Of a stretch of DNA of 35,935 nt, positions 1-35,935 are shown piece by piece. How positions within the stretch are numbered: position 1 is the first letter of the stretch; each line of letters starts with the position of its first letter. The notes below the pieces were generated by a model. That model worked only from the letters and a program-made list of their open reading frames with translations. It made no database searches and was not told the DNA's origin. Origin of the DNA: a virus; IMG/VR virus record IMGVR_UViG_3300035211_000022, positions 1 to 35,935 of that record. One strand, written 5' to 3'. Made by a program: the position numbers and the translations under genes.

Positions 1-127
1 CCAAGAAGAACAACACCGACATGTACGTGGAGCTGGTGAACGGCTCGATTATTCAGGTGGGCGGCTCCGACACCTACGACGCCTGGATGGGCACCAACCC
101 GGTGGGGATCATCTTCTCCGAGTACAG
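1..127. repeat. 127-bp terminal direct repeat, identical to 35809..35935 (assembly overlap; genome circular or circularly permuted, unit length 35808 bp)
   Basis: Bases 1-127 read identically to 35809-35935. The offset of 35808 is a multiple of 3, so the terminase frame is continuous across the junction. Confidence 0.9.
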
Positions 128-1067
128 CCTGCAGGATCCCTATGCCTGGGAGTATTTCCGCCCAATCCTGGCCGAAAACGACGGCTGGGCCCTGTTCATC
201 TACACCCCCAGGGGCCACAACCACGGCTACACCCTCTGGCGCAACGCCATGCGGCTGGCCAAGCGCGAGGGATCCGGCTGGTTCGCGCAGCTGCTGGACA
301 CCAACCAGACCGGGGCGATCTCACCCGAACGCATCCAGGAGGACATCGACAGCGGCATGAGCCAGGAAATGGCCGAACAGGAGTACGGCGTTTCCTTCGA
401 TGCCTTCAACTTCGGCGCTGTCTACGGGCGGCAGATGAAGAAGGCCTGGAAAGAGGGCCGGATCGGCTTCTTCCCGGCAGAGCCCGGCTTTCCCGTGCAC
501 ACCTCCCAGGACATTGGCCTGGGGGATCTCAATGCGATCTGGTTCTTCCAGATCCTTGGCGAGGAGGTGCGGATCGTCCACTACTACCAGAATTACAACG
601 AGCCCATGGGGCATTACATCGACTATATGCGCGAATGGTGCAAAGAGCATGACGCGCCGCTGGGGGACTGCTACGTGCCCCACGATATGAAAGTGCGCGA
701 GTACTCGAGCAACCGCCGGCGCCTGGATATCGCCCTGCAGGACCACGGCATGGACTATCAGCTGGTGCCAGATATCCCCAAGGAGGACGGGATCGAGGCC
801 GTCCGGGTGCTGCTGCCCCGCTGCAGGTTCAACGAGGAGGAAACCAGCCACGGGCTGGCCTGCCTCGAGGAATACGGCTACGAGTACGACGACAAGCAAA
901 AGACATTTAAGCGGACCCCGGCCCACAACTGGGCCAGCCACGGCGCCGACGCCTTCCGCTACCTGGCGGTGATCATCAAGGAGAAACTGGTGGCTGCCCG
1001 CTCAGGTGGCTATTCACAGACCGCCAAGGCGCTCGCCGCCGGCGAACAATGGAGCCCCTTCGACTGA
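1..1067 (+). CDS. terL: Terminase large subunit, C-terminal part (5' partial in window; continues from 35478..35935; about 465 aa when joined)
   Basis: The frame is open from base 3 (..KKNNTDMYVELVNGS..) and stops with TGA at 1065-1067. The same residues end the ORF at the window's 3' edge. The N-terminal part carries a Walker-A-like HRRAGKDKT. The gene sits after terS and before the portal. Confidence 0.85.
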   Translation, partial: KKNNTDMYVELVNGSIIQVGGSDTYDAWMGTNPVGIIFSEYSLQDPYAWEYFRPILAENDGWALFIYTPRGHNHGYTLWRNAMRLAKREGSGWFAQLLDTNQTGAISPERIQEDIDSGMSQEMAEQEYGVSFDAFNFGAVYGRQMKKAWKEGRIGFFPAEPGFPVHTSQDIGLGDLNAIWFFQILGEEVRIVHYYQNYNEPMGHYIDYMREWCKEHDAPLGDCYVPHDMKVREYSSNRRRLDIALQDHGMDYQLVPDIPKEDGIEAVRVLLPRCRFNEEETSHGLACLEEYGYEYDDKQKTFKRTPAHNWASHGADAFRYLAVIIKEKLVAARSGGYSQTAKALAAGEQWSPFD

Positions 1068-1522
1068 TGCCATTCACCAACCAGCGCCCGCATTCACTGT
1101 TTGACCACAACCCCCTACAGGACGGGGAGGTGGACGTGGATTGGATCCTAATCTTCGAGGACACCGAGGCCGAATACTGGTGGAGCAGGATCCTCAAGCC
1201 GGGCTTTCAGCACGTGACGGCAGTCCGCTGGGACGGCTACAACTGGGTGATGGTGGCGCCCCTGCTGGGGGTGATGCGGGTGGAGATCCTGCCGTTCAGG
1301 TACCACGAGAGGCCCGAAACGTGGTGGATCAGCCACGGCAAGACAAAACCCACCTTCATGCACGTTAAGCGCCGCACTAACCCCAGGAAAGTCAGAAATC
1401 CGCTGGTTTGGGGGCCGGTAACGTGCGTTGAAACCATAAAATCGCTGCTGGGGGTGGGAAAATTTGCTATTTTTACGCCATACCAACTGTATCGGCACCT
1501 TAAAGGAGACGACCATGGGTAG
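1049..1522 (+). CDS. Hypothetical protein (157 aa; alternative ATG at 1067 overlapping the terL stop)
   Basis: ORF in the same direction as its neighbours, tiled against terL, with a globular-looking sequence (..GFQHVTAVRWDGYNWVMVAP..TCVETIKSLLGV..). No family recognised. Confidence 0.6.
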   Translation: MEPLRLMPFTNQRPHSLFDHNPLQDGEVDVDWILIFEDTEAEYWWSRILKPGFQHVTAVRWDGYNWVMVAPLLGVMRVEILPFRYHERPETWWISHGKTKPTFMHVKRRTNPRKVRNPLVWGPVTCVETIKSLLGVGKFAIFTPYQLYRHLKGDDHG

Positions 1523-1715
1523 TGGTGGCGGCGGTGGGGGCGGACCCACAGACGAGCAGCGCGAGCTGGAGGAAATGCAGCTGGAGGAGCTTAAAGAGCT
1601 GCGCCGGCGAGAGGCCAGGGCCAGGGCGGCGGTGAGCCGTTCAAGGCGCGGGCGCGCTTCCCTGCTGCGCAATCAGGGCGGCGAGGCCGGTATCCCGAGC
1701 GGTAACGACACATGA
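1515..1715 (+). CDS. Small Gly-run / charged coiled-coil protein (66 aa)
   Basis: ATG at 1515 lies 6 nt after AAGGAG (1503-1508). Sequence MGSGGGGGGGPTDEQRELEEMQLEELKELRRREARARAAVSRSRR... Its stop overlaps the next ATG (ATGA). Confidence 0.6.
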   Translation: MGSGGGGGGGPTDEQRELEEMQLEELKELRRREARARAAVSRSRRGRASLLRNQGGEAGIPSGNDT

Positions 1716-1930
1716 AGAAGCGCGATCAGCACGTAACCACCGGCAAGCGCCAGCGCCGCGGCAAGCCCAGCAGCAGGCGCCCCAGGCGCGGCGATAGCGT
1801 AGGGCCCAGCTCCCCGCGCTACAGCGGCACATCAAACGCCCCTATTGAGCCCGTGACGATTGAGGGCGAGCGCCAGGACGCAGTACCCAAGCCTGGGCAG
1901 CAGCCGGGGCGCCCACAGAGGAGACAATAG
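1712..1930 (+). CDS. Highly basic small protein (72 aa, R/K/Q/P-rich)
   Basis: ATGA overlap with the upstream ORF. G/C-ending codons dominate. It tiles exactly to the next ORF. Confidence 0.45.
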   Translation: MKKRDQHVTTGKRQRRGKPSSRRPRRGDSVGPSSPRYSGTSNAPIEPVTIEGERQDAVPKPGQQPGRPQRRQ

Positions 1931-1932
1931 CA

Positions 1933-2115
1933 ATGTCCGACTTTCAGCTACCCACATCCGCCCAGGTGCAGCAGCGCAATGCAACCGAGGATCGCCGCCG
2001 CTCAGTGAGGAACCAGCAGCGGCGCACCAGAACTGCAGGCACCTGGACCGACAGATCCATGATGGCCGGCCCCACCTACCGCGGGCAGGGCTTGAATCGC
2101 AACCTTGGAGCCTGA
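1933..2115 (+). CDS. Basic small protein (60 aa)
   Basis: ATG is preceded by GAGGAG at about 9 nt. The ORF ends 1 nt before the portal ATG. Confidence 0.5.
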   Translation: MSDFQLPTSAQVQQRNATEDRRRSVRNQQRRTRTAGTWTDRSMMAGPTYRGQGLNRNLGA

Positions 2116-2116
2116 C

Positions 2117-3697
2117 ATGCCTAAGACGCCAACTACCCCCGAACGTCCCAGCTACATGGACGACGCCAAGGCGCTGATCAAGCGTTTCGAGTCCGCGGCC
2201 CAGCGCAAGGCCTTGTGGAATGATCACTTCGAGCAGTGCTACGCCTACGCGCTCCCCCACCGCGAACACTTCAACGGCGAGGTGCGGGGCGCCAAGAAGA
2301 ACACCCACATTTACGACAGCACCGCCGTGGACGCCGTGCAGCGGTTCAAGTCTCGCCTGCAGGCGAACGTATGCCCGCCCTGGCGCCAGTGGACCAAGTA
2401 CACCCCCGGGTCAAACACCCCCAAGAAGGAGCGCGAGAACACCAAGCTTATCGAGGCGATGGACGACGCGACCGATATTTTCTTCGACCACATGAACCAT
2501 TCCAATTTCGACGTGGAGGTGAATGAAGCCTTCGGCGATCTGGCCGTCTCCACCGGCGCGCTGCTGTCCGAATACGAGGTGCGGGAGGGTAAGCTGCGGC
2601 TGATCTTCACTGCCTGCCCCCTGGGGGAGCTGGTGCTGGAGGAGGGGCCGAACGGCATTATTGAAACCGTGTGGCGCCAGCGCAAGATCCCGCTGCGCAA
2701 CGTGGAGCGCACCTGGAAGGGCGCCAAGCTGGAGGGGAAGCTGGCAAAGCAGGCCGAGAGCAAGCCGGACGAGGAAAAGGTCTTCGTGGAGGGGGTGGTC
2801 TATGACCCCGAGGCAGACCACTACTTCGGCGTGGCCATCGAGAAGGGCAGCAAGGCCATTGTCTGGCGCGGGGATTACAAGGTGAGCCCCTGGATTGTCT
2901 TCCGCTGGGCGGTCAAGCCCGGCGAGATTTACGGCCGCGGCCCGGTCATGTTTGCCCTGCCCGACATCCTCACGGCAAACAAGGTGGTTGAGTACGTGCT
3001 GCGAAACGCCGCCATGGCGATCTCAGGGGTCTACACGTCGACCGATGCCGAGGTGGTCAACCCCTACACCGCCCGGTTCGCCCCATCAATGATCATCCCG
3101 GTTCGCTCGAACGACAACCAAAACCCCACCCTGCGGCCCCTGGAGCGTTCCGGGGACTTCAACGTGGCGCAGCTGGTGCTGGATGAGCTGCGCGAGAACA
3201 TCAAGCGAGCCCTGTATAACAACCTACGCACCGCCGAGGGCCCGGTGAAGTCGGCCACCGAGATCGCCCTGGACCACATGGAGCTGGTACAGGACACCGG
3301 ATCCGCCTTCGGGCGCCTGCAGACAGAGCTGATCGCCCGGCTTGTGCGGCGCGTAAGCCACATCCTGGCCAAGGAGGGCAAGCTGCCCGAAATGCTGATC
3401 GACGGCGAGGACGTGGACCTGCAGCACACCAGCCCGCTCGCCCAGGCCCAGGATCAGGCGGACATTATCACCGTCCAGCAGACCCTGGAGACGGTCATGC
3501 CGCTTGGCATGGAGGCTGTCGGCGTGAGTCTGCGGGTGGAGGATATCCCCGGCTATGTGGCCAAGAAGGCCGGCTTCCCCGGCGAGCTGCAGCGCGAGGA
3601 GGGGGAACAGCAGACCATGAAAGAACAGATCCGCGACCTGGTTGTGCAGCAGATCGCGGCCCAACAGGCAGCCCAGCAGGGCGGAGGTGACAAGTGA
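2117..3697 (+). CDS. Portal (head-to-tail connector) protein, podovirus/T7-like type (526 aa)
   Basis: ATG 2117 lies 6 nt after GGAG (2107-2110); the ORF track's TTG at 2105 is less likely. Size, position after terL and sequence style (..HIYDSTAVDAVQRFKSRLQANV..) fit head-tail connector proteins. Confidence 0.8.
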   Translation: MPKTPTTPERPSYMDDAKALIKRFESAAQRKALWNDHFEQCYAYALPHREHFNGEVRGAKKNTHIYDSTAVDAVQRFKSRLQANVCPPWRQWTKYTPGSNTPKKERENTKLIEAMDDATDIFFDHMNHSNFDVEVNEAFGDLAVSTGALLSEYEVREGKLRLIFTACPLGELVLEEGPNGIIETVWRQRKIPLRNVERTWKGAKLEGKLAKQAESKPDEEKVFVEGVVYDPEADHYFGVAIEKGSKAIVWRGDYKVSPWIVFRWAVKPGEIYGRGPVMFALPDILTANKVVEYVLRNAAMAISGVYTSTDAEVVNPYTARFAPSMIIPVRSNDNQNPTLRPLERSGDFNVAQLVLDELRENIKRALYNNLRTAEGPVKSATEIALDHMELVQDTGSAFGRLQTELIARLVRRVSHILAKEGKLPEMLIDGEDVDLQHTSPLAQAQDQADIITVQQTLETVMPLGMEAVGVSLRVEDIPGYVAKKAGFPGELQREEGEQQTMKEQIRDLVVQQIAAQQAAQQGGGDK

Positions 3698-4008
3698 GCG
3701 ACAGAATGACAGAGGCCCTGCGCGAGGTGGGCGACCTGAACGGCTGGGACGTCCTGGACCTGGACAATCAGGCCTACAAGAACCTGCAGCGGGTCAGTGA
3801 GGAGGAAGCAGCGGCCATGACCGCTGCCTTTCATGCCTGTTTCACCGCCCCGGCAGGCAAAAAGGTGCTTGACCGCCTGATCGCCATGACCCTGATCAGT
3901 CCGACCATTCACCCCAACGACACCCAGTTTCAGGCCGGCATCCGCGAGGGCCGCGCTGATCTGGTACGTCAAATCCTGCGCGAGATCGCCCGCGCAGAGA
4001 ACCTGTAG
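3694..4008 (+). CDS. Small conserved phage protein after the portal, possibly Bbp19-like (104 aa)
   Basis: GTG 3694 lies 6 nt after GGAGG and overlaps the portal stop (GTGA). The motif FTAPAGKKVLDRL..FQAGIREGRADLVRQILREI resembles the Bbp19-type family as recalled. This is unverified. Confidence 0.7.
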   Translation: MSDRMTEALREVGDLNGWDVLDLDNQAYKNLQRVSEEEAAAMTAAFHACFTAPAGKKVLDRLIAMTLISPTIHPNDTQFQAGIREGRADLVRQILREIARAENL

Positions 4009-4017
4009 GGGGCCGCC

Positions 4018-4269
4018 ATGTTCAAGTGGATCAAAGAGAAGATCAGCGACTTCCTGGCATGGCGCCGCGGCGAGCGCAGAATTGCCCCACCCGGCACCCG
4101 TGGCCGCGTCTATGCAGGGTCAAAGGACAGCGCCACCGACGTTCACGGCTCCAAGGCGGAGCCCAAGATGGTGCTTAAAGCCCGAATCCTGCGCGCCAAC
4201 GGCGACGTGGAGGAGCTGGGCGTAATTTCCGACAACGTGAGAATTGAGCGAGGACAGGAAAATGGCTGA
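4018..4269 (+). CDS. Hypothetical protein (83 aa)
   Basis: ATG-initiated ORF tiled within the structural operon. Confidence 0.55.
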   Translation: MFKWIKEKISDFLAWRRGERRIAPPGTRGRVYAGSKDSATDVHGSKAEPKMVLKARILRANGDVEELGVISDNVRIERGQENG

Positions 4270-4612
4270 CATCTTCACAGCAGTAGGCGAGGGGTTTATT
4301 GTCGACCTCCTGGACGCTTTCGGCAACTACTACGGCGCCTGGGGCACCGGGGCCGGGACGCACGACAAGAACAGTACAACCCTTTTTACCGAGGCCAGCG
4401 AGTCGCGGGTGATCACCACCGACACCCAGCCGGCCGCCGATACGATGCAGTGGCTCTACACCATGACCGCGGACGGGGCGAAGACGATCACCAATGCCGG
4501 GATCTTCGATGCTGCCAGCAGCGGCAATTTGGTGGTTGCCTCTGACTTCACCGGGATCGCCCTGGGCGCCGGGGACAAGATCGAGTTCACCTTTCAGTTG
4601 CAGCTTGGCTAG
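4262..4612 (+). CDS. Hypothetical virion-module protein (116 aa)
   Basis: ATG 4262 (MADIFTAVGEGF..) overlaps the upstream stop region. The pattern ..ITNAGIFDAASSGNLVVASDF..GDKIEFTFQLQL resembles small beta-sandwich fibre/decoration domains. Confidence 0.65.
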   Translation: MADIFTAVGEGFIVDLLDAFGNYYGAWGTGAGTHDKNSTTLFTEASESRVITTDTQPAADTMQWLYTMTADGAKTITNAGIFDAASSGNLVVASDFTGIALGAGDKIEFTFQLQLG

Positions 4613-4619
4613 GTGATCC

Positions 4620-5906
4620 GTGGCGGTTCCGGTCCTTGAGGACTTCACCTCCAATAACACCGGCGGGAGCAATAGCGACGGGATCACCCTGAGCTATCCC
4701 GCCACGGTCAATAGTGGCGATCTGCTCATCGCGCTGGTGGGCAGCGATAACACCTTCGGCGGCGACTATTGGGACACCATCACCGGCTGGACCCGGATCG
4801 GCACCTGTGGCGACACAACCTCAGACTGCAGCGGCGCGGCCTATTACCGGGTAGCCGACGGGAGCGAAACCGGCACCGTCGACTTCACCGAGGGCGGCTT
4901 CACCAACAACGCCACCGGCTACATGCTGCGGATCAGTGGGGCGGACGGCACCAACCCCATCAATGACTCCGCCTTTGGCCAGAGCAGCAGCAGCTCCAGC
5001 TCCCACACCGCGCCCAGCGTCACCACGGACGTTGACGACACGCTGAACATCGCCGGGATCGTCACGGATGGCGGCGATCTCGCACCGTTCACCGTCACCG
5101 GCACCGGGTGGACTGAGGAGGCAGAGCAGCAGAACAGCAATAGCGGCACCACCGCGGCCCAGTGCTTCGCCAGCAAGGAGCAGGCCAGCTCAGGCTCCAG
5201 CACCGGGGCGACCTTCGGCTGCAGCGCCAGCGACGGGGCCGCCTACCTGCAGCTGGCCGTGGCCCCGACCACCGGCGGCGCCTCAACCACCCCCAAGTCA
5301 GTCAGCGCCAGCGCCACCGGCACCCCGTCAGCCTCCCTGGCCATCGAATACCTGCAGTCCGCGCAAGCAACCGCCACCGGCACCCCCTCGCTGGGCCGCC
5401 TGATTGGCGCTATCAAGCAGATCGCCGCCACCGGCACCCCCTCGCTGGCCACGGTAGCCACCCACTACAAGCAGGTTTCGGCGAGTGCCACCGGCACCCC
5501 GTCGCTGGCCTACTCCTCAGTGCTGGGCATGCTCCTGCAGGTCACTGCCACCGGCACCGCCAGCGCGGCGACTGTCACGCAGTGGTACCACGACGCCCAG
5601 GCAGCAGCCACCGGCACGGCATCCAGGCTGTCCGAGCTGTTCAACGCGCCAAGCATGACGGCCGTTGCCACCGCGGCCGTGGTCCGCAAGGTCATGCGCA
5701 CCGTTCAGATCGGCGCCACGGGTACCGCTTCGCAGGAAAACGGTCTATTATCACAGCTATCGCGTGGATTTAGCGCCACCGGCACCGCAAGCAGCGCGCA
5801 GTCCTACATTGCCGGGCTGTCCGTGCAGGCGGGGAGACTACTTAGGGCGATCAGGCGCGTACTGCTGCGCCCGCTCTTGAGAAAAATCTTTAACGAGGAG
5901 GAGTAG
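4620..5906 (+). CDS. Repeat-containing structural-module protein (428 aa): N-terminal globular domain plus nine 20-aa ATGT(P/A)S repeats
   Basis: GTG 4620 is the first possible start after an in-frame TGA, with AGGTGA just upstream. The ORF has a Ser-run linker and a periodic C-terminal half. Confidence 0.75.
   Translation: MAVPVLEDFTSNNTGGSNSDGITLSYPATVNSGDLLIALVGSDNTFGGDYWDTITGWTRIGTCGDTTSDCSGAAYYRVADGSETGTVDFTEGGFTNNATGYMLRISGADGTNPINDSAFGQSSSSSSSHTAPSVTTDVDDTLNIAGIVTDGGDLAPFTVTGTGWTEEAEQQNSNSGTTAAQCFASKEQASSGSSTGATFGCSASDGAAYLQLAVAPTTGGASTTPKSVSASATGTPSASLAIEYLQSAQATATGTPSLGRLIGAIKQIAATGTPSLATVATHYKQVSASATGTPSLAYSSVLGMLLQVTATGTASAATVTQWYHDAQAAATGTASRLSELFNAPSMTAVATAAVVRKVMRTVQIGATGTASQENGLLSQLSRGFSATGTASSAQSYIAGLSVQAGRLLRAIRRVLLRPLLRKIFNEEE
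5313..5790 (+). repeat. In-frame tandem repeat; GCCACCGGCACC (ATGT) anchors at 5313, 5373, 5427, 5487, 5547, 5607, 5667 (degenerate), 5715 (degenerate) and 5775
   Basis: Anchor spacing counted from the sequence is 60, 54, 60, 60, 60, 60, 48 and 60 nt. Confidence 0.85.
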
Positions 5907-6191
5907 ATGGCCACGGTACAGAAGACGATCACGGCAGAGGATACCTGGACCGACTGGCTCCCGTTCCGCGGATCCGGTCGGCATGAGTTCGCCCTGGACA
6001 TCGCCGGCACCTTCTCGGCCACAGTCACGGTGCAGATCAGGCGCTCCAATGGGGACGCCGTGATCGACCTCGAGGACTTCACCGAGGCCGCTGCGCGGAT
6101 CGGGGAGAATGTCGGATCCTTCGATATCAGGGCCGGCGTGAAGGCCGGCAACTTCACAAGCGGTGAGATCAACGTAGAGCTGAACGACTAA
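5907..6191 (+). CDS. Hypothetical protein (94 aa)
   Basis: ATG immediately follows the upstream TAG and GAGGAGGAG. Confidence 0.65.
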   Translation: MATVQKTITAEDTWTDWLPFRGSGRHEFALDIAGTFSATVTVQIRRSNGDAVIDLEDFTEAAARIGENVGSFDIRAGVKAGNFTSGEINVELND

Positions 6192-6216
6192 CCCAGGCAG
6201 AAAAGGAGAGTATAAG

Positions 6217-7110
6217 ATGTTGATTAATAAGCACTTTTTCAAATACTACGAGGAGGCTGGCGATGAGGGCACCCCTGGCGGTGGTTCTGGCGGCGACGGC
6301 GATCCTGGACAGGACAAGGGCGATCCCGGTGCAGGTGATGGAGATTCTTTGTTGGCTGGCGCTGGCAACAACCGCGGATCCGGCGATGCTGGCGATGGTG
6401 ATCCCGGTGATGGCGGCGAGGGCAGCAAGGACTGGTTCCTGGCCGAGGGGGTCAAGGGCGAAGGGGACAAGCCGGATTGGTTCCTGGCCGACAAGTACAA
6501 ATCGGTGGAGGAGCAGGCAAAGGCTTACCCGGAATTGGCAAAGAAGCTGGGAGGCTTTACGGGAGCCCCCGAGCAGTACGAGCTGACGATGCCCGAGGGG
6601 ATCGAGGGCGAGGTACGCACCGAGGATCCCCTGCTCACCACGTTTGTGGATGTGGCCAAAGAGCTGAACATGAGCCAGGACGCCTTCAACAAGGTGCTGC
6701 ACACCTACATTGCCCAGGAGGCGGAGGCGATCAATACGGACATCGCCGGCGAAATGGAGAAGCTTGGACCCAACGCCAAGGCCCGCGTGGACGCCGTAGC
6801 TGATTGGGCCAAGGCAAACCTGGACGAGGAGCAGTTCTCGGCGGTCTACAACATGGCCACCTCGGCGGCGAACATCCAGGCCCTGGAGGCGATCATTGGC
6901 ATCAACCGCGAGGGCCGGCTTGGCAATGATGGGGGCGGAAACCCCGGGATGTCCAAGGAGGAGCTCAAGGCCATGCGCTTCGCCACCAACGAGCACGGGC
7001 AGCGCCTCATGGAGGTAGACCCCGAGTACCGCCGCAAGGTGGAGAAGGCCTACCGCGATGCCTACGGCGACGCCCCGCGCAAGGAGATCGTCCACGGACG
7101 CGGCGAATAG
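6217..7110 (+). CDS. Capsid scaffolding protein (297 aa)
   Basis: AAAAGGAGAG lies upstream. The N-terminus is G/D-rich and disordered, followed by DKYKSVEEQAKAYPELAKKLG, typical of phage scaffold proteins. The gene is directly upstream of the major capsid gene. Confidence 0.8.
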   Translation: MLINKHFFKYYEEAGDEGTPGGGSGGDGDPGQDKGDPGAGDGDSLLAGAGNNRGSGDAGDGDPGDGGEGSKDWFLAEGVKGEGDKPDWFLADKYKSVEEQAKAYPELAKKLGGFTGAPEQYELTMPEGIEGEVRTEDPLLTTFVDVAKELNMSQDAFNKVLHTYIAQEAEAINTDIAGEMEKLGPNAKARVDAVADWAKANLDEEQFSAVYNMATSAANIQALEAIIGINREGRLGNDGGGNPGMSKEELKAMRFATNEHGQRLMEVDPEYRRKVEKAYRDAYGDAPRKEIVHGRGE

Positions 7111-7134
7111 CCACTACCCCACAGCCCCAGCGGC

Positions 7135-7162
7135 TTGACTGTGCCGCCGCTGGGGCTATAAT
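7135..7162 (+). promoter_or_regulatory. Near-consensus sigma70 promoter, TTGACT-N16-TATAAT, upstream of the major capsid gene
   Basis: TTGACT is at 7135-7140 and TATAAT at 7157-7162, in the scaffold-capsid intergenic region. It is embedded in an 11-bp inverted repeat (7123-7133 / 7147-7157). Confidence 0.6.
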
Positions 7163-7296
7163 CCCCCGTAACACCCACCACAAGACGGACACCCTGGATC
7201 CCCAGGCCCGCAACAGGTAGGCATCCACCCGGCCCGCCATGCGGACACCCGGAAAAGAGCTAGTAACTATTCTTTTTCGACAATGAGGATCTAGTC

Positions 7297-8142
7297 ATGT
7301 CTAAGCATCTTTCAGCAGCAGCCCAGGAAGAGTTTGACGACGAGGTAAAACACGCCTTCCAAACCATGGGCGGGCTCCGCGATACCGTCACCGTCCGCAA
7401 TAACGTGGTCGGCGATACCTACAACTTCCGCAAAATGGGCAAGGGCCTTGCCAACCAGAAGGCCACCCAGGAAGACGTAACCCCGATGAACGTGAGCCAT
7501 TCCAAGCCGCAGGCCACCCTGACCAACTGGAACGCTCCCGAATACACCGATGTTTTCGACGCCGCCGAGGTCAACTTCGACGAGCAGCAGGAGCTGGCCT
7601 ACACCATCGCCGCTGCCCTTGGCCGTCGTCTCGATCAGCTGATCATCGACGCCATGGACAATGCCAGCGCCTACGCCGGCACCGTCACTACCGCCATCGG
7701 TGGCGCGGACTCTGGAATGAACGTCGCCAAGGTGCGCCGCGCCAAGCGTTACCTGGACGATAAGGGTGTGCCGGGCATGGACCGTCACATGCTGATCTCC
7801 GCGATCGGCCTGGAAACCATGCTGGCGGAGACTGAAACCACCAGCTCCGACTACAACACCGTTAAGGCCCTGGTGAGCGGCGAGCTGGACACCTTCGTGG
7901 GCTTCAAGTTCCACGTCATCGAGTCCCGCGACGAGGGCGGCTTGAGTGTTGGCGCCGGCGACGTCCGCGACGGCTTCGCCTACCACAAGAGCGCCATCGG
8001 CCTCGCCATCGGCATCGACATCCGCACTGAGGTGAACTACATCGCCAACAAGACTTCCTGGCTGGCGAATGGCCTCATGAAAGCGGGTGCTGCCATCCGC
8101 GACACCGACGGCATCGTTAAGGTCCAGTCTGACGAAACCTGA
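7297..8142 (+). CDS. Major capsid protein (281 aa, HK97-fold type presumed)
   Basis: GAGGA lies 7 nt upstream. The position after the scaffold, the size and the sequence style (..NFDEQQELAYTIAAALGRRLDQLIIDAM..) fit capsid proteins. Confidence 0.8.
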   Translation: MSKHLSAAAQEEFDDEVKHAFQTMGGLRDTVTVRNNVVGDTYNFRKMGKGLANQKATQEDVTPMNVSHSKPQATLTNWNAPEYTDVFDAAEVNFDEQQELAYTIAAALGRRLDQLIIDAMDNASAYAGTVTTAIGGADSGMNVAKVRRAKRYLDDKGVPGMDRHMLISAIGLETMLAETETTSSDYNTVKALVSGELDTFVGFKFHVIESRDEGGLSVGAGDVRDGFAYHKSAIGLAIGIDIRTEVNYIANKTSWLANGLMKAGAAIRDTDGIVKVQSDET

Positions 8143-8185
8143 TCGCCGGCCTGATAACACTGGTAATTACTGAGGAGATAGCACA

Positions 8186-8464
8186 ATGGCTTTTGATCGT
8201 GACAACTTCTGTGCAGCATCCAGTCAGGCCAACGACAGCGCGCCGCGGCTCTGGATGTATCGCACTACCGACACCCTGGCGGACTGCAACACCGCCGGTT
8301 ATTTCAACTCGGTGGTCAATGAGGTCAACGTGGGCGACCTGATTTATGCCCATGTGGACACGGACGGCACCCCCGCCTATGTCCTGTTGCCCGTTGTCTC
8401 TAACGATGGTTCCGCAGTGGACGTGTCTGACGGCACTTCCCTGGAAACCACCGACACGGACTAG
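8186..8464 (+). CDS. Small protein after the capsid gene (92 aa), possible head decoration or minor structural protein
   Basis: GAGGAG lies upstream. Sequence ..APRLWMYRTTDTLADCNTAGYFNSVVNEVNVGDLIYAHV.. The function is inferred from position only. Confidence 0.65.
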   Translation: MAFDRDNFCAASSQANDSAPRLWMYRTTDTLADCNTAGYFNSVVNEVNVGDLIYAHVDTDGTPAYVLLPVVSNDGSAVDVSDGTSLETTDTD

Positions 8465-8496
8465 AGTTAGCCCTTTGGGCTGCCTGGGAGGGGGCG

Positions 8497-9090
8497 ATGG
8501 CTTTGGCCTTCGTCCCCTTTTTTACATCTGGAGACGCCGCCATGCTCAACGACACCGACATTTCAGTTTGTTCTCACGCTCTTGTCATGATCGGGCATAG
8601 CCCCATCAACTCCCTTTCTGAAAACCCGACGGCTGACGAGCTATTCCCTGGCATCTACAAGGCTTTCCTGTCCGCCCGGCGCTGGACCTTCGCAAGTGGC
8701 AAAGTTGCCCTTTCCAGGCTTGTGGACGCCCCCCTGAACGAATACACCTACGCATTCCAGCTGCCCACCGAAATGCTCAAGCTTGACCGGGTTTACCCGT
8801 CCGGGGTGAGGTATCGCATCTATGGCGACAAGCTTTATGCCAACGTGAGGGAGATCGAGATCGACTACCGCTATCAGGTGGACCTGTCGATCGTCCCGGC
8901 GGATGCGGTAAAGGCCCTCGAGTACAAGGTAGCCGCGGATCTCGCCATCCCGATCACCCGCAAGGCGGACATCGCCAACGAGTACGAGGGCAAGTTTAAG
9001 GAATCTTGGTTTATCGCCGCCACCGCAGACAGCCAGCAGCAGCCGGCCGACGAGCCGCTGCACCAGCCGTTTATTAGCGCGAGGTACTAG
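8497..9090 (+). CDS. Tail tubular protein A / adaptor-like (T7 gp11-like; 197 aa, or 182 aa from ATG 8542)
   Basis: Its size equals that of T7 gp11 and it sits immediately before the large tubular B-like gene. N-terminal motif ..ISVCSHALVMIGHSPINSL... Both candidate starts have SD-like sequences. Confidence 0.65.
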   Translation: MALAFVPFFTSGDAAMLNDTDISVCSHALVMIGHSPINSLSENPTADELFPGIYKAFLSARRWTFASGKVALSRLVDAPLNEYTYAFQLPTEMLKLDRVYPSGVRYRIYGDKLYANVREIEIDYRYQVDLSIVPADAVKALEYKVAADLAIPITRKADIANEYEGKFKESWFIAATADSQQQPADEPLHQPFISARY

Positions 9091-9092
9091 CC

Positions 9093-11198
9093 ATGCCTAT
9101 CGTCCGCGCCCTACAAAGCACATTCAACGCCGGCGTAGTTGACCCGCTCCTGGCGTCAAGGGTCGACCTTGCCCAGTACTACCGCGGGATGCGCGTAGGG
9201 CGCAACGTGATCGTGAGCCCGCGGGGCGGTGTGCGACGTCGTGGCGGTACCCTGGCGCTGGGTGAGCTGCCACAGACGATTTCCAGGATCACCTCCGGGA
9301 TCACCGCCACCGCACCCGAGGGAGGCACCGCCGGCAACGCCAACGACGGCAGCACCGGCACATCCGTTATCTCGACCACCCCGATCAACGCCCTGGACCC
9401 CTACGTGCTGATCCACTATGACCTGGGGAGCGCCAAGACGATCACGTTTGCCGATGCCGTGGGGCTGTCCATGTCCGGCAGCTCGACCGACGAGTGGGCG
9501 ATCCAGTTCAGCGACGACAACAGCACGTGGTACACGCTGCAGGGCGCCCTGGGGACGATTGACACCGTGGCCAGCACCCACCGCCGCACCGGCCCGGTTA
9601 CAGCGCGTTATTGGCGTGTGGCGAAGGTGGGGGGCACCACTGTGGGCGCCGTGACCGCTACCCTGCAGGAGTTCAACCTGTGGGAGCAGTCCGGCACCTA
9701 CGGCAACGCGGTGCTGGCCGAGTTCGCCTTTAACGTCGATCAGGTGTACATGCTGGCCTTCACGGACTACAACATCGACGTTTACCGCTCCGGCGTCTAT
9801 CAGGTATCGCTCCGCAGCCCCTACAGCAGCGCCGCGCTGGAGGAGATCACCTTTACCCAGTCGGTGGACGTGATCCTTTGCTTCCACAAGGACGTGAGGA
9901 CACAGCAGCTGTCACGGTACACTGACACCGATTGGCAGTTTTCCGGGATCTCCTTCTCGAACATCCCGCAATACAACTTTGGCAGCGGCGCCGAGGACGT
10001 GATCAGCACCACCCGCGGCTGGGCCCGGTGCGGCACCTTCCACGAGGGGCGGCTGTATATGGGCGGCCTTCGCAGTCGCCCGGCCTCCATCCTGGCCTCC
10101 AAGACAAACAGCTTTTATGACCTCGACGAGGGCACCGGCCTGGATGACGAGGGGTTTCTGCGCACCCTGGACACCGATCAGCTCAACGCGATCCAGTACA
10201 TTGTTTCCGGCCAGGATCTGCAGATCTACACCTCCGGCGACGTGTTCTACTGCCCAAGCTCGCCGATCACCCCGGCGAATGTGGCCTTCCAGTCGCAGTC
10301 AGTCTATGGCTGCGCCGCCATCAAGCCGGTGAAAATCGACAACGCCGCCCTTTATATGCAGTACAACAGCGACGTATTGCATCGCTTCCTCTATGACTTC
10401 GGCCAGGACAGCTACGTGGCCATGCCAACCACCCTCACGGCCGGACACCTCATCGAAAACCCTGTGACCATGGCGGCGATCCAGGGCGGCACCACCGAGG
10501 ACGACAGCAACTATGTGATGGTAATCAACGAGGACGGCAGCGTGGCGGTCTACAACACGCTTTCCTCCGAGGAGGTGAGCGCCTGGACCGACTGGACCAC
10601 TGACGGCAACTTTAAGGCCGTGGCGGCGGTTGAGTCCGATCTGTACTTCGTGGTTCAGCGGACCCTGAACGGCGGCGAGGCATGGTTCATCGAGCTTTAC
10701 GACGAGGCCACATACACCGACTGCGCCCTGCAGGGCACGGAAAGCCCGGCCACGGACACGATCACCGGCCTGGACCACCTCGACGGGGAGGAGTGCCGGG
10801 TACGTGGCGATGGGGCCGTGCTGGCCAATGTCACGCCGTCCAGCGGCAGCGTAACCCTCGAGCACTCCGTGGAGGAGTGGGAGATCGGCCTGGACTGGCA
10901 GCCCGAGGTCCAGACGATGCCGCTGAATATGGACTTCCAGAACGGACCAACCTTTGCGGAAATGAAAAGGCTGGTACGGGCCGTGCTTTATGTAAACGAA
11001 ACCCTTGGGCTCATCGTCAACGGGCGCCGTATCGCGGATCGCCAGTTTGGCGCCGTGCTAAATACCGCCCCGATCCCCTATACTGGGGAGAAGGAAATTT
11101 GGCTTTCTGGCTGGGATCGTGAGGGGGTCGTAACAATTACGCAAGAGGATCCCGTTCCGATGAACATTCTTGGAATCATGTTGGAGGTGGAGGCTTAG
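9093..11198 (+). CDS. Tail tubular protein B / nozzle-like protein (701 aa) with an inserted discoidin-like module
   Basis: The N-terminus ..FNAGVVDPLLASRVDLAQYYRGMRVGRNVIVSPRGGVRRRGG.. is typical of podovirus nozzle proteins. Order and size are consistent. Confidence 0.7.
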   Translation: MPIVRALQSTFNAGVVDPLLASRVDLAQYYRGMRVGRNVIVSPRGGVRRRGGTLALGELPQTISRITSGITATAPEGGTAGNANDGSTGTSVISTTPINALDPYVLIHYDLGSAKTITFADAVGLSMSGSSTDEWAIQFSDDNSTWYTLQGALGTIDTVASTHRRTGPVTARYWRVAKVGGTTVGAVTATLQEFNLWEQSGTYGNAVLAEFAFNVDQVYMLAFTDYNIDVYRSGVYQVSLRSPYSSAALEEITFTQSVDVILCFHKDVRTQQLSRYTDTDWQFSGISFSNIPQYNFGSGAEDVISTTRGWARCGTFHEGRLYMGGLRSRPASILASKTNSFYDLDEGTGLDDEGFLRTLDTDQLNAIQYIVSGQDLQIYTSGDVFYCPSSPITPANVAFQSQSVYGCAAIKPVKIDNAALYMQYNSDVLHRFLYDFGQDSYVAMPTTLTAGHLIENPVTMAAIQGGTTEDDSNYVMVINEDGSVAVYNTLSSEEVSAWTDWTTDGNFKAVAAVESDLYFVVQRTLNGGEAWFIELYDEATYTDCALQGTESPATDTITGLDHLDGEECRVRGDGAVLANVTPSSGSVTLEHSVEEWEIGLDWQPEVQTMPLNMDFQNGPTFAEMKRLVRAVLYVNETLGLIVNGRRIADRQFGAVLNTAPIPYTGEKEIWLSGWDREGVVTITQEDPVPMNILGIMLEVEA

Positions 11199-11200
11199 CC

Positions 11201-11605
11201 ATGGCGCAATATACGATCCCGCTAATGATGGCCTCCACGGCCATTTCGCTCTATTCGCAGAGGACGGCCGCCAACGCTCAGCGGGCACAGACAAGGCAGG
11301 CGGCCACCGCTGCGCGCCTCGAGGCCCAGGGCGAGCAGATCGAGCGCCGCCGGCGCCTCCTGGCCACCCTGGCGGCGCAGAACAATGCTGCAGGATCCTC
11401 CGGGCTCACGCCCAACGAGTCGTTCACCAACATGCAGCAGAACGATCTGGCCATGTACGATCTGGACATCGCCAGGGCCGAGGCCGAGGCATCTGGAACG
11501 CGGCGCGCCTACCAGCTGCAGCAGGCCAGCACGACGGCGCAGGCAAACGCTGGCATGGCGAGCACCGTGGCGAGCGCCGGCTACCGCTATTCGCTGATGG
11601 CATAG
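11201..11605 (+). CDS. Internal virion protein (134 aa, gp13/gp14-like position)
   Basis: Hydrophobic N-terminus (IPLMMASTAISLY) followed by an A/Q/R-rich helical region. The gene follows the nozzle gene. Confidence 0.6.
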   Translation: MAQYTIPLMMASTAISLYSQRTAANAQRAQTRQAATAARLEAQGEQIERRRRLLATLAAQNNAAGSSGLTPNESFTNMQQNDLAMYDLDIARAEAEASGTRRAYQLQQASTTAQANAGMASTVASAGYRYSLMA

Positions 11606-11615
11606 GGGACAGACA

Positions 11616-13754
11616 ATGGCAGACATCCCGCGTTACAAGCCCGACAGCCCGCGCTTTCGCCCTGTGACCGAAACAGGGCAGGCCCAGGCCTGGGGATCGC
11701 TTGCGCAGCGCATGGAAGACTGGAGTGCGCGGTTTGCTGATCTCGGAGTGCAGCAGGCCCGCCAGGAGGGCGCCCAGCAGGGTGCGCAAGAGGGGGCGCA
11801 GCCCGGCAAGCCCGACATCCCCGACGAGCCAACAATCAACGTGCGCGAGAATGCCCGGCGCGATGCCGCTCTGCTGGCCCACAAGGCGCGCATTCAGTCA
11901 GATATCCGCAACCGGGCGGCAATGCTCGAGGCAGAGCACCAGATGGACCCCGAGGGGTTCCAGGCGGCCATGGAGGGGTACGGCGAGGGGCTTATGTCCG
12001 AGGTGCACGATCAGGCAAAGCCGGACGTGCAGCTGCTGCTGGAGGACTACGGCGGCCGCGCCTTCACCCGGATCAACACCAGACTGGCCGATCAGGCCTT
12101 CAAGGACGACGTGCTGGAGATCGAGAATCAAGTCACCTCGCTGTCTGAGGAGGCGCTTACCTACGCCAGGGACAACGACGAGGCGGGACTCTACAAGGCC
12201 AAGGCCAGGCTGCAGTCCCTGCAGGCCCAGGCGGTAAAGTCCAACATCATGACGCCGGCCCAGGTGGAGGCGCAGCTGGTCGCCCTGGATGATGCGATCC
12301 TGGTGGAATCTGCTGTTGGCGAGTTCTCGCGCACCCTGTACGGCGAGGGTATCGAGGAGGCCGAGGAGGTGCACCGCAACTTTCAGACGGCAGATCTCAA
12401 GTCACTGGGTATGGATGCCGCCATGCGGGACAAGATCGAGGGCAAGATGCGCGCCTTGATCTCCCAGGAGCAGGCCAGGATCAACCGCGAGGCGGCCAGG
12501 GAGAAGGCGGCCAGCGACGCCACCGTAAAGGCGCTGAGGGAGGAAACCAAGGATATGGCCTACCTCCTCGAGAACGGGCGGCTGGACGAGCGCGCAGAGG
12601 GGCGCCTGGAGCAGCTGCTGGAGCTCACCGCCGGCACCGAGTTGCACAGCACCCTTACCGACGCCCTCACCACCTACGACGCGGTGGACAAGTTCAACCG
12701 GCTTTCGGTGGCAGAGCAGGAGGCCTACCTGGATCAGCTGCAGGAGTTCGAGGACGCCGACAGTCTGCGCCTTGCCGAGAAGCTGGAGAAGGTGGCCACA
12801 GAGCGCCGCCGGGCCCTGGAGGACGGCAAGGGGCTGGATCTCTACTACTCCGACGGTTACGCGCCGGCACCGGCGCCCCTGGACTTCGGGGATGAGGACT
12901 CGCTGCGCGCCGGGCTGGCACTCCGCAACGAGCAGGCGCAGCAGGCATCAAGCCTGTATCAGTACCGAGTATCCCCGCTGCGTGACGGGGAGATCTCCAT
13001 GCTTACCGAGTACGTGGCAGAGGCCAGCGCCCCCGAGAAAATGCGCCTGCTTGGCATTATGTCCGGCGAGCTGGGCGGAAACTTCCTGCCCGCCATGCGC
13101 GACATCGACAAGAAAGGCGGTACCACCCTGGCGATGGCTGGCGGCCTGATGAGCACCACCGGCCAGGAGCCGGCACGGCTGCTGCTGCGCGGCGCTGAGA
13201 TCATGCAGGAGGCGCCCGAGCTGATGCCCCAGGGCACCGAAAAGTCCATTATGGATGCCGACATGAGCGAGCAGCTTGGCCCGCTGTTCCTGGCCAACCC
13301 ACGGCACCGCGGCGCCATGAATCAGGCGATCCGCGGGATCTACGCCGGCCTGTCGGCCAAAGAGGGCGCCGTGAAAGGAGAATATGATGCCTCGCGTCTG
13401 GAGACGGCGATCACCCTGGCCACCGGCGGGGTACACCGCTGGGAGGGCAGCCGCTGGGGCGCCAAGGAGAGCGTGATCACCCCGCCTGTTATCGGCTGGG
13501 ATGAGGACATGACCAAGGAGTGGCTGGACGAGAAACTGAGCCCCGAGGACATCGACGCGCTTGGCGGCGTGGCCGGGTTCAGTAGTGAGGAGTTCCTTAA
13601 GCTGTTCCGTCGTGACGGGGTGCTGGTGCCTGTTGGCATGACCTCAGATCAGGGCCGGCCAGCGAGGACGCGCTACCTTGTTTTTTTCGGGGACAAGCCG
13701 GTAAAGAGCGGCGAGGGAAAGCCCTTTATCCTGGAGTATCGCCATGACCTTTAG
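11616..13754 (+). CDS. Internal virion / ejection protein (712 aa, gp15-like position)
   Basis: Long helical, charged protein in the core-protein block. GGGGA SD upstream. Confidence 0.65.
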   Translation: MADIPRYKPDSPRFRPVTETGQAQAWGSLAQRMEDWSARFADLGVQQARQEGAQQGAQEGAQPGKPDIPDEPTINVRENARRDAALLAHKARIQSDIRNRAAMLEAEHQMDPEGFQAAMEGYGEGLMSEVHDQAKPDVQLLLEDYGGRAFTRINTRLADQAFKDDVLEIENQVTSLSEEALTYARDNDEAGLYKAKARLQSLQAQAVKSNIMTPAQVEAQLVALDDAILVESAVGEFSRTLYGEGIEEAEEVHRNFQTADLKSLGMDAAMRDKIEGKMRALISQEQARINREAAREKAASDATVKALREETKDMAYLLENGRLDERAEGRLEQLLELTAGTELHSTLTDALTTYDAVDKFNRLSVAEQEAYLDQLQEFEDADSLRLAEKLEKVATERRRALEDGKGLDLYYSDGYAPAPAPLDFGDEDSLRAGLALRNEQAQQASSLYQYRVSPLRDGEISMLTEYVAEASAPEKMRLLGIMSGELGGNFLPAMRDIDKKGGTTLAMAGGLMSTTGQEPARLLLRGAEIMQEAPELMPQGTEKSIMDADMSEQLGPLFLANPRHRGAMNQAIRGIYAGLSAKEGAVKGEYDASRLETAITLATGGVHRWEGSRWGAKESVITPPVIGWDEDMTKEWLDEKLSPEDIDALGGVAGFSSEEFLKLFRRDGVLVPVGMTSDQGRPARTRYLVFFGDKPVKSGEGKPFILEYRHDL

Positions 13755-16700
13755 TGTATTCGAGGATGACTACCAGAAGGTGATCAGGGAGGCAGAGCAG
13801 ACCCAGCACGCCACCCGCCGGGACGCCGCCGCCACCTTCGGCGAGGTGTACGGCGCCGCCTATGATGCTTTTGTGTCCGAGGACCAAAGCACCTCGAGGA
13901 TGAATCACTGGCAGGAGCATCTGCGCCCGCGATCCCGCAAGGCCGGCGAGCTGCTGGGGGTTGACCCCGAGGAGGCGGAAGACCTGGGCAGCTACTACTA
14001 CAGCCTCACCCGCAAGGATGACCCCCTGGCAAAGTCGGTGCGGGAGCTGTACGACAGCGGGCAGGTAACCTATGACCCGGGCACCAACACCCTCAAGGCG
14101 AACAGCCCGAGGGCGCGCTGGTGGCTCAACGGCTACACCGGCCGCGCCGACTATTCCAAGTATTTCAGGGCATACGCCCAGGTGCAGCAGGCGCGCAAGA
14201 TTGACCCCACCATGGCCAGCGATGAGCAGATCGCCTCCCAGGTCATGGAGAAGGCGAAGAAGATCCGCGAGGAGGCCGCCGCCACCATGCAGCGCGGCCG
14301 CGGCGCGTCTGGCGTCCTTGGCCAGTTCGCCGGCATTGCGGCCGGCGCGATGACCGACCCGGTGGTGATCGCCACCCTCCCGCTTGGCTACGGCACCGTG
14401 CAGGCCGGCAAGACCACCACCGGCACCCTGCTTAACGTGGGGAAGGCGATGGGAGTGGAGGGGCTGGTGGAAATGGGGATCGAGGGGGCGCTGATCCAGC
14501 CGTCCGTCTACGAGTTCAAGCAGGAGATCGGCAGCCCCTACGGTGCAAAGGAGTATATCCAGAACGTGCTGGCGGCCGGCGCCGGCGCTGCAGCGTTCCG
14601 CGGCGTGCTGGAGGGCGGGGTTCAGGGATACAAGTCCTGGCTCAAGTCCTACAAGGCCGCAAAGGGCAACGACGCCACCGCCCAGGCCGTCGGCCGCTTC
14701 ATCGACGAGCTGGAAAAGTCCCGCCTCAATGACACCCCGGACGCCCAGGACGCCCACATTGCGGCGATCGACAAGGCCGTGGAGGACGTCCGCCAGGGGC
14801 GCACTGCAGACGTGCAGCACATCGTAGAGGAGCACGTTCCACGTGAAACGGCCGCGCAGCGGCCTGTGGAGGGGGTGGAGCGCGTCCGGGCCGCCGACCT
14901 GGACACTGACGCCGCCCGGTTCCAGTACAAGAGCGGGGCGGACGCCCAGGGCGTGACAGAGCGCCTGGAGGGTGTGACGGAGTGGGACGACAGGCTGGCC
15001 GGGATCTCCCTGTTCTATGAGGACGCCGACGGCAAGCTGTTTGTGGTCGACGGGCACCAGCGTCTCGGGCTGGCCAAGCGCCTGGACCCCGACAATATCG
15101 AGCTCACCGGGTACCGCATGCGGGCCGCCGATGGCGTAACGCCTGAGCAGGCCCGGGTGGTCGCCGCGATCAAGAACATCGCCGAGGGATCCGGCCGGGC
15201 CATCGACGCGGCCAAGGTGCTGCGCGACACCGGCAACCTTGACCGCCTGCCGCAGCTCCCTCCCAAGTCTGCCCTGGTGCGGCAGGCGCAAGGCCTATCC
15301 AGGCTGTCCGATGATGCCTTTATGCAGGTGGTGAACGACGTGGTTCCTGAGCGGTACGCCGCGATCATCGGCGACAGTCTGCCGGACCCAGCAGAGCAGG
15401 CCGCCGCGATCCAGGTGCTGGCCAAGGCCCAGCCGGCGAACGAAACCCAGGCCAGGGCCATGGTGCAGCAGGTGAAGGCCGCCGGCTTCGAGCGGCAGGT
15501 TACCGCGGATCTCTTCGGGGAGCGCGAGATCGCCGAGTCGCTGGTGGGCGAAAAGGCCCGCGTGATCGACGAGGCCACCAAGCGACTGCGCACCGACAAG
15601 CGCCTATTCAAGTCCCTTGTCGACAACCAATCACGTATCGAAAATGGCGGTAACGTCCTCGAACATGCCTATAACTTGGAGGTAGCGAACGATGCCCAAT
15701 CAGCCCTTGAAGCCCTCGGGCGGCTCGCCTATTCCCGCGGACCTGTTGCTGATGCTCTCACAGATGCAGCACGGGCCGTTAAAGCCGGAAAACGCCCTGC
15801 TAGTGTCCTCCCTGACTTTCTCGCCAGAGTTCGTGATGCCCTTGCCGTGGGAAATGAGCCTGGGATCGCTCCTGGCGGACCTGGACGCGGTGGCCAAGGC
15901 CCTCGCTTCGTCCGGGGAGGCTCTGCCAGCAACGATGCTGTAGTTCCCCGTCCGCGTGTCGGGGATCCGGTAGTCCGAACCAGCCTTTCCCTGGAGCAGT
16001 GGGCGAACGCTGAGGACGCCTTTAAGCGCGGCCAGCCGTTCACCAGCATTGATGATATCTACCGCGGGGCCGAGGCGAACCAGCGCACCCTGGCGGCCTT
16101 TGGCGATCGACTGACCAAGGAGATCGACGGGGTAGAGTTCATCGATCCCGGGGTGAAGAAGAAGGCAGCCACCAAGGCGAAGATGAAGGCCAAGCGGAAA
16201 GAGGCCTGGGAGATCACGGACGTCGTGCGCGGGGGGTTCAAGGTCGACACCCCCGATGCGGCCGATGCGGTGGCCAGTCGCCTCGCCCAGGAGTTCGAGA
16301 TCCTGGATGAGTCCTGGAACACCAACGGCGCCGGCTACTTTGACAGAAAGCTGATGGTTCGCCTCAAGGACGGCACGGTTGCAGAGGTGCAGATGTGGGA
16401 GCCCAACATGCTGCGCGCCAAGGAGGAGTTGGGCGGGCACCTCCTCTACGAGCAGCAGCGGGCGCTGATGCAGGGCGGCAAGGTGCCGCCGGACGCCCTG
16501 GCCGAGTTCAACCGCCTCAACGATGAAATGGTGAAGCTGTACAGCGACGCCATGGCCAGGGCGAGCGACGACTGGGCTCAGGCTTCCGGCAAATCCCCCG
16601 CGTCCTCGAGTACCGCGGCGAAGGCCTCCACAAAGTCGGCCTCCTCAACGATGCGGCCAGAGTCCAGGACGTCGGCCGGGTTGACTAGCTCCCAGGCGCC

Positions 16701-17106
16701 AGACTCAGGCACCACGGCAGCCGCAACGCCGCCGCCGGCCGGCTCGAACAGGACGGCCGGGCGGCCTTCCCAGTACACGAATGTTGAAACTGCAGACAAG
16801 TCCATTGGATTCACCTCTAACGAAAGTTTAGCACAAACTAGACGAATTATTAACGATGAACAATTGCGCCGTGCGGTCGACCCCCTGGCAGACGATCCAG
16901 CCCTCCCGCCGGAAGTCCTGGAGCGTGAAATGGCCCAGGTGCGCGAGCTGCTGGAGCGCGGGGATATCGACCTGCCGGACGAGATCCGCATTAACCCCGA
17001 CACCGGCGACGAGGAAATGGTAGTACGATCGGCGCGAGAAATCTTTGAAGAATTGGACCGCCAGGAGAAAACCCTGGCAGAGATCATCCCATGCGTGAGG
17101 GGCTGA
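13744..17106 (+). CDS. Polyvalent internal virion / ejection protein (1120-aa ORF) with ParB-like and RelA/SpoT-like modules
   Basis: GGAG lies 7 nt upstream and the start overlaps the upstream stop. It has glycine-zipper/TM-like segments, the FVVDGHQRLGLAKRL motif and an alarmone-synthetase-like motif series. The 3' 530 nt are anomalous (see findings). Confidence 0.7.
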   Translation: MTFSVFEDDYQKVIREAEQTQHATRRDAAATFGEVYGAAYDAFVSEDQSTSRMNHWQEHLRPRSRKAGELLGVDPEEAEDLGSYYYSLTRKDDPLAKSVRELYDSGQVTYDPGTNTLKANSPRARWWLNGYTGRADYSKYFRAYAQVQQARKIDPTMASDEQIASQVMEKAKKIREEAAATMQRGRGASGVLGQFAGIAAGAMTDPVVIATLPLGYGTVQAGKTTTGTLLNVGKAMGVEGLVEMGIEGALIQPSVYEFKQEIGSPYGAKEYIQNVLAAGAGAAAFRGVLEGGVQGYKSWLKSYKAAKGNDATAQAVGRFIDELEKSRLNDTPDAQDAHIAAIDKAVEDVRQGRTADVQHIVEEHVPRETAAQRPVEGVERVRAADLDTDAARFQYKSGADAQGVTERLEGVTEWDDRLAGISLFYEDADGKLFVVDGHQRLGLAKRLDPDNIELTGYRMRAADGVTPEQARVVAAIKNIAEGSGRAIDAAKVLRDTGNLDRLPQLPPKSALVRQAQGLSRLSDDAFMQVVNDVVPERYAAIIGDSLPDPAEQAAAIQVLAKAQPANETQARAMVQQVKAAGFERQVTADLFGEREIAESLVGEKARVIDEATKRLRTDKRLFKSLVDNQSRIENGGNVLEHAYNLEVANDAQSALEALGRLAYSRGPVADALTDAARAVKAGKRPASVLPDFLARVRDALAVGNEPGIAPGGPGRGGQGPRFVRGGSASNDAVVPRPRVGDPVVRTSLSLEQWANAEDAFKRGQPFTSIDDIYRGAEANQRTLAAFGDRLTKEIDGVEFIDPGVKKKAATKAKMKAKRKEAWEITDVVRGGFKVDTPDAADAVASRLAQEFEILDESWNTNGAGYFDRKLMVRLKDGTVAEVQMWEPNMLRAKEELGGHLLYEQQRALMQGGKVPPDALAEFNRLNDEMVKLYSDAMARASDDWAQASGKSPASSSTAAKASTKSASSTMRPESRTSAGLTSSQAPDSGTTAAATPPPAGSNRTAGRPSQYTNVETADKSIGFTSNESLAQTRRIINDEQLRRAVDPLADDPALPPEVLEREMAQVRELLERGDIDLPDEIRINPDTGDEEMVVRSAREIFEELDRQEKTLAEIIPCVRG
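16578..16805 (-). CDS. Nested antisense ORF encoding a 75-aa acidic protein
   Basis: ATG (16805-16803) lies 5 nt after GAGGTG. A promoter-like element is upstream. G occupies codon position 1 in about 47/75 codons (hand count). The sequence MDLSAVSTFVYWEGRPAVLFEP...EEADFVEAFAAVLEDAGDLPEA looks globular. Confidence 0.5.
   Translation of the reverse strand: MDLSAVSTFVYWEGRPAVLFEPAGGGVAAAVVPESGAWELVNPADVLDSGRIVEEADFVEAFAAVLEDAGDLPEA
16825..16853 (-). promoter_or_regulatory. Candidate promoter for the nested antisense ORF: TTAATA-N17-TGcTAAACT (read on the minus strand)
   Basis: The -10 is at 16825-16830 and the -35 at 16848-16853, inside an AT-rich island. It shares the GTGCTA core with leftward early promoters P1 and P2. 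Confidence 0.4.
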
Positions 17107-17107
17107 C

Positions 17108-19558
17108 ATGGCCAACATCGACGATTGCCTGAAAGGGGCCACAGACAAAAAGACGGCGGAGCAGCTGGGGCTGGAGCTGACCCACACCGCGGACGGGTTC
17201 AGGGCCCGTTTCACCGCCTCTGGCGCCTATCCGCTGGGGCAGGCAGAGAAGATGGCCCAGGAGGCGGCCCTGGCAGCGAAAGCGGCCGACATCGCCCGGG
17301 TGCGCCGTCAGAAGGGGCTGCAGACGCTTGCCATGCACCGGGCCATGCTGCAGGTCAAGGAGCACCCCAGCGGGATCCAGACCGGGATCATGTCGCTGCT
17401 AGTGAAAGACCTTGGGGGCCGGGCCGGCTTCTCCAATGTCGACTTTCGCGCCAAGGCGATCCTGGGCCAGTACCATGCACACTTCGCCGAGGGGCTGCAG
17501 AAGCTGAGAACTACCCTGTTTGGGCTTCGGCAGGACAGCGAGCTGGCCCGTAAAGTCGTTCGTGAGGTATTCGGCGAAAACAGCGGCGACGATCAGGCCC
17601 GGGGCATCGCCAAGGCCTGGGCTGACACCGCCGAGGAGGCGCGGGCTCGGTTCAATCAGGCTGGAGGGGCGATCCCCCGGCGGCAGGACTGGGGGCTGCC
17701 ACAGGTCCATGACAACCTGCTGGTGGGGAAGGCCACCCGCGAGGAGTGGACGCGCTTTGTCGATGATCTGGTCGACCACGAAAAGATCCTTGACGTCGAC
17801 GGGCGGCCCATGGGCGACCTTGAGCGGCAGTTAATGCTGGATCGCATGTATGACACGATCCGCACCGACGGCCTTTCTGATATCGTCGCCGAGGGGCGCG
17901 GCCGCATGGGGGTGGACGGCGCCGGGCTGGCGAACCGCCACCGCGATCACCGTGTCCTGGTCTTCAAGGATGCCGACTCCTGGATGAAGTACATGGACCG
18001 ATTCGGCCCCAAGGATGTCTATGCAACCATGACCGATCACCTGCACCGGATGGCGCAGGAAACCGCCCTGATGGAGATCATGGGGCCCAACCCGCACAGC
18101 ACCTACCGCTATCTGCGTGACTACGCCCTCACCCAGGGCATGGGCGAGAAGTCGGCTTGGTTCCTGGACAACGTATTTGATGAGGTGACAGGCCGGATCA
18201 ACGCGGCGCGCAGCGCCACGCTGGCCGACTTTGGCAAGTCCGTGCGCAACTTCCTTGCCGCCTCCAAGCTGGGCGCCGCCATGCTGTCCGCCCTGTCGGA
18301 CATCGCCTTTGTGAACAGGACCGCAGCCTGGAATGGGCTCCCCTACACCCGGATCTTCCGCCGCCAGCTGTCGCTGCTCAACCCCGCCAATGAGGCCGAT
18401 CGCCTGTTCGCCGTGCGCCAGGGGCTGATCGCGGACGCCTGGGTTACCCGCGCCCTGGCGGCCAACCGCTTCACTGAGGTTACCGGCGCCGACTGGACGG
18501 CCCGGCTGGCAGACTTCACCATGCGGGCATCTGGCATGAATGCCTGGACTGATGCCGGGAAAAAGGCCTTCGGGATGGAGTTCCAGGCATTCCTGGCGGA
18601 CAACGCAGACAAGGCGCTGGCCCAGCTCCCGGCCCCGATGAAACGCGCCTTTAAGCGGCACGGGATCACCGGCGAAATGTGGGACGCGGTACGCCTGGGC
18701 GACTCCTTCATTGATCACGAGGGGGCGCGGTTCTTCTCGCCCGATCGCGTCATGCAGCGGGCCGACCTGGAGGAGGGGGTGAAAAAGGACTTTGCCGCCA
18801 AGTTCCAGGAAATGATCCTGACCGAAACCAACTACGCCGTGCCCGAGCCTGACAGCAGGGCCATGGCGATCGTCCACATGGGCACCCAGCGCGGATCTGT
18901 TGTCGGCGAGCTGTGGCGCGGCGGCATGCTGTTTAAGACCTTCCCGATCACCGCGATCACCAACCACATGTACCGCGGGGCGCTGGCTACCGGGCTCAAG
19001 AGCAAGGCCCACTATCTGGCCATGATCACGATTTCCACCACCACCCTGGGGGCCCTGGCGCTGCAGCTCAAGGATATTTCCAAGGGCAGGGATCCCCGGC
19101 CCATGGACGATCCCAAGTTTTGGGCGGCGGCCTTCGTCCAGGGCGGTGGTGCCGGCATCTACGGCGATTTCCTCTTTTCTGACGTGAACCGCTTTGGCCA
19201 GGGCCCATACAAGACCTTTACCAGCGGGCCGATGGGCGAGCTGATCGATCAGTCGATCGGGCTCACCTACGGCAATGTGCAGCAGATGATCAAGGGCGAG
19301 GACGCCAACGTGGCAGGCGACGTGGTGGGGTTCGCCCGTCGATACTCGCCCGGGATCTCGCTCTGGTACACGCGCCTAGCCTACGAGCGATTGGTACTTG
19401 ATCAGCTGGAAGAGCTGGCCGACGGAAGCGCCGCCAGGGCGCGCTGGAGCCGCAGAGAGTCTAAAATGCTTCGTGAATACGGCAGCCGCTACTGGTGGGA
19501 ATCAGGGGAAGCCGCCCCGGATCGCGCCCCCGACATTGGAAACATTACCGGAGAATAA
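17108..19558 (+). CDS. Internal virion / ejection protein (816 aa)
   Basis: GAGGGG SD upstream. The C-terminal region has TM/Gly-rich segments (..FVQGGGAGIYGDFLFSD..). It is the fourth large ORF of the core block. Confidence 0.65.
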   Translation: MANIDDCLKGATDKKTAEQLGLELTHTADGFRARFTASGAYPLGQAEKMAQEAALAAKAADIARVRRQKGLQTLAMHRAMLQVKEHPSGIQTGIMSLLVKDLGGRAGFSNVDFRAKAILGQYHAHFAEGLQKLRTTLFGLRQDSELARKVVREVFGENSGDDQARGIAKAWADTAEEARARFNQAGGAIPRRQDWGLPQVHDNLLVGKATREEWTRFVDDLVDHEKILDVDGRPMGDLERQLMLDRMYDTIRTDGLSDIVAEGRGRMGVDGAGLANRHRDHRVLVFKDADSWMKYMDRFGPKDVYATMTDHLHRMAQETALMEIMGPNPHSTYRYLRDYALTQGMGEKSAWFLDNVFDEVTGRINAARSATLADFGKSVRNFLAASKLGAAMLSALSDIAFVNRTAAWNGLPYTRIFRRQLSLLNPANEADRLFAVRQGLIADAWVTRALAANRFTEVTGADWTARLADFTMRASGMNAWTDAGKKAFGMEFQAFLADNADKALAQLPAPMKRAFKRHGITGEMWDAVRLGDSFIDHEGARFFSPDRVMQRADLEEGVKKDFAAKFQEMILTETNYAVPEPDSRAMAIVHMGTQRGSVVGELWRGGMLFKTFPITAITNHMYRGALATGLKSKAHYLAMITISTTTLGALALQLKDISKGRDPRPMDDPKFWAAAFVQGGGAGIYGDFLFSDVNRFGQGPYKTFTSGPMGELIDQSIGLTYGNVQQMIKGEDANVAGDVVGFARRYSPGISLWYTRLAYERLVLDQLEELADGSAARARWSRRESKMLREYGSRYWWESGEAAPDRAPDIGNITGE

Positions 19559-19561
19559 GCC

Positions 19562-21859
19562 ATGACTGAGTTGACGATCACCGACGTTACCCCGCGGATC
19601 CAGTATGCGGCCAACGCTGCTCAGGTGGACTTCACCATCCCGTTCAAGTTCTACGCCGACGAGGATCTGAAAGTCTACCTTACTCCTGTGGGGCAGGAGG
19701 CCGACGAGGCGGCCGACATTCTGACCATCACCACCGATTACACGGTGACCGGCGCAGGGGTAGAAGATGGCACCCGCAAGATCACCCTCACCAGCGGCGC
19801 CACCGAGGACGACGTGATCACCATCCGGCGCGATCTTCCGGTCAAGCGCCTTTCCGACTACTCGGATGTTGGGGACTTCCTGGCGGAGACGGTCAATGCG
19901 GACCTGGACAAGGCGATCATGATGATCCAGCAGCTCGAGGACTACATGGAAAACCGGGTACTGCGCCTCGCCGAGTCCAACCGTTTGCTGGCGCTTAATC
20001 TTGTCATCCCCGATCCCAACGGGCATGACGGCGAGTTTCTGCGCATCACCTCTGACGGCACAGCCCTTGAATGGGAGCCGGTCGACGCCGACGCGCTGAC
20101 CGCAGCCATCGCTGCCGCCCAGGCTGCCCAGTCGGCAGCTGAGACGGCCCAAGGCTTGGCTGAGGATGCCCAGGCGGCGGCTGAGACGGCAGAAACCAAC
20201 GCGGCTTCTTCTGCCTCGAGTGCCGAGGCCTATTCTGATATTGCAGCCGAGGCGGCAAGCAACCTTTCCGGGCTGGCCAAAGTTGGGTATGTGATCGAAA
20301 GCGCGGTGAATGCCTACCGGGCGGTAGAGTTCTACGCCTCCGCACACGCCCTGGACGTGGCGGACACAAGCCCCAAGGATCTGGAGGTTAGCCCCGATGA
20401 AACGCACCTGTACATCGTCGCCAGCGGCGCGGATAAGGTGCTGCAGTACGATATGACTGTGCCCGGAAACCCGCGATCCTCCGTGTTTGTTGGCGAGCTG
20501 GACGTGTCGGGCCAGGACGGGCTGCCCTATGGGGTGCGGATTAACTCAGATGGAACAAAGCTTTTCGTCTCTGGTGATACCAACAACACGATTTTTGCCT
20601 ATGACCTTTCAACGCCATGGGATATCACCACCGCCTCCTACAACAGCGAGAGCCTGACCACGGCAACCGCCGTCAGCCTCCCGTCCTTCGCGTTTTCCAG
20701 TGACGGCACTTTCCTTGTGATTAACGACGAAAGCAGCAGTTCACTGCATGCCTACACCCTCAGTACCGCCTGGGATCTGTCGACGGCCACACTGCAGAGC
20801 GAGCTTTCACTGGGGTCGATCGGCGGCTATGGTGGCGAATCCATGTGGATGCACCCGGACGGCGACCTTATCGTGGTGCGGGATTACACCAACGGCGCCT
20901 ATTATATCGAGCTGTCCACCCCCAAAGACATCACCACCGCCGCGCTGCGTGACACGGTGCGACTGAAAGACGGGTTCGGGTCTACAAGGTGGTTCACCTT
21001 CAATAGCTCAGGGACGCGCCTCTATACTTCGGACGCTACCAGCGATCAGGTGCAATGCTTCCCTACTGGGGTTGACTATGAAATGGGCAGCGCAAAATAC
21101 ACCATGATCGCCGGGGCGCTGAACGCCTCGCCCTATGGGCTGTGGATCAGCCCCGACGGGAAACACCTATTCGTTGCCAGCGCAAGCACCGCGAGGATCT
21201 ACCACCACCCCATCGGGACCGCCTTTGATCTGTCCACGATGGGGATCTCGGATGCGGACTTTTCAACCTCATCGCAGACCTCGGTCCCGTCAAGTGTCGT
21301 CCTGTCGAACGACGGTAAAAAGATGTGGGTAGGCGCCACCACCGGCGGCGTGGTCGTTGAATATGACCTTAGCACCCCCTGGGATCTGACCACCGCCAGC
21401 TATAACAGCGTAACCCTGGACACTAGCACCCAGACAGCGGTGACAAACGTAATGATCGTGAGCCCGGACGGGGAAGACTTGTACGTTACATCAAACCTTA
21501 CCGGGACCACGCTGTGGCGCTATCACCTATCAACCGCATGGGATCTGTCTACCGCCAGCTATAATGACCTCTATGATTTTTCTGGAGGCATCACCGGCAC
21601 CCTGGAGCATGGGTTTTGGACCCCGGACGGCGATTATTTCTACGCCCTTGATTCTGCCGGGGCAATCTCAGAGTTTTACGCCTCCTCGCCATGGGACACG
21701 TCCACACTTAGCGCCACCGGCGCGTCCTGGACCTTCCCGAGCGGCGCCGCATCCTTGATGGGCTACGGGATCTATGTCGATCCCAGGGGCGAGTACCTGT
21801 TTCACGCCACGACGTCCAGGGGATTCAGGTACCCGATGCACGACATGCTTACTTGGTGA
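19562..21859 (+). CDS. Tail fibre / receptor-binding protein (765 aa): T7 gp17-like N-terminal adaptor, A/Q/E coiled region, C-terminal repeated beta-propeller-like domain
   Basis: N-terminus ..PRIQYAANAAQVDFTIPFKFYADEDLKVYL..VITIRRDLPVKRLSDY.. The C-terminal half repeats LSTxWDxSTA about seven times. Confidence 0.75.
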   Translation: MTELTITDVTPRIQYAANAAQVDFTIPFKFYADEDLKVYLTPVGQEADEAADILTITTDYTVTGAGVEDGTRKITLTSGATEDDVITIRRDLPVKRLSDYSDVGDFLAETVNADLDKAIMMIQQLEDYMENRVLRLAESNRLLALNLVIPDPNGHDGEFLRITSDGTALEWEPVDADALTAAIAAAQAAQSAAETAQGLAEDAQAAAETAETNAASSASSAEAYSDIAAEAASNLSGLAKVGYVIESAVNAYRAVEFYASAHALDVADTSPKDLEVSPDETHLYIVASGADKVLQYDMTVPGNPRSSVFVGELDVSGQDGLPYGVRINSDGTKLFVSGDTNNTIFAYDLSTPWDITTASYNSESLTTATAVSLPSFAFSSDGTFLVINDESSSSLHAYTLSTAWDLSTATLQSELSLGSIGGYGGESMWMHPDGDLIVVRDYTNGAYYIELSTPKDITTAALRDTVRLKDGFGSTRWFTFNSSGTRLYTSDATSDQVQCFPTGVDYEMGSAKYTMIAGALNASPYGLWISPDGKHLFVASASTARIYHHPIGTAFDLSTMGISDADFSTSSQTSVPSSVVLSNDGKKMWVGATTGGVVVEYDLSTPWDLTTASYNSVTLDTSTQTAVTNVMIVSPDGEDLYVTSNLTGTTLWRYHLSTAWDLSTASYNDLYDFSGGITGTLEHGFWTPDGDYFYALDSAGAISEFYASSPWDTSTLSATGASWTFPSGAASLMGYGIYVDPRGEYLFHATTSRGFRYPMHDMLTW

Positions 21860-21885
21860 CAGATGGCCACCTGGAGGGGCGGCAG

Positions 21886-22188
21886 ATGGACGAAGAAACC
21901 AGACTCAGGAAACTAGAGCTGATCGTAGCCGAGAACACGGCGACGATGCGGGCTTACATGAGGATGGCGGAGCGACGCGAGAGGGCCCAGGAGCAGATCA
22001 ACGCCAAGCTGTTCGAGCTTGCGGCCCGCAACAATGAGGTGGTTCACGGGCGCGGGGAGGCGCCAGGCTTAAAGGGCCGCCTGGATCGTGTGGAGCAGAG
22101 GCACAAGATCGTGGCATTCATCGCCGGCTCTGCCTTTGTCGCCTGGGTCGCCAGAGTTATCGAATGGGCGGCGAGCAACATGAAGTAG
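21886..22188 (+). CDS. Coiled-coil protein with a C-terminal TM segment (100 aa), possible lysis-associated or holin-like protein
   Basis: ATG 21886 follows GGAGGGG. C-terminal segment IVAFIAGSAFVAWVARVI. Function unknown. Confidence 0.55.
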   Translation: MDEETRLRKLELIVAENTATMRAYMRMAERRERAQEQINAKLFELAARNNEVVHGRGEAPGLKGRLDRVEQRHKIVAFIAGSAFVAWVARVIEWAASNMK

Positions 22189-22197
22189 GAGGACACC

Positions 22198-22659
22198 ATG
22201 ATTAAATGCAAGCTGATCCGCTATGGCAGTACCCCCATGGGCACGTTCGGGGAGCTGCACGTTGCCGGGCACAGGTTTTTCACGGTTGAACGGCCGTGGC
22301 TCAACAATGAGCCGTTCGTCTCATGCGTCCCGGCCGGGCTCTACGCGCTGGAGGCGCACGATTCGCAGAGCCACCCGGACGTATGGGCGCTGGTGAACCA
22401 CTCGCTTGGGGTCTACCACTTCGACCACCCGGACGCCATCCGCACCGCGATCCTGATCCACGTCGCCAATGTGGCGAGCGAGCTGGCGGGCTGCATTGCC
22501 CCTGGAACTGGCCAAGGCTGCCCCTATGGGAAATGGGGGGTGACCCATTCAGGCGACGCGATCGACAAGCTGCGCGAGATCCTGGACGGCGAGGAGGCCC
22601 AGCTGGAGATCGTCTGGCAGCAGCACGGGGACCGCGTGGCCACCGAGGGGGCTCTATGA
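22198..22659 (+). CDS. DUF5675-like protein in the endolysin slot (153 aa), putative cell-wall hydrolase
   Basis: The pattern ..GTFGEL..ERPWLNNEPFVSCVPAGLY..ILIHVANVASELAGCIAPG.. matches the DUF5675 family as recalled. Position is immediately before the holin and spanins. Confidence 0.65.
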   Translation: MIKCKLIRYGSTPMGTFGELHVAGHRFFTVERPWLNNEPFVSCVPAGLYALEAHDSQSHPDVWALVNHSLGVYHFDHPDAIRTAILIHVANVASELAGCIAPGTGQGCPYGKWGVTHSGDAIDKLREILDGEEAQLEIVWQQHGDRVATEGAL

Positions 22660-22874
22660 ACAAGCAGACGCACCTGGACCTTGCCGAGGTCATCAACGCC
22701 TATCGGGTTATCCCGCGCCTCATGCTCGCCCTGTACGGCTATATGTGCCTCGACGCCTACCAGATCGCCATGATGGCCACCGCCACCGATCACCAAGTCG
22801 CTTTCGCGCAGGTTATTTGGGGGGCCGGCGCTGTGTGGTTCACCGCCTACGCGGCGACGGGGAACAAGCGATGA
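22656..22874 (+). CDS. Holin, two predicted TM segments (72 aa)
   Basis: ATGA overlap with the upstream gene. Hydrophobic stretches RLMLALYGYMCLDAYQIAMMA and AFAQVIWGAGAVWFTAYAA. Confidence 0.65.
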   Translation: MNKQTHLDLAEVINAYRVIPRLMLALYGYMCLDAYQIAMMATATDHQVAFAQVIWGAGAVWFTAYAATGNKR

Positions 22875-23167
22875 AGCCGGTCTATTGGCTCATCGGCGGC
22901 CTCATCGTCGCTCTGCTGCTCTTGGGTGGCGGGGCTTACGGTGGGTACCAGTATGCCACCAAAAAGGCGAGGGCCGAGCAGGTGGATGCCGTGACGGCCT
23001 ATGTTGACGCGCTGCGCGACATGCAAAATGAGCTTGCAGAGGAGCGCCGGAAAATTAAGGTGGAATACCGTGAAAAAATCGAATCCGTCCACACTGCCCC
23101 TGATCCTACTGGCTGCCTTGGGACTACCATTGATCCTGGCGTCCTGCAGCAGCTCCGCGCCGATTAA
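22871..23167 (+). CDS. i-spanin (Rz-like, 98 aa)
   Basis: ATGA overlap with the upstream gene. N-terminal TM (VYWLIGGLIVALLLLGGGAYGG) followed by a charged helical periplasmic region. Confidence 0.7.
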   Translation: MKPVYWLIGGLIVALLLLGGGAYGGYQYATKKARAEQVDAVTAYVDALRDMQNELAEERRKIKVEYREKIESVHTAPDPTGCLGTTIDPGVLQQLRAD

Positions 23168-23297
23168 GCCAGTCCTGCAGGAGTGCGACAAGCCAGAGCT
23201 GGTCGGGGACACGTACCGCGATCTGATTGAGGCCTACTTGCGCCGCGGGGAAGCCATCGACGTATGCAACGCCGGGATCAGAAAGGCCATGGAATAA
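23070..23297 (+). CDS. o-spanin lipoprotein (Rz1-like, 75 aa), overlapping the i-spanin 3' end in another frame
   Basis: GTG 23070 lies 6 nt after AAGGTGG. Lipobox LILASC follows a signal-like segment. Confidence 0.65.
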   Translation: MKKSNPSTLPLILLAALGLPLILASCSSSAPIKPVLQECDKPELVGDTYRDLIEAYLRRGEAIDVCNAGIRKAME

Positions 23298-23322
23298 AAA
23301 ACCCCCGGCGGCAACAGGGGGT
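23295..23322 (-). terminator. Rho-independent terminator for the leftward SSB operon
   Basis: Stem ACCCCC/GGGGGT (23301-23306 / 23317-23322) with a 10-nt loop. Read on the minus strand it is followed by TTTTT. The stem is short. Confidence 0.5.
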
Positions 23323-23397
23323 GTGGGGGTGTGAGAGAGTGCCGCCGAGGGAACAAACACGGTTTAAGTATCGGCCCTCCTTCGTGTGGTGTAAAGC

Positions 23398-23901
23398 CTA
23401 AAACGGAATATCGTCATCGAAGTCATCAAAGTTTGACCCTCCGACAGGCTCCTGGGACGCTTGTTGCTGTGGCGCCTGTGGGGCGCCCTGTTGCCGTTGC
23501 CCACCCTGGGGCGCGCTACCAGACGGCTGACCCTGAGATCGTCCACCCTGGCCGCCCTGGCCGCCCTTTCCGCCCAGCATCTGCATATCCACCACCCTAA
23601 TCTCGGTGGTGTAGCGGTCAATCCCGTTGGAGTCCTGCCATTTGCGAGTCCTCAGCTTGCCCTCAATGTAAACCTGGGAGCCCTTACGCAGGTACTCGCC
23701 GATGATCTCCGCGGTGCGTTTGAAGGCGACGCAGCGGTGCCACTCGGTGGCCTCCTGCTTCTGCCCGCTCTGCCTGTCGGTCCACTGTTCCGTGGTGGCC
23801 ACCGAGAAGTTGGCCACCGCATCGCCGCCCTGGGTGTATTTCACCTCTGGATCCTGTCCCAGGAAGCCAACCAGAATCACCTTGTTGATACCCTTTGCCA
23901 T
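23398..23901 (-). CDS. ssb: Single-stranded DNA-binding protein (167 aa)
   Basis: [26 protein letters not shown].. OB-fold signature, a G/Q-rich linker and an acidic tail [16 protein letters not shown] upstream. Confidence 0.93.
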
Positions 23902-23903
23902 GC

Positions 23904-24224
23904 CTATCTCCCGAATGTGACGCGGAAGCCGCCCCACAATGTGTTGAGCCCGCGATCCCTATCCTGCAGGGCGCTAATGTGCTCCGCCTCGATGAATAGC
24001 CCGTTGTCCAGCTGATAGCCGCCTGCCAGCTTTCCCAGCTCCTGGGCCATGCCTGGGGAGCCGTTGCACCACTCCACATCGTGACAGTCGTCATAGGGAG
24101 CATTGTGGATTCCCACTGCGCCCTCAAGGTAAAACTCCCCGGCCCGGGCATCGGACAGCGCCAGGGTCCAGGCGGCAATTAGGGCCACGGCCGCGATCAC
24201 GGCCCACAGCGTTTGTTTATCCAT
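23904..24224 (-). CDS. Secreted/membrane small protein with an N-terminal signal peptide (106 aa)
   Basis: [23 protein letters not shown] signal-like segment. The C-terminal strands (..[26 protein letters not shown]) are reminiscent of outer-membrane beta-barrel termini. Confidence 0.6.
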
Positions 24225-24465
24225 CGATCGCCTCCAGAAATTTGATCATGTCCGCCTCTATCTCGTTCACCTGGCCGTCGTCCATCAATATCACGGCGGT
24301 GGTATAGGGTCCTGGCCCGTTTTCAAACTCCTCATAACTTAGGCCGAACTGCAGAAATGTCGCCTCGCCAGTGGTTATGCGAAACCACGGTGCAGCCATG
24401 CCATATTTTGGTGTCGGACCCTTGGCGCGCCGCTGAATCTCCACCTTTTTGCCCTGTAATTCCAC
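24217..24465 (-). CDS. Hypothetical protein (82 aa)
   Basis: ORF tiled in the leftward operon, overlapping the next gene by 8 nt. Confidence 0.55.
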   Translation of the reverse strand: MELQGKKVEIQRRAKGPTPKYGMAAPWFRITTGEATFLQFGLSYEEFENGPGPYTTAVILMDDGQVNEIEADMIKFLEAIDG

Positions 24466-24512
24466 AATAACCTCCTCGATGATTGAGACGCTCCGCGCTC
24501 AATATCTCTCTG

Positions 24513-25061
24513 TTATTTAATCCTGAGTGACCGCTTGCCCTTGGCAAGCCTCACGCCGGGGATATCGTCGATCGCCGCCAGGGCCCCGGGGTTGTCCTTC
24601 AAGGCCTCCCGCGCATCCCGGATCTTTTTCAGGGCATCAAGCAGATCCTTTTTCTTCGGCTTCAACTCGGTTTTAACCTCCAGGTACTCGTCCGGGATCG
24701 CGTCTGCGTCGACGATCTCGAGCTGGTCAGCTGCCTGGGCCAGGGTGATCGTGAAGTAGGGGCACTCGATCTTGTTGGTGCCTGACGTCTCCATGTTGGA
24801 TCGCAGGTACTCCTCGAGGCGGCCCTGGCGATTGGTGATCACCTTCTTCCTTGCCTGCAGCCTGGCGATCTCCTTGTCCAGCGCCTCCACGCTATAGTCC
24901 ATGCCCCTGGACACCTGCACCACCGCCACGGCCTTGTCGTCGAAGGCCATTTGCAGCGAGTCCAGGGTATCCTTGATCGCCTCCTCTGGTAGCTCCTCCT
25001 TCTCGATCAGCTTCTGGAACTCCACCAGATCGCCGGTCAGCTCATACAGTGGTTCACTCAT
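24513..25061 (-). CDS. Siphovirus Gp157-family protein (182 aa)
   Basis: LYELTGDLVEFQKLIE..EEAIKDTLDSL.., ..RLEEYLRSNME..NKIECPYFTITL.. and the C-terminal ..IPGVRLAKGKRSLRIK match the Gp157 family pattern. Confidence 0.8.
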   Translation of the reverse strand: MSEPLYELTGDLVEFQKLIEKEELPEEAIKDTLDSLQMAFDDKAVAVVQVSRGMDYSVEALDKEIARLQARKKVITNRQGRLEEYLRSNMETSGTNKIECPYFTITLAQAADQLEIVDADAIPDEYLEVKTELKPKKKDLLDALKKIRDAREALKDNPGALAAIDDIPGVRLAKGKRSLRIK

Positions 25062-25869
25062 CGCTTTGCTCCTCTACGGTTTCTGCCTCTTCGGCCTGCT
25101 CTTTGCTTGGATTGGGTTTCAGTCGTTCCTTGGCGGCGCTGTAGGCCTTCTGCAGGCGGACCTCTGCCTTGCTGTCTTTGCGCGCAGCCACCTTGCGGAC
25201 AGCGGACTTATAGGAGGTATTGAGGCGCACCATGTCCGGCGCACCCTCCAGCTCCTCCACGATGGCCTTTAGCCAGTCCAGATATTCCTGCTCTTTGCGC
25301 GCCTCTTCCTCCGCCTGTTTGTCGGCAGCAAGGATCGCCTGCTCATTTTCCAGGGCCGCAAGGTAATTCACGTCGTCGTACTCGCCCATGAAGACATCAC
25401 CGGCAAACCCGAGCTGCGATAGGCATTTTTTCAGGGCATCGGTGATCGACTTCTTGAAATACTCCATGTCGTGCTTCACCTCGTTGTACCGCTTGTTGTA
25501 GGTGATATAGGGGGTGTGGCCAACCGCCCACACGTGGCCGATCCCGTCCTTGCCATCGCTATTGGGGTAATAGAGATCAAGGATCAGGGTGTGCACCTGC
25601 CCGTATGCGATCGCGTTACCTTCGGCATCCCAGGCGATCGCCGGGCCCGTGTCGAACCGCTCAGACCCCTCGCGCAGGTCAAACCACCAGCGGCCCCCCA
25701 GCGGCCCCCACAACTCCGTTGCGCGGCGGATCAGGTACTGTGGGTTGATTGAGGTACCAGAAAACCCTCCGGGCCCGGTGTACTCCCTGGTGTATTTTTG
25801 CGGTGTGCTGTAGACCTCATCCCACAGCTTGGTATTTTTTCTGCTCACTTCGTCGCTCTTCAACGCCAT
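25054..25869 (-). CDS. Rad52-superfamily single-strand annealing protein (Sak/DUF1071-like, 271 aa)
   Basis: The motif ..FKKSITDALKKCLSQLGFAGDVFMGEYDDVNY.., adjacency to Gp157 and SSB, and an acidic C-terminal tail. Confidence 0.7.
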   Translation of the reverse strand: MALKSDEVSRKNTKLWDEVYSTPQKYTREYTGPGGFSGTSINPQYLIRRATELWGPLGGRWWFDLREGSERFDTGPAIAWDAEGNAIAYGQVHTLILDLYYPNSDGKDGIGHVWAVGHTPYITYNKRYNEVKHDMEYFKKSITDALKKCLSQLGFAGDVFMGEYDDVNYLAALENEQAILAADKQAEEEARKEQEYLDWLKAIVEELEGAPDMVRLNTSYKSAVRKVAARKDSKAEVRLQKAYSAAKERLKPNPSKEQAEEAETVEEQSDE

Positions 25870-25903
25870 TTTGGTTTCCCCTGATTAGCGGTTACATAGT
25901 GCA

Positions 25904-25932
25904 AATATAGCGCAATAATTGCGAATGCGCAA
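25904..25932 (-). promoter_or_regulatory. Promoter P3 (TTGCGC-N17-TATATT on the minus strand) with a 13-nt palindrome CGCAATaATTGCG (25911-25923) in the spacer
   Basis: -10 at 25904-25909 and -35 at 25927-25932, 35 nt upstream of the annealase ATG. Confidence 0.55.
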
Positions 25933-25988
25933 GGGGTAACATATCGACAAGCGGGACGCTAGGCGCCCGTTGTCTATGTGTTATAACG

Positions 25989-26117
25989 CTACTCGCTGTC
26001 GTACTCGCCGCAAATTGGACAGCGGTAGGTATCAATATCAACATCGCAGCCATCGGCCTGCGTACCGCTCGCAGTATCTACCAGCTCCATTTCTACACCA
26101 CATTCGACGCAAACCAT
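25989..26117 (-). CDS. Small zinc-ribbon protein (42 aa; below the ORF-track length cutoff)
   Basis: Hand translation gives MVCVECGVEMELVDTASGTQADGCDVDIDTYRCPICGEYDSE. It has a CxxC...CxxC pattern and GAGGTG 4-5 nt upstream of the ATG. Confidence 0.55.
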   Translation of the reverse strand: MVCVECGVEMELVDTASGTQADGCDVDIDTYRCPICGEYDSE

Positions 26118-26185
26118 AAATCACCTCGCGTTATAACCAGTCAATCAAGCGCGACCCTCGTACCTCGGGCCGCTTATTTCCATCG

Positions 26186-26719
26186 TTACAGCGTAACCCT
26201 CACATATTCCACGCGCCGGCCCGGCTCCCACACTGGGATCATTGTTTCAAAGTTCACGCCGGCCATTACCTGGCCAAACATCGGGTGAATGAAGTTGATC
26301 CGCCTGTCCGGCATGATGATCCGATCCACCCCCTTCTCCATCTGCCGGTACCACTCAAAGCACACGCCGGCCGGGACCATTCCAACCACTGTCATGCCGC
26401 GGCGGGCCATAAGTTCCGCCCGGTGGATAAACTGGGCTTTCATGGTAAACGGCGGATTCATGAATGCGTAGCGCCCCAGCAGGGACCAATCTGTGGCGAG
26501 CGCGTCCCAATAGCAGCGAAGGCCAGGGATCTGGCAGTCATAGAAGAACCGCGGATCCTTGGTGATCACGCTGGGTGCCTTGCGGTTAAACGGCGTACCG
26601 GCCACGTCAACGTCAAATTTGAAGCCCAGGACGCGCTCCAGGGAGCGGACCACAGCCGGGTCCGTCTCCCACAGATCCCGCAAGTGCGCCTTTGTGTTGG
26701 TGCCATTGCGGATAGCCAT
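26186..26719 (-). CDS. Phage Dam-type DNA N6-adenine methyltransferase (177 aa)
   Basis: ..LWETDPAVV..FDVDVAGTP.., a catalytic NPPF motif (..YAFMNPPFT..), and the size and style of the phage N-6-adenine-methyltransferase family. Confidence 0.8.
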   Translation of the reverse strand: MAIRNGTNTKAHLRDLWETDPAVVRSLERVLGFKFDVDVAGTPFNRKAPSVITKDPRFFYDCQIPGLRCYWDALATDWSLLGRYAFMNPPFTMKAQFIHRAELMARRGMTVVGMVPAGVCFEWYRQMEKGVDRIIMPDRRINFIHPMFGQVMAGVNFETMIPVWEPGRRVEYVRVTL

Positions 26720-27079
26720 CTAGTGAGCCACCCCGCCGCCGCAGTCGCTGCAGTCGCCGCTGCAGCGTTCCTTGGCGTCCAGCGCGCTGTTGACCTTCGC
26801 CACGTGCTCGCTAAGGTTCATGGCCCAGGTTACGGCCCAGGTGGTCATTTCATACGTCCGCCGCTTGAGATCGTGCAGGTTTCGCTCCCTGAGTTCGCCG
26901 CCCTTGCGCACCCCATCGCGTCTGAGGTGCGGCGGGTAGTCCTCCTCCATGAGGCTAAACCAGTCGGGCTTTGGCGGCGCCATGGCCGCGTATTTCTCCA
27001 GCTTGCTGTGCCGCGCCCCGCGCTCCATCTGCGCCGCAATCAGTGCCAGATCGGGGATGGTTTCGTTTTCTTCGCTCAT
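26720..27079 (-). CDS. Hypothetical protein (119 aa), Cys-rich C-terminus
   Basis: AAGGAG lies 6 nt upstream. Its stop abuts the methyltransferase start. Confidence 0.65.
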   Translation of the reverse strand: MSEENETIPDLALIAAQMERGARHSKLEKYAAMAPPKPDWFSLMEEDYPPHLRRDGVRKGGELRERNLHDLKRRTYEMTTWAVTWAMNLSEHVAKVNSALDAKERCSGDCSDCGGGVAH

Positions 27080-27130
27080 CGTCTTCTCCTTGCTATGGGC
27101 GGGCCGGAATTGGCCCGCCTTTGGTGGTGG

Positions 27131-27976
27131 TTAAATGGTCATGCTGCCAGTGAACAGCCGAACAGAGGCAACGCGATCGATGATCTTGGAGATCAGCAGC
27201 TCCTTAAACTCTTCGCTGATCAGCTCTTCATCGCGGGCGCGCATACCCCAGCGAAGCACAAAAACCGGCTCATCACGGCTCGTGAGCATGCGCAGGCGCA
27301 GCTGGAACGGCCGCATATTAAGATCGGTCGACGGCTGGCAGTTAAACTCAAAGCCCCAGGGCAGCGGGCGGCCGGTGCTGGACTTTGCATTGACGCTGGC
27401 CAGGGTTGACCGGCTTTCGCCAAAGTCCTCGACCTTCGTTTCCGCGCTGCGCGCCTCCTCCAGGGTGATCGCCCGGATGACCGCGATCGCCTGGCTGACC
27501 GTGTAGGCCTCGTCGGTGGAAGAGATAGGCACGATGTAGTCAGCCCAGTCCTCCAGCCATTCCGCCATGTCGCGCTGGCTCATGTGGTTCCCGTCGATGC
27601 TCTCCAGCTGCCTGTAGGCCTCGAGCTTCCTGGTGGCCAGGTCGGCCGTGTCGTCGCCGTGGCCCGGGTTCATGCTGTTGCCGAGATTAAACCGCACCCT
27701 GGCAGAAAGTCTGTCGGAATCGATCATGGCGATCAGGGCGGATCCAAAATCCTCGCCCTCATCCACCCTCGTCTCCAGGTAGTCAACAAAATCATCCATG
27801 GCACTGGTGGTGAATTGCGCCCGGTACCGGAAACGGCCAGGGAGCAGCGGCTCAAAATCCTTAAGCGTGGTATTCCCCGGCAGGACCATGGCGCGGCCAG
27901 CGATGTCCCCGTGCACCTCCTGGGAGGCGGTCACAAGCGCCTGGATTGCCTCGATTGCTTTGTGGTTTTCTTCCAT
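27131..27976 (-). CDS. DUF2303 (YfdQ-like) family protein (281 aa)
   Basis: Length and motifs (..GRFRYRAQFTTSAMDDFVDYL.., ..MAEWLEDWADYIV..) resemble YfdQ-type prophage proteins. This is unverified. Confidence 0.6.
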   Translation of the reverse strand: MEENHKAIEAIQALVTASQEVHGDIAGRAMVLPGNTTLKDFEPLLPGRFRYRAQFTTSAMDDFVDYLETRVDEGEDFGSALIAMIDSDRLSARVRFNLGNSMNPGHGDDTADLATRKLEAYRQLESIDGNHMSQRDMAEWLEDWADYIVPISSTDEAYTVSQAIAVIRAITLEEARSAETKVEDFGESRSTLASVNAKSSTGRPLPWGFEFNCQPSTDLNMRPFQLRLRMLTSRDEPVFVLRWGMRARDEELISEEFKELLISKIIDRVASVRLFTGSMTI

Positions 27977-28013
27977 CTGATTCTCCTTGCTGCTGGTTGG
28001 GTTGTCGGGCGGA

Positions 28014-28367
28014 TTACTTCTCGCCCTGGTTGGCTACCTCGCCCTTTTTGTCAAACAGCTGCGTCTGATCGGGCGGGAAGAAGGAAAGGGCGCCTTTTGG
28101 GCCCACATACAGCGGGGTTTCCCCCGTGTCCTCGTCGGTGTATTTGCCGCGGTCATGGGGGACGACGGCGGCGATCTGGTGCTTCACCATGACCTGATAG
28201 CCCTTGCCAAGGCGCGACAGCTCGAATGTGAGCGTTACCTTGCCCTTTTTCCCCTTCTCGCCGTGGTCGACAACAGCCGCGGCCACCTCAGACAGGATCC
28301 GGCTCATCTTCTCATCGAAAACGCCGGCCTCCAGGTCTTTAATGAACTTGTCGGTATCGGTACTCAC
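28014..28367 (-). CDS. Hypothetical protein (117 aa)
   Basis: ORF tiled in the operon, with a 4-nt overlap to the upstream gene. Confidence 0.6.
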   Translation of the reverse strand: MSTDTDKFIKDLEAGVFDEKMSRILSEVAAAVVDHGEKGKKGKVTLTFELSRLGKGYQVMVKHQIAAVVPHDRGKYTDEDTGETPLYVGPKGALSFFPPDQTQLFDKKGEVANQGEK

Positions 28368-28594
28368 TGGATGCTCCTCGATAGTTGGTTAAGGCGGCCC
28401 TTCTTGCCGTAGATCAGGCGCGCCGTTTCTTTTGTTACCGGGACCACCAGCACGAAGTCTGGATCGATCCCGCAATATGCCAGGGCCGGCCTTACCCGCT
28501 CCCTGACCTCCTCCGCCGTCTCCCCTTCCATTGTCAGAATTTCTCGCCTTGCCTCCTGGGAAAACTTTGGATTTGACTGGATGCTGAATTTCAC
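28364..28594 (-). CDS. Hypothetical protein (76 aa)
   Basis: ORF tiled in the operon. Confidence 0.55.
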   Translation of the reverse strand: MKFSIQSNPKFSQEARREILTMEGETAEEVRERVRPALAYCGIDPDFVLVVPVTKETARLIYGKKGRLNQLSRSIQ

Positions 28595-28597
28595 GGC

Positions 28598-28831
28598 TCA
28601 GTCCTCGTATTTGGTGCCGACTCCCTGGCGAATGGTTGCCAACAGGGTGTAACCCCACCGCTCAACGCCCGCCTCCTCCTCGTCGTTGTATTGCATCGAC
28701 CACTTGCGATCGAAGTGTGCAAACATAAGTTCCCTGCATTTCTGCTCGCTCTCCGCCTCGATCACCACATAGCGGCCGTTGTGCTCGTGGCCGCTGCCAA
28801 AGGTGAACACCTGCCGTACATCGTTAGCCAT
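28598..28831 (-). CDS. Hypothetical protein (77 aa)
   Basis: ATG 28831 overlaps the upstream stop (ATGGCTAA), suggesting translational coupling. Confidence 0.6.
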   Translation of the reverse strand: MANDVRQVFTFGSGHEHNGRYVVIEAESEQKCRELMFAHFDRKWSMQYNDEEEAGVERWGYTLLATIRQGVGTKYED

Positions 28832-29024
28832 CGTCGCCTGTCCTCTCATAATCACGCATGTATTGGTCGGGCTTTACCCCTCCAGCAGCCAGACGCTCCA
28901 GCATCTTGTTGATTCGCTTCTCGAATCTTCCGGCGCTCTCGCCGGGCATGCTCTGCAGCATCACGGGGAAGGCCGGGGTGCCATACCCCGGCAAGGCCCT
29001 GGGGTGGTAGAGGTAAACGCGCAT
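28824..29024 (-). CDS. Hypothetical protein (66 aa)
   Basis: ORF tiled in the operon. Confidence 0.5.
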   Translation of the reverse strand: MRVYLYHPRALPGYGTPAFPVMLQSMPGESAGRFEKRINKMLERLAAGGVKPDQYMRDYERTGDDG

Positions 29025-29041
29025 CGTGTCCTCCTGGGGCG

Positions 29042-29779
29042 CTACAGGCGCCCCTCCTCCTTCAAACGCTCTTTGATCCCTTCGCGGATCTCGTAGTCCA
29101 GTTTCCAGCCAATGCTGGCGCTGCCGTAGTAACTGCGGTCGAAGTAGTCAACCATCGAATCCGAGTTGTCGCGGTTGTATGCGTCGTGGATCTTTTTCAG
29201 CACTTCGAGCACTTTGTCCGCCTTCTTGGACAGCATTTCACCATCCCAGCCGCTATAGCGGTCGGCGGGGCGGGTAAACCCCTTGGTTTCAATGGCGTAC
29301 TCGTCGGTGTACCAGACAAAGCCCTCCGGGAGCGCCGTCACGCTGATATCGATCGAGCGGCCGCCGCTGTAGCGGCTGATCCTGACCGACGTCTTGATGC
29401 CCTTGGGCAGGTCGCCGGCCTTGATGGCCTCGCGGATGTCGCGGCGCATGAGCTTGGCGATGTCTTTCACGTCAAGGTGGCCGCCCTCCTCGTATCGCTC
29501 ACCCTTCCACTCGTTTTCGGGGTCACAATAGCGCGGCATGTAAGGCTCAGGCTCGCGCCTGGGTTCCGGCTCAGGGGCCGGCTCAGGGGCTGGCGCCGGG
29601 GCGATGTCGTCGCCGACTGCCGCCTTGAGGCTCATAAAGTTCTCGAGGCTCACGCTTTCCAGGGTCTTGGCGATCGCATACTCGACGGCCTCACGCGGGG
29701 CGCCGGGAGTCTGGCCCATCATCTTGTCAACAAGGGTGGCCGAGACGCGGGCTTTCTCAACGGGGAATCGTACCAACAT
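29042..29779 (-). CDS. Hypothetical protein (245 aa) with a PAPAPEPAPEPEP linker and a C-terminal alpha/beta domain carrying DNSDSMVDYFD (possibly LPD29-like)
   Basis: First gene downstream of promoter P2, with AGGAGG upstream. The C-terminal motif recalls a plasmid/phage polyvalent-protein-associated domain. This is unverified. Confidence 0.65.
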   Translation of the reverse strand: MLVRFPVEKARVSATLVDKMMGQTPGAPREAVEYAIAKTLESVSLENFMSLKAAVGDDIAPAPAPEPAPEPEPRREPEPYMPRYCDPENEWKGERYEEGGHLDVKDIAKLMRRDIREAIKAGDLPKGIKTSVRISRYSGGRSIDISVTALPEGFVWYTDEYAIETKGFTRPADRYSGWDGEMLSKKADKVLEVLKKIHDAYNRDNSDSMVDYFDRSYYGSASIGWKLDYEIREGIKERLKEEGRL

Positions 29780-29818
29780 GGCTATTTCCTCCTGTCTATC
29801 TCTCTCTCACACAACACA

Positions 29819-29847
29819 AGCATAGCACCGGGACTGCGCAGGGTCAA
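29819..29847 (-). promoter_or_regulatory. Promoter P2: TTGACC-N17-TGcTATGCT (minus strand)
   Basis: -10 at 29819-29824 and -35 at 29842-29847, with an A-tract further upstream (29863-29869). The leader is nearly identical to the P1 leader. Confidence 0.65.
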
Positions 29848-29870
29848 GGAATGAACTATTGGTTTTTTTC

Positions 29871-30264
29871 GCAGGGTCCGCTGGGCAATAGGGGGTCATA
29901 GATACCCTGGGACACCCCCCTGGGATCTTTGCCCGGCCACCATTGCCGGGAGGTTCTGCTCTGGTTCCCCACACTCAAACTGTCGTCAACGGTTACCGTC
30001 CTGGTGCGCCGTCACGCCCCCCAAGGTGTCGCAGAGACGTTTTTAATCCCTTGGCGCCGGTATCAAGCGCCTGAGTGTGGTTGCTGGCTTTTCTTCCTGG
30101 CGGGCACCATAAGACCCCACTGATCACGCTAGGAGTGCGGCGACAGTGGAAACACAAGATGTTGTGTTTCAGGGGTTGCAAAGAGGGGATATCTTGAGTA
30201 GGATATTAACTGTCCTGGACGGACACCCCTGATGCAATCCCTTGTCGCAGAGTAAGATTGCAAT
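29871..30264. other. About 400-nt noncoding, hairpin-rich region with no convincing ORF on either strand
   Basis: Only junk-like TTG-initiated ORFs are present. Perfect 9-bp hairpin at 30149-30170. Other stems at 29931-29949, 30021-30054 and 30233-30262. Short direct repeats are also present. Confidence 0.6.
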
Positions 30265-30299
30265 AAAAACCCCCTCGGTGCAAGCCTTGGGGGTTTTTT
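30205..30299 (+). ncRNA. Candidate small RNA (about 90 nt)
   Basis: TTGCAA (30176-30181)-N17-TAGGAT (30199-30204), then a 7-bp stem-loop at 30233-30262 and a CCCCC/GGGGG hairpin followed by TTTTTT ending at 30299. There is no experimental or covariation support. Confidence 0.25.
30265..30299. terminator. Bidirectional rho-independent terminator
   Basis: AAAAACCCCC-14 nt-GGGGGTTTTTT. It ends leftward operon 1, whose last stop is at 30312. Confidence 0.7.
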
Positions 30300-30311
30300 C
30301 TTGCCTGGGTT

Positions 30312-30575
30312 TCAGGGGGTAAGTGTGGCCCACCCGTCCCCATATTCTAGCTTGAACCTTGGGATCCAACCGCTCTCATGGCCTTTGTACACGCCGCACT
30401 TGCCAACGTATTCGTAGGCCACCTGATAGCACAGATAGTTGACCACAAAGGGATCAAACTCCAGCAGGTTAAAGGCCTTTACCAGCTCAGGCGGGTATAG
30501 CAGCCGACCCATGGCATAGGCGCCGCCCCCGCTTGGCACTGACCCTGTAGGAACAACAATCCGCACCGTTGTCAT
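30312..30575 (-). CDS. Hypothetical protein (87 aa)
   Basis: Last ORF of leftward operon 1, directly followed by the terminator. Confidence 0.6.
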   Translation of the reverse strand: MTTVRIVVPTGSVPSGGGAYAMGRLLYPPELVKAFNLLEFDPFVVNYLCYQVAYEYVGKCGVYKGHESGWIPRFKLEYGDGWATLTP

Positions 30576-30579
30576 ATCG

Positions 30580-30876
30580 CTATTTCCCGCAGCAGGAGCC
30601 GCATAGGACTCGGATCGGATTGGGATCCGTCACTTCGCCGTACTGATCCACCTTGAACTCGCCATTTAGCAAGTCCCGGCGTCCACAGTGATCACAGGTT
30701 CCATGGTCGAACAGAAACCATTTGGTCCCGGGCTGGTTTTCAGGGCATCCCTGGCGATCGCAGTGATCCCGCTCATCCAGGGGGTGGTAGCAGATCCCGC
30801 ACGTGTCGGCCGGGATCGAGGTCTTTCGTTCGTTGTCCACAGCTTCCTCCTGTAGGTTGCCGTCAAGATTGGCCAT
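30580..30876 (-). CDS. Cys/His-rich putative zinc-binding protein (98 aa)
   Basis: CGICYH, HCDRQGC, CDHC and a C-terminal CGSCCGK. Confidence 0.6.
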   Translation of the reverse strand: MANLDGNLQEEAVDNERKTSIPADTCGICYHPLDERDHCDRQGCPENQPGTKWFLFDHGTCDHCGRRDLLNGEFKVDQYGEVTDPNPIRVLCGSCCGK

Positions 30877-31096
30877 CTTCCACCACCTCCTCGAATGTGC
30901 ACAGGCTATCGCGCACGGTGATCGGTTCGCCCTTCTCCACTTCGTTGTAGTGGAGAAGTGCCCCAGCGCGGCCCTCGACGATTACGCCGCTCACCCACTC
31001 GCCATTGATATGTTCGACAAGCAGGGTAAAGGTTCCTTTCCGACGGTGGCGGACCTTGTAGCATTTGCCCTTCTCTATTTCAGTTTGCGTTTCCAT
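30863..31096 (-). CDS. Hypothetical protein (77 aa)
   Basis: ORF tiled in the operon. Confidence 0.55.
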   Translation of the reverse strand: METQTEIEKGKCYKVRHRRKGTFTLLVEHINGEWVSGVIVEGRAGALLHYNEVEKGEPITVRDSLCTFEEVVEDGQS

Positions 31097-31132
31097 TGTG
31101 TTCTCCAGGTAAGGGGCCAGAAGGCCCCGGGG

Positions 31133-31486
31133 TTATGCGCCAGCGCCCAAAAGCAGCTCATAGGCAGCCCGCGCTGCGGCGTCTTCTTCCTTGAATGCTT
31201 TTGCGCGGTCCAGTCCAGCGGCCTTGGCCTTGGCCTCGCCCATGAACTTGGAGGCCTCGACATAGATCCCGCTGCCGAAGGCAAACCGATCGCTGGCGAG
31301 CGCGTAGCCGTCGACGCGGACGGTTGCATTGAGATAAAGATCCTGGGCCAGGGTGAAGCTGTAGACCACATCGTGGCCATTGGCTACCACCTCTACCTGC
31401 TGCCCTCCCGGGATCTGTCGAATGTCGACCCCGTTGGCTTGTTTAAGGATCTCCGTCTTCATCATTTCAACTACTGACTTACTCAT
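31133..31486 (-). CDS. Hypothetical protein (117 aa)
   Basis: ATG 31486 lies 8 nt after GGAG, which is preferred over the upstream start in the ORF track. Confidence 0.6.
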   Translation of the reverse strand: MSKSVVEMMKTEILKQANGVDIRQIPGGQQVEVVANGHDVVYSFTLAQDLYLNATVRVDGYALASDRFAFGSGIYVEASKFMGEAKAKAAGLDRAKAFKEEDAAARAAYELLLGAGA

Positions 31487-31528
31487 GGCTATTGCTCCAG
31501 GTGGGTGGGGCCCGAAAGCCCCGGTCAA

Positions 31529-31900
31529 TCAAAGCTGCTCGATCTTCTCTACCGCTTCCAGCTTCTCCAGCAGGAACTCGTAGTCGGCGATCCGCTTCAA
31601 CGTCTCCTGTTTCCACTGGCGAATGACCCCGGGCGTGCCGGCGCCATTGGTCACGTTCTTTGCAATTGTCTTGGCGTCCTCCTTGGTGAAGCGCGGCACA
31701 GCCCAGGGCGCCCCAGTGCCGCACTGGCCGGTCAGCACCTCGGCGCCGTTGACGCCCCTCCTCACCTGGGGGCTGATGGCGACGCCATCACAAACCACAA
31801 TGAAGTTCTGGCGCGCCACCGTGCCCTCGGAAAGGCGCAGAGCCTCGCGCCCCTCCTCGATCAACGCCTTCACATTGGCGATCTCTGCCTTAACTCCCAT
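31529..31900 (-). CDS. Hypothetical protein (123 aa)
   Basis: ORF tiled in the operon. Confidence 0.6.
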   Translation of the reverse strand: MGVKAEIANVKALIEEGREALRLSEGTVARQNFIVVCDGVAISPQVRRGVNGAEVLTGQCGTGAPWAVPRFTKEDAKTIAKNVTNGAGTPGVIRQWKQETLKRIADYEFLLEKLEAVEKIEQL

Positions 31901-31902
31901 GG

Positions 31903-32217
31903 CTATGCCCTCCCCTTGATTGAAAACCCGATCACGCCATCGTCGATGGCCTTGAACACCAGCGCCTCCTGCAGCCCGCGGTCCATGGCGGCGAACTTGG
32001 CGCTGTTCTCCTCATTCAGTGCGCCCAGCAGCAGGTCGATCGCCTTGTCCATTTCCTCCTTTTCCTTCTCCTCGGCGAAGCCCTGGCAGCTCATGCAGAT
32101 CCCATAACCGGCGTCCTGGTCCTGGTCGGCGTACTCGGGCCAAACCTTGAAGTCCATGCCGCAACAGCCGCAGGTCAACCATTTACCAATCTTGATGCCG
32201 TCTTTAGTGCGTAACAT
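31903..32217 (-). CDS. Zinc-ribbon-like protein (104 aa), first gene of leftward operon 1
   Basis: CGCCG..CMSC cysteine pairs. AGGAG lies 8 nt upstream. Confidence 0.65.
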   Translation of the reverse strand: MLRTKDGIKIGKWLTCGCCGMDFKVWPEYADQDQDAGYGICMSCQGFAEEKEKEEMDKAIDLLLGALNEENSAKFAAMDRGLQEALVFKAIDDGVIGFSIKGRA

Positions 32218-32253
32218 GATGATTTCTCCTGTCTTTCTCTCTCACACAACACA

Positions 32254-32282
32254 AAGATAGCACAAGTCTGACGGGGGCGCAA
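32254..32282 (-). promoter_or_regulatory. Promoter P1: TTGCGC-N17-TGcTATCTT (minus strand)
   Basis: -10 at 32254-32259 and -35 at 32277-32282. It sits back-to-back with the rightward promoter. Confidence 0.6.
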
Positions 32283-32306
32283 GGTAGCCCGTGCGAAGTT
32301 TTCCCT

Positions 32307-32335
32307 TTGAGTTTGTGTAATAGGTGCGCTATCCT
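32307..32335 (+). promoter_or_regulatory. Rightward promoter: TTGAGT-N17-TATCCT
   Basis: -35 at 32307-32312 and -10 at 32330-32335, divergent from P1 with 24 nt between the -35 elements. Confidence 0.5.
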
Positions 32336-32369
32336 TTCTACGATGGCATATCAACACAGCGAGGACGGC

Positions 32370-32645
32370 ATGAACAGCGAGCAGAAAAAAGCCCTGTACT
32401 GGGTAGCCAAGCATCAAGGCAGCGCCGCCCTGTCCGTGATCCAGAAGCACATGCAGGCGCTCAACTCAGCACAGCGGCGCGCCCTGCTGGACGGGCTGGT
32501 GGACAGCGGCCACCTGGAAAAGGACGTAGGGATTGGCGGCATGGGCCCGCCGCCCGTGGTGTACACTCTTACCCGCAAGGGGAAGGCCTACCTGCGCACC
32601 CTGGAGCGCCGCGGCCTTATCGAGCTGCCACAGGCCGCAGGATGA
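32370..32645 (+). CDS. Winged-helix DNA-binding protein (91 aa; alternative ATG at 32343 would be near-leaderless)
   Basis: GAGG lies 5 nt upstream of ATG 32370. ..SVIQKHMQALNSAQRRALLDGLVDSGHLEK..VVYTLTRKGKAYL is wHTH-like. It is the first gene of the rightward unit. Confidence 0.65.
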   Translation: MNSEQKKALYWVAKHQGSAALSVIQKHMQALNSAQRRALLDGLVDSGHLEKDVGIGGMGPPPVVYTLTRKGKAYLRTLERRGLIELPQAAG

Positions 32646-32854
32646 GCGAGAAGCGATACACCGTGGAGCGCATCGAGGAGAAGGCGGGGAAGCGAAAACG
32701 GGTCTACTCCTGGATAGTCCGCTGCCCCGACGGTTCCATTGCAAACGACTTTCACCACCCAACAGAGAAGTCCGCGCAGCGTCATTGTGACAACTGTAAC
32801 GCCTTCTGTTTACCCAAAGGAGAAACCCATGAGCAAGACCACCAACGACGTTGA
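32642..32854 (+). CDS. Hypothetical protein (70 aa)
   Basis: ATGA overlap with the wHTH gene. Basic, with a CDNCNAFC motif. Confidence 0.5.
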   Translation: MSEKRYTVERIEEKAGKRKRVYSWIVRCPDGSIANDFHHPTEKSAQRHCDNCNAFCLPKGETHEQDHQRR

Positions 32855-33209
32855 TCAGATTCTGGCAGACCGCGCCCAGGGCATTCTCGACCAGATCGAG
32901 AAGCAGGCCCGCAGCACCCTGGAGGAGCTGGCGGATCAGGTCGACTTCAACCCCCAGGGCGGACACAGCAAGGGCCAGAACCTTGGCACCCTGCTTTTCG
33001 GCGGCGACCGTGACTTGAGGGCCGCGGTGCGGGCTTCAATCTTGAAGGGCATCAAGGACGAGCTGCTGGAGCATGCGCTGAGCCGTCTTGATGGCGCCCC
33101 CGCAACCAAGCCGGCCGCAGCCGAGCCCGTCGACCCCGAGCCCGACGGAAAGCCGACCGCCAGCAAGACCACCGCCAGCAAGACCGCCGCCGGTGGAAAC
33201 AAGAAGTAA
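32829..33209 (+). CDS. Hypothetical protein (126 aa) with a disordered basic tail
   Basis: ATG 32829 lies 6 nt after AAGGAG (32817-32822). Confidence 0.65.
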   Translation: MSKTTNDVDQILADRAQGILDQIEKQARSTLEELADQVDFNPQGGHSKGQNLGTLLFGGDRDLRAAVRASILKGIKDELLEHALSRLDGAPATKPAAAEPVDPEPDGKPTASKTTASKTAAGGNKK

Positions 33210-33645
33210 GCGCCCTGCGCGGCACAAACAGGAGGAGGCCAAGCACCAGCGCGCCCTGATCTCCTGGGCCCAGCGGGTCCGGCTGGACAATCCACCGGAC
33301 CCCGATGGGCGTTTCCTGGACGATTACCTGATCGCCATCCCCAACGGCGGCAAACGTAGCAAGCGCGAGGCGGCCCTGCTCAAGGCTGAGGGGGTCAAGG
33401 CCGGCGTCTCCGACCTGCTCCTACCTATCCCCAACGGCACCTATTCAGGCCTATGGGTGGAGCTCAAGGTGGGGGACAACTACCCGAGCAAGGATCAGCG
33501 GTCCTGGGGGTACCGGATGGTTGCCTGCGGTTACGCCTTCCGGTGCTGCTGGGACTGGCTGGCAGCGAAACACGCGATCCAGGAGTACCTGGACGACAAG
33601 CTGGAGGGCGAGCCCTATGCCTACAGACGCCTGCAGGACAGCTGA
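33193..33645 (+). CDS. VRR-NUC domain nuclease (about 150 aa; start uncertain, GTG 33193)
   Basis: ..HQRALISWAQ..IAIPNGGKRSKREAALLKAEGVKAGVSDLLLPIPNG..GLWVELK..SKDQRSW.. matches the VRR-NUC PD-(D/E)xK pattern. Confidence 0.7.
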   Translation: METRSKRPARHKQEEAKHQRALISWAQRVRLDNPPDPDGRFLDDYLIAIPNGGKRSKREAALLKAEGVKAGVSDLLLPIPNGTYSGLWVELKVGDNYPSKDQRSWGYRMVACGYAFRCCWDWLAAKHAIQEYLDDKLEGEPYAYRRLQDS

Positions 33646-34012
33646 AATCCTGATCGCCGCAACACCAGAGGATATCCCCGACTATTACCACTGCTGGACC
33701 TGGAGAGGGCGCCAGGAGCGCGACGGGAACGTGGTCATTATGGGGAAAACCTCCCTGCTCTATATGCGGATGCGCCTGTTTTCGTGGCCAGGGGCGGTGC
33801 GCCTGGAGCTGGCGGGCGATCCGCGGTGCCACTGCCAGTTTGACGAGGTAGCCATTATTGGCATGGCCAGCAGCACCGGCGAGCCGATTAAAAACCCGGA
33901 AATGGCCTTTCACTGGGAGTTTGTCGCCTTCCTGCTGGCGCAGCTGGGCATCAAGCACGTGGCAGAGATCAACATTGAGAGGGTAGAAAATTATGAGGAC
34001 AACCAACGCTGA
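33617..34012 (+). CDS. Hypothetical protein (131 aa)
   Basis: ATG 33617 lies 8 nt after GGAGGG. Confidence 0.6.
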   Translation: MPTDACRTAEILIAATPEDIPDYYHCWTWRGRQERDGNVVIMGKTSLLYMRMRLFSWPGAVRLELAGDPRCHCQFDEVAIIGMASSTGEPIKNPEMAFHWEFVAFLLAQLGIKHVAEINIERVENYEDNQR

Positions 34013-34307
34013 GATCGAGCTGATCGTCACCACCACAGAGAAGCCCGAACATCTGAGCAACTACGCCAGCACCGGCCTGCGCGAGCCGGACATGCACCAA
34101 TACAAGATCGCCCTGGAGGTAACCCCTCGGTCCCTGCTGGTGCGGGCGATGCCGGCCACCGCATCCCTGGCGCAATCCCCCATGACGCTGATGGAGATTA
34201 TAGGCTCATTCCCCAATCTGATGGCTGACGAGCGGCTTTTCTCCTGGGTGCTGGCCTGCCAGGGGCTGAGTTTCCACGAAAAGGTAACGATCAGGGGGCT
34301 GTCATGA
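33993..34307 (+). CDS. Hypothetical protein (104 aa)
   Basis: ORF tiled in the operon. Confidence 0.55.
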   Translation: MRTTNAEIELIVTTTEKPEHLSNYASTGLREPDMHQYKIALEVTPRSLLVRAMPATASLAQSPMTLMEIIGSFPNLMADERLFSWVLACQGLSFHEKVTIRGLS

Positions 34308-34627
34308 GTAGGTATACGCGAAAGCACCCGGACGCCAAGCTGCGCCCCCGCCACATCAACCGCACGATTGACGAGGTGATCGCCGACTTTGCCAATGAGA
34401 AGTTCAAGCAGGGCATTGACGGGGTGATGGAGCTCGCCAGCTGGTGGAAGTCGGCTGGCGCCGGGCGCGAGTCATTTCTGGACCTGTGCCAGTACATCGA
34501 GCGGGAGGCCGCCGCGCTGCACGACGAGCCCCAGCGGTTGCGGCTGCAGATTGGAAAGGAGATCCGGGCTGCTATGCTGGAGAGAAAGCGGGCGATCGTC
34601 GTCCCTGGCAACCAGACAAAGCATTGA
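34304..34627 (+). CDS. Hypothetical protein (107 aa)
   Basis: ATGA overlap with the upstream gene. Confidence 0.55.
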   Translation: MSRYTRKHPDAKLRPRHINRTIDEVIADFANEKFKQGIDGVMELASWWKSAGAGRESFLDLCQYIEREAAALHDEPQRLRLQIGKEIRAAMLERKRAIVVPGNQTKH

Positions 34628-34635
34628 GGTGAACC

Positions 34636-35223
34636 ATGGCGAAGAAGCAGATCGCAAAGAGCAAGCCGCGAGAGTGCACCGCCTATGAGGACAGTTTTGC
34701 CCGGCTTTATGCCATCCACGGCAACGGGGCGAAGGCCTACGCGCTGTCGAAGTACAAGGATCAGGGGGCCGAGGGCAACCGGACCCAGGCCTACAAACTC
34801 CTACAGAAGCCACACATTCTGGAGAGGGTTGAGGAGTACCGCCAGCTTATCGATCAGAAGCTGGACATCCGCCTGGACCGCATCCTGGCAGAGCTGGCCG
34901 CTATCGCCTTCTCCGACCCCCTGGACGTGGTGAATTTCTCCGGTGGCACAATGGTGGTAAAAGACCTGGAGCAGATGCCGGCCTACGCCAGGGCGGCCAT
35001 TCAGTCGGTGGAGGAGGTACCCAGCGCGGACGGCGGGACCGTTCTCAAGGTCAAATTCCACCCCAAGGTGCCGGCCCTCACCAAGCTACTCGAGTACAAG
35101 CAGGGGGCCGCTGGTGGCGCCATGGCCGGCAATCGTCGCGTCCGCCTTGAAATGGCCATGTTCCACGATGGCGGCAAGGATGGCGGCAGCTCCGGCACCA
35201 AGGCAGTGGTCCACATCGACTGA
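34636..35223 (+). CDS. terS: Terminase small subunit (195 aa)
   Basis: ..FARLYAIHGNGAKAYALSKY.., ..AYKLLQKPHILERVEEYR.. and ..KVPALTKLLEY.. match the Terminase_2 pattern. It lies upstream of terL. Confidence 0.8.
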   Translation: MAKKQIAKSKPRECTAYEDSFARLYAIHGNGAKAYALSKYKDQGAEGNRTQAYKLLQKPHILERVEEYRQLIDQKLDIRLDRILAELAAIAFSDPLDVVNFSGGTMVVKDLEQMPAYARAAIQSVEEVPSADGGTVLKVKFHPKVPALTKLLEYKQGAAGGAMAGNRRVRLEMAMFHDGGKDGGSSGTKAVVHID

Positions 35224-35276
35224 CACAAGCCGGCTTTTTTGCTAACCTTGCGGGAAACCTGCAAGGAGTCAATGCA

Positions 35277-35471
35277 ATGGTACCGGAAAAGGCCGTAGAG
35301 AAGCTGGTGAACCTCCCCGCCGAACACGCCGAGGCAGTCGGCGCTATTGTTGAGCGCCACGAGGAGGTGGAAGCACACAACGCCGTTCTCGCCAAAGAGG
35401 TGGAGCAGCTGCGCGGGAAGCTTGCGGCCGCCCTGCACCGGATCTGGCTCCTGGAAATGAGCGAGGAGTAG
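35277..35471 (+). CDS. Small helical protein (64 aa) between terS and terL
   Basis: ATG lies 9 nt after AAGGAG (35263-35268). Confidence 0.55.
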   Translation: MVPEKAVEKLVNLPAEHAEAVGAIVERHEEVEAHNAVLAKEVEQLRGKLAAALHRIWLLEMSEE

Positions 35472-35477
35472 ACCGCC

Positions 35478-35935
35478 ATGGTGATGCTCTTGGACGACAA
35501 CGCCCAAGATCAGGATCCCGTCATCCTCCCCTACGAGTACACCCCGAGGTTCTACCAGAAGCCCATCTGGCAGGCGATGTTTCCCGCCAGTGACGCGATT
35601 GAGGCGGTGCGCCGCGCCGTCCTGGTATGGCATCGCCGGGCAGGGAAGGACAAGACGACGATCAATCTGGTAGTGGCCAAGGCCATGGAGCGGGTGGGGA
35701 CGTACCTCTACCTGCTGCCCAAGCAGACCCAGGCCAGGAAGGTTATCTGGCGGGGCATGGACAAGGAGGGCTTCAAGTTCATCGACCACATCCCCGCCGA
35801 CCTGATCGCCAAGAAGAACAACACCGACATGTACGTGGAGCTGGTGAACGGCTCGATTATTCAGGTGGGCGGCTCCGACACCTACGACGCCTGGATGGGC
35901 ACCAACCCGGTGGGGATCATCTTCTCCGAGTACAG
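35478..35935 (+). CDS. terL: Terminase large subunit, N-terminal part (3' partial in window; continues at base 1 via the terminal repeat)
   Basis: ATG 35478. Walker-A-like WHRRAGKDKT. The last 127 nt duplicate bases 1-127 in the same frame. Confidence 0.85.
   Translation, partial: MVMLLDDNAQDQDPVILPYEYTPRFYQKPIWQAMFPASDAIEAVRRAVLVWHRRAGKDKTTINLVVAKAMERVGTYLYLLPKQTQARKVIWRGMDKEGFKFIDHIPADLIAKKNNTDMYVELVNGSIIQVGGSDTYDAWMGTNPVGIIFSEY
35809..35935. repeat. Second copy of the 127-bp terminal repeat
   Basis: Identical to 1..127. Confidence 0.9.

Follow-up and report, generated by a model that had tools for sequence, protein, structure and literature searches.

A Tas1/Apk-like RSH synthetase domain as exchangeable cargo of a putative internal virion protein in podovirus-like phages

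The window analysed here is the whole 35,935-nt stretch of IMG/VR record IMGVR_UViG_3300035211_000022, a complete, podovirus-like genome of ~35.8 kb, and it contains a gene for a 1120-aa protein (the carrier) of which an identical copy is encoded by a 35,838-bp Logan contig. The surrounding virion genes run in the order MCP, tail tubular A, tail tubular B, 134 aa, 712 aa, 1120 aa, 816 aa and fibre. The tail tubular A-like (197 aa) and B-like (701 aa) genes (8497..11198, + strand) match phrog_394 (E=3.8e-35) and phrog_376 (E=5.9e-124), both annotated as tail proteins. They are followed by a putative internal-protein block (11201..13754, + strand), in which the 134-aa gene matches phrog_418 (‘internal virion protein’, E=1.3e-4) and the 712-aa gene phrog_992 (‘head protein’, E=2.2e-18). 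The carrier gene (13744..17106, + strand), which encodes a putative internal virion protein of the polyvalent type, lies between the tail tubular B-like and tail fibre genes; its start overlaps the 712-aa gene by 11 nt and its stop is separated by 1 nt from the next gene. Downstream (17108..21859, + strand) are an 816-aa virion structural protein (phrog_684, ‘virion structural protein’, E=2.9e-188) and a 765-aa tail fibre recognized by tail-fibre N-terminal phrogs (E down to 1e-27).

The carrier is built from an N-terminal region, a ParB-like domain, a linker, the RSH cargo, a second linker and a conserved C-tail. Its N-terminal region (aa 1–320; 13744..14703, + strand), common to 21 of the best 150 representatives of the module family defined below, has two Gly/Ala-rich segments (aa ~191–220 and 275–293) that are moderately hydrophobic by hydropathy, and is shared with Vibrio phage ZCVPP1 (aa 3–366, 27% identity). 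The sole phrog match of the protein, to phrog_10691, a phrog of unknown function, spans aa 325–696. This largely coincides with a middle domain (aa 370–700; 14851..15843, + strand) that is predicted to join a ParB/Srx-fold core, including the sequence VVDGHQRL at aa 434–441, to a helical extension: its AF2 model has a pLDDT of 77, and the best 50 Foldseek matches are all ParB, Noc, KorB or sulfiredoxin structures (best 7nfu_A, E=1.6e-6). Together with 16 homologues, the domain matched nothing in Pfam, ddrB-ParB-type models included, or among PDB sequences; one relative in BFVD bears the label ‘DdrB-like domain-containing’, and relatives are encoded by 509 IMG/VR stretches. Linker 1 (aa 703–754; 15850..16005, + strand) is Gly/Pro/Arg-rich (G 21%, P 13%), and linker 2 (aa 951–1015; 16594..16788, + strand) is of low complexity and Ser/Thr/Ala/Pro-rich (S 23%, T 15%, A 18%, P 11%). 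The acidic C-tail (16789..17103, + strand), ending ...AREIFEELDRQEKTLAEIIPCVRG, recurs at the end of carriers with RSH, Zeta or RSH2 cargo (see below), and we therefore regard it as part of the carrier, not as a cargo-specific immunity domain.

Because the ParB/Srx-fold domain accompanies an RSH domain, the carrier can be assigned to the phage ‘polyvalent proteins’, which were predicted to be packaged and co-injected with DNA (Iyer et al. 2017; PMC5512222). Two properties of that class are found here, namely disparate domains in one polypeptide (ParB/Srx fold plus RSH) and a location among late or virion structural genes. Proteins of ~1000–1300 aa from uncultured Caudovirales that match our model are labelled DdrB-like, ART-PolyVal-like or RelA/SpoT in BFVD. 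The preliminary description of this DNA had called the 1120-aa product a ‘presumably injected virion protein’, and the polyvalent class, the gene position and its synteny all favour this indirectly: the gene order is kept in 23 of 28 related IMG/VR contigs, whose MCPs are just ~40–60% identical and whose GC content ranges from 39% to 65%. Packaging and injection themselves remain predictions by analogy. Other members of the module family are fused to MuF (P0004) or to a portal protein, or occur with LPD38 or ART-PolyVal domains, and in the cultured Autographiviridae phage P-SCSP1f the ParB-like domain lies at the corresponding gene position, in a 2563-aa CDS downstream of the tail tubular protein gp12. 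The 712-aa and 816-aa neighbours matched no PDB sequence, the solved T7 and P22 ejection proteins included. No relative of the module is detectable in deposited phage genomes, nor is there a cultured phage that carries it, such that the packaging and ejection proposed here rest on synteny and analogy.

A RelA/SpoT-like module had been placed at residues ~750–945 of the protein, in good agreement with the limits of the structural domain (aa ~755–950; 16006..16593, + strand). Against PDB sequences, the match to the Pseudomonas effector Tas1 (6OX6) improves stepwise as sequences are added: one sequence gives E=0.92, two give 0.008, and a 48-sequence profile gives 9.9e-21, covering Tas1 residues 244–436, almost the entire toxin domain, at 77.7 bits. 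The second profile match is the exported Streptomyces alarmone synthetase 8VX3 (SaSAS/SaEAS; E=2.9e-6, 30.5 bits), followed by two GTP pyrophosphokinases, with classical SAS at no more than 13.6 bits. In the AF2 model of the module (pLDDT 96.9, pTM 0.91), a sheet of five strands, the basic helix and the G-loop are arranged as in RSH synthetases (as described in PMC11782079), and the best 50 Foldseek matches in the PDB are RSH synthetases only, with Tas1 first (TM 0.68). Of the checks first proposed, the Pfam search alone gave no support, as PF04607 (RelA_SpoT) matched neither the full protein nor the isolated module even at E<=10; the same model reaches E~0.04 in just two of 48 family members, and the miss reflects its reach, not the fold. 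On the evidence of profile and structural model, aa ~755–950 is an RSH synthetase domain with the Tas1/Apk branch as its closest relative.

The family to which the module belongs comprises 1179 representative clusters at E<=1e-3 (184 at E<=1e-30), and conservation was scored on the best 150 representatives and on 48 distinct viral homologues. All four ordered RelA/SpoT motifs previously read from the 1120-aa ORF are found where they had been located, and they form the most conserved columns of the family, not a chance resemblance. The first, a Syn1-like basic helix GVKKKAATKAKMKAKRK (aa 803–819; 16150..16200, + strand) placed after beta1 in the model, carries the putative ATP-phosphate ligands K805 and K813, which align with Tas1 ‘IKSRERAMQK’ and have K66 and K74 as counterparts in FaRel2 (PMC11782079). 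The Syn2-like strand ITDVVRGGFKV (aa 824–834; 16213..16245, + strand) follows with D826, a putative Mg2+ ligand, and R829, aligned with Tas1 ‘KDLAR’ and corresponding to FaRel2 D90 and R95 (PMC11782079). The G-loop, or beta3–beta4 loop, NGAGYFDRKLMV (aa 861–872; 16324..16359, + strand) lies between model strands 98–106 and 112–119 with Y865, the counterpart of the Tyr that stacks on the acceptor base, at its end, and continues into a family-specific D867-R868-K869, giving Y865-F-D867-R868-K869 as the acceptor motif. Finally, the Syn4/Syn5-like segment VAEVQMWEPNMLRAKEELGGHLLYE (aa 879–903; 16378..16452, + strand) holds E881-x-Q883 on beta5, then K893, H899 and Y902; it aligns with Tas1 ‘GEIQV...AKE...GHKYYE’, and E881/Q883 are the counterparts of FaRel2 E145/Q147 (PMC11782079).

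Overall identity across the family is ~35–45%, despite which these positions are nearly invariant. Among the best 150 representatives, K805, D826, R829, D867 and E881 do not vary (D826 is 99–100% conserved over all the sets compared), and conservation is 97% for K813, 99% for Y865, 96% for R868, 98% for Q883, and 99% for both K893 and Y902. All of these residues, among them those for ATP binding and Mg2+, the G-loop Tyr and the ExQ pair, also persist in at least 45 of the 48 viral homologues. Catalytic positions, acidic and basic alike, are in other words conserved and not substituted, and to judge from sequence the module looks catalytically intact, with donor, metal and acceptor residues kept. 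This bears directly on the idea of the module as an inactive RSH remnant, kept for structure only as a folded spacer of the virion protein, for which one could cite the PF04607 miss and the missing first Arg of the classical RxK motif. The active enzyme Tas1 also lacks that Arg, however, and near-invariance of the remaining donor, metal and acceptor residues across over 150 clusters as well as the 48 viral copies makes such a remnant highly improbable.

The acceptor is harder to read than the donor site. Neither the Syn3 ‘GxN’ of adenosine 3′-pyrophosphokinases (Tas1 has GYSGVN at the same G-loop site) nor the ‘SxH’ of classical RSH enzymes, the pair contrasted in work on Apk2 (PMC12226406), follows the G-loop Tyr of the module; the D-R-K found there is neither the one nor the other, so that the product cannot be read from sequence. 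Conceivably, the module synthesizes (p)ppGpp, alone or together with (p)ppApp, and would impose a stringent-like shutdown of rRNA transcription and of replication in the host. SaEAS (8VX3), second among the PDB relatives, produces (p)ppApp as well as (p)ppGpp, the family D-R-K is unlike the adenosine-specific ‘GxN’ of Tas1 and Apk2, an alarmone-like response was proposed by Iyer et al. 2017 (PMC5512222), and a regulatory dose would be less self-harming to the phage than ATP exhaustion. We nevertheless consider a guanosine product unlikely, given a Tas1 profile score of 77.7 bits as against <=13.6 bits for any (p)ppGpp synthetase and the absence of ‘SxH’, which is described as guanosine-recognising (PMC12226406). 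Motif swaps did not convert the specificity of Apk2 (PMC12226406), and these motifs are thus poor predictors of specificity in either direction.

Fold and ATP-donor residues are equally common to the module and to the tRNA-targeting toxSAS, some of which, such as PhRel, are phage-encoded, and the domain might by that token be a tRNA 3′-CCA pyrophosphokinase of the CapRel, FaRel2 or PhRel type that blocks aminoacylation and host translation on DNA entry. Yet no tRNA-targeting toxSAS appears among the best 50 structural matches or the profile matches, and the conserved basic residues R868, K869, K893 and R906 beside the G-loop Tyr would fit the large positive acceptor patch of alarmone synthetases, a patch that is considerably smaller in FaRel2 (PMC11782079). 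A translation block at time zero would, moreover, stop phage gene expression too, and we hold tRNA modification to be quite improbable.

A census of 68 complete orthologous carriers in IMG/VR shows that the RSH module occupies an internal, exchangeable cargo slot, which is new relative to prior descriptions. The module is present in 22 of the 68, a Zeta-toxin-like kinase in 29 (PF06414, E=6.5e-35 for a representative) and a divergent RSH-like domain (RSH2) in four, while 13 have no cargo at all, from which it follows that a spacer is not needed at this position. Exchange is evident in one pair, L070 and L077, whose carriers differ in the cassette only: their DNA is 97–98% identical as far as carrier codon ~720, shows no relationship within the cassette and is 81% identical beyond it. 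Identity stops at about aa 720–728, and linker 1 is located near this upstream recombination boundary. As related phages swap RSH for another toxin, the module has the appearance of an effector delivered with the DNA.

Cassette polymorphism of this kind is also typical of interbacterial polymorphic toxins, and both role and route of MuF-fused toxins are debated (PMC10083569). One could accordingly suppose that ejection does not bring the protein into infected cells, and that the toxin works elsewhere, either as an interbacterial or superinfection weapon set free at lysis or borne by particles, or late in the producer cell. Against this, competition toxin loci normally need an adjacent immunity gene, which was not detected here, and the ORFs scanned included no integrase and no lysogeny module. 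The carrier gene also sits inside the block that encodes ejected core proteins in T7-like phages, and we judge these routes unlikely. With regard to immunity, no small ORF adjoins the carrier gene, and searches of limited sensitivity, with three doubtful ORFs outside the PDB search, yielded no Tis1-, Aph1- or SAH-like gene and no HD match among the ORFs of the window; by comparison, 89% of MuF toxins have an immunity gene (PMC10083569). Pfam likewise found no PAAR or MuF delivery domain in the 1120-aa protein. An apparent small ORF in L077 was considered as an immunity gene and rejected, being the split N-terminus of the next virion gene.

Our preferred reading, to which we assign a probability of roughly 0.55, is that the carrier is a polyvalent protein of the ejection block that delivers an exchangeable, catalytically intact RSH cargo of the Tas1/Apk branch, which cripples the host. 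The 1120-aa protein would be synthesized late, packaged in the capsid, ejected alongside the DNA in a partly unfolded state like other podovirus core proteins, and refolded in the host cytoplasm. There the RSH domain would move the beta-gamma pyrophosphate of ATP to the 3′-OH of a purine nucleotide, the acceptor most likely being ATP or ADP and the product (p)ppApp. ATP would be drawn down, with purine synthesis and transcription perturbed, and the host or its defences might in this way be crippled ahead of phage gene expression. It counts against this preferred reading that ATP depletion of Tas1 grade at time zero would starve the phage too, and yet no immunity-type gene was detected. A rather unlikely variant treats the carrier as the phage counterpart of polymorphic secretion toxins, with an immunity-free slot in which the RSH domain, with its invariant Y-F-D-R-K motif, would not deplete ATP as Tas1 does but pyrophosphorylate some other acceptor, for example an immune-signalling nucleotide or a host metabolite, and act as a pre-expressed counter-defence enzyme.

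Whether phages inject nucleotide-alarmone synthetases, and with what effect on infection, is a question posed by the MuF/Apk2 papers (PMC10083569), and the clade described here offers a study system for it: genomes are ~36 kb, the carrier is fixed in the ejection-protein block, and near-isogenic natural pairs differ in the cassette alone (RSH, a Zeta kinase or no cargo), with interpretation made simpler by the lack of a detected immunity gene. More generally, Pfam-based annotation overlooks this Tas1-type family of over 1000 clusters, in which many of the domains form part of very large phage proteins. To the known carrier types of such domains (PAAR, MuF, LXG, XopAD, DUF4157 and Sec) we add the ParB-like internal protein and the portal fusion.

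Tas1/Apk1, a P. aeruginosa T6SS effector and adenosine 3′-pyrophosphokinase, is the best match by both profile and structure. In it a vehicle with the enzyme at its end injects it into another cell, much as is predicted for the carrier. The two share a P-x-K Syn1 without the leading Arg, D-x-x-R in Syn2, the G-loop Tyr, E-x-Q and GH-x-x-Y-E. They are, however, just ~20% identical, Syn3 reads Y-F-D-R-K in the module and Y-S-G-V-N in Tas1, and Tas1 alone has a 24-residue insertion ahead of GHKYYE. Tas1 is further delivered by PAAR and the T6SS and has the immunity gene Tis1, whereas the phage carrier has no PAAR and no adjacent immunity gene. Tas1, Apk2 and SaEAS have (p)ppApp among their products, and biochemical work on the MuF-fused (p)ppApp synthetases (Apk2) has been published (PMC10083569, PMC12226406). 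Apk2 of temperate phages (B. caccae, S. pneumoniae, M. haemolytica) resembles the module in being a Tas1-family domain on a capsid-internal protein for which co-injection is suspected. In those prophages the toxin is C-terminal to MuF and is followed by Tis1-like and/or Aph1 hydrolase genes, whereas the module described here is internal, flanked by linkers and followed by a C-tail, in a ParB-like carrier within a structural block of the podovirus type.

Enzymes that enter the host with phage DNA offer a second comparison. T7 gp16, which has a transglycosylase domain and is ejected from the capsid, delivers an enzyme much as is predicted for the carrier, and its C-terminal part reaches the cytoplasm after unfolding and refolding (PMC8954989); T4 Alt is an ADP-ribosyltransferase injected with the DNA. 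Their chemistry differs from that of the module, and no sequence similarity to solved ejection proteins was detected. PhRel/Gp29 of mycobacteriophage Phrann and CapRel are RSH synthetases by fold and, as with the module, products of phage or prophage genes. They differ in being small cytoplasmic toxin–antitoxin or defence proteins that the lysogen makes, in several cases with tRNA as the target, and they are not fusion proteins of a virion gene block. Free-standing toxSAS fall outside the closest structural and profile matches of the module.

The closest precedent is the computational survey by Iyer, Burroughs, Anand, de Souza and Aravind (2017), which reported RelA/SpoT domains together with DdrB-like ParB domains in phage polyvalent proteins, with examples from Spirochaete and epsilonproteobacterial (pro)phages and MuF fusions (PMC5512222). 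Like the carrier, those proteins are multidomain, encoded beside virion genes, and combine a ParB/Srx fold with a RelA/SpoT nucleotidyltransferase. As the survey predates Tas1, the domain was read there as a (p)ppGpp-type alarmone synthetase, and it includes neither a podovirus clade with T7-like gene order nor a single slot alternating between RSH and a Zeta toxin (PMC5512222). The novelty first suggested for the locus was accordingly overstated with respect to the 2017 polyvalent RelA/SpoT proteins and to MuF-Apk2; as regards the placement, no publication that we found describes an RSH module within an internal or ejection protein of a podovirus. The concept has been known since 2017; what is added here is the phage and its cassette slot.

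The 1120-aa protein encoded at 13744–17106 (+), an ORF found by scanning the window, carries at residues ~755–950 (nt 16006–16593) a module that we consider, at odds of roughly nine in ten, to be an active RelA/SpoT-homologue (RSH) enzyme of the branch containing Tas1 (Apk1), the Pseudomonas aeruginosa T6SS (p)ppApp synthetase. The four RelA/SpoT motifs picked out in the preliminary description are indeed present (aa 803–819, 824–834, 861–872 and 879–903; nt 16150–16452), and the Pfam RelA_SpoT recognition that it proposed as a check failed: Pfam gave no match to the module even at E ≤ 10, for either the whole protein or the excised aa 735–948. PADLOC likewise returned nothing relevant for the whole protein or the isolated module, and the sole PHROGs match of the protein (aa 325–696, a family of unknown function) leaves the module uncovered. 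The first lead was Tas1 itself (6OX6) in a single-sequence PDB search, at a non-significant E = 0.92 and in an alignment built on exactly these motifs; with a two-sequence profile Tas1 headed the PDB search at E = 0.008. As a word-indexed search had yielded only one homologue (39% identity), an exhaustive HMMER search was needed, and across 1.84 billion representatives it recovered 1179 clusters at E ≤ 1e-3, of which 554 reached E ≤ 1e-10 and 184 reached E ≤ 1e-30. The best 150 of these 1179 clusters span 210–3023 aa (median 840 aa), mostly with the module embedded in a large protein, and include an identical copy of the window protein. When a profile of 48 module sequences (34–48% identity to that of the window) was compared with the PDB, it matched Tas1 (6ox6_A, E = 9.9e-21; profile positions 10–178, Tas1 residues 244–436), the exported Streptomyces synthetase SaSAS (8vx3_A, E = 2.9e-6) and, apart from these, only a GTP pyrophosphokinase (2be3_A, E = 0.44) and a putative GTP pyrophosphokinase (3l9d_A, E = 0.81). 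Of these 48 sequences just two are reached by the Pfam RelA_SpoT model (E ~ 0.04), which explains why annotation pipelines miss the family.

An AlphaFold2 model built on the 48-sequence alignment (pLDDT 96.9, pTM 0.91 for aa 755–950) runs through β1, a Lys-rich helix, β2 (bearing D826 and R829), a helix, β3, a loop ending in Y865, β4, β5 (E881-x-Q883) and C-terminal helices; as modelled, the module is a five-stranded RSH synthetase core with a G-loop, in the same arrangement as that described by PMC11782079. The best 50 Foldseek matches in the PDB are all RSH synthetases, with Tas1 first (E = 2.8e-7, TM 0.68), followed by SaEAS, SAS1/RelQ, RelP, SAS2 and the catalytic halves of long Rel enzymes. 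Among the best 150 representatives K805, R829, D867 and E881 are 100% conserved, D826, Y865, K893 and Y902 99%, Q883 98%, K813 97% and R868 96%. By alignment with the roles assigned to Tas1 and FaRel2 residues (PMC11782079), K805 and K813 are putative ATP-phosphate lysines, D826 the putative Mg2+ aspartate with R829 as its arginine, Y865 the putative base-stacking tyrosine of the acceptor site, and E881 and Q883 the Glu-x-Gln of β5. At least 45 of 48 distinct viral copies, only about 35–45% identical overall, retain each of K805, K813, D826, R829, Y865, D867, E881, Q883 and K893. The substitution of catalytic positions that the preliminary description had named as evidence against its reading is thus not seen, as donor, metal and acceptor residues are retained across the family, and an inactive remnant is a very unlikely alternative.

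The product is a more delicate matter. Tas1, Apk2 (its MuF-fused relatives) and SaEAS all make (p)ppApp, and we put (p)ppApp as the product of the viral module at about even odds. Synthesis of (p)ppGpp, or mixed synthesis, is a less likely alternative. At the position after the acceptor tyrosine, which is ‘GxN’ in Apk2 and ‘SxH’ in (p)ppGpp synthetases (PMC12226406), the module has D867-R868-K869 following Y865 and one further residue, and Tas1 has G-V-N at the same place; because D-R-K differs from all three, the acceptor and product cannot be read from the sequence. Pyrophosphorylation of tRNA, the activity of some toxSAS enzymes of the same fold, is a further, unlikely alternative, and tRNA-modifying toxSAS structures are absent from the best 50 Foldseek matches in the PDB.

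The genomic setting bears on how such an enzyme might be delivered. A terminal direct repeat of 127 nt, exact in both copies, bounds the window (1–127 = 35809–35935), and the identical 1120-aa protein occurs on a 35,838-bp metagenomic contig; the window is therefore a complete genome of ~35,808 bp (~35.8 kb), the repeat reflecting either a circular assembly or a true terminal repeat. Genes for the terminase large subunit (TerL, 21–1067, +) and TerS (34636–35223) flank the genome-end junction, and on the plus strand follow a portal-like protein (2105–3697), the major head protein (7297–8142), tail tubular A-like (8497–9090) and B-like (9093–11198) proteins, a 134-aa ‘internal virion protein’ (11201–11605, phrog_418), a 712-aa protein (11616–13754, phrog_992), the 1120-aa gene, an 816-aa ‘virion structural protein’ (17108–19558, phrog_684, E = 3e-188) and the tail fibre (19562–21859). 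The 712-aa and 816-aa neighbours have no meaningful PDB sequence matches. From its place in this order, the 1120-aa gene occupies the slot in which T7-like phages encode their ejected core proteins (PMC8954989), and we think it probable that the 1120-aa carrier is packaged in the virion and ejected. Action of the cargo outside the infected cell is a less likely alternative, against which the internal-protein position of the gene speaks.

Genes for SSB, a Gam-like protein, an exonuclease and a Dam-type methylase lie on the minus strand; no integrase, DNA polymerase or RNA polymerase was found among the window ORFs scanned, and the window has no tRNA genes. The tail tubular B-like protein contains an F5/8 type C/NedA-like galactose-binding domain (aa ~71–177, PF22633, E = 1.9e-6), which suggests that the tail tube or nozzle may bind carbohydrate. 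The tail fibre combines a conserved N-terminal adaptor (aa 5–130, several tail-fibre phrogs) with a C-terminal lactonase/SGL-like β-propeller (PF10282, E = 5.5e-9; PF08450, E = 3.8e-5) that could be an enzymatic or receptor-binding head. In the early region, a 245-aa ORF (29042–29779, −) is similar (E = 1.3e-10) to phrog_1926, a family annotated as ‘released from the phage upon host infection’, and weakly to the large-polyvalent-protein-associated domain LPD29 (Pfam, E = 0.003), contains a PAPAPEPAPEPEP linker, and may encode a second delivered protein. A DUF5675 protein (22198–22659, +; phrog_1501, with the DUF taken from precomputed Pfam annotation) and a DUF2303 protein (27131–27976, −; PF10065, E = 1.5e-42) are also encoded.

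Within the carrier, the middle domain (aa 370–700) has an invariant DGHQR motif and gave no match when sequence profiles were compared with the PDB and Pfam. For an AlphaFold2 model built from 13 aligned rows (pLDDT 77), the best 50 structural matches are all to ParB, Noc, KorB and sulfiredoxin (best E = 1.6e-6). A Gly/Pro-rich linker (aa 703–754) precedes the module, and a Ser/Thr/Ala/Pro-rich linker (aa 951–1015) separates it from a conserved acidic tail (16789–17103, +) of pattern ...D-[IVL]-[DE]-[LV]-P ... A-R-E-[IV]-[FY] ... L ... C-x-x-G/end, which is present whatever the cargo. All complete cargo-bearing carriers sampled from IMG/VR terminate in this same tail, and it therefore belongs to the carrier, where it may be a packaging signal or a contact with the next core protein; certain short proteins (P0054, P0051) also have it behind the module. 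The idea that these conserved C-terminal ~100 aa form a cis-acting immunity domain was rejected, as carriers of Zeta cargo and of a divergent RSH-like variant (RSH2) share the tail.

The carrier holds an exchangeable cargo slot. Using the ParB-like domain as probe, and so sampling the clade independently of the module, we matched 509 IMG/VR stretches, of which 80 were taken, yielding 68 carrier genes complete at the 3′ end. By phmmer-based counts, 22 of the 68 carry the Tas1-like module, 29 a Zeta-toxin-like P-loop kinase (a representative matches PF06414 at E = 6.5e-35, and the rest, which have Walker A motifs, are related to that representative at E values between 1e-5 and 1e-79), four RSH2 (hhalign 91% probability, E = 1e-6) and 13 no cargo, with only 105–240 aa beyond the ParB-like domain; in one 3′-truncated carrier there is an HESGH motif, together with weak similarity to ART-PolyVal. 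Zeta toxins phosphorylate UDP-GlcNAc. The Zeta cargo falls into two sub-types by Walker A (GGGGASGKG vs GPPAAGKS) and occurs at, for example, L038 (3070–6429), L039, L041, L043, L055, L070 and L071. RSH2 (L083:4696–8226, L094:4807–8319, L099:4696–8232, L102:4696–8232) retains the Lys, Asp, Arg and Glu positions, lacks the G-loop Tyr, has E-W-Y where the family has E-V-Q, and returned zero PDB sequence matches, its homology support coming from hhalign alone. A cassette swap is seen directly in two related loci, L070 (Zeta) and L077 (RSH), whose DNA is 97–98% identical up to about carrier codon 720, has zero similarity across the cassette, and is 81% identical again in the next gene. Of the comparative evidence, this exchange for a second toxin that uses ATP speaks most strongly for regarding the module as an effector and not as a structural element.

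Probing IMG/VR with the module recovered 28 contigs that encode a relative. Twenty-three of these have it at about aa 700–1050 of a 1046–1269-aa protein, within a conserved order of major capsid protein (MCP), tail tubular A, tail tubular B, carrier, 816-aa homologue and fibre. As this synteny is kept although MCP identity is only ~40–60% and GC ranges over 39–65%, the module–carrier fusion is old and maintained. Deposited phage genomes (50,697 records) gave no match to the module by tblastn, GenBank phages none to the structural region by megablast, and a pattern scan of genome contigs with narrow patterns returned one locus. Cultured relatives (Prochlorococcus phages P-SCSP1, Vibrio phage ZCVPP1, Ruegeria phage 45A6, ‘Dunaliella viridis virus SI2’) have only N-terminal or ParB-like parts in common with the carrier.

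Apk1 and Apk2 loci have Tis1-like immunity and/or Aph1 hydrolase genes adjoining the toxin. Here the carrier gene shares 11 nt with the gene upstream, and the gene downstream begins 1 nt past the carrier stop. No HD/SAH hydrolase or Tis1-like protein was detected by Pfam among ten unassigned window ORFs, or when 23 small ORFs were concatenated and compared with PDB sequences (spurious weak matches only), these being single-sequence searches of limited sensitivity for diverse Tis1-like proteins, with three doubtful ORFs left out. The one apparent small ORF downstream of an RSH cargo, in L077, was considered as an immunity gene and rejected, since it is the N-terminal part of the following virion gene, split off by a frameshift. 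The absence of immunity, if real, fits an enzyme aimed at a host that the phage will kill; it also sharpens the objection that a Tas1-grade ATP drain at time zero harms the phage too.

We hypothesize that late packaging of the carrier would be followed by its ejection through the tail alongside the other core proteins, its linkers letting it pass as beads on a string, and that the ~200-aa domain would refold in the host cytoplasm. There it would move pyrophosphate from ATP onto the 3′-OH of a purine nucleotide, most probably yielding (p)ppApp, and so might rapidly shut down the host, or its defences, at the metabolic or transcriptional level. The main value of the locus is as a tractable natural system in which to test phage injection of alarmone synthetases, a value tempered by the lack of a cultured representative.

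The kind of enzyme is already known, namely the Tas1/Apk branch of RSH, and MuF-fused Apk2 enzymes have been characterized. The preliminary description was unaware of an earlier account of such a module in a podovirus internal protein; the general idea is in print, RelA/SpoT, DdrB-ParB and LPD38 having been listed among the phage-specific components of polyvalent proteins, with co-injection with DNA predicted (Iyer et al., 2017). Uncultured-phage proteins of ~1000–1300 aa in UniProt and BFVD match our model and are labelled ‘DdrB-like’, ‘ART-PolyVal-like’ or ‘RelA/SpoT’. Our literature search found no description of a ParB-like carrier in the internal-protein block of T7-like-ordered podoviruses, an internal exchangeable slot in which the module alternates with Zeta toxin, the apparent lack of an immunity gene for such a module, or the Y-F-D-R-K acceptor signature. 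Other members of the module family are fused to MuF or portal proteins, or lie within giant LPD38/ART-PolyVal proteins. In a Rhodoplanes sp. MAG (NZ_JACAAX010000007.1; L031:8591–10558), a 655-aa fusion joins a portal (PF04860, aa 52–381, E = 7e-93) to a C-terminal module (aa 471–655, 39% identity to that of the window), and is another capsid-internal carrier of a Tas1-like module. In giant versions from two ~64-kb viral contigs (L016:8024–16732, 2902 aa; L027:8225–15670, 2481 aa) the order is reversed relative to the window protein, with the module preceding the ParB-like domain. The window carrier and the fusions of the module family fit the same profile, that of the phage-type ‘polyvalent proteins’ (Iyer et al., 2017).
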